Positions 1 through 32,000 of a DNA stretch of 32,000 nt are shown here, one piece after another. How positions within the stretch are numbered: position 1 is the stretch's first letter; every line of letters starts with the position of its first letter. The DNA lies in assembly GCA_050011565.1 (NCBI GenBank), contig JBEKIW010000001.1, positions 234,254-266,253 of the forward strand, in the 5' to 3' direction. This DNA is from Dehalococcoidia bacterium (GTDB lineage Bacteria > Chloroflexota > Dehalococcoidia > GIF9 > UBA5629). The position numbers were made by a program, and so were the translations under genes. The notes beneath the pieces are model-generated. The model was given only the letters and a program-made list of their open reading frames with translations, had not been told where the DNA came from and ran no database searches.

Positions 1-88
1 TATTCCCCCTCGATAAGGGTAACATATATATGTTGATATGTCAAAGAGGTCTTTAAGAGGTGTTACTTCCAGATATTAATAGCGGTAG

Positions 89-697
89 TCATCCGGATTT
101 TGTGCTGACCCTAACCCTTCTGACTATAAAGAATATGACAGCCGCCGCCACGAAAACGGCAAGCATATCGATGTACAAAGAATATTTTTCCAGAATATTC
201 CAATTTTGCTTGAGCAGGTAGCCGACAAAGACCAGCGCCAGATTCCACGGTATCGACCCTATAAAAGTAAATATGCAGAACTTAGGAAAGTTCATCTTAC
301 CGATGCCGGCCGGCAGTGCATTAACCGTTCTCACCAGAGGCAACATTCTGCAGAACAAGACAGTCAAACTGCCATACTTGTCAAACCATCTCTCTATCAG
401 TTGAAGATGCCCCATGTTCAGCAGCACGTATTTCCCATATCTTTCAATGAATCCTCTGCCGAGATACTTGCCTATTTCATAGGCTATTATGGAACCGGTC
501 ACATTGGCCAGGGAACTGACCAGTACGATTAACCAGATATTCATTTCTCCCATGTAGGCCAGGAACCCGGCGAACGGTATCACAGCCTCGCTGGGTATCG
601 GAATCAAGGCGGATTCCAGCGTCATGGTGACGAAAATTCCTGCATATCCCCAGGAGGATATCAGCCCGGTTATGAATTCAAGTATGTTTAGTATCAT
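89..697 (-). CDS. DedA / SNARE-associated family inner-membrane protein
   Basis: 202-aa ORF with a multi-pass hydrophobic profile. It has a DedA-like N-terminal segment (TLESALIPIPSEAVIPFAGF) and a GKYLGRGFIERYG core. The antisense ORF 206..532 is composition-driven. Confidence 0.8.
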   Translation of the reverse strand: MILNILEFITGLISSWGYAGIFVTMTLESALIPIPSEAVIPFAGFLAYMGEMNIWLIVLVSSLANVTGSIIAYEIGKYLGRGFIERYGKYVLLNMGHLQLIERWFDKYGSLTVLFCRMLPLVRTVNALPAGIGKMNFPKFCIFTFIGSIPWNLALVFVGYLLKQNWNILEKYSLYIDMLAVFVAAAVIFFIVRRVRVSTKSG

Positions 698-817
698 TGC
701 TTAGCCAGCATTATATCATTTAATAATTACGTGCTGAATTGCAGTAATCGGAAAAATTTTTACTGTCTTGCTTTATTCTTAGTGGTTGTGGTGGTAAAAT
801 TAGGCTGAGCGTTAAGC

Positions 818-1570
818 ATGTCAGGTCATTCTAAGTGGTCGCAGATAAAGCGTCAGAAAGGTGTATCCGACCACCGCAGGGGACAGCTGTTTACCAAGCT
901 TGCCCGCGAGATTATCGTGGCGGTGCGAGAAGGCGGCCCCAGCCCGGAGAATAACTTCCGCCTGCGACTGACTATACAGAAAGCCCGCGACAGTAACATG
1001 CCGTCCGATAATATTGAGCGGGCCATAAAGAAGGGCAGCGGCGAGGCTGGAGGCGCGGCTCTTGCCGAGATAACATTCGAAGGCTACGGCCCTCACGGCG
1101 TAGCGGTTCTGGTGGATGCGCTGACCGATAACCGCAATCGCACCGTCCAGGAAGTGCGCAGCCTGTTTGCACGCCACGGAGGCAGTCTCGCCACCAGCGG
1201 CTCGGTTTCCTGGCTGTTCGATACCAGAGGCGTGATTGTTGTAGAAACCGCTGGTGCGCAAGCCGAGGAACTGGCCCTGACGGCCATTGATGCCGGCGCC
1301 GATGACGTCAAAGAGGAAAAGGGATACCTGGAAATTCTGACCACGCCGCAAAATTTGGAGACCGTGCGGAAAGTCGTGGAGAAAATAAAGGCGCCTGTTT
1401 CCGCTCAAGTTATGCGTGTGGCTAAGAAAACAGTGGTGCTGGAAGAAAAGGAAGCCATTCAAACTCTGAAGCTGCTCGACCATCTGGAAGAGCTCGATGA
1501 CGTCCAGAGTGTTTGCGCTAATCTCGATTACGACGAGGCTGTTCTGGAGAAGCTGCAGGCTCAGGCATAA
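818..1570 (+). CDS. yebC: YebC/PmpR family DNA-binding transcriptional regulator
   Basis: 250-aa ORF beginning MSGHSKWSQIKRQKG, the hallmark N-terminus of the YebC/TACO1 family. It lies directly upstream of ruvC, a common arrangement. Confidence 0.95.
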   Translation: MSGHSKWSQIKRQKGVSDHRRGQLFTKLAREIIVAVREGGPSPENNFRLRLTIQKARDSNMPSDNIERAIKKGSGEAGGAALAEITFEGYGPHGVAVLVDALTDNRNRTVQEVRSLFARHGGSLATSGSVSWLFDTRGVIVVETAGAQAEELALTAIDAGADDVKEEKGYLEILTTPQNLETVRKVVEKIKAPVSAQVMRVAKKTVVLEEKEAIQTLKLLDHLEELDDVQSVCANLDYDEAVLEKLQAQA

Positions 1571-1572
1571 TT

Positions 1573-2070
1573 ATGCGTGTTCTCGGCATTGACCCGGGCA
1601 CTTTAAATTTGGGCTACGGCGTGATAGATGAGGAAGCGGGTGAGATGGCCATGGTTACCTGCGGCGTACTGAGCCTGCCCGCTAAAATCCCTGTCGAGCA
1701 AAGGCTTTCCTCTTTATATAAAAAACTCGTTGAAATTGTAGCCCGCCACCGGCCCGACGAGGTAGCCATCGAGGAGCCGTTTGTGGCGGATAACCGTCGC
1801 TCAGCTCTGGCTATAGGCAGAGCCCAGGCCATAGCCATACTCGCCGCCGCCAATAAAAATCTGCCGGTCTTTCGCTACCTGCCGACGCAGGTAAAACAGC
1901 AGGTAACCGACTATGGCGGCAGCAGCAAAGAGCAGGTGCAGGAGATGGTCAGGCTTCAGCTCGGGCTGGCGGAACGTCCCGAACCCTCCGATGCCGCCGA
2001 TGCCCTGGCTGTCGCCATCTGCCATCTGCATCAAAAGCACATCGAGATTCTGCTGGCCAGAGGTAAATAA
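1573..2070 (+). CDS. ruvC: Crossover junction endodeoxyribonuclease RuvC
   Basis: 165 aa. N-terminus MRVLGIDPG...GYGVI carries the catalytic Asp. IEEPF and the C-terminal DAADALAVAICH motif are present. It starts 3 nt after the yebC stop. Confidence 0.95.
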   Translation: MRVLGIDPGTLNLGYGVIDEEAGEMAMVTCGVLSLPAKIPVEQRLSSLYKKLVEIVARHRPDEVAIEEPFVADNRRSALAIGRAQAIAILAAANKNLPVFRYLPTQVKQQVTDYGGSSKEQVQEMVRLQLGLAERPEPSDAADALAVAICHLHQKHIEILLARGK

Positions 2071-2074
2071 GTAA

Positions 2075-2659
2075 ATGATAGTTGCTTTAGAAGGTATACT
2101 CGAAAGCCGCGGCATCGATTCAGCGGTGGTTAAAGTCGGCCCGCTCAGCCTCCTGGTATCTGTCCCCGGCTCCACTCTTGCTCGGATTGGCACTGTCGGC
2201 GATAAGGTCCGTCTCCATACCCATCTATATGTCAGGGAAGATATTATCGCTCTGTACGGCTTCGCATCTGCCGACGAGCTGGCGCTTTTCCAGAACTTCA
2301 TCTCCGTTTCCGGTATCGGCCCCAAAGCAGCACTGGCATTTCTTTCCACCTTAAACGTCGAGCAGCTGGCTTCGGCCATCGTCGGCGGCAACGTCGACTT
2401 GCTGACTCAGGTACCCGGCATCGGCAAGAAAATGGCCGGGCGGGTGGTACTTGAATTGAAAGGCAAGCTGGAGAAGGGATGGGCGGGTGCGGTAACGCCG
2501 GCCTTGACGCCCGAAGATGCCGATGTCGTGGCGGCTCTGACCACACTCGGTTATTCACTGAAGGAAGCTACACAGGCTGTTGCCGGTTTGCCCAATGCTG
2601 AAGAGCTTGACCTGGAGGAAAAGGTCAGGCTGGCCTTGAGGCAGCTAGCCACGAAGTAG
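2075..2659 (+). CDS. ruvA: Holliday junction branch-migration complex subunit RuvA
   Basis: 194 aa. It has an N-terminal OB-like region, two helix-hairpin-helix motifs (SVSGIGPKAALA, VPGIGKKMAGRVVLELK) and a C-terminal domain III (DVVAALTTLGYSLKEA). Confidence 0.95.
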   Translation: MIVALEGILESRGIDSAVVKVGPLSLLVSVPGSTLARIGTVGDKVRLHTHLYVREDIIALYGFASADELALFQNFISVSGIGPKAALAFLSTLNVEQLASAIVGGNVDLLTQVPGIGKKMAGRVVLELKGKLEKGWAGAVTPALTPEDADVVAALTTLGYSLKEATQAVAGLPNAEELDLEEKVRLALRQLATK

Positions 2660-2671
2660 TCACGAGTAAAT

Positions 2672-3550
2672 ATGCTTATTGAAATCCTGCTTGTTTTTGT
2701 CTTGCTGCTTTTGGGCGTGTTGATTTTCCTCGTCATCCGTAGCCGGCGAGTGGAACCGACCGACCTCAAGAACGCCATATCCAGCACCTGGACTGAGCTG
2801 GGGCTGGGCGAAAAGATAGGCAGCATAGAGACTCAGGCCAGAGACATCAAAGACAGCTACAGGTCATTCGAGCAAATGCTCCGAGTGCCCAAAGAGAGGG
2901 CGTCATTCGGCGAACTGGCGCTGGAGACAATATTGGCTGACCAGCTTCCGCCGGATATGTACGGTATCAGGGAGACGATTTTCGACGGCAAGCGACCCGA
3001 CGCTCATATAAAGTCGACCGAAGGCCTGGTCTGCATAGATTCCAAGTTTTCGCTGGACAATTACGGCAGGATGCTGTCCACGGAAGACCCGGCTGAGAAG
3101 CAGAGGTTAAAGAAGGATTTTATCGCCGATGTCAGGCGCTGCCTGGACAAGATAGCCGATGACTACGTATGTCCCGACAAAGGGTCTGCCGAGTTTGCCT
3201 TCGCCTACATTCCGTCGGAGAGCGTCTATTACTACCTGCTGACCGAGGCCTATGACATGCTGATGGAGTACGGTAGAGGAGGCGTCCAGGTAGTATCGCC
3301 GCTGACCCTTTCCGCCAAAATCGAATTAATCAGAGCCGGCGTTCAGGCCAAGAAGCTTTCGGAACAGGCTGAAGATGTTAAAAACGACCTGCTCCGGATT
3401 TCACGCGGCTTCAATGAAATTGATGATAAGTGGCGCTTGCTCTATGAGACGCATCTCAAGAATGCCGTCGATAGAGCCGCCGATTTAGATAAATCCTACA
3501 AGAAGCTGCGGGACGAGTTCGACCGCATTTCAAAGATACCGCAGAAGTAG
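2672..3550 (+). CDS. rmuC: DNA recombination protein RmuC family
   Basis: 292 aa with an N-terminal TM helix. The RmuC-like motifs RPDAHIK...VCIDSKFSLDNY and AFAYIPSESVYY are present. Confidence 0.8.
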   Translation: MLIEILLVFVLLLLGVLIFLVIRSRRVEPTDLKNAISSTWTELGLGEKIGSIETQARDIKDSYRSFEQMLRVPKERASFGELALETILADQLPPDMYGIRETIFDGKRPDAHIKSTEGLVCIDSKFSLDNYGRMLSTEDPAEKQRLKKDFIADVRRCLDKIADDYVCPDKGSAEFAFAYIPSESVYYYLLTEAYDMLMEYGRGGVQVVSPLTLSAKIELIRAGVQAKKLSEQAEDVKNDLLRISRGFNEIDDKWRLLYETHLKNAVDRAADLDKSYKKLRDEFDRISKIPQK

Positions 3551-3643
3551 AGGGGCTTTCGCCTCCGTGCTATTACCATGTTTTATTCTCTTGTCTACAT
3601 TGGTTGTATAATTAAGCATTATCCTGCCCCGTTGTAAGTTGCC

Positions 3644-3735
3644 CCCTCTCCCTTGGGATGAAGGGTGGGCAGGCATCCAATGAGGATTTATTCCCATTGG
3701 GATACGGGGAAAGGGATAGGGCTGGAGAGTGGGTG
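3644..3735 (+). repeat. 92-nt structured intergenic repeat, copy 1 (second copy at 8149..8240)
   Basis: Manual alignment with 8149..8240 gives about 82/92 identical positions without gaps. Terminal CCCTCTCCC / GGGGA(A/G)AGGG arms and an inner imperfect palindrome (ATCCAATGAGG...CCCATTGGGAT) suggest a long hairpin. Confidence 0.85.
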
Positions 3736-3757
3736 AAATAAAAAATTACATTATTAA

Positions 3758-3824
3758 GCGGGAGTTTAAGAGGGGCGCAGCCCCTCTTGGATAACCCCAA
3801 TTCCCTCCCCCTCAAGGGGGAGGG
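3758..3824. repeat. Two GC-rich hairpin repeat units immediately upstream of uvrB
   Basis: GCGGGAGTTTAAGAGGGGcgcaGCCCCTCTTGG (3758-3790) recurs inverted at 10834-10869. CCCTCCCCCtcaaGGGGGAGGG (3803-3824) belongs to the same hairpin family as 12331-12352 and 10941-10963. Confidence 0.8.
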
Positions 3825-3850
3825 CCAGCGTAGGGGTGAAAATAAACTTA

Positions 3851-5842
3851 ATGGAATTCAAAATAAACTCAGATTTCAGGCTCACCGGCGACCAGCCGCA
3901 AGCCGTAGACAAGCTTGTCGAAGGCCTTAACCTGGGCTACAAACAGCAGACATTGCTCGGTGTCACCGGCAGCGGCAAGACCTTCACCATGGCTAATGTA
4001 GCGGAAAGAGTCCAGAAGCCCACACTGGTCATCTGCCACAATAAGACTTTAGCCGCCCAGCTAGCCACCGAATTTAAAGAATACTTCCCCGACAACGCCG
4101 TGGAGTATTTCGTCAGCTACTATGATTATTACCAGCCGGAAGCCTATCTTCCCAGCACCGACACCTACATCGAGAAAGAAATAGATATAAACGAGGAAAT
4201 TGATAAGATGCGCCATGCCGCCACCAGGTCTTTGCTTGAACGCCGGGATGTGCTAATCGTAGCTTCGGTATCCTGCATTTACAGCCTGGGCGAGCCTGAG
4301 GAATACCGCAGCTTCGTAGCTACTATTAAGAGGGGCGAAAAATTAAATCGCGGTAAGTTGCTCCGCCGGCTGGTGGACATGCAATATGAAAGAAACGACT
4401 TCGATTTCACCCGCGGCCGGTTTCGCATCCGCGGCGACACGCTGGAAATACAGCCGGCGTATGAGGAAATAGCAATCCGGATTGAGTTCTTTGGCGATGA
4501 GGTGGAGCGCATCGTTGACGTCGACCCGCTTACCGGCGAGCTGCTGACCGAGCGTGATACGGTGGACATTTACCCTGCCAAGCACTTCGTCACTTCACAT
4601 GACAAGCTTTTGCTGGCTGTCGAGGATATCAAGGTTGAGCTGGAACAGAGGCTGCGGGAGCTTAAAGACCAGGGCAAGCTGGTCGAAGCTGCCAGGCTCG
4701 AGGCGCGAACCAACTACGACCTTGAGATGCTCCGCGAGGTAGGCTACTGCCATGCCGTGGAGAACTATTCCCGCCATCTGCAGCGTCGGGCACCGGGCAG
4801 CGCTCCGTGGACGTTGCTCGACTATTTCCCCGATGACTTCCTGCTGTTTATCGATGAGTCTCACATGTCCCTGCCGCAAATTCGTGGCATGTATCATGGT
4901 GACCTCTCCCGAAAACGGACGCTGGTCGATTACGGCTTTCGCCTGCCGTCGGCGCTGGACAACCGTCCGCTTAACTTCGATGAGTTCAACCAGCGACTCA
5001 ACCAGGTCGTCTACGTCTCGGCTACCCCGAGCGAGTATGAATTCAGCCACAGCCAGCAGGTGGCGGAGCAATTGGTCCGTCCCACCGGTCTGCTCGAGCC
5101 GACGATTGAGATCAAGCCCAGCAAAGGGCAAATCGACGACCTGATTTACCAGATTAAGACCAGGGTGGACAAAGGTGAGCGCTGCCTGGTGACCACGCTG
5201 ACCAAGCGCATGGCTGAGCAGTTGGACGATTACCTGAAAGAGATGGAAATCAGGACGCATTATCTGCACTCCGAGATTGACACGCTGGAGCGGGTTGAGA
5301 TTCTGCGCGACCTCCGCCTCGGCGTTTACGATGTGGTGGTCGGCATAAACCTGCTCCGCGAGGGTTTGGACTTGCCCGAGGTGAGCCTGGTAGCCATTCT
5401 GGATGCCGACAAGGAAGGCTACTTAAGGTCGAAGCAGGCGCTCATCCAGACGATGGGACGGGCAGCCCGTCATCTTGACGGCCATGTCATCATGTATGCC
5501 GATACCGTGACCGGAGCTATGCATGAAGCCATAGAGGAGACTAAGCGCCGTCGCAATATTCAGGAAGCTTACAACAAAGAGCACGGCATAACACCACAGG
5601 GGATAAAGAAAGCGATTAAGGACATCACCGAGCGGGTCAAGGTGGTGGCTGAAGCCAGAGCCGCCTATTCGCCTACCCCCATATCCAAAGAAGAGGTCCT
5701 CCGTCTCATCAAAGACCTGGAAGCGCAGATGCGAAAAGCCGCCAAGAACCTGGAGTTCGAAAAAGCCGCCTTACTCCGCGACCGCATCATCGAGCTGCGG
5801 AAGGACGAGGAGCTGTTATCTCCGCTGACCAGGTTCAGCTAG
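3851..5842 (+). CDS. uvrB: Excinuclease ABC subunit B (UvrB)
   Basis: The ORF is open from GTG 3836, but ATG 3851 gives the canonical N-terminus [19 protein letters not shown]. Walker A GVTGSGKT, the beta-hairpin region [10 protein letters not shown], helicase motifs and a C-terminal UVR domain ([16 protein letters not shown]) are present. Confidence 0.97.
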
Positions 5843-5892
5843 CAGTTTCATCCATGCAGGACAAATAAAGAACAAAACAAAAGGAGGTATAT

Positions 5893-7698
5893 ATGGCCGG
5901 TGGTTATATGGGAAAGGTTTTATTTGTAAATCTGTCTACAGGCGCGATTGAGATAGAGGCACTTGACGAAAAAACTTGCCGCGATTTCATCGGTGGCTAT
6001 GGCTTGGGGGCAAGAATACTATACAGCCGTCAAAAGGCAAAAGTGGCCGCCTTATCCGGAGAGAATATTCTCGGATTTCTCACCGGCCCTCTCACCGGTA
6101 CCCCGGCTCCTACCGGAGCACGGTATGTCGTGGTGGGAAAATCACCTTTAACCGGCACCTGGGGGGATGCCAACTCGGGAGGTGAATTCGGCCCTTACCT
6201 TAAATTCGCCGGCTATGACGGCGTCTTTTTTACCGGCATTTCGGACCGACCGGTCTATCTCTTAATCGATAACGGCAAAGCTGAATTAAAAGACGCCGCT
6301 CACCTGTGGGGTAAAGACACCTATGAAACGGAGAGCATATTGGAGGACGAACACGGCAGTGAAAGTCGTGTCTCCTGCATCGGCCCCTCCGGCGAAAAGC
6401 TGTCGCTCATCTCATGTATTATAAACCAGCGAGGATGTGCTGCCGGACGCTCCGGTTTAGGGGCTGTCATGGGCTCCAAAAGGCTCAAGGCAGTTGTAGC
6501 CCGGGGAAACCAAACCGTCGCTTTAGCCGACAAACAGGCCGTTGACAACTTACGAAAAAAGTATATGGCAGCGTTAAACGATACAAAGTCCGGGGGGCAC
6601 TCATACCGTGAGTCGTTCCACAAGTACGGTACGGCCAGCCATGCCGCCATTTCGGCCCAAAACGGAGATTCGCCGGTTAAAAACTGGGCTGGTATCGGTG
6701 TGGTCGATTTCCCGGATGTCTCCGGGCTCGAGCCTGATGCAGTGATAGCCAACCTTGATAAACATATAGGTTGCTGGCACTGCCCCATCGCCTGCGAGGC
6801 AAGCTTGAAGGAGGGGACCGGCGAGTACAGGTACGTTGCCGGTACACGCCGGCCTGAATACGAGACACTGGCTTCCTTCGGTGCCATGTGTCTTAACAAT
6901 AACACTGAATCCATTGCCATGGCTAACTACATTTGCAATCGATATGGAATAGACACTATCTCTGCCGGTTGTACTATTGCCTTTGCCATCGAATGTTACG
7001 AGAATGGGCTCATTACCAGGAAGGATACCGGAGGTATCGAGCTTACCTGGGGCAACCACCGGGCTATCGTTAGCATGACGGAAAAACTTGCCGGGAGAGA
7101 AGGCTTTGGTGACGTTCTCGCTGACGGAGTCAAACTGGCTGCGGAGAGAATCGGCAGGGGCGCTGAGAAGTATGCGGTGCATATCGGAGGACAGGAGCTG
7201 GGGATGCACGACCCGAAGCTCATACCGCCTATGGTGGGCAACGTTGAATCGGCTTCGGCACGATATCAGATGGACGCCACCCCCGGCCGTCACACGCAGG
7301 GCTTCGGCCCCAGTAGTTTTGGGGCTCACGTTCTCAGTTCGGCCGGGCTTTGCTATTTCGGTAATATGTGGATGCAACTGAAAGACTTCATGAATGCGGT
7401 AACCGGCTGGGGCTATTCCAGGGATGAATTAAATAAAGCCGGTGACAGGATAGCCACCCTGAGGCACGCCTTCAACCTTCGGGAAGGTGTAAACCCTCTC
7501 AAATGGACGGTGCACCCCAGGATAACGGGTGAACCTCCTTTTGAGTCTGGTCCACTGGCTGGCGTAACCGCCGATATTACAGGTCAGATTTACCGGAATC
7601 TTGGTGCTTTGGACTGGGACCGCGTCACAACCAAGCCGGGCAAAAAGAAGCTGCTGTCTCTGGGCCTTAATGACGTGGCCAAAGACCTGTGGCCATAG
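5893..7698 (+). CDS. aor: Aldehyde:ferredoxin oxidoreductase family (tungstopterin/4Fe-4S) enzyme
   Basis: 601 aa with AOR-like N-terminus MAGGYMGKVLFVNLSTG. The CxxCxxxC cluster motif (CWHCPIAC) plus a distal Cys (GLCYFG) are present. RBS AAGGAGG lies 6 nt upstream. Confidence 0.9.
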   Translation: MAGGYMGKVLFVNLSTGAIEIEALDEKTCRDFIGGYGLGARILYSRQKAKVAALSGENILGFLTGPLTGTPAPTGARYVVVGKSPLTGTWGDANSGGEFGPYLKFAGYDGVFFTGISDRPVYLLIDNGKAELKDAAHLWGKDTYETESILEDEHGSESRVSCIGPSGEKLSLISCIINQRGCAAGRSGLGAVMGSKRLKAVVARGNQTVALADKQAVDNLRKKYMAALNDTKSGGHSYRESFHKYGTASHAAISAQNGDSPVKNWAGIGVVDFPDVSGLEPDAVIANLDKHIGCWHCPIACEASLKEGTGEYRYVAGTRRPEYETLASFGAMCLNNNTESIAMANYICNRYGIDTISAGCTIAFAIECYENGLITRKDTGGIELTWGNHRAIVSMTEKLAGREGFGDVLADGVKLAAERIGRGAEKYAVHIGGQELGMHDPKLIPPMVGNVESASARYQMDATPGRHTQGFGPSSFGAHVLSSAGLCYFGNMWMQLKDFMNAVTGWGYSRDELNKAGDRIATLRHAFNLREGVNPLKWTVHPRITGEPPFESGPLAGVTADITGQIYRNLGALDWDRVTTKPGKKKLLSLGLNDVAKDLWP

Positions 7699-7743
7699 AT
7701 ATTTATGCGTCGCATTAAAATAATATAGGGGGAAAGTAGAGCC

Positions 7744-8025
7744 TTGTTCAAGTGTGTTGTCGGACTGTTCGGGTTGCCGCACGGTATAACAGGCGAGCAT
7801 AAGGTGGAAGTTGAACTAAAGGATGAGGCGAGGCTGACTGATGTTATCGCAACTCTCCGGCGTGAAATCCCGAAACTGGAGGGGCCTGTTATCCGTGCCG
7901 GTGAAGATAAACTAACGGAGCATTACGCCTTTAATATAAACGGTCGTTTTTATATTGATGATAAGGAAATTCGAATCTGCAGTGGCGACAATGTAGGGCT
8001 ACTCGCCCTGGCTGCCGGAGGGTGA
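7744..8025 (+). CDS. MoaD/ThiS-family ubiquitin-like small protein with C-terminal Gly-Gly
   Basis: 93-aa ORF with a TTG start, so the start is uncertain. It ends ...LLALAAGG-stop. Its size and its position next to aor fit a beta-grasp sulfur-carrier-like protein. Confidence 0.65.
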   Translation: MFKCVVGLFGLPHGITGEHKVEVELKDEARLTDVIATLRREIPKLEGPVIRAGEDKLTEHYAFNINGRFYIDDKEIRICSGDNVGLLALAAGG

Positions 8026-8031
8026 CTTTAA

Positions 8032-8133
8032 AACCTGGAGTTCCAAAAAGCCGCCCTGCTCCGTGACCGCATCATCGAGCTTCGCCGCGACGAGGAGATT
8101 CTGTCGCCGCTGACCAGGTTCAATAGAGAATAG
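8032..8133 (+). pseudogene. Detached relic of the uvrB 3' end (UVR-domain C-terminus), frame intact
   Basis: It translates as [33 protein letters not shown]-stop, against uvr[32 protein letters not shown]-stop. About 77/93 nt are identical, and most differences are synonymous or conservative. There is no upstream coding continuation. Confidence 0.9.
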
Positions 8134-8148
8134 CCGCTCGGCTTTACT

Positions 8149-8240
8149 CCCTCTCCCGCGGGCGGAAGGGTGGGCAGGCATCCAATGAGGATTTACTCCC
8201 ATTGGGATACGGGGAGAGGGATAGGGTTGGGGTGAGGGTG
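8149..8240 (+). repeat. 92-nt structured intergenic repeat, copy 2
   Basis: Same orientation and length as 3644..3735, about 89% identical by manual alignment. It lies 16 nt after the uvrB relic stop. Confidence 0.85.
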
Positions 8241-8479
8241 GAACCTTATCATTTTGGTCGAAAAACGCTCGGTCAAAAGAACTAGCCTATTTGTCTACGG
8301 GGGAAACTGTGCGAAGGTATATGCCTTATCGGAGTAAGCAGATATGCCCAAAATTAATTTTGTTGGTGTATAATCAGATAAAGATTTAAATTGAATAAAT
8401 AAGTCAATCATATAGATTGTGGCATTTTCGACTAAAGATTATAAAGTCTAATTGAACATGCAACTTTAGGAAAAAACAT

Positions 8480-9973
8480 ATGTCAGAATGGACAAAGCCC
8501 GCTCTCGATGATATAGAGTTTGTTAAGGCCGTTAGCGCGATTCAGAAACGTGCTGAGAAACAAACGGACTCTGACAGATTAATCGATATTTATGTGACTA
8601 CAGACCTAGCCAATCGTGCTAGAACCACTAATTCACAGCTAGTTTTAGGCAGACGTGGCACAGGTAAGACGCATATGTTTCGCGTTTTGCAAGAAATGCT
8701 TGGAATGGAGGGAGAAGTTGCACTTTACATAGATTGTAGAATGTTAGGAAGTGCGATAACCGACTCAACAGGAAACCCCCAAGGGGTAGCTATTAAATAT
8801 TTTAGAACTCTTCTTAATGAGATTAGCACACGATTATTTGATATGGCTAGACGTATGGAAGCACCAATAAAGGATTCACAACAAAAAGTTTTCGGTACCG
8901 TCTGGGGTTTGCTCCTACAGATAGAACCTAAATCCACAGAGAAATATTATGAATCAACATTTAATTATAGGCAAATAACGGAATCAATGCAGACAATTAT
9001 TTCCGGTTTGGATATACGTCATCTATTCATAATATTGGATGAGTGGTCACAAATTCCAGTATCAGCACAACCCTATGTTGCAGAATATCTTAAAAGGGCA
9101 ATTATGACTATTCCAGAAATATGTATCAAATTATTGGCCTTAAGCTATCAATGCGACCTATCTAAACAAATCAGTGAAGGAGTAATAGGCATCAAACTTG
9201 GAGCAGATATCCCGGATGTCTTGGATTTTGATTCGTATTTAATATATGATGAAAAACCGATTTTTGTTTCAGAGTTCTTTTCTCAAGTTCTTTACAATCA
9301 TCTCGGTGCCGAACTAAACTGGGATCTCAAGATAACCGGTCAAGAAAAGAGCAAAAGGATAATAGATATATTCACACAGAATAAAGCTTTCACTGAATTA
9401 GTGCGTGCAGCTGAAGGGAATTGTAGAGATTTCCTATGCATATTTGGTAATGCATATTGGGAAGGTTATCGTAAGCAAGAGGATGTAAAAGCCATAAGTA
9501 TGTCACATGTTCGCGATGCCGCTGCTAGTTGGTTTGATAATGAAAAGTATGCAAACATACGAAATGACATACTCCCAAGTATGGCACTTATGTATATATT
9601 CAATAATCTTATCAAGGGATACAAATCTCGGACTTTCATGGTCGAAACCTCGAAATCTAAACATGAGATTTTGACCAGGTTACTAAATGAACGTGTTTTA
9701 CATAAATTACCAAGATTTGACTCGCATAAAGATAAACCTGGTGAAAGATATGAACTATTTACGATTGATTATGGGGCATATGTAAGGTTCATAGGAACCG
9801 TTTACGAGCCGAACCAAGGAATGGTTAAAAATGGATATCAAGCTAAAATGCATTTTGCAGATGAGGTGGTCACAGTGCAAGATGAAGAACAAGAATTCAT
9901 GGTTCCTCACGATGATAGACGTAGCGTACGACGTATTGTATTTGATCCAGATGCGATTAAGATTCCAAAATGA
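8480..9973 (+). CDS. Orphan P-loop NTPase (AAA+/ORC-Cdc6-like core) with uncharacterised C-terminal half
   Basis: 497 aa. Walker A is LGRRGTGKTH and Walker B is HLFIILDEWSQ. AEGNCRDFLCIF is a possible sensor-2-like segment. The gene is markedly AT-rich: spot counts of 60-nt lines give roughly 27-47% G+C, against about 60% in aor. Confidence 0.75.
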   Translation: MSEWTKPALDDIEFVKAVSAIQKRAEKQTDSDRLIDIYVTTDLANRARTTNSQLVLGRRGTGKTHMFRVLQEMLGMEGEVALYIDCRMLGSAITDSTGNPQGVAIKYFRTLLNEISTRLFDMARRMEAPIKDSQQKVFGTVWGLLLQIEPKSTEKYYESTFNYRQITESMQTIISGLDIRHLFIILDEWSQIPVSAQPYVAEYLKRAIMTIPEICIKLLALSYQCDLSKQISEGVIGIKLGADIPDVLDFDSYLIYDEKPIFVSEFFSQVLYNHLGAELNWDLKITGQEKSKRIIDIFTQNKAFTELVRAAEGNCRDFLCIFGNAYWEGYRKQEDVKAISMSHVRDAAASWFDNEKYANIRNDILPSMALMYIFNNLIKGYKSRTFMVETSKSKHEILTRLLNERVLHKLPRFDSHKDKPGERYELFTIDYGAYVRFIGTVYEPNQGMVKNGYQAKMHFADEVVTVQDEEQEFMVPHDDRRSVRRIVFDPDAIKIPK

Positions 9974-9998
9974 TTTTGCCACTGCTTGAAGCGAGCAA

Positions 9999-10088
9999 AA
10001 ATTAGAGTTTGAAAAAGTTACCCTTCCTCGGCAATCGCATTATTTAGCTGAACGAGACGCGGAGATTCTATTTTCGTTGAATATATTC
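9999..10088 (+). pseudogene. Second, strongly decayed AT-rich relic of the uvrB 3' end
   Basis: KLEFEKVTLPRQSHYLAERDAEILFSLNIF aligns position for position with [30 protein letters not shown]. The nucleotide alignment needs a +1/-1 indel pair in the middle. Recognisable blocks are TAGAGTTTGAAAAAG, TCGCATTAT, AGCTG and GACGCGGAGAT. Confidence 0.6.
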
Positions 10089-10136
10089 CATCAGGAGTCA
10101 TTTTTAATAAGCATTCTAACAACTATAGAACAGAAT

Positions 10137-10826
10137 TCAAAGGTTACTTAGAAACGCTTCGATTGCCCGATTCGCTTCCACTGGTTTTTCCAGGAGGCAG
10201 TGATGCGTGGCGCCCTCGATAATCACCAGTTTGGCCCCTGCGATTTGATTGACCAGATATTGAGAATACTTTAGAGGCGTCATATCGTCCTCGGTGCCGC
10301 AAATAACCAGCGTTGGAACCGCGATGTGCCTTACCTTATCCATTACATCGAACTTATCACAGCACCGAAAATCATTGAGCTGCACGGCGGCACCTACTTT
10401 AGCCATTCCATTAACTATTTTCTTCGCTACATCAGGAGCCACCCGACTATATGGAGGTTCAGCTACTTTTTTGAGCCACTGAGCCGGGGCATTGATACTA
10501 TCTTCTAGTTTCTTCAGCAAGTCAGGCCGTACCCTCAGCCGTGCACCGGTATTGATTAATATTAGTGCTTTAACATCTTCCGGATAACTCAGCGCATACA
10601 TCAGAGCTATGGCACCGCCCAGGGAATGCCCGGCAATGACAGGCGGTGAATGATCTCCTCGTCTGAAATATCCATGTAGCCACTGCGCATACTCGTCTAT
10701 GCTGGTGCATGGCTTGCCTTCAGGATGCCCCGGAAGATTGATAGCTTCAGAACCGGTGAAGTATTTTGTCTGGTAATGCCATTCCAAACTGGTGTTGCCA
10801 GCGCCGTGAATGAAGATTAACCTCAT
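10137..10826 (-). CDS. Alpha/beta-fold hydrolase
   Basis: The start is taken at MRLIFIHGAGN (ATG at 10826). The longer ORF to 10871 runs into a hairpin repeat. The nucleophile elbow GHSLGG and the C-terminal GATHHCLLEKP (catalytic His region) are present. Confidence 0.85.
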   Translation of the reverse strand: MRLIFIHGAGNTSLEWHYQTKYFTGSEAINLPGHPEGKPCTSIDEYAQWLHGYFRRGDHSPPVIAGHSLGGAIALMYALSYPEDVKALILINTGARLRVRPDLLKKLEDSINAPAQWLKKVAEPPYSRVAPDVAKKIVNGMAKVGAAVQLNDFRCCDKFDVMDKVRHIAVPTLVICGTEDDMTPLKYSQYLVNQIAGAKLVIIEGATHHCLLEKPVEANRAIEAFLSNL

Positions 10827-10833
10827 ATTTTTT

Positions 10834-11044
10834 CCCAAGAGGGGTTTCACCCCTCTTAAACTCCCCCGCAAAAGGATAGCATGGTAAAAATCCCTCTCAA
10901 TCTCCCTTTTGCTAAGGGAGAGGTTTCCCCCTCCCTCTAACTCCCTCCCGCCAGGGGAGGGAGAATAAAAGGAAACCCTTCGACAAGCTCAGGGTGAGCG
11001 GAAAAATCCCTCTCAATCTCCCTTTAGGAAAGGGAGAGGTTTTT
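10834..11044. repeat. Mosaic cluster of short hairpin repeats (BIME/REP-like)
   Basis: Order of units: an inverted copy of the 3758-3790 unit (10834-10869); AAAAATCCCTCTCAATCTCCCTTTtgctAAGGGAGAGGTTT (10886-10926); CTCCCTCCCgccaGGGGAGGGAG (10941-10963); CCTTCGACAAGCTCAGGGTGAGCGG (10977-11001); and a second AAAAATCCCTCTCAATCTCCCTTTaggAAAGGGAGAGGTTT (11002-11044). Confidence 0.9.
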
Positions 11045-11197
11045 GCAGTAGTTTCGGGCTGCTATATGACGAATAATTATACCACTTGTTAAGCGGTCCC
11101 ATAAATAAGCCCGCACGACTGGCTTATGATATAATATTCTGCTTAATAAGGCATCGCCTTTTCTGCAAAAATAATAAAAATACGGAGTGGAGCTTCT

Positions 11198-12310
11198 ATG
11201 ATTAAATCAAGATTGTGCGACCTGGTCGGGATCAAATACCCCATTATTCAGGCCGGAATGGGCCCCTTCAGCAACAACAATCTTTGTGTTGCTGCAGCGA
11301 ATGCAGGCGTCCTGGGACTGCTTTCTACAAGCGGAGTTTTTAATAAAGATACTCAGCCATGGATTTACAAGGACTTCGTTCAAACCGCGGAGGCTAACTA
11401 CGATGACGATATGGCGACAGTCCTGGAAAAGGTGCTTAAACGGACATACAGGCTGGTCAAAGATAAAGGCGGTATTTTCGGCATCAACGTGATGGTTTCA
11501 GCGGAAGTTCTCCCGAATTCGCAGGTCATGGTTGACACGGCCATCAGGGTCCGCGAAGAGAACCCTGATATGAAAAAGCATTTCAAAGTGATCTTTACAT
11601 CCGCCGGCGACCCTCTTGGCTGGAAAGACAAGATAAAGGGAGCAGGATTTACATGGATGCACGTCGTTCCGTCTGTTAAGGGAGCTTTGCGCTGTAAGAA
11701 AGCTGGCGTCGACGTAATAGTAGCCTCCGGCCATGAAGGCGGTTTCCATACCTCGTGGGAACCGGTGCACTCGATGATTTTGCTTCCGGCTGTGGTGGAG
11801 ACGGTGTCCGACAATGAGACTCTGGTTGCCGGCGCCGGCGGGTTCTGCGATGGCAAGACACTGGCGGCGGCACTGGTTATGGGCGCAGACGGTGTGCAGA
11901 TGGGGACGCGCTTTCTGGCAACACAGGAGAGTGATTTTCATCAGATCTGGAAGGAGGGGGTTGTTGAATCAGGCGACAGGGCAACCCTTGTGGCGCGCGG
12001 CTTTGTGGGACCTGCCCGGTGGTTGAAAACACCCCGCAGCCAGGAACATGCCAAAAATACTCTACAAAAATCACCCGGCGTTTTCCTCGGCACTCCCGAT
12101 GATTATGCGACGATCGATATGTCTTTGATTGAGTTTGAAATAGAATCAATAAAAGCCGCCTTCGAAGGAAATAAGGAAAAGGCGCTCCTGGCTGCCGGTG
12201 AAGCGGCTCAGCGGATTAAAGACATGCCAAAAGTTAATGACATGGTGCAGGAAATCGTCAGGGAAGCGGAAGCCATTCTGAGGGACATTCCGAAGAAGCT
12301 TCTGGCATAA
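11198..12310 (+). CDS. Nitronate monooxygenase / 2-nitropropane dioxygenase family FMN oxidoreductase (FabK-like)
   Basis: 370 aa. It has the N-terminal IKYPIIQAGMGPFS motif, and the GADGVQMGTRFLATQES motif typical of NMO/enoyl-ACP-reductase-II TIM-barrel flavoenzymes. Confidence 0.85.
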   Translation: MIKSRLCDLVGIKYPIIQAGMGPFSNNNLCVAAANAGVLGLLSTSGVFNKDTQPWIYKDFVQTAEANYDDDMATVLEKVLKRTYRLVKDKGGIFGINVMVSAEVLPNSQVMVDTAIRVREENPDMKKHFKVIFTSAGDPLGWKDKIKGAGFTWMHVVPSVKGALRCKKAGVDVIVASGHEGGFHTSWEPVHSMILLPAVVETVSDNETLVAGAGGFCDGKTLAAALVMGADGVQMGTRFLATQESDFHQIWKEGVVESGDRATLVARGFVGPARWLKTPRSQEHAKNTLQKSPGVFLGTPDDYATIDMSLIEFEIESIKAAFEGNKEKALLAAGEAAQRIKDMPKVNDMVQEIVREAEAILRDIPKKLLA

Positions 12311-12330
12311 TCTATTCACCCACTCCCCAG

Positions 12331-12436
12331 CCCTCTCCCTCAAGGGAGAGGGGGACTAATGGAGATATAAAATCCCTCTCAATCTCCCTTTACGAAAGGG
12401 AGAAGTTTCATTCTTCGACAAGCTCAGAATGAGCGG
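12331..12436. repeat. Mosaic cluster of hairpin repeats downstream of the NMO-family gene
   Basis: CCCTCTCCCtcaaGGGAGAGGG (12331-12352), TAAAATCCCTCTCAATCTCCCTTTacgAAAGGGAGAAGTTT (12368-12407) and ATTCTTCGACAAGCTCAGAATGAGCGG (12410-12436). The unit families are the same as at 10834-11044. Confidence 0.9.
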
Positions 12437-12498
12437 TAACAAAGGCGAAAAGAAAGAGCCGGCACCTGTTACAGAACAAGTGCCGGCTTTAAATGTGG

Positions 12499-13785
12499 CT
12501 AAGTTTTGAAGGTCAGGGTAAGGATGTCGGCAAGCTCGACTTTGTCACCTTCTCTCAATAAGTACCTGCCTTTTCCCTCGATACTGGACCTGTTCAGTTT
12601 GGTGCCGTTGGTGCTGTTGCGGTCCTCGATATAACATTCTCCATCTTCACAGTCGAATCGTATGTGCTGCCTGGAAATCAGGTCAGCTTTGTCCGGCTTC
12701 ACCAGGGAGCGGAAATCACTTCTGCCCAGAGATCCGGCATTGCCGGATAGGGATAATTGCTCACCGTTCGACAATATAAACTTCGGCCCAGGGCCCGTGT
12801 CGACGGGTGTGGTGGCCGGGGCACCATTTGCAGTCCGTGTAGCGGTAGCCAGATATCCGGCCCGTGCACCGGCATAGGCTGCGGTAGGCCTTCTAACAAA
12901 AAGGACGACGGCCGCCGCGGCGGCTACAGCCAGAAGTCCGAGCAACATGATATACAACATCCCGGAATTGCCCGAGCCGTCGCCGCTCAACCCGCTGGTC
13001 AAGATACTACTTGTTCCCGTATTGGCGACGTTTCCACTGCCGGCTATTGGCGTGCTGCTGGTGGTGTAGGTGGATACGTACGGAGCGACCGTCACGGTGG
13101 TGCTGGCATTCACGCTGCCATCGCTATTGGTAGCCGTAAGTGTATAGGTAGTTGTATAACCAGGACTCAGATTGTATGAGCCAGAACTTGGGACAGACCC
13201 AATCCCGGGGGATAAAGTGACCGTAGTTGCATCGTTCACCGTCCACGTCAGCACAATTCCCTGCCCACTCTGAATGTAAGATGGGTTAGCGGTAAACGAG
13301 TTGATTACCGGCGGACAGTCAATTTGCGGTTGAGGCTGCCGTTGAGGCTGCTGAACTACTACCACGTTCGAACATACGTAATAGGACCACCTATAGTTAC
13401 AAGGCCAGGAACATTCCGGACAACAGCGAAAGTATTGATTAGGCCACGGGGAGCTCCACCTATAGGGTGGTGGTGGTGTAGGTGGGGCAGGCGGCGGCGG
13501 AGGAGGAGGAGGAGGAGGTGGTGGTGGAGGTGGTGGAGGTGGTGGAGGTGGCGGTGGTGGCGGTGCCGATGGTGCAGGTGGTGGAGGAGCAGAAGAGGTA
13601 GAGGTGGCGGTGGCAGTAGCAGTAGCAGTGGCAGTGGCGGAGGAATCGGTGGTGGTGACCGTAGCGGTGGCCGTAGCGGTGGCCGTAGCGGTATCTTCGG
13701 CAGATACCGGTGTGGCCTGGAATACTGGCGCAGAGCATAGTAATAATGCTGCTGCAAGGACTAGGATTGCTTTTTTGAAGTTCAT
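12499..13785 (-). CDS. Type-I membrane protein FHA-A: signal peptide, (TA)n/poly-Pro stalk, Cys/Trp/Tyr-rich segment, Ig-like domain, TM helix, cytoplasmic C-terminal FHA domain
   Basis: 428 aa. The signal peptide is MNFKKAILVLAAALLLCSAPVFQATPVSA. There is a run of about 25 consecutive Pro. The Ig-like repeat is PVINSFTANPSYIQSGQGIVLTWTV...TTTYTLTATN. The TM segment MLYIMLLGLLAVAAAAAVVLFV is followed by RR. FHA signature: LGRSDF...ISRQHIRF...DRNSTNGTKLN. RBS AAGGAGG is present. Confidence 0.9.
   Translation of the reverse strand: MNFKKAILVLAAALLLCSAPVFQATPVSAEDTATATATATATVTTTDSSATATATATATATSTSSAPPPPAPSAPPPPPPPPPPPPPPPPPPPPPPPPPAPPTPPPPYRWSSPWPNQYFRCCPECSWPCNYRWSYYVCSNVVVVQQPQRQPQPQIDCPPVINSFTANPSYIQSGQGIVLTWTVNDATTVTLSPGIGSVPSSGSYNLSPGYTTTYTLTATNSDGSVNASTTVTVAPYVSTYTTSSTPIAGSGNVANTGTSSILTSGLSGDGSGNSGMLYIMLLGLLAVAAAAAVVLFVRRPTAAYAGARAGYLATATRTANGAPATTPVDTGPGPKFILSNGEQLSLSGNAGSLGRSDFRSLVKPDKADLISRQHIRFDCEDGECYIEDRNSTNGTKLNRSSIEGKGRYLLREGDKVELADILTLTFKT
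13489..13700 (-). repeat. Low-complexity trinucleotide/hexanucleotide repeat tract inside FHA-A (poly-Pro and Thr-Ala repeats)
   Basis: 13489-13563 is 25 consecutive NGG triplets on the + strand, which are CCN Pro codons on the - strand. 13590-13700 contains GGCAGTAGCAGTAGCAGTGGCAGTGGC and three tandem GTAGCGGTGGCC-like units encoding (TA)n. Confidence 0.9.
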
Positions 13786-13805
13786 TGTACCTCCTTATTT
13801 ATTTT

Positions 13806-13886
13806 TTATTTTTTAAACTTCAATAACAGAACAGAGCAAACCAAAAATGCTGTTGTCAGGATGAAAATTGTCTTTCTGAAATTCAT
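13806..13886 (-). CDS. 26-aa signal-peptide-like mini-ORF (possible relic of a paralogous 5' end)
   Basis: It translates as MNFRKTIFILTTAFLVCSVLLLKFKK-stop. Its RBS AAGGAG lies inside the last codons of FHA-B. The RBS and first codons (AATAAGGAGtgaccATGAATTTCAGAAAG) closely parallel the FHA-A start (AATAAGGAGgtacaATGAACTTCAAAAAA). Whether it is expressed is unknown. Confidence 0.35.
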   Translation of the reverse strand: MNFRKTIFILTTAFLVCSVLLLKFKK

Positions 13887-13888
13887 GG

Positions 13889-15490
13889 TCACTCCTTATT
13901 TATATTTTGTTTCTGGAAATTGATGCTAAGTTTGCCGGCAAGCTCAATTACATCGCCGTCAGCCAGCGCATGCCGGCCGGTCCCCTTGATATCCGTACCG
14001 TTGACCCTGGTGCCGTTGGTGCTGCTGCGGTCCTCGATGTAGTACTGGTCGTTTTCGGACCATATGTTGATGTGCTGCCTGGATATGTAAGAGACCTGTG
14101 CACTGGGCATGAAATCCTCAAAGTCACGCCTGCCGAACGACCTGGTATTACCTGCCAGCAGTATATCGTTCCCGCCCGCCAGGGAGAGTTTAGCCGCGGC
14201 GGCCTCTACCACAGGCGTGGTGACTGGCTGTGTATCCGAGGTATTTGTGTCTTCAGTCTGAGTGGCGTGTCCTGCTTGTGTGTCTGCCGCCTGTACCCTG
14301 CGGGCTTTAGCAGGTCTCCTGATAAGCAAAATGGCTATGACTATGACCGTTATGGCCAGCAAGGCTATAAGGCCCCAGAGCAAATAGGGCGGCTGCTCTA
14401 CATTGACCGTTACCGATGTTGACTGCGAAGTACCGTCAATATAGGCAGCGGTCAGGGTGTACGTAGTCGTATTATCCGGCGATACCTGCGTGGTGCCGCT
14501 GATGTCGGCGCTGCCGACGCCGGTGATTAGTACCCGGATTGCCCCGGGGGCATTCCAGTAGAGGGACGTCGACTGCCCCCTCTGTATGGTGGACTGGCTC
14601 ATATTAATGGTGGGCGACACCCTGGGCCTGACCGTTATGGTTGCAGTCGATGAAACAGAGCTGCCCGATTTGCCGTTGGCCGCCAGAGTATAGGTGGTGG
14701 TGGCGGTTGGACTCACCGTAGTAGAGCCGGAAGCGGCGACCGTTCCAACTCCGGGTGATATGCTCACGCTGGCAGCGTTAGTGGTCGTCCAGGTGAGTAT
14801 AGCTGTCTCACCGGCTTCGATAGAAGATTTGTTGGCGCTGAATGAGCTAATCGATGGGGGATTATAAACCGGCGCCGGCGTAAAGTCGGGTATGTCCGGT
14901 GGATAATAACTCCGGATGTAATTGAAGTTCAATAAACGCGTCGACCATGAATACCCGGAAAGGAACCACATCCTCCAGGTGTACCCTCCGGCAGGGTCAA
15001 ACGACTGGGCGGCAAAAGGACCTATTCTCCAGACGCCGGCGTACGGGCGATACCATCTGTAACACAGCCAGTGTCCGTAGGGCGAAGTGCCGTAAGGGTA
15101 GTATTCCCATAGATAGAAATAGCCCGGCCCGTTGAAGGAAACGACCAGATAGATTGCCTCGTTTCCATATAGGTTGCTCAGTGTCTGACCGTAGCTGTTG
15201 ACGAGGTAGGCATTTACCATTGAGCTCGGGATACCGGGTTCCAGGGACAGCGGCGCCATTTGCAGGCTCGGCGAGGTCTGGCTGTATGTTTCCGCTGGCA
15301 CCGGTGGCTCTATAGACTCTCCTCCTTCATCGGGAGGTTGCCATGATTCATCAGGGCTTAATGGCGGAACCGGGTTGTCGTCTGCCCGGACGGGTGAGAT
15401 TTCAGTAATGGCGACTGAGAAAGCCAGGGTGGTGACCAGCAAAGCTATCAAGATTTTTTTCATGTGTGACATTAAACTCCCGAATACCAT
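13889..15490 (-). CDS. Type-I membrane protein FHA-B: signal peptide, W/Y-rich ectodomain, two Ig-like repeats, TM helix, TQ-rich linker, cytoplasmic C-terminal FHA domain
   Basis: 533-aa maximal ORF. The likely start is M7 (15472) or M10 (15463), giving MKKILIALLVTTLAFSVAIT as the signal peptide. The TM segment LLWGLIALLAITVIVIAILLI is followed by RRPAKARR. FHA signature: FGRRDF...ISRQHINI...DRSSTNGTRVN. Confidence 0.9.
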   Translation of the reverse strand: MVFGSLMSHMKKILIALLVTTLAFSVAITEISPVRADDNPVPPLSPDESWQPPDEGGESIEPPVPAETYSQTSPSLQMAPLSLEPGIPSSMVNAYLVNSYGQTLSNLYGNEAIYLVVSFNGPGYFYLWEYYPYGTSPYGHWLCYRWYRPYAGVWRIGPFAAQSFDPAGGYTWRMWFLSGYSWSTRLLNFNYIRSYYPPDIPDFTPAPVYNPPSISSFSANKSSIEAGETAILTWTTTNAASVSISPGVGTVAASGSTTVSPTATTTYTLAANGKSGSSVSSTATITVRPRVSPTINMSQSTIQRGQSTSLYWNAPGAIRVLITGVGSADISGTTQVSPDNTTTYTLTAAYIDGTSQSTSVTVNVEQPPYLLWGLIALLAITVIVIAILLIRRPAKARRVQAADTQAGHATQTEDTNTSDTQPVTTPVVEAAAAKLSLAGGNDILLAGNTRSFGRRDFEDFMPSAQVSYISRQHINIWSENDQYYIEDRSSTNGTRVNGTDIKGTGRHALADGDVIELAGKLSINFQKQNINKE

Positions 15491-15534
15491 ATGTTCTATT
15501 AAGATTAACTATACGTCTGGCGGGAGCAGGCTGC

Positions 15535-15573
15535 TTGACTCTGGGCTGACAGGTCACTGACAGTTACCTGACA
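15535..15573 (+). promoter_or_regulatory. Four direct repeats of (C/T)TGAC(A/T) spaced exactly 11 bp apart; candidate OmpR/PhoB-type operator upstream of FHA-B
   Basis: TTGACT starts at 15535 and CTGACA at 15546, 15557 and 15568. The block lies 21 bp upstream, in the minus-strand sense, of a TATAGT -10-like hexamer (15513..15508). That hexamer has no recognisable -35. Confidence 0.5.
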
Positions 15574-15634
15574 AAATAGAAGACGCAGATAAATTATTAT
15601 TGAGGGGTTAATCTGTGATGGGTTTTCCCAGGGG

Positions 15635-16717
15635 TCAAAGGAGGTGAAACTTTAGATGTACCGCACCGGCCGGTTCTATAATGTCATCGTCATCCAGGCT
15701 GACCGGTCCCTGGCCGCTGATGTCCTTGCCGTTTAGATGGGTGCCGTTGGCGCTGCCCAGGTCCTCGACGTAGAACTGCTCGTCGTCCAATTTAATCTGG
15801 AAATGTCGTCTGGAGATGAGCCCCAGGTCATCCAGGCTTAGCGCTCTGGCGAGGTCACCCCGGCCTATCACTCTGCTCTTGCCGGAAAGCTGAATATCGA
15901 TGCCATTGGGTAAGGTTATTTTTGCCCTGGCGGCTGATGGTAAGGCTGCAGATAGGTCTTTAGTCTTTGCCCCACCTGACGAGGATACACTATCCTGACT
16001 TCTCCTTCGCCTGATATAAATCGGCAGCAGAGCCAGACCGACCACTACGACCAGCAGGCAGGCGCCGAGAACCGGCCGGGTGATAAGTCCAAAGACTGTA
16101 GCGGGGAAGCTAGCTTCTTTGGCAGGGGCTTCGGGTGATGGTGGCGGTACCGGCTCAGCAGGTTTGCCTTTCGAATACGTCCAGTAAACAAGATTATTCT
16201 GTGGAGTATCCGGGTTTCCAGCAGCCCATTGGCCGTCGCTGTAGAACCGAATCCGGTAAATATGTTGTCCCTCCGGTTCGTTATTCGTGGGTGTAAAGGG
16301 GCCAAGCCGCCACAGGCCGCTTTCCAGCAATTGCCATTTGTAGGCTAGCCACTGTCCCTGAAAATCACCGCCAGCCGGAAAGGATTCATATATATAAATC
16401 CACCCGGGCATGTTTATGTCCACGTCCAGGTACCAGTTTTCATTTGCAGTGACCGTGAATTCTTCCTGTCCTGAGGCAGCGATGAAACCAGCTATAAAGT
16501 TAGGAGTCGTATTTTCAGACTGAGACGTAGGTTCCACCAGGACATATTCGACCGGCGGCTTGATTTCAACCTGAGACTGGTCGCCGGCGGGGACATTCGG
16601 TATAGTCGTATTATCAGTTGGCGCTCCCAGCGCCCCGACATATGCCGTCTGGAGGCTCAGCGCTGAAAAAACGCCGAAAATCAAAGTAAAAGTAAGCAAC
16701 AGTAACGCTTTTCTCAT
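15635..16717 (-). CDS. Type-I membrane protein FHA-C: signal peptide, W/Y-rich ectodomain homologous to FHA-B, TM helix, cytoplasmic C-terminal FHA domain
   Basis: 360 aa. The signal peptide is MRKALLLLTFTLIFGVFSALS. The TM segment LGACLLVVVVGLALLPIYI is followed by RRRRS. FHA signature: IGRGDL...ISRRHFQI...DLGSANGTHLN. Its start overlaps the kinase stop by 4 nt (ATGA). Confidence 0.9.
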   Translation of the reverse strand: MRKALLLLTFTLIFGVFSALSLQTAYVGALGAPTDNTTIPNVPAGDQSQVEIKPPVEYVLVEPTSQSENTTPNFIAGFIAASGQEEFTVTANENWYLDVDINMPGWIYIYESFPAGGDFQGQWLAYKWQLLESGLWRLGPFTPTNNEPEGQHIYRIRFYSDGQWAAGNPDTPQNNLVYWTYSKGKPAEPVPPPSPEAPAKEASFPATVFGLITRPVLGACLLVVVVGLALLPIYIRRRRSQDSVSSSGGAKTKDLSAALPSAARAKITLPNGIDIQLSGKSRVIGRGDLARALSLDDLGLISRRHFQIKLDDEQFYVEDLGSANGTHLNGKDISGQGPVSLDDDDIIEPAGAVHLKFHLL

Positions 16718-17739
16718 TTCCGTGACTTGACCTCGACAGACTTTACCGGATAGCCGTCCGCTGACGATAAAGCGGCACGAAAAGCTTGTGCGTCAGCAAA
16801 CCTGTGGTCGGCGGAGAACAGTATGCCCTGTGCCAGGCATTTTGCCGTGCGCTTGGATATGCCGCAGGAAATAAGGTAATCGGCAACAGCAGTGGCTTCA
16901 GCGTAAGAACGCGGCCAGTTGGACTTGAACAAGTCCAGGCAAATCTCGTTCGGCTGCTTGAGTGTGAGGAGATATATACAGGTCTGTGCCAGGCCGAAGA
17001 GGTCGCAGCGCTGGTCGCAGTCCCCGCCAATGAACAATTCGGGAATATCGAAACCCTTGTTTGTTATCTTGGTGAACGGGTCATGGCCTGCCTTATCTTT
17101 GCCTGAACCATTCAAGTTTTTCGCCGTGCCGAAATCGATAAGCTTGACCGTGCCGTCGCTGCTCAACATGATGTTCTTTGGGTTAATATCCCTGTGAATT
17201 ACGCCAGCTTTGTGAATATAGGAAAGAGCATCCAGCAGCTGGCAAGCCCAGGCGACGACCTGTGGCTCCTGAAAAGGAGTTCTCGGCGATGATGCCATTA
17301 GGGTCTCTCCATTCACGTACTCAACGACCAGGTGAAATTCGCCCTTATAGTAGAAATTGTCGACGTATTTAACGATGCCGGTATGTTTCAGCCGCTTCAG
17401 GTAGCTGGCTTCCAGCATCAGCTTGTCCAGGTACACGTTATCCATCGTCGTGCCCCGGCGCGGTGTCTTGATAATGCACGCCCTGCCTGTTCTGCGCTCC
17501 CGGGCGAACCATATAGTCGCCATGCCACCCTGTTTATGAGGCGGTGCCATCAGTTCATAGCGACTGTTAACGACGTATATGTTATTACCCGCCTGGGCAG
17601 GTATCTGTGTCTTCCCGTGGTTTGAACGTGAGCTGTGGCTCTTACGCTTACGAAGGGCAATCAATATAGCCACGGCTACTATCAGAACCGTATAGACCAG
17701 GACCATTAACAAAACGATATCATCTGTAGGCCACATCAT
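16714..17739 (-). CDS. Membrane-anchored Hanks-type Ser/Thr protein kinase without ectodomain
   Basis: 341 aa. About 7 N-terminal residues precede the TM helix IVLLMVLVYTVLIVAVAILIAL, which is followed by RKRK. Kinase motifs are the CIIK lysine, catalytic loop HRDINPKN, DFG (LIDFGTAK) and an IPE (APE-like) motif. It has ATGA overlaps with both neighbours. Confidence 0.9.
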   Translation of the reverse strand: MMWPTDDIVLLMVLVYTVLIVAVAILIALRKRKSHSSRSNHGKTQIPAQAGNNIYVVNSRYELMAPPHKQGGMATIWFARERRTGRACIIKTPRRGTTMDNVYLDKLMLEASYLKRLKHTGIVKYVDNFYYKGEFHLVVEYVNGETLMASSPRTPFQEPQVVAWACQLLDALSYIHKAGVIHRDINPKNIMLSSDGTVKLIDFGTAKNLNGSGKDKAGHDPFTKITNKGFDIPELFIGGDCDQRCDLFGLAQTCIYLLTLKQPNEICLDLFKSNWPRSYAEATAVADYLISCGISKRTAKCLAQGILFSADHRFADAQAFRAALSSADGYPVKSVEVKSRK

Positions 17740-18554
17740 ATTCTCCTGATGCTGGTCTGGGCTGTAATCATAGCCTGCCAGGATGGAAGGTTGTCGGGTT
17801 TCACCACTATTATCGATATATTATCCGGTCCGCCCGCCAGGTTAGCCTGAGCCGTCAGGTCAATGCAGGCCTGGTTGGGATTGGGAGAACCGGTAACGGT
17901 CTCCGATATCTCAGGTGAAGGCAACACGCCGCACAGACCGTCGGAACAGAGGAGGATATTGTCACCGGCGTATAGTTTTACATGAAACAGGTCCGGGACA
18001 ACGGTCCGGGCATAACCAAGTACGCGCGTTATCTCGTTCTTGCGCGGGTGGTTCCAGGCTTGTTCCGGTGTGATAGTTCCTGCATCCACGAGCTGTTGGA
18101 CTACAGAATGGTCTTTGGTGATCTGGATGGTCTCCCGTCCGTTGATTACATAGCACCTGGAATCGCCTATATGGGCGACATATAGGTCCTCACCTACAAC
18201 AAGTGCAGCGGTCAGGGTAGTACCCATGCCTTTCAACTCACCCTCGGCGGCAGAATCCAGAACCTTGCGGTTAGCCTTCTTGAAGGCAGCAGCCAAAATA
18301 GACAGGGGTGGAGTCGGGGACTGGGCGAGAAGACCGGAAATACACTCTGCATGGAGGGTCCTGGTGGCGAGGTCGCTGGCAATTTCACCGGCACTGTGCC
18401 CGCCCATACCGTCTGCCACGGCAAAGAGGCCAGCGGAGATTGTTCCCAGGTGGGTCCTGAGATCGAAGCTGGTGCATAAAACGCTATCTTCGTTGAGGTC
18501 TCTTAGCAGACCTGTGTCCCAGCTATAACCTATTTCCAATCGGTCCTCCGGCAT
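17736..18554 (-). CDS. PP2C-family Ser/Thr protein phosphatase
   Basis: 272 aa. The PP2C motifs are NEDS, FAVADGMGGHSAGEIAS, LLCSDGL and GGPDNISIIVV. Confidence 0.92.
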   Translation of the reverse strand: MPEDRLEIGYSWDTGLLRDLNEDSVLCTSFDLRTHLGTISAGLFAVADGMGGHSAGEIASDLATRTLHAECISGLLAQSPTPPLSILAAAFKKANRKVLDSAAEGELKGMGTTLTAALVVGEDLYVAHIGDSRCYVINGRETIQITKDHSVVQQLVDAGTITPEQAWNHPRKNEITRVLGYARTVVPDLFHVKLYAGDNILLCSDGLCGVLPSPEISETVTGSPNPNQACIDLTAQANLAGGPDNISIIVVKPDNLPSWQAMITAQTSIRRI

Positions 18555-18561
18555 TTCTGCT

Positions 18562-19158
18562 TCATTTCGACTCTTTCAGCAATTTGAAAGTCAGTGTAAG
18601 TTCCGGCTGACCGGCCAGTTCAATCTTATCGCCGTCTTGGAGAGCCTTCTTTCTTTTGTCATAGATATCAATTCCGTTAAGCCTGGTATGGTTGGTGCTG
18701 CCCTTACCGTCGCGTCCGTAGTCCTTCAAGTAGTATTTGCCTCTATCACAGGTAATCAAAATATGCTGCCTGGAAACTCTCATCAGCAACTCTGGTGATA
18801 ATGTGCCGTTAAAATCGCCGCGCTCTATGAACACAGGCTCACCGGTGAGGGTGATTTCACCACCGCCCGGCATCATCACCTTAGCTTTCGGCGCCGAAGA
18901 CCGCAGTGCGCCCCGTTTCTGCCTGACTGGCCGCTTGCTTATTTTTGTTTCCTCTACATCGGCGAAATATTTACCGCAGGTGTAACAGAAAAAACTGGCG
19001 GCATTGTTTGTGCTCCGGCACCTGGGGCAGATGATTTTGCGTTCAGGCCCGTCCGGCGCTATGGCGGCAAGAGGCAGCCCGCATTTGCGACAGACTTTTT
19101 CGTGCGGCTCATTCTTTGTATGGCATGCCCGACAAAGCACTTTGGCTCGTTTAGTCAT
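18562..19158 (-). CDS. Double zinc-ribbon + FHA domain protein
   Basis: The start is taken at MTKRAKV (19158); the alternative MLKPRTAKIM is at 19185. There are two CxxC...CxxC ribbons (CRACHTKNEPHEKVCRKC and CPRCRSTNNAASFFCYTC). The C-terminal FHA has variant signature residues (IERGDF...VSRQHILI...GSTNHTRLN). The 410-aa ORF extension is rejected because it overlaps the divergent gene and the promoter region. Confidence 0.85.
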   Translation of the reverse strand: MTKRAKVLCRACHTKNEPHEKVCRKCGLPLAAIAPDGPERKIICPRCRSTNNAASFFCYTCGKYFADVEETKISKRPVRQKRGALRSSAPKAKVMMPGGGEITLTGEPVFIERGDFNGTLSPELLMRVSRQHILITCDRGKYYLKDYGRDGKGSTNHTRLNGIDIYDKRKKALQDGDKIELAGQPELTLTFKLLKESK

Positions 19159-19213
19159 TATTTTAGCAGTCCGTGGTTTTAACATCAGTGTAATTGATTG
19201 ATGAGGACTTTGC

Positions 19214-19242
19214 TTGACAGCTTTCTGACAAATACCTAATAT
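19214..19242 (+). promoter_or_regulatory. Sigma70-like promoter of the FHA-wHTH gene, overlapped by two 11-bp-phased TGACA repeats
   Basis: TTGACA (19214-19219), a 17-nt spacer, then TAATAT (19237-19242). TGACA starts at 19215 and 19226. The string TGACAGctttCTGACAAAT is about 15/19 identical to TGACAGttacCTGACAAAA at 15558-15576. A perfect minus-strand TATAAT at 19291..19286 may serve the divergent operon. Confidence 0.55.
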
Positions 19243-19333
19243 AAATCTGATATACTCATGGTTACGGGACGATTGTGACGTACGTATTATACTACAGGGA
19301 GCGAATACGGGCCCAAACGAATGGAGGTAAGGC

Positions 19334-20017
19334 GTGGCTTCTCTAATTGTGAAGAGGGGTAATGCGGAGGATGTCGGTAAAATCTTCACTTTGAACGACT
19401 CGTCTACCGTGGTGGGCCGCCTGACTTCGCAGAATAAACCTGATATAGAATTGGGCGCCGATGTTATTTCCAGACGGCACCTGGAAATCCTGCTGCAGGA
19501 TGGCAGGTACTGGCTGAAAGACCTGGGCAGCACCAACGGCACCATGCTAAATGATGACAGGATAATTCCTGGCAATCTATACGAACTCAAGCATAACAGC
19601 AAGATCGGGCTTGGGGTGGAAGGAACTTCAGCGCAAACAGTTCTGCAGTTTAAGGAATCCGAAGATACTAACATAATGCACGGGAAAGAACCCCCGGCTG
19701 GAAAGCACGGCACGTTCCCTGCAGTGGCATGGCTGAAAATCGACGAGGGGAAAAAGGAAGCTGTGGTAGACGGCAAACAGCAGAAGCTATCCAAAAAGGA
19801 GTATGAGCTGATACGGTTGCTCTATAGAAATGCCGGAAATATATGCTCGCGTGACGAGATAATTGAAGCCGTATGGCCCGAAAGCCAGGACCCTTCGGCT
19901 ATATCCGATGCCACCATCGACCAGCTAATTCACCGGCTGCGTGAAAAAGTGGAACCCGAACCTGCCAGCCCCTCGCGTATCATCAGCAAAAAAGCATTCG
20001 GTTATATGCTGGTGTAA
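19334..20017 (+). CDS. FHA domain / OmpR-PhoB-type winged-helix DNA-binding fusion protein
   Basis: 227 aa with a GTG start and RBS GGAGG 7 nt upstream. N-terminal FHA signature: VGRLTS...ISRRHLEI...DLGSTNGTMLN. The C-terminal Trans_reg_C-like region is LSKKEYELIRLLYRNAGNICSRDEIIEAVW...IDQLIHRLREKVEP...FGYML. Confidence 0.88.
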   Translation: MASLIVKRGNAEDVGKIFTLNDSSTVVGRLTSQNKPDIELGADVISRRHLEILLQDGRYWLKDLGSTNGTMLNDDRIIPGNLYELKHNSKIGLGVEGTSAQTVLQFKESEDTNIMHGKEPPAGKHGTFPAVAWLKIDEGKKEAVVDGKQQKLSKKEYELIRLLYRNAGNICSRDEIIEAVWPESQDPSAISDATIDQLIHRLREKVEPEPASPSRIISKKAFGYMLV

Positions 20018-20045
20018 ACAGGTTTTTTGAACGTGCGCGGCTTAG

Positions 20046-20795
20046 CTACCGGCTCCTTTGTCTGAAGGCCTCGTACATTACCAGGGCGGCGGCGACGGAA
20101 GCGTTAAGCGAGGTAATTTCCCCTCGCATGGGTATGTGCGCCAGAAAATCGCATTTCTTTCTAACCAGCTCGGATAAGCCTTTGCCTTCACTGCCGATGA
20201 CAATGGCTACCGGCGACTTGAAGTCCATCTGGCTGTATTCAACTTGTCCGCTGCGGTCTATGCCGATGACCCAGACGTTGTTTTTCTTGAGGGTTTCAAT
20301 TGCCCCGGCGATGCTGGAGACGCTGGCTACGGGCATATACCACATGGCGCCGGCCGATGCCTTGGCCACCGTTGCGGTGAGACCGGCTGCTCTTCTTTCC
20401 CGGATAATCACGCCGTGAATGCCACTGGCATAAGCCGTCCTCAATATGGAGCCCAGATTCTGCGGGTCTTCAATGCCGTCGAGAATTACATAGAGCGGCG
20501 GCTCGGTCTTTTCCGCGGAGACAGCCAGCAAATCGTCCAGGCTGACATATTCTTTAGCTGCGGCGTAGGCAATAACTCCTTGATTGGTAGCGGTTACGCT
20601 CTGCTTGTCTATGATATGCCTGGCCACGCGTTCCACGGGTATATTTTTGGCTCGGGCCAGGCGGAGTATTTCAGTGACGGCGTCACCCGGCTTGATACTG
20701 TCGGCGAGGAGTATTTTGTTGACGGGATAGCCGGACTTGAGCAGCTCGATTACCGGGTTTTTACCTTCGATGATGGATGGCATGTTACCTGGCAT
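20046..20795 (-). CDS. rlmB: TrmH/SpoU-family 23S rRNA (guanosine-2'-O)-methyltransferase RlmB-like
   Basis: 249 aa. It has an N-terminal SpoU substrate-binding-like region (IIEGKNPVIELL) and a SPOUT core (LDGIEDPQNLGSILRTA, IVIGSEGKGLS, IPMRGEITSLNASVAAALVMYE). Confidence 0.88.
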   Translation of the reverse strand: MPGNMPSIIEGKNPVIELLKSGYPVNKILLADSIKPGDAVTEILRLARAKNIPVERVARHIIDKQSVTATNQGVIAYAAAKEYVSLDDLLAVSAEKTEPPLYVILDGIEDPQNLGSILRTAYASGIHGVIIRERRAAGLTATVAKASAGAMWYMPVASVSSIAGAIETLKKNNVWVIGIDRSGQVEYSQMDFKSPVAIVIGSEGKGLSELVRKKCDFLAHIPMRGEITSLNASVAAALVMYEAFRQRSR

Positions 20796-20931
20796 ATTGT
20801 AACAAAATCAAAGATTAAAAGTTAAAAATCAAAAAATTTCGGTTACGGCGATTAAAAATGATTTCAGAGATAGAGATTGCCACGTCCTTCAGCGAAAGGA
20901 CTCGCAATGACAGGAGGAGAAAAGAGCTTCT

Positions 20932-20999
20932 ATTCTTCGATAGGCTCAGAATGAGCGGAACGTTGGGCTCAGATTCTTCGACAAGCTCAGAATGAGCGC
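20932..20999 (+). repeat. Two tandem copies of the ATTCTTCGAnAnGCTCAGAATGAGCG repeat
   Basis: The copies are at 20932-20958 and 20973-20999. The same unit occurs at 10977-11001, 12410-12436 and 21753-21779, always in + orientation. It contains a GCTCAgaaTGAGC hairpin. A further hairpin, ATTGCcacGTCCTTcagcgAAGGACtcGCAAT, lies just upstream (about 20874-20908). Confidence 0.9.
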
Positions 21000-21051
21000 A
21001 GCACCGGTGTGAATTGTGCCTGGAGCGGATGCTCCGGGCTACCCCTTGGGG

Positions 21052-21663
21052 TCAGTCGGTGAAGACGTAGCTGCCTTTTTTAAGGTAGGAGTAGAAGGTG
21101 AGTACAGTGGAGACAATCGCCAGATACATGAGGACAGCCAGCAGCCAGTCGGGGCCGATGCCGAAGACGGCTATCACCAGCGGCGCCAGCCAGAACCAGA
21201 AGTTGACCTTGGCTATACCCGTTGGCGTGGGAAATTCCATGGCACGACTCCGGCGTTTCCAGAGATAGGAACCTATGCCGGCAAACACGGCAACTCCACC
21301 GGCAAGAGCTAGCACCGCGTAGGGATAGGGATTGAGGGGCATCAGGTGATCTGTCCTGGAAAACAGCCCGGCGATTATGGCCAGAATCAGGCTCGGCATA
21401 AACAGTAACTCGTCGGCCACCATGTCGAAAATCGACCCGCCCAGGCTCGATTGCCCGAGCCTACGGGCCAGTAAGCCGTCCAGTCCATCGGTACAGGCGG
21501 CAATAACGATCAGGATGCCCGCCGCCAGGAATTCTCCCTGCCACAACAGAAAAGCAGTGAAACCGGCCAAGACCACGCGTATAGCCGTTATGATATTGGG
21601 TACGTTGAGGTCAAACGTTAATTCCTGGTTCGGTGTCTGATTAGCCGTTGGCTTTGATTTCAT
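21052..21663 (-). CDS. CDP-alcohol phosphatidyltransferase family protein
   Basis: The start is taken at MKSKPTANQ (21663). The motif DGLDGLLARRLGQSSLGGSIFDMVAD matches D-x2-D-G-x2-A-R-x8-G-x3-D-x3-D. The protein has multiple TM helices. Confidence 0.88.
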   Translation of the reverse strand: MKSKPTANQTPNQELTFDLNVPNIITAIRVVLAGFTAFLLWQGEFLAAGILIVIAACTDGLDGLLARRLGQSSLGGSIFDMVADELLFMPSLILAIIAGLFSRTDHLMPLNPYPYAVLALAGGVAVFAGIGSYLWKRRSRAMEFPTPTGIAKVNFWFWLAPLVIAVFGIGPDWLLAVLMYLAIVSTVLTFYSYLKKGSYVFTD

Positions 21664-21752
21664 GCTTCTTTCTGCTTGTCTGAGAGGGCAGAATAGCACG
21701 ATATGTAAATAGCTGTCAATCATTGGCAGCGTGGATTTTACCCGGAGTGCAG

Positions 21753-21779
21753 ATTCTTCGACAGGCTCAGAATGAGCGA
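21753..21779 (+). repeat. Single copy of the ATTCTTCGACAGGCTCAGAATGAGCG repeat
   Basis: Fifth member of the family listed at 20932-20999, in the same orientation. It is intergenic. Confidence 0.85.
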
Positions 21780-21870
21780 GGTAGGGGTTAGCGGGCCGTG
21801 CGTAAAATAAACTTTTTGGGGCTTTTAACGTTTCTTATAGTGCAAGTCCTGTATTGGGAGGGATGACATA

Positions 21871-22092
21871 ATGATAGATACCAGCAGATTAACGCTCAGA
21901 GAAATAGAGATACTACGTCTCATCGCGGTCGGCCATTTGAATAAACAGATTGCCGCGGATTTCAATATCAGCGAACAGGCCATTAAGAATAATATGACCA
22001 GAATATTGAGAAAGCTCGATGCCGTAAACCGCACCGAGGCTGTGGTCAAAGCAGCCGTGTTCGGCCTGGTACCGCTCGACTCAGACCAATAG
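21871..22092 (+). CDS. LuxR/GerE-type helix-turn-helix solo regulator
   Basis: 73 aa. LTLREIEILRLIAVGHLNKQIAADFNISEQAIKNNMTRILRKLDAVNRTEAV is a complete GerE HTH with no receiver or ligand domain. RBS GGGAGGG is present. Confidence 0.85.
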   Translation: MIDTSRLTLREIEILRLIAVGHLNKQIAADFNISEQAIKNNMTRILRKLDAVNRTEAVVKAAVFGLVPLDSDQ

Positions 22093-22115
22093 CCGTCGTC
22101 CCGAGCACAAACTAC

Positions 22116-22147
22116 GGGAGAGTCCTCAAAAAGGCTCTCCCTTTTTG
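22116..22147 (+). terminator. Rho-independent terminator after the LuxR solo gene
   Basis: GGGAGAGTCC ... GGCTCTCCC forms a stem of about 9-10 bp including one G-U pair. It is followed by TTTTT (22142-22146). Confidence 0.7.
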
Positions 22148-22343
22148 ATTTCTTAGACAGGCTTGCCTCGCCCGATTGTCTACAGCTTTCGACGAGATAT
22201 TAGTCACATAATAATCTGAGATAATGTAGTATATTAATAATAGAGTTAAGAAGAGGAGGTTAGGGTATGACAAAGAGATTTCTGTTATGCCGACTCTTGA
22301 TCGGTAGTCGCCCTCAGCCGGGAGCGTAGGTGAAGAAGTAGTG

Positions 22344-22520
22344 ATGTGCAACTGCCGGTTGGGGGAGGAGAAGGTTCCCAAGCTCCTTGGCAAGCGTTTG
22401 AGGGTTCATCCGAAAACGAGCCACTTTGGTGAAGGGAGCCAAGAGGAAGGAGTAGTGGAACGAAGCTAGGGGCAGGCTTGAGGTTATCGAGGCTGTCCTT
22501 TTTTATGTCCTGACGGCCAA
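22344..22520 (+). other. Decayed duplicate of the C-terminus and 3' flank of the downstream Zn-ribbon gene (contains a 41-codon ORF of doubtful coding status)
   Basis: 22425-22520 aligns with 22907-22990, for example GAAGGAGTAGTGGAACGAAGC...ATCGAGGCTGTCCTTTTTTATGTCCTGACGGCC against GAAAAGTAGTAGAAAGAAAC...ATCGAGGCTGTTTTTTTATGCCTGCGGCC. PKLLGKRLRV resembles SKLLGDLFDKRLKY. The terminator stem carries a mismatch in this copy. Confidence 0.35.
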
Positions 22521-22619
22521 GGCTAATGCGAACGTGTAAATAAACCTTTTTGCCGTATCACCAGTTTAATTAATTAGAATATAAGTGTTGACATAAATTT
22601 ATGACGAGGGCCAAAGTAG

Positions 22620-22907
22620 ATGTGGCAGATACATTTTTGTCCCCACTGCGGGGCCAGAGCCGCGTATAGCGCCAGATTCTGCGGCACTTGCGGTTTTGAC
22701 TTAACATCGGTAGCGCCAGAGGTACCGCCTCCGTCCTATGACTATCAGTATCCGTATCAGCAATGGGTACCATCGGCGGCGTATATAGATCAAGTACAGC
22801 AGAGATTCGTACCTGGAAGTGATATAAATGCCAGGCCGATGAGCGCCGAGATTTCAAAGCTGCTGGGAGACTTATTCGATAAACGCCTTAAATACAACAA
22901 GGCATAG
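22620..22907 (+). CDS. Small zinc-ribbon protein with P/Y/Q-rich tail
   Basis: 95 aa. CPHCGARAAYSARFCGTCG is a CxxC-N10-CxxC ribbon. It is followed by PPPSYDYQYPYQQW, and the gene is followed by a terminator. Confidence 0.7.
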   Translation: MWQIHFCPHCGARAAYSARFCGTCGFDLTSVAPEVPPPSYDYQYPYQQWVPSAAYIDQVQQRFVPGSDINARPMSAEISKLLGDLFDKRLKYNKA

Positions 22908-22944
22908 GGCAAGCAAAGAGAAAAGTAGTAGAAAGAAACCAAGG

Positions 22945-22976
22945 ACAGCCTAGATGATATCGAGGCTGTTTTTTTA
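22945..22976 (+). terminator. Rho-independent terminator after the Zn-ribbon gene
   Basis: ACAGCCT (22945-22951) and AGGCTGT (22963-22969) form a 7-bp stem with an 11-nt loop, followed by a T7 run. Confidence 0.7.
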
Positions 22977-23016
22977 TGCCTGCGGCCCCATCTAAACGTA
23001 TTTAACCAGCCATAGA

Positions 23017-24312
23017 CTACAGAGTAGAATCAGGGTTCGTCTCATCTGTAGCTTTTTTTGCCGTCTCTGAGTCCGGTGGTATAGGTATGGCCGGAGCTTC
23101 AGTAATTACAGGATAGTCTGAGGCAGCCGGTGCCGATGGCGCCGCTTCCAGCACCTGGCCGGGTACGGCAGCCGGCATGGGATATGTCGTCAATGTCGGT
23201 TCAGGAGTTGGAGCCGGTTCGACTACCGGCAAAGATGATACCGGCAGTGCCGGTTCGGGTGTGATTTCCGGTGACGGAACTGTTGCCACCGCAAAATCCG
23301 GGTTTAACTCATTTGTGGCTTCAGGAGTCTGTAATGTCTCAGGTGCCGGCGTGGTTTCCGGTGAGGGTTCTATTGCGGTAGCAGAATCAATGTTTAGCTC
23401 ATTCGTAGCTTCTGGAGTCTGTAAAGTCTCCGGTGCCGGCACGGCTGGAATCTCAGTAATTACAGGAGTCTCTGTTGCAGCTGGTGTAGATGGGGTCGTT
23501 TCCAGCACCTGGTCGGGGACATCAACCGGTGTCGAATATGTGGCTAAGGCAGGCTCCGGAGCCGGTGTCAGTTCAGCTGAGTCTGATACTGATGGCTCAA
23601 ATGTTACCGGAGATAGTATTGCTGCGGGGAGCTCCCCAGTTGTTATTTCATTCGCTGCCATAGGCTCGGTTGCCGGAGTGCCGGCTGTTACATCTGTTAA
23701 TATCGGGTGCGGGAAGGTTACGCACTGTGGGTCAGGGCTGCGTGAAGGATGTGGATTTGGACAGGGCGAAGGATGTGGATGTGGACAGGGTGAAGGTTCA
23801 GGTTGGGGGGAGGGAGGTCCGAAAGGATGATTTCCCCAAGGGCTATAGTGATTACCAAAAAGATATGGATAAAAATAATAAGAAGAAAGTAGCCATGAGC
23901 TTGGTGAATAACAGGTCGTGGGACAGGGCGGTGTATAAGAGCAGGGTAATTGATATGAACTCGGTGGTTGGTATGTGCAGGGATTGTAATAATAGGGTGA
24001 CGCGGTCACACATCCATACGGACTAATCAGATTGTTGTTGACACAGTCTTGCGCAGCTTTATCACAGGTGCTGCACTCCGTCGATGTCTGTTGGAGCTGG
24101 TTTTGAAGCTGCTGGTTCTGATTCTGCACGTTTTGAAGCGCCTCTTGCGTGGCCTGCAGGTTATTTTGCGTCGTTTCCAGCGATAAACTCAGCGCCTGTA
24201 CTTTGTATTGAAGTTCCTGCAGGTCTTTCTGGCTGGCAGCAGGAGTACAGGCAGCACCGAGGAATGTAACTAAAAGTAGTAGTGAAGCTAGCCCGCATAC
24301 CTTTTTTAACAT
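23017..24312 (-). CDS. Secreted lipoprotein: Q-rich coiled-coil, Cys/Tyr/Pro-rich module, Pro/Thr/Glu-rich repeats
   Basis: 431 aa. The signal peptide carries a lipobox (LLLLVTFLGAAC). The heptad-like Q-rich segment is LQATQEALQNVQNQNQQLQNQLQQ. The C/Y/P-rich block is CVTASPYYYNPCTYQPPSSYQLPCSYTPPCPTTCY...PHPHPSPCPNPHP. The C-terminal half is built from internal repeats. Confidence 0.8.
   Translation of the reverse strand: MLKKVCGLASLLLLVTFLGAACTPAASQKDLQELQYKVQALSLSLETTQNNLQATQEALQNVQNQNQQLQNQLQQTSTECSTCDKAAQDCVNNNLISPYGCVTASPYYYNPCTYQPPSSYQLPCSYTPPCPTTCYSPSSWLLSSYYFYPYLFGNHYSPWGNHPFGPPSPQPEPSPCPHPHPSPCPNPHPSRSPDPQCVTFPHPILTDVTAGTPATEPMAANEITTGELPAAILSPVTFEPSVSDSAELTPAPEPALATYSTPVDVPDQVLETTPSTPAATETPVITEIPAVPAPETLQTPEATNELNIDSATAIEPSPETTPAPETLQTPEATNELNPDFAVATVPSPEITPEPALPVSSLPVVEPAPTPEPTLTTYPMPAAVPGQVLEAAPSAPAASDYPVITEAPAIPIPPDSETAKKATDETNPDSTL
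23265..23444 (-). repeat. Two tandem 90-nt (30-aa) repeats inside the lipoprotein gene, flanked by a second ~135-nt repeat pair
   Basis: 23265-23354 and 23355-23444 are near-identical and encode PAPETLQTPEATNELN(I/P)D... A longer unit at about 23093-23225 recurs at about 23447-23580. It encodes PEP.L.TY..P..VP.QVLE..PS.PAA...PVITE.PA.P. Confidence 0.85.
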
Positions 24313-24408
24313 GATGCACCTCCTTAGTGAAGGATATTACCACCTAAACCATGGTTGTTCAGGAAACGACCAAGCGAGTTAACAACCCTGTTTAAGTGGC
24401 CCAATTGA

Positions 24409-24437
24409 ACTATAAAACAGTAAATTGGGTTTGTCAA
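24409..24437 (-). promoter_or_regulatory. Sigma70-like promoter for the lipoprotein gene
   Basis: On the minus strand: TTGACA (24437..24432), a 17-nt spacer, then TATAGT (24414..24409). It lies about 100 nt upstream of ATG 24312. Confidence 0.5.
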
Positions 24438-24537
24438 ATAACGATAGGCTTGAAAGGGCCGTTTTTTGATGAATCGGTGAAAATTTTACAATTCACTACC
24501 GGCTTTCTAGACGTAAAATGAGCAGTTGCAGATTTGA

Positions 24538-27500
24538 TTAGGACGTGGATGGTCTGGCTCGGACTACCGTGGGAGTGTACACCATTTCATAGAGCCGGGC
24601 ATATAAGCCGCTACGGCGCAGAAGCTCTTCATGCAGGCCCTGTTCCACAATCCGCCCGTTATCGATTACCAGGATAAGGTCGGCATCGCGAATAGTCGAT
24701 AGCCGGTGGGCGATGACTACCGTAGTGCGTCCTTTCAGGAGATTTCGCAGACCTTGCTGGAGGACGTGTTCGCTGTACGAGTCGACGCTGGCGGTAGCTT
24801 CATCCAGCAGTAGTATGGCTGGATTTGCCAGTAGCGCCCTGGCAAAGCTGATAAGCTGGCGCTGCCCCATGCTCAGGTTTTGTCCGCGCTCCTGCAGTTC
24901 GGTATCGTAGCCGTTTTCCAGACGTACAATGAAATCGTGGGCACCTACTGCCCTGGCGGCGGCTATTATTTCATCCTCGCCAGCCTCAAGGTTACCATAG
25001 CGGATGTTGTCCCTGACCGTTCCGGAGAACAGGAACGGGTCTTGCAGCACCAGGCCCAACTGCCGTCGGTAGCCGGCGGTATCTATACCGCGTAAATCAT
25101 GGCCATCGATTAGTATGCGCCCTTTATCGACGTCGTAAAAGCGGGCGATGAGGCTGACGATGGTGCTCTTGCCGGCGCCGGTGGGACCGACCAGTGCCAC
25201 CGTCTTTCCCTGAGGCATACGCAGGTTTACATCGTGAATCACTTCAACATCAGGTTCGTAGCTGAAGGAAACGCCCTCGAACTTGATATCACCTTGTATT
25301 CGAGATAGCTTGGTTCCTGTGCCATCCGCCATTTCCGGCTTTACGTCGAGGAGTTCGAAGACACGTGCGCCCGAGGCCATTGCCATCTGCAGCTGGGAGT
25401 ACTCCATGGTCAGCGACCTGATGGGGTCAAAGAAGTTCTGCATATAGAGGACAAAGGCAAGCAGTGTGCCTACAAGAAGCGTGCCGCTCAGCACACCTGT
25501 CCCGCCGTAAAGGACGATGATAACGGTCGATAGCGCCAGTAGCAGTTCCACTCCGGGCATCATGGCCGCCGAAAATTTGGCTGCCTGCACGTTGGCGTCG
25601 AAATGGTCGTAATTTACCCGGTCGAAGTGCTGAGAGTTCAGTTCCTCCCGGGACAGGCTCTGAATAACCCGCACCCCGGAGATGTTTTCCTGCAACGCGG
25701 CATTTACCGGCGCCAGCGCCTGCCTTACCTTGATAAAGGAGCGGCGGGCTGTTGTCTGCCATAGCATTATGAACAGAAAGAGCAGCGGCACCACCGTCAG
25801 AGTGAGCAGCGCCAGCTTGAAGTTCATGGCAGACATGGCAATTATAATGGCAATCAGGCTGACTATCTCGCCGGCTACCCAGAAGACGCCGGAATCAAGG
25901 AAGTCGCCTACTTCGCCCACGTCGTCCTGCACGCGCGACATGACACGTCCGACCTCGTTGCTTTCGATGAACCTTAGAGACAGACGCTGCAGGTGGTTGA
26001 ATAGCTGGCTGCGCAGGTTGAGCAGTATGCTCTGTCCCAGGCGCGCTTCAGCCCTGATCTGGGCGTAATAAGATACGCCGTTGAGCAGCGCCACGCCAAG
26101 AAAAAGAAGGACGATGATGTTCAACCCGCTGAGATTGCCGGCCACAATATATTTATCTTCTGCCACTCCCACCAGGTACGGATTAGCTACTATGGTAAAG
26201 GTATAGAGCAATGTGGCCACGATGGTCAGGGGCAGTGCCACTTTGTACGACGCGAAATATTTGGCCAGGCGCGAAACCACGCGGGAGTCATAGGGTTTGC
26301 CGAAGACGATATCGTCCGATATGCGCAGGCTGCTAAGTCGTTCGCTTCTGACACGCGTGGTCTGGTGGCCGTCTCCTTCGGGAAAGACGGAAGCCATCTC
26401 CTCCTCAGCCAAAGGCAAAGTCGCCGGCTCGATAAAGTCTTCCTGCTGCTCGAACTGCAGACCGTAGAGCTGCTGGTACCAGCCATTTCTGGCAAGTAGT
26501 TCCTCGTGTTTGCCGCGCTCGATAATCTGGCCGTCCTTCAGCACCAGAATTAAATCAGCCATCTGCACCGACCGCAGACGGTGGGCAATGATGAACGTGG
26601 TCCGGCCGACCGGCAGCTCCGCCAGAGCCTGCTGTAAGAGGTACTCGGTCTCGGCGTCCAAACTCGATGTAGAATCGTCCATTATTAAAATACGCGGGTT
26701 GAGTAACAGAGTGCGGGCAATCGCCAGCCGCTGCTTCTGACCGCCGGAAAGGGTTATACCCCGCTCGCCCACCCAGGTCTCGTAGCCCTCAGGCAGGCTG
26801 GTGATGAAGTCGTGCAGCCGAGCGGTCTTCGCCGCTTCCATTATCTCCTCCAGGCTGGCATCCGGCTTGCCGTAGCTAATATTTTCCCGGATGGTAGCCG
26901 AAAAGAGAAAGGTATCCTGATGGACAATGCCGACATGCCGCCGCAGAGAGGCAAGCGACATGTCCCTGATGTCCGTGCCGTCGATAGTAATGCGGCCGGA
27001 GGTTACGTCATAGAAGCGCGGTATCAAATTGGCTACGGTGGACTTGCCGCTGCCGCTGGCGCCGACGAGAGCTATCACCTGCCCGGGTTGAGCTTCGAAG
27101 CTGACGTCTTTCAACGCAGTGCCGTGGGAATCATAGCTGAAGCAAACGTTCTCGAATTTGACCAGCCCCTTCACTTCGTTGATATCGATGGCGTCGGGCT
27201 TCTCAATTACCGGTGATACCTGGTCGATGATTTCAAAGATGCGACGTCCGGAAGCCATAGCCCGGGAGAAGAGTATGCTCAACCATCCCAGTATGTAGAC
27301 CGGCGTACTGAGCATGACCAGGTAAATCAGGAACTGGGCAAGTTCACCCTGTGTTAGGCTGCCGGCTATTACCAGCCTGCCTCCGTACCACAGGACGACC
27401 CCCATGGCCGCCAGAAGAGCAAAGCTCATAGCCGGGCTGTTGGAAGCCAGTTGGTTGTTGGCTTCAATCTCCTGGTTGTATATGACTTCGGCCTGGCTGC

Positions 27501-28164
27501 GGAATTTCCGGCTCTCGAATTCCTCGCGAGCGAAAGCCCGCACCACCCTTACACCGGTCAGGTTTTCCTGTAATATGGTGCCCAGGTCACCGATGCCCTG
27601 TTGAATTTTCATCCACAGCACACGTAGTCTCTGGTTTATGGCGACGGTGCGGAAGGAGATGAAGGGAAGAACGCTTAAACTGATTAAGGCCAGCTTCCAG
27701 TTGAGCATCAGGAGAACGATGGTTATGGCTACCATAAGCAGGACAAAATAAAGGCCTCGCAGCAGGGCGAAACCGACAAACATGCGGACTGACTCGACAT
27801 CTGAAGTAGCCCGGGACATAAGCTGGCCGGTTTGAGAGCGGTCGTGAAAGGCGTAGCTGAGGCTCTGGAGACGGTTGTAAATTGTATTACGGAGGTCATA
27901 GGCAACTCTATTGGAGAGAAATTCAGCCAGGTAGCCCTGCCAGTAGCTGGACACGCTGCGCAGTATGCCGGCTACAGCTATAGCCAGCGCCGTCAGCACC
28001 AGGGCGCTGTGCTGGCCTGAGCCCAGTGCCAGGTCAATAGCCTGACCGGTAAAGCGGGGTATGGCTATGGTCAGCGCCGCTCCGGCAAAAAGACAAAAAT
28101 AAGCTATAGCTGCCCGCGGCCAATACTTCCAAAAAAGCGCCGCAACACGTACAAAGATACGCAT
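24538..28164 (-). CDS. Fused full-length ABC exporter (TMD-NBD-TMD-NBD, type IV/ABCB-like) with one degenerate ATP site
   Basis: 1208 aa. NBD1 has Walker A GASGSGKST, signature LSGGQKQR and Walker B ILIMDDSTS, with Asp in place of the catalytic Glu. NBD2 has Walker A GPTGAGKST, a non-canonical signature LSMGQRQ and Walker B ILLLDEATA. Each half has six predicted TM helices. Confidence 0.92.
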   Translation of the reverse strand: MRIFVRVAALFWKYWPRAAIAYFCLFAGAALTIAIPRFTGQAIDLALGSGQHSALVLTALAIAVAGILRSVSSYWQGYLAEFLSNRVAYDLRNTIYNRLQSLSYAFHDRSQTGQLMSRATSDVESVRMFVGFALLRGLYFVLLMVAITIVLLMLNWKLALISLSVLPFISFRTVAINQRLRVLWMKIQQGIGDLGTILQENLTGVRVVRAFAREEFESRKFRSQAEVIYNQEIEANNQLASNSPAMSFALLAAMGVVLWYGGRLVIAGSLTQGELAQFLIYLVMLSTPVYILGWLSILFSRAMASGRRIFEIIDQVSPVIEKPDAIDINEVKGLVKFENVCFSYDSHGTALKDVSFEAQPGQVIALVGASGSGKSTVANLIPRFYDVTSGRITIDGTDIRDMSLASLRRHVGIVHQDTFLFSATIRENISYGKPDASLEEIMEAAKTARLHDFITSLPEGYETWVGERGITLSGGQKQRLAIARTLLLNPRILIMDDSTSSLDAETEYLLQQALAELPVGRTTFIIAHRLRSVQMADLILVLKDGQIIERGKHEELLARNGWYQQLYGLQFEQQEDFIEPATLPLAEEEMASVFPEGDGHQTTRVRSERLSSLRISDDIVFGKPYDSRVVSRLAKYFASYKVALPLTIVATLLYTFTIVANPYLVGVAEDKYIVAGNLSGLNIIVLLFLGVALLNGVSYYAQIRAEARLGQSILLNLRSQLFNHLQRLSLRFIESNEVGRVMSRVQDDVGEVGDFLDSGVFWVAGEIVSLIAIIIAMSAMNFKLALLTLTVVPLLFLFIMLWQTTARRSFIKVRQALAPVNAALQENISGVRVIQSLSREELNSQHFDRVNYDHFDANVQAAKFSAAMMPGVELLLALSTVIIVLYGGTGVLSGTLLVGTLLAFVLYMQNFFDPIRSLTMEYSQLQMAMASGARVFELLDVKPEMADGTGTKLSRIQGDIKFEGVSFSYEPDVEVIHDVNLRMPQGKTVALVGPTGAGKSTIVSLIARFYDVDKGRILIDGHDLRGIDTAGYRRQLGLVLQDPFLFSGTVRDNIRYGNLEAGEDEIIAAARAVGAHDFIVRLENGYDTELQERGQNLSMGQRQLISFARALLANPAILLLDEATASVDSYSEHVLQQGLRNLLKGRTTVVIAHRLSTIRDADLILVIDNGRIVEQGLHEELLRRSGLYARLYEMVYTPTVVRARPSTS

Positions 28165-28365
28165 TTTCTCTTGTATTTATATTAGCACTTATTGCCCGAC
28201 TAATGCTGCCATATTCCCTCCAAAAAGGCTGGACTTATATTTGGGGCTTTGCTAGACTTACGCGGATATTTCAACGCCCTATTACCGGAGGGACTATGAG
28301 AAAAGTTTATAAATTATTTACGATCATATGCGCCGGTAACATCTATCACAGAAGGAGGTAACGCC

Positions 28366-28869
28366 ATGCAGTGGTCCAGCCCACCACCGATGACTATCGA
28401 CCGGAACAAGCAGTACACGGCAACGATAAAGACCAACTACGGAGATATAGTATTGCAGTTCTTTCCTAAAGATGCGCCTATTACCGTGAACAATTTCGTT
28501 TTCCTGGCTGGCCAGGGCTTCTACAATGGGGTGAAGTTTCATCGCGTGGTGAAGGGTTTCGTAATTCAGGGCGGTGACCCGACGGGTACCGGCACCGGCG
28601 GGCCGGGATACAGGTTTGCCGATGAAAAAATTACTAAAGACTATGTTGCCGGTACTCTGGCTATGGCCAATGCCGGGACCGATACCAACGGCAGCCAGTT
28701 CTTCGTCACCTTAGTCGACCTCAGCGGCAGCCTGCCCAAAAAATATACTATCTTCGGACAGGTTACTAGCGGCTTCGACGTAGTGCAGAAGATAGGTGAT
28801 GTACCGGTGGATGGTTCGTCGCCGATAAAGGGCGTCCTTATAGACAGCATTACCATAGAGGGAAAATAG
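28366..28869 (+). CDS. ppiB: Cyclophilin-type peptidyl-prolyl cis-trans isomerase
   Basis: 167 aa. FHRVVKGFVIQGGDPTGTGTGGPGYRFADE and SQFFVT are cyclophilin core motifs. RBS GAAGGAGG is present. Confidence 0.93.
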   Translation: MQWSSPPPMTIDRNKQYTATIKTNYGDIVLQFFPKDAPITVNNFVFLAGQGFYNGVKFHRVVKGFVIQGGDPTGTGTGGPGYRFADEKITKDYVAGTLAMANAGTDTNGSQFFVTLVDLSGSLPKKYTIFGQVTSGFDVVQKIGDVPVDGSSPIKGVLIDSITIEGK

Positions 28870-28900
28870 CTGTTCTTATTGTCTTGATCCAGGCAGCCCG

Positions 28901-31135
28901 CTATGTTTGATTTTTGGGGCCCTGTTCGGCGGATTCTCTGCTATAGCCCTCTTCTTCCAGCTTCTCCATAATCCGGGCGGCTCTGGGATAGCCGATGCGT
29001 AGCCGGCGCTGCAAAAAGGAAGTAGAGACGTATTTGTGCTCTTTGGCTAGCTGTCTGGCAGACTCCATCATGGAATCATCACCGCCTTTTTCTGCCGAGA
29101 CTAGCCGGCTCATGTCCTCGAACCGGACCGGCTCCGTCTCCGGCCGGCGCTGATTGCCCCAGAAATAGACTACTCTCTCGGTCTCGGTATCCGAGACAAA
29201 GGTGCCTTGAAGTCGTTTCGGCTTGCTGGCGTCGGTGGGCATATAAAGCATATCGCCTCTGCCCAGCAGCTTCTCGGCGCCGGCAGCATCCAGTATGGTA
29301 CGCGAGTCTACCTGTGAGGTGAGGGCAAAGCTGATGCGGGTGGGGAAATTGGCTTTGATGAGGCCGGTAACTACGTCAACGGATGGCCGTTGAGTAGCCA
29401 CAATCAGATGTATGCCGGTAGCTCGCGCCAGTTGGGCCAGGCGGCACAGCGTGCGCTCCACCTCATCGAAAGCTGCCATCATCAAGTCAGCCAGCTCATC
29501 GATGACCACTACAATACAGGGCATCGCTTCGCCGGGATGCCGGCTCTTGTTATAGCCTTCGATATTGCGTGCCCCAACCTGAGCGAACTTCTGGTAGCGG
29601 TTGTCCATTTCTTGATTGAGCCAACGGAGTGCCATTACCGCTTTGTCGGCATCAACAACCACCGGAGCCACCAGGTGTGGTAATGAGTTGAAATTGACCA
29701 GCTCCACTCGCTTGGGGTCGATCATGATGAACTGGACGTCGTCAGGTGTGTTGTGGATGAGCAGGCAGCAGATAGTGGAGTTGAGGCAGGCGGTCTTGCC
29801 GCTGCCGGTGGCGCCGGCAATAAGCAGGTGCGGCATCCGGGCGAGGTCGGCAGCCACTGTTTCACCGCCGGCGCCCTTGCCCATAGCCAGAGCCAGCTTC
29901 GATTTGGCGCAGGCTTTTTGGAAGGAGGCGGACTCGATTACGCTTCTCAGGTTGACCAGGCCGAATGAAGTATTGGGGACTTCGATGCCTACTATCGATT
30001 TTCCGGGCACCGGGGCTTCGATCCTGATGCTCGATGCCGCCAGGGCTAAAGCCAGGTCGCTGGCCAGTGCGCTGATGCGGTCTACTTTAACTCTGGTTTT
30101 CGATATCTCCTCGGTGCGGACTTGAATTTCACCGTCTTTATCCCGTTCTCTAATATCCTTGTACTTGCGGTCCCAACCCGGCTCGACTCCGAACTGGGTC
30201 ACGGTGGGGCCGACATTTATCTGGACTACCTTGGCATCGACACCATAGCTGGCTAAAGCTTCCTGGATGAGCTCTGCTCGCTTTTCAATTTCGCTCTGGC
30301 TTAGCTCCACCTCTGTGGGCTTGTCCAATATAGTTAGGGGCGGCAGTTGCCAGCCTCCGGGGGTGAGTACCGGCCGATATTTTCCCGGTTCCCAGGCTTC
30401 GGGTGGAGGCGGCTCGGCAGCTTTCATCGGCGTTATGACCGGTGGTGGTGCCTCTGCCGGCGCTTCTTTGGTTTCTACTTTACCAAAATTAATTTCTGCC
30501 GGTGTCGATTCGGGTTTAACCTTGGGATGGCGCTGGCTGGCCTGACGGATGGCTTGCCAGATAAGCAAAAAGAGCTTGCCTATACCCCTGAATATGGTCT
30601 TGAATATATTGGTTATTAAGCCCCATGTCCAGCGGGGGACTATGATGAGGATACCAAGGAAAATAAGACCGGCCAGCCGTAGTGCGGCTATTGTGTAGGA
30701 ATCGGTGATAATGCTCTGGCCGATACTGCCGCCGAGAGTTGCCTCGCTGACGATGCCGCTGCCGGGGCTGAAAAAGGCTAATATGCCCCAGACAGCAAAG
30801 GCTAAAGGAATGCCGCCCAGCCACCACTTCCAGTATCTGGTGAAGAGCCAGAACCGTCCGCTGGCAATCATCCAGATTAGTATTCCCAGAAATACGGCAG
30901 TCAGGACTAATCCCAGACCGAAGAGGCCAAGCAGACCTTCCCAGGTGGCAACAATCCAGTCGGTTATATTTCCCCAGGTAGCGGCAGCCCAGTTCGATAT
31001 ATTGGGCCAGAACCAGACTATGAGTCCGACGATGACTACCGCCAGTAGCAGCCGTAAAAAAGGCCCCAGGTAATTCTTTTTTTTCTTGCCTTTGCCGCTG
31101 TCTGAAGTTTTGGTGGTCTTCTTTTTCTTAGGCAT
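28901..31135 (-). CDS. ftsK: DNA translocase FtsK/SpoIIIE
   Basis: 744 aa. It has a Lys-rich N-terminus, four or more TM helices and a Pro-rich linker. The motor domain has Walker A GATGSGKT and VVVIDELADL. The C-terminal gamma winged-helix is STSFLQRRLRIGYPRAARIMEKLEEEG. Confidence 0.95.
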   Translation of the reverse strand: MPKKKKTTKTSDSGKGKKKKNYLGPFLRLLLAVVIVGLIVWFWPNISNWAAATWGNITDWIVATWEGLLGLFGLGLVLTAVFLGILIWMIASGRFWLFTRYWKWWLGGIPLAFAVWGILAFFSPGSGIVSEATLGGSIGQSIITDSYTIAALRLAGLIFLGILIIVPRWTWGLITNIFKTIFRGIGKLFLLIWQAIRQASQRHPKVKPESTPAEINFGKVETKEAPAEAPPPVITPMKAAEPPPPEAWEPGKYRPVLTPGGWQLPPLTILDKPTEVELSQSEIEKRAELIQEALASYGVDAKVVQINVGPTVTQFGVEPGWDRKYKDIRERDKDGEIQVRTEEISKTRVKVDRISALASDLALALAASSIRIEAPVPGKSIVGIEVPNTSFGLVNLRSVIESASFQKACAKSKLALAMGKGAGGETVAADLARMPHLLIAGATGSGKTACLNSTICCLLIHNTPDDVQFIMIDPKRVELVNFNSLPHLVAPVVVDADKAVMALRWLNQEMDNRYQKFAQVGARNIEGYNKSRHPGEAMPCIVVVIDELADLMMAAFDEVERTLCRLAQLARATGIHLIVATQRPSVDVVTGLIKANFPTRISFALTSQVDSRTILDAAGAEKLLGRGDMLYMPTDASKPKRLQGTFVSDTETERVVYFWGNQRRPETEPVRFEDMSRLVSAEKGGDDSMMESARQLAKEHKYVSTSFLQRRLRIGYPRAARIMEKLEEEGYSRESAEQGPKNQT

Positions 31136-31143
31136 ATCTTGAT

Positions 31144-32000
31144 TTATACTTCTACAGCTGTGGTGAGAATCATAGGGCGGCGTCGGGTTTGCTCGTAAAA
31201 GAACTTGCTCAAAGTATCCTTCACCTTGGTATCAATGAAGCTCCATTCCAGCGGGTGCCCGCCGCTGTGGTCTAATGCGGCTTTTACCAGGTCTCGGCCT
31301 TGCTCCAGTATAGTTTCGCCTTCTTTCATATCCACGAAGCCCCTTGAAACAATATCAGGACGGCCTACAACTCTGCCCTTTTCCTTGTCGATAGCAACAA
31401 TTACCACCACAATTCCATCCTTGGAGAGCAGTTTCCGGTCGCGGAGGATGACGCTGGCCAGGTCTCCCATAACCAGTCCATCCACATAGACGTTACCTGT
31501 AGGCAGTTTGCCGGCTATTCTGCCCTTTTCGCGGTCCAGCTCAAGTATGCTTCCGTTTTCTAGGACGAAGATGTTAGTTTCGGGTATGCCGAGGCTTTTA
31601 GCCAGCTTAGCATGCAGGCTCAAATGACGGTATTCGCCGTGGATGGGAACAAAGAATTTAGGCCTGACCATACTAAGTAAAAGTTTCAGTTCCTCCTGGC
31701 TGCCGTGTCCGTGGACATGTACTTGAGCTAACTTCTCATAAACCACATTAGCGCCCTGGCGAAACAGGTTATCGATCGTCCGGTTGACTAGCGCTTCGTT
31801 ACCCGGTACGGGCGTAGCTGACATTATTACCGTGTCTCCAGGAATAATTTTAACCTGGTTATTGTCCCGATTGGCAATGCGCACCAGGGCTGAAGTCGGC
31901 TCTCCCTGGCTGCCGGTGGTCAGAAGGATAATCTTGTCGTGGGGGAAGCGGTGGATTTCTTCAAAGTGGCGAATAACATCGGGTGGAGAAGTGAGATATC
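31144..32000 (-). CDS. rnj: Ribonuclease J (3' portion; gene continues beyond the window end)
   Basis: The frame stays open upstream of the listed Met to position 32000 (...DVIRHFEEIHRFPHDKIILLTTGSQGEPTSALVRIANRD...). HVHGHGSQEEL and FVPIHGEYRHL are beta-CASP/metallo-beta-lactamase RNase J motifs, followed by the C-terminal domain. Confidence 0.9.
   Translation of the reverse strand, partial: YLTSPPDVIRHFEEIHRFPHDKIILLTTGSQGEPTSALVRIANRDNNQVKIIPGDTVIMSATPVPGNEALVNRTIDNLFRQGANVVYEKLAQVHVHGHGSQEELKLLLSMVRPKFFVPIHGEYRHLSLHAKLAKSLGIPETNIFVLENGSILELDREKGRIAGKLPTGNVYVDGLVMGDLASVILRDRKLLSKDGIVVVIVAIDKEKGRVVGRPDIVSRGFVDMKEGETILEQGRDLVKAALDHSGGHPLEWSFIDTKVKDTLSKFFYEQTRRRPMILTTAVEV

What the first reader, a model, noticed from the sequence alone, without database searches (positions are those of the whole stretch)
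5747..10088. The uvrB 3' end occurs three times and brackets two cargo islets: a tandem insertion hotspot inside a DNA-repair gene
Seen in sequence: the last 31 codons of uvrB (5747-5842) recur at 8032-8133. About 77/93 nt are identical and the frame is intact. Six codon differences are synonymous and four are conservative, so this copy looks as if it evolved as a functional uvrB end in another lineage rather than as a local decaying duplicate. They recur again at 9999-10088 as an AT-rich copy that needs indels to align. Between copies 1 and 2 lie aor plus the MoaD-like gene. Between copies 2 and 3 lies an AT-rich orphan NTPase. Established knowledge: integrative elements that target the 3' end of a gene carry a surrogate 3' end in attP. 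This restores the gene on integration and leaves the displaced end as a direct repeat, and successive integrations give nested repeats. tRNA and tmRNA gene ends are the classical targets, and protein-gene 3' ends are used less often. Inference: two successive site-specific insertions happened at the UVR-domain-coding terminus of uvrB. Neither islet now contains an integrase, so they are remnants or were mobilised in trans.
Basis: partly seen in the sequence, partly recalled or inferred. Interest (0 to 1): 0.7.

Follow-up and report, generated by a model that had tools for sequence, protein, structure and literature searches.

The report
Serially displaced uvrB ends at hotspot
In an uncultured peat Dehalococcoidia bacterium the last ~100 bases of the repair gene uvrB occur three times, because incoming DNA has repeatedly pushed the old gene end downstream; this marks a real gene-insertion hotspot, but probably one worked by ordinary recombination, not a dedicated integrase.

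Summary
The uvrB 3' end is present three times. Copy 1 (5711-5841) is functional. Copy 2 (8030-8133) matches it at 77/91 nt with an intact frame. Copy 3 (9990-10083) is AT-rich and degenerate, but significant (nhmmer E 7e-8).

The window comes from a peat Dehalococcoidia population. An independent relative (L082) also carries three copies that bracket defence genes. L170 shares uvrB-AOR-ThiS-copy 2 and diverges at the end of copy 2.

In 43 related loci and the window, uvrB and ftsK are convergent neighbours. The spacer runs from 47 nt to 8.3 kb in relatives and is 23 kb in the window. So this is a real hotspot, and empty sites exist.

Displaced copies differ from functional ones almost only at third codon positions.

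The integrase/attP mechanism is not supported:
- No recombinase was found in the window or in 1.9 Mb of related loci.
- The cargo is ordinary chromosomal genes.
- The left edges of the repeats vary.
- One junction (in L082) fuses an ilvD fragment to the uvrB tail at a 6-nt microhomology.
- Copy 2 is a recombination mosaic.
- Islet 2 starts about 190 nt beyond copy 2.

The best explanation is serial 3'-end displacement: homologous recombination anchored in uvrB plus illegitimate joining, as proposed for Rhs and T6SS orphan arrays.

The parts
3836..5842 (+). uvrB, intact (668 aa, complete UVR domain).
   Evidence: Pfam UvrB_inter, UvrB, Helicase_C and UVR. 94-96% aa identity to Dehalococcoidia relatives.
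5711..5841 (+). Copy 1: the functional uvrB 3' end. It is 'type K'-like (...[13 protein letters not shown]). The part repeated in copy 2 is 5747-5837.
   Evidence: nhmmer E 5e-39. Closest to the tails of L170, L081, L085 and L083.
5843..5877 (+). Short remnant of the type-K sequence that follows uvrB in relatives. The conserved hairpin of the relatives is missing.
   Evidence: Alignment of uvrB ends plus downstream sequence. Same sequence in L170.
5878..8025 (+). Islet 1: AOR (5893-7698) and a ThiS/MoaD-like gene (7744-8025). GC 0.53. It is a chromosomal two-gene segment whose native locus in relatives lies between a nitroreductase gene and PEMT.
   Evidence: Pfam. Homology to L171/L172 runs exactly from 5880/5881 to 8025/8027. 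The same uvrB-AOR-ThiS arrangement occurs in L170.
8030..8133 (+). Copy 2: displaced uvrB end with intact frame, ending ...RRDEEILSPLTRFNRE* ('type N'). It is a mosaic: the left ~33 nt resemble copy 2 of L170, and the right ~45 nt resemble the functional end of L001.
8137..8243 (+). Dispersed MITE/REP-like element. 8165-8226 matches 3660-3721 at 97%.
   Evidence: BLAST. Also present in L001 8797-8905 and L082 19671-19762.
8244..8326 (+). Native 'type N' sequence downstream of uvrB, orthologous to L001 11277-11352.
   Evidence: 84% identity over 56 nt. Alignment extends to about 8326.
8327..10125 (+). Islet 2: AT-rich block (GC 0.37) holding the single ORC/CDC6-like P-loop NTPase gene (8480-9973). 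Candidate defence or MGE-associated gene.
   Evidence: Composition. Pfam PF24389. 1309 homologues; those with phylum labels include Planctomycetota and Chloroflexota. The three homologue contexts examined are unrelated to uvrB and include one beside integrases and a DpnII-family gene. Weak PADLOC hit mad8.
9990..10083 (+). Copy 3: degenerate, AT-rich uvrB tail remnant with 2 indels and an in-frame stop. Compositionally it belongs to islet 2.
   Evidence: nhmmer E 7e-8. Alignments. GC 0.39.
10126..12310 (.). Alpha/beta hydrolase (10137-10871, minus strand) and NMO (11198-12310, plus strand). This conserved divergent gene pair sits elsewhere in related genomes. REP-like copies lie at 10886-10926 and 11002-11042.
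   Evidence: Pfam. 86-92% nt identity to L183-L187 from 10126 to 12308. Absent from this interval in L001, L081 and L154.
12410..13785 (-). Right flank shared with L001, L081 and L154. Homology resumes at about 12410. FHA-domain protein gene 12499-13785.
   Evidence: BLAST of the right flanks. tblastn.
28901..31135 (-). ftsK, the ancestral convergent neighbour of uvrB in this class. It lies 23 kb away in the window.
   Evidence: Pfam. uvrB-ftsK spacer is 47 nt to 8.3 kb in 43 related loci.

Best explanation
The stretch directly downstream of uvrB is a long-standing recombination hotspot in this Dehalococcoidia clade. uvrB was ancestrally convergent with ftsK.

Proposed mechanism: DNA from related strains enters by homologous recombination that uses the well-conserved uvrB 3' region as an anchor. 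Usually this just swaps the downstream island. Occasionally the far end is joined illegitimately, or a circularised fragment carrying a uvrB tail recombines by a single crossover. In that case the incoming uvrB end plus its linked cargo is placed in front of the resident end. The resident end survives as a truncated, promoterless 'orphan'. An orphan tail then offers extra homology where the next piece can dock, which gives tandem arrays.

In the window the result is: uvrB(copy 1) - AOR/ThiS - copy 2 - native downstream sequence - AT-rich NTPase islet - copy 3 - hydrolase/NMO.

Shown here: the three copies; the hotspot, with both empty and variously filled sites; the coding-type divergence of the orphans; a recombination breakpoint inside copy 2; a microhomology junction in L082; and no recombinase detected by the screens used.

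Inferred: that RecA-type recombination plus illegitimate joining produced the arrays, and the order of events.
For: 1. The hotspot is real.
- Convergent uvrB/ftsK synteny occurs in 43 related loci and the window. The spacer is 47-190 nt in 7 loci, up to 8.3 kb in others, and 23 kb in the window.
- Four close relatives (window, L001, L081, L154) share both flanks but hold four different contents.

2. The pattern recurs independently. L082 has three tail copies bracketing an Mrr-STAND NTPase plus a retron-type reverse transcriptase, and an M4 peptidase.

3. The orphans were functional alleles.
- L082 functional versus distal copy: 12 differences, 11 at third codon positions (p 5e-5).
- L082 functional versus middle copy: 9 differences, 8 at third positions (p 1e-3).
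- Window copy 1 versus copy 2: [5,1,8] by codon position, with 6 synonymous and 3 non-synonymous codons.
- Copy 2's variant residues (RR, EEIL, NRE*) are found in functional uvrB genes of L082, L086 and L001.

4. Homologous recombination acted inside an orphan.
- Window copy 2 is L170-like at 3 of 3 informative sites on the left and L001-like at 11 of 13 on the right (Fisher p 0.018).
- It then continues into L001-type downstream sequence up to about 8326.
- L170 shares uvrB-AOR-ThiS-copy 2 at 89.8% over 4.3 kb and diverges about 8 nt before the stop codon of copy 2.

5. There are illegitimate joins.
- The L082 middle copy is fused to an ilvD 5' fragment at the shared hexamer CGCATC.
- AOR-ThiS was copied exactly from ribosome-binding site to stop codon out of a conserved chromosomal locus.

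6. No integrase was found, and no attC-like fold.

7. The same logic has been published for Rhs tips and for T6SS effector-immunity arrays (PMC2935791, PMC5361080).
Against: - No donor haplotype was found in which AOR-ThiS natively follows uvrB outside the window/L170 lineage. The first event therefore remains unexplained.
- The window's uvrB shows no clearly foreign 3' segment upstream of copy 1.
- Tail duplications are rare: two lineages among about 160 loci. Yet each of those lineages has three copies. This clustering could also fit a lineage-specific recombinase.
- Three orphan copies begin within about 20 nt of each other, near the LEAQMRK codons. A site-specific process would also predict that.
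- Copy 3 is much more decayed than copy 2, and its origin is unresolved.
- The breakpoint test on copy 2 used a cut point chosen after looking at the data.
- The recombinase screen was a motif regex plus a partial Pfam check. The rest of the genome was not examined.
- Whether these organisms are naturally competent is unknown.
Confidence: 0.55

Rival explanations
1. Two integrative elements inserted site-specifically into the uvrB 3' end. Each carried a surrogate uvrB end in attP. Their integrases were later lost, or acted in trans from elsewhere in the genome.
For: - Direct repeats of the gene end bracket the cargo, and uvrB stays intact.
- The uvrB-attached copy and the displaced copy are different alleles.
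- Tandem arrays arose in two independent lineages.
- Three orphan copies start within about 20 nt of the LEAQMRK codons.
- The cargo genes ThiS, the NTPase and the M4 peptidase are co-oriented with uvrB and end 5-230 nt before a tail copy.
- Dehalococcoides is known to build tandem islands at the ssrA 3' end through a site-specific mechanism (PMC3146451).
Against: - No recombinase was detected in the window or within 10 kb of uvrB in 160 related loci. None was among the top families of 52 hotspot ORFs.
- Islands at the same site in L001, L002, L081, L084 and L154 have no second tail.
- The repeats are long (90-125 nt), 85-89% identical, and differ along their whole length, with no identical core block.
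- Left edges fall at profile positions 7, 15, 27, 35 and 73.
- Islet 2 starts about 190 nt after copy 2.
- The cargo of islet 1 is a housekeeping-type gene pair with exact ORF boundaries.
- The ilvD'-tail fusion in L082 is a microhomology join.
Confidence: 0.2
2. Local event. A break or replication-fork template switch at the uvrB end copied AOR-ThiS from elsewhere in the same genome. It duplicated about 130 nt of the target as a long target-site duplication. The copies then diverged in place.
For: - AOR-ThiS is a clean intragenomic-type copy of a conserved locus.
- The L082 functional and distal copies share lineage-specific codons (CTT CTT AGA) not seen in other genomes.
- The divergence between copy 1 and copy 2 (15%) is similar to that between window copy 2 and L170 copy 2 (14%).
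Against: - Differences between functional and displaced copies are almost all synonymous. That is not expected if one copy drifted neutrally.
- Copy 2's end and downstream sequence are orthologous to the functional end of L001, not to copy 1.
- This model does not explain AT-rich foreign islets such as the NTPase block or the L082 STAND/RT block.
Confidence: 0.12
3. Cassette capture by an unknown trans-acting recombinase. The uvrB-tail copy would act like an integron attC site behind each cassette.
For: Several cargo units are ORF(s) in the uvrB orientation followed closely by a tail copy: ThiS then copy 2, the NTPase then copy 3, and the M4 peptidase then the L082 distal copy.
Against: - No IntI-like or other recombinase was found.
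- The tail copies do not fold better than shuffled sequence as single-stranded DNA on either strand (z from -0.33 to +2.06).
- L082 islet A has minus-strand genes and a fused gene fragment.
Confidence: 0.05

Closest known systems
C-terminal (3'-end) displacement arrays of Rhs genes (Jackson et al. 2009, PMC2935791), orphan arrays of CDI/Rhs and T6SS effector-immunity loci (Kirchberger et al. 2017, PMC5361080)
   Same: - A constant gene body is followed by a tandem string of promoterless, displaced 3' fragments.
- A new 3' end arrives together with linked downstream genes and pushes the old one back.
- No dedicated recombinase is involved.
- The proposed mechanisms are homologous recombination with circular intermediates, or homology-facilitated illegitimate recombination.
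- Plain homologous replacement is thought to be the commoner outcome, and arrays the rare one.
   Different: - Here the gene is a housekeeping repair gene, and the displaced ends are near-identical alleles rather than divergent toxin tips.
- The variable part is the unrelated cargo (metabolic and defence genes), not the gene's own C-terminus.
- There is no toxin/immunity logic, and no obvious selection to keep the orphans.
Homology-facilitated illegitimate recombination (de Vries & Wackernagel 2002; Prudhomme et al. 2002; Meier & Wackernagel 2003, as cited in PMC5361080; also PMC3240628)
   Same: - One-sided homology anchor (uvrB).
- Foreign DNA is joined at the other end at a short microhomology. 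Here it is CGCATC at the ilvD'-tail junction of L082.
   Different: - This is inferred only from sequence scars.
- Competence of these uncultured bacteria is unknown.
- The joint repeatedly falls inside the last ~130 nt of the anchor gene, which is not a described feature of HFIR.
Integrase-mediated genomic islands at gene 3' ends, e.g. Dehalococcoides ssrA islands (PMC3146451) and SGI1 tandem integration (PMC2297512; its trmE target site is from my own knowledge)
   Same: - Direct repeats of the target gene's 3' end bracket the islands.
- The target gene is kept intact.
- Tandem arrays form.
- The ssrA case is in the same bacterial class.
   Different: - No integrase here or in related loci.
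- The repeats are long and imperfect, with no fixed boundary.
- Cargo boundaries do not all coincide with the repeats.
Defence-island / accessory-gene hotspots between conserved core genes (general concept, from my own knowledge)
   Same: - Conserved flanks (uvrB, then the FHA cluster or ftsK) with different content in each genome.
- That content includes Thoeris-like TIR plus SLATT, QueC/TGT, a retron-type RT and STAND NTPases.
   Different: - The window's own cargo is partly ordinary metabolic genes.
- The orphaned gene-end scars are not a usual feature of such hotspots.

Membership tests
Integrase-mediated island at a gene 3' end (attL/attR with surrogate end) | Direct repeats of the target gene's 3' end flank the inserted DNA, and the target gene stays intact. 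| tested here: met
   Three copies found; uvrB is complete.
Integrase-mediated island at a gene 3' end (attL/attR with surrogate end) | A site-specific recombinase is encoded in the island, or in homologous islands at the same site. | tested here: not met
   None in the window. None in 160 related loci by motif screen. None among the top 25 Pfam families of 52 hotspot ORFs. The rest of the genome was not searched.
Integrase-mediated island at a gene 3' end (attL/attR with surrogate end) | A fixed repeat boundary or identical crossover core is shared by independent insertions. | tested here: inconclusive
   Left edges fall at profile positions 7, 15, 27, 35 and 73. At least one is a secondary deletion. 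Three edges cluster within about 20 nt. No identical core block is present.
Integrase-mediated island at a gene 3' end (attL/attR with surrogate end) | Island ends coincide with the repeats. | tested here: not met
   The AT-rich islet 2 starts at about 8327, about 190 nt after copy 2. A MITE-like element and native downstream sequence lie in between.
Integrase-mediated island at a gene 3' end (attL/attR with surrogate end) | Excision as a circle with a reconstituted attP. | not testable with these tools
   Needs raw reads or PCR.
3'-end displacement arrays (Rhs / CDI / T6SS orphan type), mechanism only | A constant gene is followed by tandem, 5'-truncated copies of its own 3' end. | tested here: met
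   Window, 3 copies; L082, 3 copies; L170, 2 copies.
3'-end displacement arrays (Rhs / CDI / T6SS orphan type), mechanism only | Orphans derive from once-functional ends rather than from in-situ drift. | tested here: met
   Third-codon-position excess: 11 of 12 and 8 of 9 differences in L082, and 8 of 14 in the window. The orphan-specific residues occur in functional genes of relatives.
3'-end displacement arrays (Rhs / CDI / T6SS orphan type), mechanism only | Polymorphic toxin tip plus immunity gene content. | tested here: not met
   The cargo is AOR/ThiS, an NTPase, and hydrolase/NMO. So this is not a member of those gene families; only the recombination logic is shared.
Homology-facilitated illegitimate recombination | A short microhomology at the non-homologous joint. 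| tested here: inconclusive
   Met at the L082 middle copy: the ilvD 5' fragment is joined to the uvrB tail at CGCATC (the ilvD identification is weak, E 0.0096 and 0.28). In the window, the original copy 2 joint has been removed by deletion.
Homology-facilitated illegitimate recombination | The host takes up DNA (natural competence or an equivalent route). | not testable with these tools
   Uncultured organism.
Integron cassette array | An IntI integrase and attC sites that fold as imperfect hairpins. | tested here: not met
   No recombinase. ssDNA folding z-scores range from -0.33 to +2.06 on both strands.
Accessory/defence hotspot between core genes | Conserved flanks, with content that differs between close relatives and includes empty sites. 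| tested here: met
   Defence genes in L001 and L082.

The most novel reading that the evidence does not exclude
The orphaned uvrB tails are not passive scars. They would be the working recombination sites of a cassette system anchored on a housekeeping gene. An unrecognised trans-acting recombinase, or a dedicated use of the neighbouring RuvABC/RmuC recombination genes, would capture and shuffle promoterless ORF cassettes (metabolic and defence genes) behind uvrB, each followed by a tail copy. This would be an integron-like array without IntI or attC in Dehalococcoidia. Hints in this direction: cargo genes are co-oriented and end 5-230 nt before a tail; three orphan left edges cluster; arrays come as triples; and even two displaced copies (window versus L170) differ mainly at third codon positions.
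Probability: 0.1. Interest if true: 0.7.

Novelty: new variant of a known kind. Interest (0 to 1): 0.4.

Why it matters
If the reading is right, serial '3'-end displacement' is not limited to the toxin loci (Rhs, CDI, T6SS) for which it is known. It would also operate at an ordinary housekeeping gene, where it builds a tandem accessory-gene array without any mobile-element machinery.

This would give a simple route for streamlined, uncultured Dehalococcoidia to accumulate and exchange defence and metabolic genes.

It also has a practical side. Orphaned gene ends are datable scars from which the order of acquisitions can be read. They also warn that direct repeats of a gene end are not proof of an integrase-driven island.

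Tried and rejected
- Rfam and tRNA scans of the window: nothing found, so there is no tRNA/tmRNA target.
- IMG/VR scan with the uvrB tail peptide: only three contigs, each with a complete and distant uvrB gene (about 50% identity), and no truncated att-like tails.
- Contexts of NTPase homologues (64-68% identity): none is near uvrB, and none is followed by a tail-like sequence. Copy 3 is therefore not an intrinsic part of that gene's cassette elsewhere.
- The idea that AOR...NMO moved as one block: rejected, because the NMO in L171 is only 25% identical.
- Search for a foreign 3' segment in the window's uvrB by sliding identity against L001, L002, L081, L154 and L170: no clear breakpoint.
- Exact-protein look-ups of UvrB, AOR and the NTPase for population variants lacking an islet: only the same arrangement was found. 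The Logan contig breaks at 8166-8194 and about 10953 coincide with REP/MITE repeats and are not evidence of polymorphism.
- attC-like folding of the tails: none.
- Campbell-type integration of islet 2 into copy 2: rejected as the origin of copy 3, because copy 3 is far more decayed than the left part of copy 2.
- Literature search for uvrB as a known integration site: nothing relevant.

Full report
**1. What is there**

The left part of the window encodes a DedA/VTT protein, YebC, RuvC, RuvA, RmuC and UvrB (3836-5842). Next come:
- an aldehyde:ferredoxin oxidoreductase (AOR, 5893-7698);
- a ThiS/MoaD-like protein (7744-8025);
- an ORC/CDC6-like P-loop NTPase (8480-9973);
- an alpha/beta hydrolase on the minus strand (10137-10871);
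- a nitronate monooxygenase-family gene (NMO, 11198-12310);
- a cluster of FHA-domain, Ser/Thr kinase and PP2C genes.

Much further on lie ftsK (28901-31135, minus strand) and RNase J. No tRNA gene and no Rfam family is present.

The closest public sequences are uncultured Dehalococcoidia. The window itself comes from a 283-kb contig of a peat metagenome (JGI 3300018018, Ga0187886_1000012). The same arrangement is found in two further independent assemblies and in short Logan contigs that cover every junction. The structure is therefore not an assembly artefact.

**2.

- Copy 1 (5747-5837) and copy 2 (8032-8122) are 77/91 identical without gaps (self-BLAST E 7e-25).
- A DNA profile of the uvrB ends of 21 related genomes hits the window three times: 5711-5841 (E 5e-39), 8030-8124 (E 1e-23) and 9990-10083 (E 7e-8).
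- Copy 2 keeps the frame to its own stop at 8131-8133. Over 30 shared codons it differs from copy 1 at 6 synonymous and 3 non-synonymous codons, and it then ends ...FNRE* instead of ...FS*.
- Copy 3 needs two indels, contains a stop codon and is 39% GC. This matches the 37% GC block that holds the NTPase, against 53-56% GC for uvrB, AOR-ThiS and copy 2.

**3. The site is a real hotspot**

In 43 related loci and the window, uvrB and ftsK are convergent neighbours. The spacer is 47-190 nt in seven genomes (empty sites), 0.4-5.8 kb in most others, 6.7 and 8.3 kb in L084 and L002, and 23 kb in the window.

Within the closest subclade, homology resumes about 90 nt beyond the FHA gene, at window position ~12410. 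Between uvrB and that point the four genomes carry four different contents:
- the window, 6.6 kb;
- L001, 4.8 kb: SLATT, a ThsB-type TIR, QueC, an Ogg-like glycosylase and an AlbA_2-TGT protein;
- L081, 2.8 kb;
- L154, 2.0 kb.

**4. The repeat pattern recurs independently**

L082 (UvrB 92% identical) also has three tail copies:
- the functional one, 11072-11202;
- a 53-nt middle copy, 16089-16141;
- a 115-nt distal copy, 18982-19096, 89% identical to the functional one.

They bracket an AT-rich block holding an Mrr-STAND NTPase and a retron-type reverse transcriptase, and a second block holding an M4 peptidase.

L170 shares uvrB-AOR-ThiS-copy 2 with the window at 89.8% identity over 4.3 kb. 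It diverges about 8 nt before the stop of copy 2, after which an AT-rich stretch and a TPR protein gene follow.

Among about 160 loci, only these lineages have a second tail.

**5. The displaced copies are former functional ends**

Codon-position counts:
- L082, functional versus distal copy: 12 differences, 11 at third codon positions (p 5e-5).
- L082, functional versus middle copy: 9 differences, 8 at third positions, all synonymous (p 1e-3).
- Window, copy 1 versus copy 2: [5,1,8] by codon position.

Two tail 'haplotypes' exist in the clade:
- Type K ends ...TRFK* and is followed by a conserved ~70-nt stretch with a hairpin. It is found in L154, L081, L083-L091, L002, L003 and L005.
- Type N ends ...TRFN[RK]E*. 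It is the functional end in L001 and the displaced copy in both the window and L082.

Copy 1 is K-like, including about 35 nt after its stop codon. Copy 2 is N-type. After an inserted MITE-like element (8137-8243), it is followed by sequence orthologous to what follows uvrB in L001: 8244-8297 matches L001 11277-11332 at 84%, and the alignment extends to about 8326.

**6. The integrase/attP mechanism is not supported**

- None of the main ORFs scanned across the window matches a recombinase family; one 431-aa ORF matched no family.
- A motif screen for tyrosine and serine recombinases over all ORFs of 160 related loci (1.9 Mb) found none near uvrB.
- A Pfam scan of 52 ORFs from the hotspot of the nearer relatives listed none among its 25 commonest families.
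- Most filled sites carry no second tail.
- The left edges of the orphan copies fall at profile positions 7 (L170), 15 (L082 distal), 27 (copy 3), 35 (window copy 2) and 73 (L082 middle).
- The edge of window copy 2 at 8030 is a secondary deletion relative to L170. Copy 2 of L170 itself lost 28 nt by slippage between two AAAGCCGCC repeats.
- Islet 1 is not an element. Its homology to the native nitroreductase-AOR-ThiS-PEMT locus of relatives runs exactly from the ribosome-binding site (5880) to the ThiS stop codon (8025).
- The hydrolase-NMO pair is likewise a conserved chromosomal pair that sits elsewhere in relatives.
- Islet 2 starts at about 8327, some 190 nt after copy 2.
- In L082 the middle tail copy is fused directly to the first ~56 codons of an ilvD-like gene at the shared hexamer CGCATC. 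That is the signature of an illegitimate, microhomology-mediated join. The ilvD identification is weak but consistent in two searches.
- The tails do not fold like integron attC sites.

**7. Evidence for homologous recombination through the tails**

At sites that distinguish L170's copy 2 from L001's functional end, window copy 2 matches L170 at 3 of 3 sites in its left 33 nt. It matches L001 at 11 of 13 sites in its right 45 nt (Fisher p 0.018; the cut point was chosen after inspection). It then continues into L001-type downstream sequence.

An orphan tail has thus served as a docking site for DNA from an L001-like relative.

L001 itself has a functional uvrB with the N-type end and no second copy. 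That is what deletion between two tail copies would leave behind.

**8. Most likely mechanism (confidence about 0.55)**

The uvrB 3' region is the homology anchor through which DNA from related strains recombines into a permissive convergent intergenic site. Double crossovers swap islands without leaving a scar.

Rarely, the far end is joined illegitimately, or a circularised fragment integrates by a single crossover. The incoming uvrB end plus its cargo is then placed upstream, and the resident end is orphaned. The orphans provide further homology, so arrays grow.

This is the logic proposed for Rhs C-terminal displacement through homologous recombination with circular intermediates (PMC2935791). 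It is also the logic proposed for sequential displacement in Vibrio T6SS effector-immunity arrays by homology-facilitated illegitimate recombination (PMC5361080). The difference here is that it acts on a housekeeping gene whose displaced ends are near-identical alleles.

Steps shown by the data: the copies, the hotspot, the coding-type divergence, one mosaic orphan, one microhomology join, and no recombinase detected by the screens used. Steps inferred: the enzymology and the order of events.

**9. What remains unexplained**

- How AOR-ThiS first came to lie behind uvrB. No donor haplotype was found outside the window/L170 lineage.
- Why copy 3 is so much more decayed and AT-rich than copy 2. 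It most likely arrived already decayed together with the AT-rich NTPase block, but NTPase homologues elsewhere carry no such remnant.
- Why three orphan left edges cluster near the LEAQMRK codons, and why arrays come as triples in both lineages.

These points keep an integrase-in-trans model alive at about 0.2 and a cassette-capture reading at 0.05-0.1.

**10. Verdict**

The hotspot, the tandem accretion and the displaced functional ends are all real. A site-specific integrative-element mechanism is not supported.

This is a new variant of a known kind of process, 3'-end displacement at a recombination hotspot. It is of moderate interest, mainly for genome-evolution and mobile-element specialists.

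Noticed in passing
window 8137-8243 (core 8165-8226) and 3660-3721; L001 8797-8905; L082 19671-19762: A dispersed MITE/REP-like element of about 60-110 nt. The two window copies are 97% identical. One lies just after copy 2 and the other just upstream of uvrB. Logan contigs break at it.
   Followed up: partly
window 10886-10926, 11002-11042, 12369-12408; L001 11210-11272; L082, L086, L183: A second family of ~40-nt palindromic REP-like repeats (TCTCCCTTTnnnAAGGGAGA). One copy scores as a terminator-like hairpin. In several genomes they lie at the edges of the variable blocks.
   Followed up: partly
L001 11378-15727: At the same site, the closest GTDB relative carries a defence-type island: a SLATT membrane protein plus a ThsB-type TIR protein, and QueC plus an Ogg-like HhH glycosylase plus an AlbA_2-TGT fusion (reminiscent of 7-deazaguanine DNA-modification systems).
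   Followed up: partly
L082 11226-15647: An Mrr_cat-STAND NTPase (901 aa) lies next to a 520-aa reverse transcriptase that scores E 1e-132 to 1e-127 against the PADLOC single-gene retron-type RT models (RT-Protease_XI, RT-TIR_XII). Its C-terminal ~170 residues match neither effector part.
   Followed up: no
downstream of uvrB in L002, L003, L005, L081, L083-L091, L154 (about 70 nt after the stop codon): A conserved non-coding stretch with a ~12-bp inverted repeat (e.g. CAGTAAGGTAAT..ATTACCTTA in L084/L088). It is probably the uvrB terminator. It is lost in the window, where AOR-ThiS now follows uvrB after only 50 nt and may be co-transcribed with it.
   Followed up: no
window 5727-5770 (and copy 2 of L170, 4290-4330): The uvrB tail contains an internal direct repeat: ...GAAAAGCCGCC / ...GAAAAAGCCGCC, 27 nt apart. 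A slip between the two units explains the 28-nt deletion in L170's displaced copy.
   Followed up: yes
window 8480-9973: The 'orphan' NTPase belongs to a large family of single-gene ~490-aa ORC/CDC6-like ATPases (PF24389). It has 1309 homologues, and labelled members include Planctomycetota and Chloroflexota. In the few contexts examined they sit beside an M78 peptidase, an HTH protein, integrases or a DpnII-family gene. This suggests an uncharacterised defence or MGE-associated gene.
   Followed up: partly
window 12499-19794: A block of four FHA-domain proteins, some with long proline-rich or low-complexity linkers, together with a Ser/Thr kinase and a PP2C phosphatase. It is conserved in L001, L081 and L183, but L183 has the hydrolase/NMO pair on the opposite side. 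So this neighbourhood has been rearranged more than once.
   Followed up: no
window 4933-5046: Within uvrB, a ~110-nt patch is closer to L002 (84-89%) than to the otherwise closest L001 (78-79%). L081, L154 and L001 are nearly identical to each other there. This is a sign of intragenic recombination among these lineages.
   Followed up: partly

Follow-up and report, generated by a model that had tools for sequence, protein, structure and literature searches.

The window, by which we mean the whole 32,000-nucleotide stretch of Dehalococcoidia bacterium DNA that was analyzed, contains a cluster of seven genes, here called A, B, C, K, P, Z and R, together with several promoter- and terminator-like elements (Table 1). 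An ORF check found all seven genes where the first-pass annotation had placed them, and Pfam searches confirmed the domains of all seven products with scores above the curated cut-offs. Two start sites were revised. Z begins at 19158 (MTKRAKV, 198 aa) and not further upstream, and orthologues point to MKKIL at 15463, instead of 15490, as the most likely start of B. The two ATGA overlaps reported earlier, at P/K and K/C, were confirmed in the sequence and indicate that both gene pairs are translationally coupled.

Table 1. Genes and sequence elements of the seven-gene cluster, in window coordinates.
Feature	Position	Strand	Description	Basis
Hairpin	12457..12488	-	Intrinsic-terminator-like, 14 pairs, T-rich tail, 11 nt past the A stop
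A	12499..13785	-	Type-I membrane FHA protein, 428 aa	ORF, Pfam FHA, hydropathy
B	13889..15463 (ORF to 15490)	-	Type-I membrane FHA protein	ORF, Pfam FHA, hydropathy
P_B	15508..15574	-	Promoter-like region of B (and A)	Read from sequence
C	15635..16717	-	Type-I membrane FHA protein, 360 aa	ORF, Pfam FHA; start overlaps K stop (ATGA)
K	16714..17739	-	Hanks-type kinase, 341 aa	Pfam Pkinase PF00069, 117.7 bits against a cut-off of 31.7
P	17736..18554	-	Soluble PP2C phosphatase, 272 aa	Pfam PP2C; stop overlaps K start (ATGA)
Z	18562..19158	-	Cytosolic double-zinc-ribbon and FHA protein, 198 aa, first operon gene	Pfam DZR and FHA
P_Z	19187..19254	-	Promoter-like region of the Z-P-K-C operon	Read from sequence
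R promoter	19214..19242	+	Sigma70-like: TTGACA, 17 nt, TAATAT	10/12 consensus positions
Leader block	19285..19300	.	Conserved block (A)TATATTATACTGCAA in the R leader, TATAAT on the minus strand
R	19334..20017	+	N-terminal FHA and C-terminal OmpR/PhoB-type winged helix, 227 aa	Pfam FHA, Trans_reg_C

Synteny was compared in 54 orthologous Dehalococcoidia loci, which represent 54 species-level genomes, all of them MAGs of uncultured organisms. The complete set in the order R<- ->Z-PP2C-K-C-B-A and in identical orientation was recovered in 34 loci, while 17 are cut by contig ends and three lack B and/or A. Kinase identity across these loci is 58-92%. The flanking genes turn over, and common flanks are found in the closest relatives only. 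In most sampled genomes the module occurs as one locus per contig, surrounded by housekeeping genes. Recurrence in 54 species-level genomes rejects a chance arrangement, and the comparison supports the view that the seven genes form a single conserved unit in a clade of Dehalococcoidia. We therefore disfavor, as very improbable, the idea that these are neighbors lacking a dedicated pathway, with the kinase and phosphatase as general regulators and the FHA genes merely co-located. Although bacterial Hanks kinases are often pleiotropic (PMC4601284, PMC6213207), the invariant order and orientation at such kinase divergence, the two translationally coupled gene pairs and the single operator type at both promoters of the cluster (see below) all argue against it. 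No histidine kinase is annotated in the locus, and the annotated neighbors encode no secretion or assembly machinery. Type VI secretion components were found neither among annotated products within 10 kb on either side of the kinase nor among the other window ORFs scanned. With no such cluster around and TagH matches far below the cut-off, the PpkA-PppA-Fha1/TagH pathway was rejected.

K consists of one TM helix and a kinase domain, and nothing else. By hydropathy analysis the single N-terminal helix spans about residues 8-28; about 7 residues precede it on the outside and RKRK follows it, so the earlier description of a kinase that has no ectodomain was correct. At E<=1e-10 a search recovered 506 homologues. 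Of the 120 matches listed, nearly all are 330-358 aa long and keep the TM-first architecture. The closest solved structures are the kinase domains of PknB and CDPK. A PknB/PASTA-type receptor kinase was rejected as an identity for K, because K has its TM helix before the kinase domain and lacks an ectodomain, PASTA or other; with the NCBIfam PknB_PASTA model it reaches 113 bits, where the cut-off is 450. None of K91, E110, H182-R183-D184, N189, D202-F203 or T223 varies across 33 orthologues, and G204 hardly varies. The catalytic loop reads HRD(I/V)NPKN, that is D-x-N-P-K-N compared to the canonical D-x-K-P-x-N, with the Lys shifted by two positions. Owing to this non-canonical loop, catalytic activity of K is an assumption in all that follows. 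We infer that K is an RD kinase with Thr223 as invariant activation-loop residue. This Thr has T or A at +3, and the orthologue alignment contains no well-conserved pT-x-x-aliphatic docking motif in K. The phosphatase P matches the NCBIfam Stp1/IreP family NF033484 (241.9 bits, cut-off 230), and its metal-binding motifs NED, DGMGGH, GDSR, SDGL and GGPDN are conserved in 51 sequences. Gene arrangement and hydropathy clearly predict a membrane-tethered kinase that shares its transcript with a PP2C eraser and with C and is translationally coupled to both.

By hydropathy, A, B and C each carry a signal-like segment at the N-terminus and a single further TM helix, behind which comes RRP or RRRR. 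This layout clearly predicts that their beta-sandwich ectodomains face the exterior and that the FHA reader lies in the cytoplasm. In B, an AlphaFold2 model gave the order signal peptide, D1 beta-sandwich, two Ig-like domains and TM helix, and a Thr-rich linker with TTPV leads to the FHA domain. Apart from one fragment, B orthologues align over 93-100% of the query with 58-93% identity. The membrane-proximal B motif PPYLLWGLIAL, at the TM helix, is conserved far beyond the need of an anchor, which hints that B makes specific contacts within the membrane. A has a signal peptide, a TA-repeat and poly-Pro region, a Cys-rich stretch, one Ig-like domain and the TM helix, followed by a Thr-rich linker with ATTPV and the FHA domain. 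It shares 37% identity with B over 316 aa; its orthologues occur in 34 loci, and its N-terminal region is hypervariable between species. C comprises a signal peptide, a D1 beta-sandwich (31.5% identical to D1 of B), the TM helix, RRRR, a linker and the FHA domain. The C linker has 6% Thr, no TTP and no candidate phospho-motif, and the gene is found in every locus reaching far enough. The first-pass annotation had proposed the three proteins as interchangeable receptors. This is unsupported, since they are three distinct conserved orthologous families that differ in domain content, tail motifs and transcription unit, and each is retained.

The ectodomains are tandem, Ig-like beta-sandwiches, strongly conserved in B and C, and structure comparison returned generic matches only, to adhesins, cell-adhesion molecules and an archaeal S-layer protein; no recognizable ligand-binding fold was found in those of A, B or C. 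D1, the N-terminal beta-sandwich, is a rare family. Among 84 representative clusters it is never fused to a kinase, so a receptor role has no Rosetta-stone support, and D1-like domains are also found in surface proteins, among them some from Thermoprotei archaea, whose C-terminus is a TM anchor and nothing more. A, B and C might thus be structural cell-surface or S-layer-type proteins, whose cytoplasmic FHA tails would let a kinase, responding to a cue from the cytoplasm or the membrane, govern how the proteins cluster, are inserted or are turned over, the ectodomains being the output. Such inside-out control would be comparable to type VI secretion under PpkA-PppA-Fha1, or to the FHA domains found in YscD and EssC. 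The generic matches and the bare-anchored relatives of D1 speak for it, as do the stalk-like Thr/Ala-repeat and poly-Pro regions of A, the R-type promoter of B and A, which would make both transcriptional targets of the module, and the candidate phospho-acceptor motifs that would make them substrates. However, it leaves K devoid of any input domain, it does not explain why C, which has no phospho-motif, is translationally coupled to the kinase, and no secretion or assembly machinery lies nearby. Overall, we consider this arrangement rather unlikely.

All five FHA proteins pass the Pfam PF00498 cut-off, and the residues that contact phosphothreonine, Arg (beta3-4 loop), Ser-x-x-His (beta4-5 loop) and Asn (beta6-7 loop), are kept in all five families. 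A, B and R conserve the signatures GR, SRxH and (S/A)NGT, which are a little less well kept in C. In Z, E replaces the first Gly and H the second, and R, SRQH and STNHT show conservation across 52 sequences; the Z variant ER...STNHT and the other signatures are as they had first been described. The alignments support the prediction that all five domains are phosphothreonine readers, of which Z and R clearly appear to be cytosolic. The best NCBIfam match of the FHA domains of the module is FhaB/FipA, with a score below the cut-off. FraH of Anabaena, with a double zinc ribbon, a Pro-rich region and an FHA domain, is likened to Z in its domain composition; FraH acts in filament integrity, and nothing ties Z to that role.

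R combines an FHA domain (residues 1-108) with a winged helix that scores 69 bits against a cut-off of 26.2 (Trans_reg_C, PF00486), has a PhoB model as its best NCBIfam match and carries a recognition helix that is invariant among orthologues. Compared to the PDB, R matched response-regulator DNA-binding domains and the FHA domains of GarA/OdhI. Pfam and NCBIfam gave no Response_reg match in R. It was therefore rejected as a response regulator of the OmpR/PhoB family, as the winged helix is present but the receiver with its phospho-acceptor Asp is absent. Thr112 of R is found in 47/47 sequences, with I, L or M at +3. Together with the A and B tails, R holds the best conserved pT-x-x-aliphatic motifs of the module, whereas the kinase does not. 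A T(T/S)P(V/I/L) motif is present in the tails of 28 out of 33 A orthologues, and 29 of the 35 motif occurrences in A tails have V, I or L at +3.

Two promoter-like regions on the minus strand share an identical geometry that is reminiscent of pho boxes. In both, four (C)TGTCAG heptads follow one another every 11 bp, the last of them being GTCAAGCA, and a gap of 18 nt leads to a -10-like hexamer. In P_Z the second heptad is degenerate, the proximal one is GTCAAGCA (19218->19211), and the hexamer is TACACT (19192->19187). P_B reads TTGTCAG-N4-CTGTCAG-N4-CTGTCAG-N4-GAGTCAAGCA, then 18 nt, then TATAGT (15513->15508). These putative heptad operators upstream of Z and B are newly recognized here. 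The P_Z block is nearly invariant in about 50 loci. P_B lies upstream of B in loci having B, is absent in the loci that lack it (L023, L050), and stays in front of B in those loci where another gene separates C from B (L048, L033, L053). The pattern TGACR-N6-TGACR matches three times in the window compared to 0.11 expected, and the operator targets detected are the module's own genes only. Taken as a whole, the promoter scan did not exceed chance. The R promoter lies inside the P_Z array on the opposite strand, and both of its hexamers are conserved across loci. At the other end of the cluster, the hairpin after A, a strong terminator-like structure, probably ends the transcription unit.

OmpR/PhoB-family activators use boxes that replace the -35 element (PMC10570014), and the heptad arrays, as read from the sequence, clearly occupy the position where such activators bind. 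From co-conservation and knowledge of the family we infer that R binds these putative operators. The earlier proposal that the FHA-winged-helix protein provides the transcriptional output is thus very probably right, with PhoB-like heptads before the Z operon and before B in nearly all loci.

Taken together, we see about an even chance that the cluster is a self-contained, autoregulated cell-envelope phosphothreonine module, confined to one clade of Dehalococcoidia, in whose regulator R the FHA domain stands for the receiver domain. K would phosphorylate conserved pT-x-x-aliphatic motifs, at Thr112 in R and as T(T/S)P(V/I/L) in the cytoplasmic tails that A and B have. FHA domains would read these marks and thereby bring K, A, B and C together in a complex at the membrane. 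R molecules may pair in trans through contacts between FHA and pT112, the functional equivalent of receiver-domain dimerization, and oligomeric R on the heptad arrays would activate the Z-P-K-C and B-A units, a positive feedback giving more surface protein. Since the R promoter lies inside the array, R bound at P_Z would also occlude its own sigma70-type promoter and exert negative autoregulation. PP2C would reset the system. Extracytoplasmic input would reach the sensor-less kinase most likely through at least one ectodomain protein. C, translationally coupled to K and always present, would be the best candidate for a constitutive partner. For B and A, a role as regulated outputs and substrates seems just as likely as one as receptors.

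Surface proteins coupled to a kinase and a phosphatase could also serve defense. Sentinels at the surface would detect phage or an epibiont, and a kinase/phosphatase/FHA cascade would trigger a transcriptional defense response, by the logic of the Esr system, which has surface sensors, a Ser/Thr kinase and phosphatase, and a Thr-phosphorylated FHA output that is often fused to a zinc finger (PMC13622651). In keeping with this, Z unites zinc ribbons with an FHA domain, A has a hypervariable N-terminal part, and K matches the PADLOC kinase models PD-T4-6, Mad6 and MkoA. These matches, however, reflect generic kinase-domain similarity; otherwise P matches weakly, and A, B, C, Z and R do not match at all, so a known PADLOC defense system was rejected, the component set matching no defined system. 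Moreover, the B and C ectodomains are conserved rather than diversifying, the locus is stably inherited in housekeeping surroundings, and the detected operators serve the module itself. MoxR, vWA and beta-propeller components were found neither in the seven proteins nor among their annotated neighbors. With MoxR AAA+ ATPase, vWA protein and beta-propeller sensor all absent, an Esr/vWA-MoxR ternary system was rejected as well, and we regard an anti-phage function as improbable.

The first-pass annotation had proposed a split receptor-kinase, and this idea is a plausible hypothesis. In its fuller form the phosphothreonine module would be a complete equivalent of a two-component system that works by threonine phosphorylation and takes the form of a split type-I receptor kinase. 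Single-pass surface proteins would supply the ectodomains and couple to the bare kinase through FHA-phosphothreonine contacts. The output would be a PhoB-like R in which FHA and phospho-Thr112 replace the receiver and trans pairing drives binding to the 11-bp direct repeats, which closes an autoregulatory loop on the module. We put this forward tentatively, as a possibility well below an even chance. The first-pass annotation had not recognized the composition as a described system, and literature searches, NCBIfam and PADLOC returned no published or catalogued system of this kind.

The actinobacterial fhaA-fhaB-pstP-rodA-pbpA-pknA-pknB cluster is likewise a conserved operon of FHA proteins, PP2C and membrane Hanks kinases, and includes a membrane-anchored FHA protein, FhaB/FipA. 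The module differs in that it has no rodA or pbpA and a single kinase with an N-terminal TM helix and no PASTA or other ectodomain. Its membrane FHA proteins have the opposite topology, with a large ectodomain outside and the C-terminal FHA domain inside, and it adds a dedicated DNA-binding FHA regulator with its own operators. In plants, the membrane-anchored FHA domain of KAPP docks on phosphothreonine of a single-pass receptor-like kinase, and its PP2C domain resets the state. There, FHA and PP2C form one polypeptide and the kinase bears the ectodomain, whereas in the module it is the FHA proteins that carry ectodomains and the kinase has none. In EmbR-PknH of Mycobacterium tuberculosis, an OmpR-like winged helix and an FHA domain are likewise combined under control of a membrane Ser/Thr kinase. 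Compared to EmbR (wHTH, BTAD, FHA), R has the reversed order with an N-terminal FHA domain, is response-regulator-sized with FHA in the place of the receiver, and has a winged helix closest to PhoB, not SARP. Given this order and no BTAD match in Pfam, an EmbR/SARP-FHA regulator was rejected as an identity for R.

In class II activation by PhoB/PmrA, TGTCA-containing 7-bp direct repeats with an 11-bp period point along the direction of transcription and lie right next to a promoter with a -10 element and no canonical -35, as in the module (PMC10570014). The module has four repeats instead of two and a putative activator without receiver or phospho-Asp, and a Thr kinase would replace the histidine kinase. 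Esr of Actinomycetales has separate surface proteins, a Ser/Thr kinase with phosphatase and zinc-finger-FHA variants like the module, and in its FHA output a Thr in a disordered segment is phosphorylated to give a transcriptional response, for which we propose a counterpart here (PMC13622651). Unlike in Esr, the surface proteins of the module themselves carry FHA domains. In the mycobacterial GlnH-GlnX-PknG-GarA pathway, PknG is soluble and contains rubredoxin and TPR domains, sensing falls to a solute-binding lipoprotein together with a polytopic membrane protein, the sensors have no FHA domain, and there is no dedicated transcription factor. Nevertheless, this sensor-less kinase receives an extracytoplasmic signal through separate sensors and acts on an FHA protein, and hence provides a precedent for a split sensor-kinase (PMC6069109).

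All seven open reading frames that the first-pass annotation had read at this locus are present, and the domains claimed for them agree with Pfam profiles, the matches of all seven products exceeding the curated cut-offs. The genes encode three membrane FHA proteins (A, B and C), a kinase (K), a PP2C phosphatase (P), a double-zinc-ribbon FHA protein (Z) and a regulator that joins an FHA domain to a winged helix (R). A, B and C begin with a hydrophobic, signal-like stretch whose last residues are VSA, VRA or VGA, and carry a single later TM helix followed immediately by RRP or RRRR. The sole TM helix of K lies at about residues 8-28, with seven residues ahead of it and RKRK behind, in line with the earlier description of a kinase lacking an ectodomain. 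The ATGA overlaps of P with K and of K with C, from which translational coupling had been deduced, can both be read in the sequence. The start of Z was corrected to 19158 (MTKRAKV; product of 198 aa), while B probably begins at 15463 (MKKIL), which matches the start of its orthologues. A strong terminator-like element 3' of A probably forms the end of the unit.

Genes, promoter-like elements and modelled domains of the locus
Feature	Position	Strand	Assignment or source
A	12499-13785	minus	C-terminal FHA (Pfam)
B	13889-15490	minus	C-terminal FHA (Pfam)
C	15635-16717	minus	C-terminal FHA (Pfam)
K	16714-17739	minus	Pkinase (Pfam)
P	17736-18554	minus	PP2C (Pfam)
Z	18562-19158	minus	double zinc ribbon + FHA (Pfam)
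R	19334-20017	plus	FHA + Trans_reg_C (Pfam)
Z -10-like hexamer TACACT	19192->19187	minus	read from sequence
B -10-like hexamer TATAGT	15513->15508	minus	read from sequence
R sigma70-like promoter TTGACA-17 nt-TAATAT	19214-19242	plus	predicted; inside Z array, opposite strand
B signal helix, then disordered stretch	before residue 91		AlphaFold2 model
B D1 beta-sandwich	residues 91-192		AlphaFold2 model
B Ig-like domains (two)	residues 213-288, 294-365		AlphaFold2 model, pLDDT 82-94
B TM helix	residues 369-389		AlphaFold2 model
B disordered linker	residues 391-429		AlphaFold2 model
B FHA domain	residues 433-527		AlphaFold2 model

Orthologous loci were sought by a kinase scan of a single genome per GTDB species, and their ORFs were compared with the proteins of the window. 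The scan revealed 54 loci (L003-L056) with a kinase identity of 58-92%; below these, identity falls abruptly to 36% or less and the matches are generic kinases. Synteny in relatives, proposed earlier as a check on the locus, is largely kept: the order R(-) Z P K C B A(+) was found in 34 of the 54, contig ends interrupt 17, and the three true exceptions are gene losses (of B and A in L023 and L050, of A in L045). R-Z-P-K occurs in all loci that extend far enough upstream, and C in all that extend far enough downstream. An additional gene separates C from B in L033, L048 and L053. The window lies on a metagenome contig of 83.5 kb (ENA ERZ27250144, k141_524054), and named homologues of its proteins come from Dehalococcoidia/Chloroflexota MAGs. 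Since the neighbouring genes are housekeeping genes (YebC, RuvC, RuvA, RmuC, aldehyde:ferredoxin oxidoreductase, SpoU methylase, CDP-alcohol phosphatidyltransferase, FtsK and RNase J), the locus is chromosomal, with little resemblance to a mobile island. The flanking SpoU, CDP-OH transferase and NMO genes recur in the closest relatives only.

Several features of the surroundings were also recorded. A large protein is encoded immediately 3' of C in L023 (12876-16079; 1067 aa), a locus without B and A, and in L048 (12167-14401; 744 aa), where it lies between C and B. Both proteins end in a hydrophobic anchor and a basic tail, and look like a further surface protein recruited into the module neighbourhood. 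Within the window, a 2-kb stretch of low G+C content (8001-10000; 0.37-0.43 compared with about 0.52 elsewhere) contains an ORF of 497 aa (8480-9973, plus strand) with a weak ORC/CDC6-like ATPase match, and could be foreign DNA inserted here. Genes for a 95-aa zinc-ribbon protein (22620-22907, plus strand) and a 431-aa protein (23017-24312, minus strand) lie about 3 kb from R. The latter has no Pfam match, and only the closest relatives (L003, L004, L010 and L056) have a homologue of it beside the module. No Rfam match to an RNA element was found anywhere in the window.

Judged by their sequences, K, P and the FHA readers look functional. With an E-value limit of 1e-10, a homologue search for K returned 506 proteins; of the 120 that were listed, almost all share the TM-first layout and a length of 330-358 aa. 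K91, E110, H182-R183-D184, N189, D202-F203, T223 and R313 are invariant in 33 K orthologues, G204 is nearly so, and the comparison identifies K as an RD kinase. T223 lies nine residues ahead of the IPE motif, and because of this spacing it appears to occupy the canonical activation-loop position. The catalytic loop (residues 182-189) calls for some caution about activity: it reads HRD(I/V)NPKN, that is D-(I/V)-N-P-K-N instead of the canonical D-x-K-P-x-N, which moves the loop Lys two residues towards the C-terminus relative to canonical Ser/Thr kinases. This variant is invariant in the K family. HRD[IV]NPKN was one of two patterns in a scan that also returned kinases of Spirochaetota, Bathyarchaeia and other archaea that are about 30% identical; having been found by the same scan, these may carry the loop variant too, and kinases of this type may constitute an undescribed subfamily. 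P scores 241.9 on the NCBIfam Stp1/IreP model (cut-off 230) and retains the metal-binding motifs. The pThr-contacting Arg, Ser-x-x-His and Asn are kept in all five FHA families. The deviant signature noted earlier for Z (ER...STNHT) was seen, yet it retains these residues; just the two glycines are replaced, and the deviations are kept in 52 of 52 Z sequences.

The main new finding is a putative heptad operator common to Z and B. A block in the R-Z intergenic region hardly varies across about 50 loci, and a related block occupies the C-B intergenic region. Read toward Z and toward B, both have an identical design: four (C)TGTCAG heptads with GTCA cores exactly 11 bp apart, the heptad nearest the promoter being GTCAAGCA and lying exactly 18 nt from a -10-like hexamer. 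The pattern TGACR-N6-TGACR matches three times in the window (0.11 expected), always inside the two arrays, and 115 times across the orthologous loci, where about 7 matches are expected. The B-type array travels with B where an extra gene separates C from B, and is missing in L023 and L050, both of which lack B. The pho box consists of TGTCA direct repeats with an 11-bp period, and the module arrays resemble pho and pmrA boxes in repeat, period and -35 position. Boxes of this build, placed at the -35 position, are used by OmpR/PhoB-family activators (PMC10570014). R is the sole DNA-binding protein among the module products; its winged helix is closest to PhoB models and has an invariant recognition helix. 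R is thus the likely binder of the heptad arrays. The second heptad of the Z array is degenerate because it encodes the -10 of R, and since the R promoter lies within this array, array-bound R is predicted to switch it off.

In the R leader (19285-19300) a further block, (A)TATATTATACTGCAA, is conserved in nearly all orthologous loci and includes a minus-strand TATAAT. It may serve the Z operon as a second, upstream promoter, or R as a leader element. Metagenome contigs were scanned for further regulon members with the pattern GTCAG-N6-GTCAG-N6-GTCAAGCA. This gave at least 120 matches; among those listed, 38 lie upstream of B orthologues, two of Z and one of an A-like gene, 13 are too short to judge, and 65 precede genes that are unrelated or unknown, on contigs of unknown origin, some being plain tandem repeats. 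From the matches listed, no regulon member beyond the module can be claimed. In this set (L083-L202), arrays of 11-bp-spaced GTCAG that end in GTCAAGCA, with a -10-like hexamer after them, also stand ahead of unrelated genes on other contigs, and a CGTCAG variant recurs upstream of a dnaX-like gene among the listed matches. The GTCAG box type may be in wider use.

That these genes merely lie side by side is contradicted by synteny, translational coupling and the shared operator, and we consider it highly implausible. It is likely, in our view, that they form a dedicated module in which R acts on the module's own promoters.

We also found candidate marks for the FHA domains to read. The cytoplasmic linkers of A and B contain 17% Thr. 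Some 10 residues N-terminal to the FHA domain stands a conserved motif, T(T/S)P(V/I/L/A), seen in 28 of 33 A sequences and mostly as TTPV in B. The C linker contains 6% Thr and lacks the motif. In R, Thr112 directly follows the FHA domain within F-K-E-(S/T)-E-x-T-N-(I/L/V)-(I/L/M); it is present in 47 of 47 sequences, with I, L or M at +3 every time. Because many FHA domains select pT-x-x-(I/L/V), the A/B tail motifs and Thr112 are plausible candidates for kinase sites and FHA ligands. K has no motif of comparable quality, T223 being followed by T or A at +3. A juxtamembrane docking site on K was dropped, as the KTQ motif there is not conserved.

We propose that active K would phosphorylate the tails of A and B and Thr112 of R, and that FHA domains would read these phospho-marks. 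R molecules would pair in trans by FHA-pT112 contacts; binding in cis is unlikely because T112 is only about six residues from the domain end, and the pT68-FHA dimerisation of Chk2 is a precedent for trans pairing. Oligomeric R would fill the four-heptad arrays, switch on Z-P-K-C and B-A and repress its own promoter. P would remove the marks.

The surface proteins A, B and C are mosaic paralogues that form three separate orthologous families: A and B are 37% identical across 316 aa (Ig-like domain, TM helix, linker and FHA), and B and C have in common the FHA domain and D1, an N-terminal ectodomain beta-sandwich (31.5% identity, 130 aa). B orthologues are 58-93% identical at 93-100% query coverage, one fragment excepted, and C orthologues 54-93%. 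A is the most variable, chiefly in its Thr/Ala-repeat and poly-Pro N-terminal part. Here residues ~30-105 (13480-13700) comprise a Thr/Ala dipeptide repeat, a run of about 35 Pro and a Cys-/Trp-rich stretch, differ greatly in length and sequence among species, and look like a stalk or glycosylation region. In a Foldseek search against the PDB, the full AlphaFold2 model of B (mean pLDDT 72) matched just generic proteins with tandem Ig domains, namely adhesins, cell-adhesion molecules and an archaeal S-layer protein, and a D1-only model (pLDDT 82.7) had no PDB match at E<1e-3. The matches being generic beta-sandwiches, no ligand can be inferred from the fold. A highly conserved membrane-proximal motif of B, PPYLLWGLIAL, hints at specific intramembrane contacts.

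A D1 profile found 84 clusters among 1.84 billion representative proteins, which makes D1 a rare and so far unannotated module of surface proteins. All are either SP-D1-(Ig)-TM-FHA or D1 with only a TM anchor at the C-terminus. None of the 84 is a D1-kinase fusion (Rosetta-stone test), and the search neither supports nor refutes a receptor role. D1-like domains also occur in C-terminally TM-anchored proteins of Thermofilum and other Thermoprotei (P0288, P0314 and clusters), so this type of surface-protein module seems common to Dehalococcoidia and archaea.

Since K has no input domain, the signal would probably reach it through a membrane partner. C would be the best candidate for a constitutive co-receptor, given its translational coupling to K, its constant presence and its lack of substrate-like features; B and A would be regulated outputs, probable substrates and possible sensors all at once. 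We hold this outside-in part tentatively, its chances being close to even. Control might instead run from the inside out, with the surface proteins as output and K sensing something else. The adhesin- or S-layer-like folds and the putative R-dependent promoter of B-A would fit, but K would be left without any input, and we regard this as rather unlikely. Still less probable is an Esr-like threat sensor or defence system: the logic is in common with the Esr pathway, but MoxR, vWA and propeller components are missing from the module, conservation and not diversification marks the B and C ectodomains, and the kinase matches in PADLOC are only generic. Under the outside-in co-receptor reading, a sensor-less kinase would be served by separate single-pass surface proteins, a receptor idea that we infer.

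Kinase/PP2C/FHA clusters are known, but to our knowledge few of them have had either their input or their transcriptional output identified. Here a single writer and a single eraser lie together with five readers and with two promoters that bear the putative operator, all within 7.5 kb and conserved in about 50 species. The FHA domain of R, adjoining an invariant pT-x-x-aliphatic motif, points to a way in which an OmpR/PhoB DNA-binding domain might be driven by Thr rather than Asp phosphorylation. Although the organisms are uncultured, the predicted sites (R Thr112, the A/B-tail TTPV and the heptad arrays) have the specificity that heterologous work requires. With the module there is an initial clue to how Dehalococcoidia may signal at their envelope; cultured members, as far as we know, have no peptidoglycan and therefore lack the usual PASTA-kinase ligand.

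The searches agree with the suspicion that this composition is not a described system: none was found in the literature, NCBIfam or PADLOC, and these sources likewise yielded no characterised regulator that pairs an FHA domain at the N-terminus with an OmpR-type domain at the C-terminus. In a paper on conflict systems FHA and PP2C appear in other contexts only (eLife, 2020). The module lacks the rodA, pbpA and PASTA domain of the actinobacterial cluster, the BTAD of EmbR, the receiver domain of PhoB/PmrA, the T6SS genes of T6SS-linked pathways and the MoxR or vWA of Esr, and is not a member of the FhaA/FhaB-PstP-PknA/B, EmbR-PknH, PhoB/PmrA, GlnH-GlnX-PknG or Esr systems. It nevertheless has the kinase, PP2C and FHA logic of the FhaA/FhaB-PstP-PknA/B cluster and of EmbR-PknH, would work at the promoter like PhoB and PmrA, and, as proposed here, would keep its sensor apart from the kinase like GlnH-GlnX-PknG and Esr.

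Follow-up and report, generated by a model that had tools for sequence, protein, structure and literature searches.

To our knowledge, a dedicated route to transcription is rarely known for the Hanks-type Ser/Thr kinases of bacteria, and EmbR is the textbook exception. Operators of the WalR/PhoP type consist of hexamer-N5-hexamer direct repeats of the TGTNAN type, and in PhoB promoters, which phosphorylated PhoB binds and which respond to phosphate limitation, about 10 bp separate the half-site from the -10 element. In E. coli, the PhoB site contains the 7-bp sequence CTGTCAT twice in direct orientation, 4 bp apart, with its TGTCA tract in the major groove (PMC4447250). CTGTCAT is the best-conserved PHO-box motif of E. 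coli, but the consensus varies between phyla (PMC4415409). The direct repeats of the SARPs are 11 or 22 bp apart and overlap the -35 element, the SARPs contact region 4 of sigma, and the 3' repeat is located 8 bp from the -10 element (PMC10936776). EmbR meets its kinase PknH through its FHA domain; this domain mediates both the interaction with PknH and the phosphorylation by it, and transcription is enhanced as a result (PMC9239209).

The locus investigated here is located in a stretch of 32 kb (the window, i.e., the whole DNA that was analysed) and shares features with each of these systems. It harbors two arrays of 11-bp units, designated array B and array R, and the gene of a regulator with an FHA domain and a winged helix (FHA-wHTH). 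The likeness to the Pho box comprises the half-site (CTGTCAG here, CTGTCAT in E. coli), the 11-bp period and the head-to-tail order. The likeness to PhoB comprises the OmpR/PhoB-type winged helix, a site at the regulator's own gene and the direction of TGTCA, which reads along transcription upstream of a -10 element without a -35. In contrast to the Pho box, three to four units are present instead of two, the 4-bp spacers, AT-rich at the minor-groove contacts of the Pho box, are not so here, and the last unit is located 21 bp instead of about 10 bp from the -10 element, which corresponds to the same helical face but one turn farther. The regulator differs from PhoB by an FHA domain instead of the receiver domain, and the array at its own gene is oppositely oriented and overlaps the core promoter, suggesting repression rather than activation. 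The operator shares the repeat definition of the Pho box (7-bp direct repeats, 4-bp spacer) but departs from the spacer and positional definitions.

The 11-bp phasing is also shared with SARP operators, but the distance to the -10 element is 21 bp here and 8 bp there. Like EmbR of Mycobacterium tuberculosis and AfsR of Streptomyces, the locus would couple an OmpR-type DNA-binding domain to Ser/Thr-kinase signalling. The differences from EmbR and the SARPs are the reversed domain order, with an N-terminal FHA domain and a C-terminal wHTH, the lack of a BTAD, the size (227 aa compared with about 390 aa) and the Dehalococcoidia lineage. Hexamer-N5-hexamer repeats of the TGTNAN type also fit the arrays, but WalR/PhoP-type proteins are response regulators with a receiver domain that usually have two half-sites and another position relative to the promoter. 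The DNA-recognition logic of the locus is familiar (OmpR/PhoB rules), whereas its sensory coupling and bidirectional promoter design have not been described; no description of regulators with an N-terminal FHA domain and an OmpR-type domain, or of their operator, was found in the literature searched.

Organization of the locus and its regulator

The genes of the locus and their proposed transcription units are as follows.

12457-12488: strong terminator-like hairpin that follows FHA-A
12499..13785, minus strand: FHA-A, with signal peptide, extracellular region, one membrane helix and cytoplasmic FHA domain
13889..15463, minus strand: FHA-B, in which one transmembrane helix links an Ig-like extracellular region, preceded by a signal peptide, to an FHA domain in the cytoplasm; proposed target of array B
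15635-16717, minus strand: FHA-C, with signal peptide, extracellular region, one membrane helix and cytoplasmic FHA domain
16714-17739, minus strand: Ser/Thr kinase (Pfam)
17736-18554, minus strand: PP2C phosphatase (Pfam)
18562-19158, minus strand: DZR-FHA, a double-zinc-ribbon FHA protein (Pfam)
15635..19158, minus strand: operon DZR-FHA / PP2C / kinase / FHA-C; proposed second target
19334..20017, plus strand: regulator FHA-wHTH, 227 aa, with FHA residues 25-94, a linker and an OmpR/PhoB-type winged helix (residues 148-226)

Judged from its sequence, the regulator belongs to the OmpR/PhoB winged-helix superfamily. Its residues 148-226 match positions 2-77 of the 77 of the Trans_reg_C profile (PF00486; 69 bits, cut-off 26.2) and residues 25-94 match FHA (PF00498; 62 bits), while the Pfam scan detected no Response_reg domain and, at E <= 0.001, no BTAD. 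Without a receiver domain the protein is not a two-component response regulator, and the missing BTAD together with the reversed domain order sets it apart from the SARP/EmbR type. It is the only Trans_reg_C protein among the window ORFs of at least 80 aa that were scanned against Pfam, and for this set its earlier designation as the only OmpR-type wHTH of the window holds.

In the PDB, the C-terminal domain is closest in sequence to the effector domains of HP1043-like, RegX3, WalR, RstA, KdpE and other members of the OmpR family, and the DNA-binding domains of WalR, VicR and YycF are among the best matches. The recognition helix aligns with that of PhoB, and T194, R201 and R203 are kept. The AlphaFold2 model is of moderate quality (pLDDT 64.8) and exhibits, with moderate confidence, a C-terminal domain in which a four-strand sheet is combined with three helices and a C-terminal hairpin. 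The linker residues 110-129 have a pLDDT below 50, which fits a flexible linker; within it, Thr112 (KESEDT-N-I) is invariant in close homologues and kept in most distant family members. In the FHA domain, the residues G28, R29, S46, R47, H49, N68, G69 and T70, corresponding to the motifs GR, SxxH and NG(T), are invariant in 20 homologues. Based on the Pfam match and these residues, a phospho-threonine-binding domain is predicted.

Two phased arrays in the window

The two arrays are composed of the following units.

15535..15578, plus strand: array B, four 11-bp units at 15535 (TTGACTCTGGG), 15546 (CTGACAGGTCA), 15557 (CTGACAGTTAC) and 15568 (CTGACAAAATA)
19214..19257, plus strand: array R, four phased units at 19214 (TTGACAGCTTT), 19225 (CTGACAAATAC), 19236 (CTAATATAAAT) and 19247 (CTGATATACTC)

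Array B starts on the plus strand with TTGACT (15535-15540), from which exact 11-bp steps lead to CTGACA at 15546-15551, 15557-15562 and 15568-15573; Tandem Repeats Finder called a period-11 array at 15546-15573. Array R starts with TTGACA (19214-19219) and CTGACA (19225-19230), as read from the sequence. All of these units are present exactly as described in the earlier note, and the shuffle test agrees with their non-random phasing. The pattern YTGACW-N5-YTGACW has four matches in the 32-kb window, all at array B and array R, compared with a mean of 0.06 in dinucleotide-preserving shuffles, none of which (0/100) reached four. The earlier note had recorded two units only at 19.2 kb. Both of them stand, but the array does not end there, since CTAATA (19236, overlapping the -10 element of the regulator's promoter) and CTGATA (19247; CTGACA in most orthologs) continue the phase, resulting in four units as in array B. 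The similarity of the common string TGACAG-N4-CTGACAAA between the 15.5-kb and the 19.2-kb site, previously put at about 15/19, was counted as 15/18.

A position weight matrix was established from 179 orthologous units and scored as two adjacent units. Both arrays reach 25-26 bits, whereas the best of 50 shuffles scored 17.7 and the rest of the window 10 bits at most. The pooled orthologous unit reads [C/T]TGACA[A/G]nTnn on the plus strand and CTGTCAG plus four nucleotides on the minus strand, which is the direction of the genes that the units precede. Its 4-bp spacers are not AT-rich: matrix positions 7-10 are mixed, only position 8 is T-biased (0.63), and the spacers of the window include GGTC and GGGC.

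Conservation of the arrays in Dehalococcoidia

The earlier note had proposed to look for the arrays in orthologous intergenic regions and for similar arrays elsewhere. A genome scan with the regulator alignment retrieved 37 loci from Dehalococcoidia MAGs with regulators of 59-91% identity, and altogether both arrays are kept in about 40 orthologous Dehalococcoidia loci. Synteny mapping revealed the order FHA-A, FHA-B, array, FHA-C, kinase, PP2C, DZR-FHA, array, regulator throughout the loci. Every locus with enough flanking DNA contains phased TGAC units about 100-180 bp upstream of the regulator and on its strand, and all FHA-B-encoding loci have a second phased TGAC set 3.6-5.9 kb upstream of the regulator. 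Further array matches within the orthologous loci, each of which spans up to about 16.7 kb, are few and all imperfect.

In 29 and 31 non-redundant loci, the mean information content per column is 1.75 bits for array R and 1.55 bits for array B, compared with 0.3-0.4 bits for the intergenic DNA on either side. Alignment of the loci at the first unit, without gaps, provided the consensus aaaAgTcTA-N18-TGC / TTGACAGCTaT / CTGACaAATAC / CTAATATaAAT / CTGAcAa for array R and TAAaTATACgc..ccgggag..g.cTGC / TTGACtgc.GG / CTgACAGgTca / CTGACAGTTtt / CTGACAAAA for array B (slashes separate the units). Conservation extends to the number of units (three to four), to positions 7 (G/A) and 9 (T) of the spacer and to the TGC in front of the array. 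The conservation of the arrays represents a clear phylogenetic footprint, and their function as OmpR-type operators is very probable.

A shared geometry of array and predicted minus-strand promoter

Both arrays are located upstream of a candidate promoter on the opposite strand.

15508..15513, minus strand: predicted -10 element (TATAGT) for transcription of FHA-B, 21 bp from array B, without a -35 (AAGCAG)
15532..15534, plus strand: invariant TGC that directly precedes the first unit, at the place of the minus-strand -35
19187..19192, minus strand: predicted -10 element (TACACT) for transcription of the divergent operon that starts with DZR-FHA, 21 bp from array R, without a -35

The TATAGT at 15513..15508, which had been described as located 21 bp from the array and lacking a -35, was confirmed, the -35 place being occupied by AAGCAG. 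In the orthologs, an opposite-strand TAnnnT is located exactly 21 bp from the T of TTGAC in 31/31 loci for array B and 35/37 loci for array R, the remaining two of the latter having it at 22 bp, while the background of TAnnnT is 1.3% per position. The hexamer varies between TATATT, TATAGT and TATACT at array B and is TAGACT (in most orthologs), TACACT, TAAACT or similar at array R; the conservation of T1, A2, A4 and T6 represents the pattern expected of a -10 element. The -35 position (17-bp spacer) always reads AAGCAn and takes in the invariant TGC before the array. What is new here is one shared geometry, namely, an array located 21 bp from an opposite-strand -10 element that has no -35.

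Transcription would be expected to start on the minus strand near 15501 and 19180, which would place the arrays at about -34 to -72 of the predicted promoters. This position, in combination with the missing -35, is what one would expect of a promoter that depends on an activator. The geometry common to both arrays points to activation of the two minus-strand promoters, i.e., FHA-B(-FHA-A) and DZR-FHA-PP2C-kinase-FHA-C, as their most likely role, a view that we hold with somewhat better than even confidence. The gap of 21 bp, found in 66/68 site instances, is outside the positional definitions of PhoB and the SARPs, and the case for activation is therefore one of analogy only. The original reading as a PhoB-type promoter, in which the repeats take the place of the -35, needs one correction: the -10 element is located 21 bp away and not about 10 bp as in PhoB promoters.

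The assignment of array B to FHA-B is documented by rearranged loci. In four of them (L021, L022, L026 and L035), 0.7-2.3 kb of DNA with CARDB surface-protein genes separate FHA-C from FHA-B, and array B still adjoins FHA-B; two others (L014 and L025) lack both FHA-B and array B. The array thus tracks FHA-B through insertions and loss, which bears out the earlier proposal of OmpR-type operators with array B tied to FHA-B. The matrix scan revealed no array of FHA-A's own; given this absence and the strong terminator after FHA-A, its co-transcription with FHA-B is plausible. Array R has the same minus-strand geometry and for this reason probably also controls the divergent DZR-FHA-PP2C-kinase-FHA-C operon.

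The same region had alternatively been read as a plus-strand promoter at 15568 (CTGACA-16-TAAATT) that yields antisense RNA into FHA-C. A consensus scan indeed found CTGACA-16-TAAATT and CTGACA-18-AATTAT, each with 9/12 matches, but promoter-like sites are not in excess over shuffles (7 versus 6.5), and array B remains with FHA-B and not with the FHA-C end when the two are separated. Moreover, the sequence downstream of the last unit has 0.32 bits per column, and TAAATT is missing from most orthologs. Because neither TAAATT nor the sequence beyond the last unit is conserved, this antisense promoter was rejected and retains next to no probability.

The lack of a predicted terminator between FHA-C and FHA-B would permit read-through, so that the array could act in the RNA as a protein-binding or structural repeat, perhaps together with a CUCCCG that can pair with the ribosome-binding site of FHA-B. 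Compared with shuffles, the fold of the minus-strand RNA is somewhat better (z = -2.25), and CUCCCG pairs with the Shine-Dalgarno sequence CGGGAG. However, this pairing (75%) is not better than that in column shuffles (73.7%), there is neither an Rfam match (none at E <= 1 among the known RNA families for 12000-20500) nor a consensus structure, array R is located upstream of both transcription starts predicted on its side, and the fixed 21-bp DNA geometry to the -10 hexamer would be left unexplained. An action in RNA is accordingly most improbable, and we retain the operators on DNA as the preferred reading.

The predicted promoter of the regulator gene

Two further elements precede the regulator gene.

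19214..19242, plus strand: promoter-like P1, with -35 TTGACA (19214-19219), 17-bp spacer and -10 TAATAT (19237-19242), wholly inside array R
19285..19293, plus strand: another conserved motif, TATTATACT, roughly 40 nt upstream of the regulator's start codon

P1 was found as previously described, with the 19.2-kb repeats overlapping TTGACA-17-TAATAT at 19214-19242. It matches the consensus in 10/12 positions, represents the best promoter-like site of the 8-kb neighbourhood and is present in all 37 of the 37 genome-scan loci with array R. The third unit of array R is always CTAATAT in these loci instead of CTGACA, which suggests selection for array and promoter at once. Occupied array R would cover the -35, the spacer, the -10 and the start region of P1, making autorepression likely in terms of layout; whether array R actually represses the regulator's own promoter we regard as evenly balanced. 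The distance of the motif TATTATACT to array R varies between 4 and 45 bp. It may be the -10 element of a second, array-independent promoter, which could weaken the claim of autorepression if it were the main promoter of the regulator.

TTGACA is the consensus of the -35 element and forms, together with TAATAT, a near-consensus promoter at 19.2 kb. The repeats might therefore reflect promoter architecture alone, i.e., reiterated -35-like hexamers, overlapping sigma-70 promoters or UP-like elements. This explanation is very unlikely in view of array B, where no unit is followed by a conserved plus-strand -10, and of the conservation of three to four units, their spacer bases and the preceding TGC. 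In the orientation of the flanking genes, the units furthermore read TGTCAG and not as a -35. In a metagenome ortholog (L087; regulator 68% identical), array R consists of TTGACG, CTGACA, CTGACA and CTGACA (the third unit in full being CTGACAC) and has no TAATAT. Four units without this hexamer show that the array, and not the plus-strand promoter, is the constant element.

The FHA-wHTH family and the probable binding protein

The family of proteins that combine FHA and Trans_reg_C comprises 5359 members at E <= 1e-10, with many full-length representatives at the 50% clustering level. Three paralogs harbor comparable arrays. L185 (48% identical) has one array in front of the regulator gene and another in front of an FHA gene on the minus strand. 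In L186 (49%), one is located between the regulator and a divergent kinase operon, and another precedes an internal FHA gene. L187 (51%) has none at the regulator's own gene; its only array, 2.3 kb upstream, precedes a CARDB/PKD gene that adjoins the regulator on its upstream side. These five arrays share GC before TTGACA, the 11-bp phasing and a TAAAAT, TAGAAT or TATTCT at 21 bp on the target strand, and the TGTCA reading of the paralogous arrays is always co-directional with the target. The locus of a further FHA-wHTH protein (L191; 46% identical) contains no array, and the sites of L189 are weak and of ambiguous spacing. In a more distant member (L192; 36% identical), the recognition helix is different (SPETIDQDVHRIR) and the upstream region exhibits an 11-bp autocorrelation of 0.40 compared with about 0.25, based on 11-bp-periodic repeats of partly different sequence; this is a single case. 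Among the orthologs, both the recognition helix and the array unit are nearly invariant.

The array half-site belongs to a common OmpR-family type. Phased CTGACA arrays are also present in unrelated bacteria; they include many in Bacteroidetes-like intergenic regions and one beside a CusR-like response regulator. Among the matches listed for a metagenome scan with three CTGACA-N5 units, 4/120 were orthologous loci, and most were unrelated arrays and 11- or 33-bp satellites. Arrays beside ordinary OmpR-type response regulators imply that the half-site is not unique to FHA-wHTH proteins and that another OmpR-type protein could bind. The arrays could accordingly be true OmpR/PhoB-type operators whose regulator, such as a canonical PhoB-like response regulator, has its gene elsewhere, and the kinase/FHA locus would then be under the control of phosphate or another two-component signal. 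The identity of CTGTCAG with the E. coli half-site CTGTCAT in 6/7 positions (PMC4447250, PMC4415409) and the similar arrays adjoining ordinary response-regulator genes in other bacteria are in line with this scenario. Its weight is reduced by the difference of the PHO-box consensus between phyla (PMC4415409), by spacers that are not AT-rich and by a -10 distance unlike that of PhoB promoters. Above all, the arrays track FHA-wHTH genes in at least four gene contexts, including the regulator's own promoter, and we consider control by a regulator encoded elsewhere unlikely. The adjacent FHA-wHTH protein, to which the arrays are assigned by co-localisation, is likely to be the one that binds them. 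Conservation, linkage and the paralogous arrays lend support to the initial proposal that this regulator binds the operators and may autoregulate and control FHA-B.

Proposed mechanism

We consider it reasonably probable that the FHA-OmpR regulator acts on both arrays and turns the two minus-strand promoters up and its own gene down. The operators would consist of three to four head-to-tail half-sites with an 11-bp period, on which winged-helix domains of the neighbouring regulator would line up in tandem. Bound at about -34 to -72, it would recruit RNA polymerase in the manner of a class II/PhoB-like activator to the promoters of FHA-B(-FHA-A) and of the DZR-FHA-PP2C-kinase-FHA-C operon, and by occupying array R it would at the same time repress its own gene.

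The FHA domain is envisaged to take the place of the receiver domain of a response regulator, and the kinase and the PP2C phosphatase of the locus probably set the activity of the regulator, by analogy with EmbR. A phospho-threonine provided by the locus kinase, possibly the linker Thr112, would control oligomerisation on the array. A more specific version is tentative and, on balance, rather doubtful: the kinase might phosphorylate Thr112, which the FHA domain of the next protomer binds, resulting in a head-to-tail filament that matches the array and operates as a bidirectional switch. With this filament in place, the membrane FHA receptors and the kinase/phosphatase/FHA operon would be switched on and the regulator gene off, which would couple positive and negative feedback.

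If this version is true, FHA-wHTH proteins would act as the transcriptional arm of a Ser/Thr-kinase equivalent to two-component systems, and a large family (thousands of proteins, mostly from Dehalococcoidia) would have a predictable operator code. This uncharacterised family gains a candidate conserved operator, a promoter geometry and a target set, the proposed targets being its own kinase/phosphatase operon and membrane-spanning FHA proteins. For the uncultured Dehalococcoidia, a sequence-defined operator permits in vitro or heterologous tests and the prediction of regulons in MAGs.

A candidate hairpin near the start of FHA-B

A separate observation concerns the DNA between array B and FHA-B. 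The plus-strand CGGGAG at 15521-15526 corresponds to CUCCCG in the minus-strand RNA and is complementary to the ribosome-binding site at 15477-15482, thus defining a candidate anti-Shine-Dalgarno hairpin. RNAalifold gives no consensus for it. The hairpin is part of the minimum-free-energy fold of the window, and its helix is paired to 75% (column shuffles 73.7%) and to at most 57% when slid.

Additional elements at the regulator and FHA-B sites

Besides the phased TGAC arrays, two further short elements were found in the flanking intergenic DNA. The first precedes the gene of the regulator (the FHA-wHTH protein), and the second lies between array B, the four 11-bp-phased units adjoining FHA-B, and the start of this membrane FHA gene.

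19285-19293: TATATTATACT(G/A)CAA motif, about 40 nt 5' of the regulator start codon, conserved in the orthologous loci L001-L037
15521-15526, + strand: CGGGAG, moderately conserved, in the spacer from array B to the -10
15477-15482, minus-strand RNA: CGGGAG, the Shine-Dalgarno sequence of FHA-B

The spacing of the TATATTATACT(G/A)CAA motif from the array varies among the orthologous loci, in which no conserved -35 accompanies it; the motif may represent a second promoter or an element of the 5'-UTR. In read-through RNA from FHA-C, positions 15521-15526 correspond to CUCCCG, which is predicted to be able to pair with the Shine-Dalgarno sequence of FHA-B, and shifted or compensated versions of this candidate pairing occur in several orthologs. 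Transcripts of FHA-B starting at the internal promoter would lack the CUCCCG element.

Phased repeats at other loci

The regulator site of L087, an orthologous metagenome locus, harbors four full TGAC units (6926-6966) and lacks the TAATAT -10, the hexamer that is present in the 37 loci of the genome scan; the gap to the opposite-strand -10 amounts to 22 bp. A strong 11-bp autocorrelation was also detected at positions 2366-2660 of L192, in the DNA that precedes a distant FHA-wHTH gene, whose product is 36% identical and has a different recognition helix. This upstream DNA comprises GCTTAATTT, GCTACATTT and GCTACATTA followed by ATGACA-N5-CTGACA, repeats that may constitute a variant of the operator.

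Among the matches listed, three phased CTGACA units are present on many contigs from gut, rumen and other metagenomes (including L066, L071, L073, L083-L085, L095, L096, L101-L103, L111, L114, L118, L129, L132, L133, L135 and others), where they are located in apparent Bacteroidetes intergenic regions of the type ..tgcaaaggta..N..CTGACATTTGTCTGACAAT... One almost identical sequence recurs, among these matches, on many gut-type contigs, several of which are labelled human gut. The Bacteroidetes-like arrays presumably represent another class of OmpR-family operators.

Neighboring genes and proteins

Genes for surface proteins with CARDB, PKD or beta-propeller domains are repeatedly inserted within or beside the FHA-wHTH loci.

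L021, 2157-4391: surface-protein gene(s)
L026, 2221-2796: surface-protein gene(s)
L014, 345-3548: surface-protein gene(s)
L187, 5032-6753: surface-protein gene(s)

In L187 an array is located immediately 5' of one such gene, and surface proteins may thus be part of the regulon.

18562-19158: DZR-FHA, first gene of the divergent operon, double zinc ribbon plus FHA domain

The archaeal repressor ArnA likewise has a zinc ribbon and an FHA domain, a possible parallel to DZR-FHA. The membrane protein FHA-A (12499-13785) exhibits an unusual low-complexity N-terminus, in which alternating Thr-Ala repeats give way to a stretch of about 30 prolines; the Ig-like segment comes next. Elsewhere in the window, the bacterial DNA contains an ORF of 497 aa (8480-9973) that matches the ORC-CDC6-like family at 37.6 bits (PF24389).
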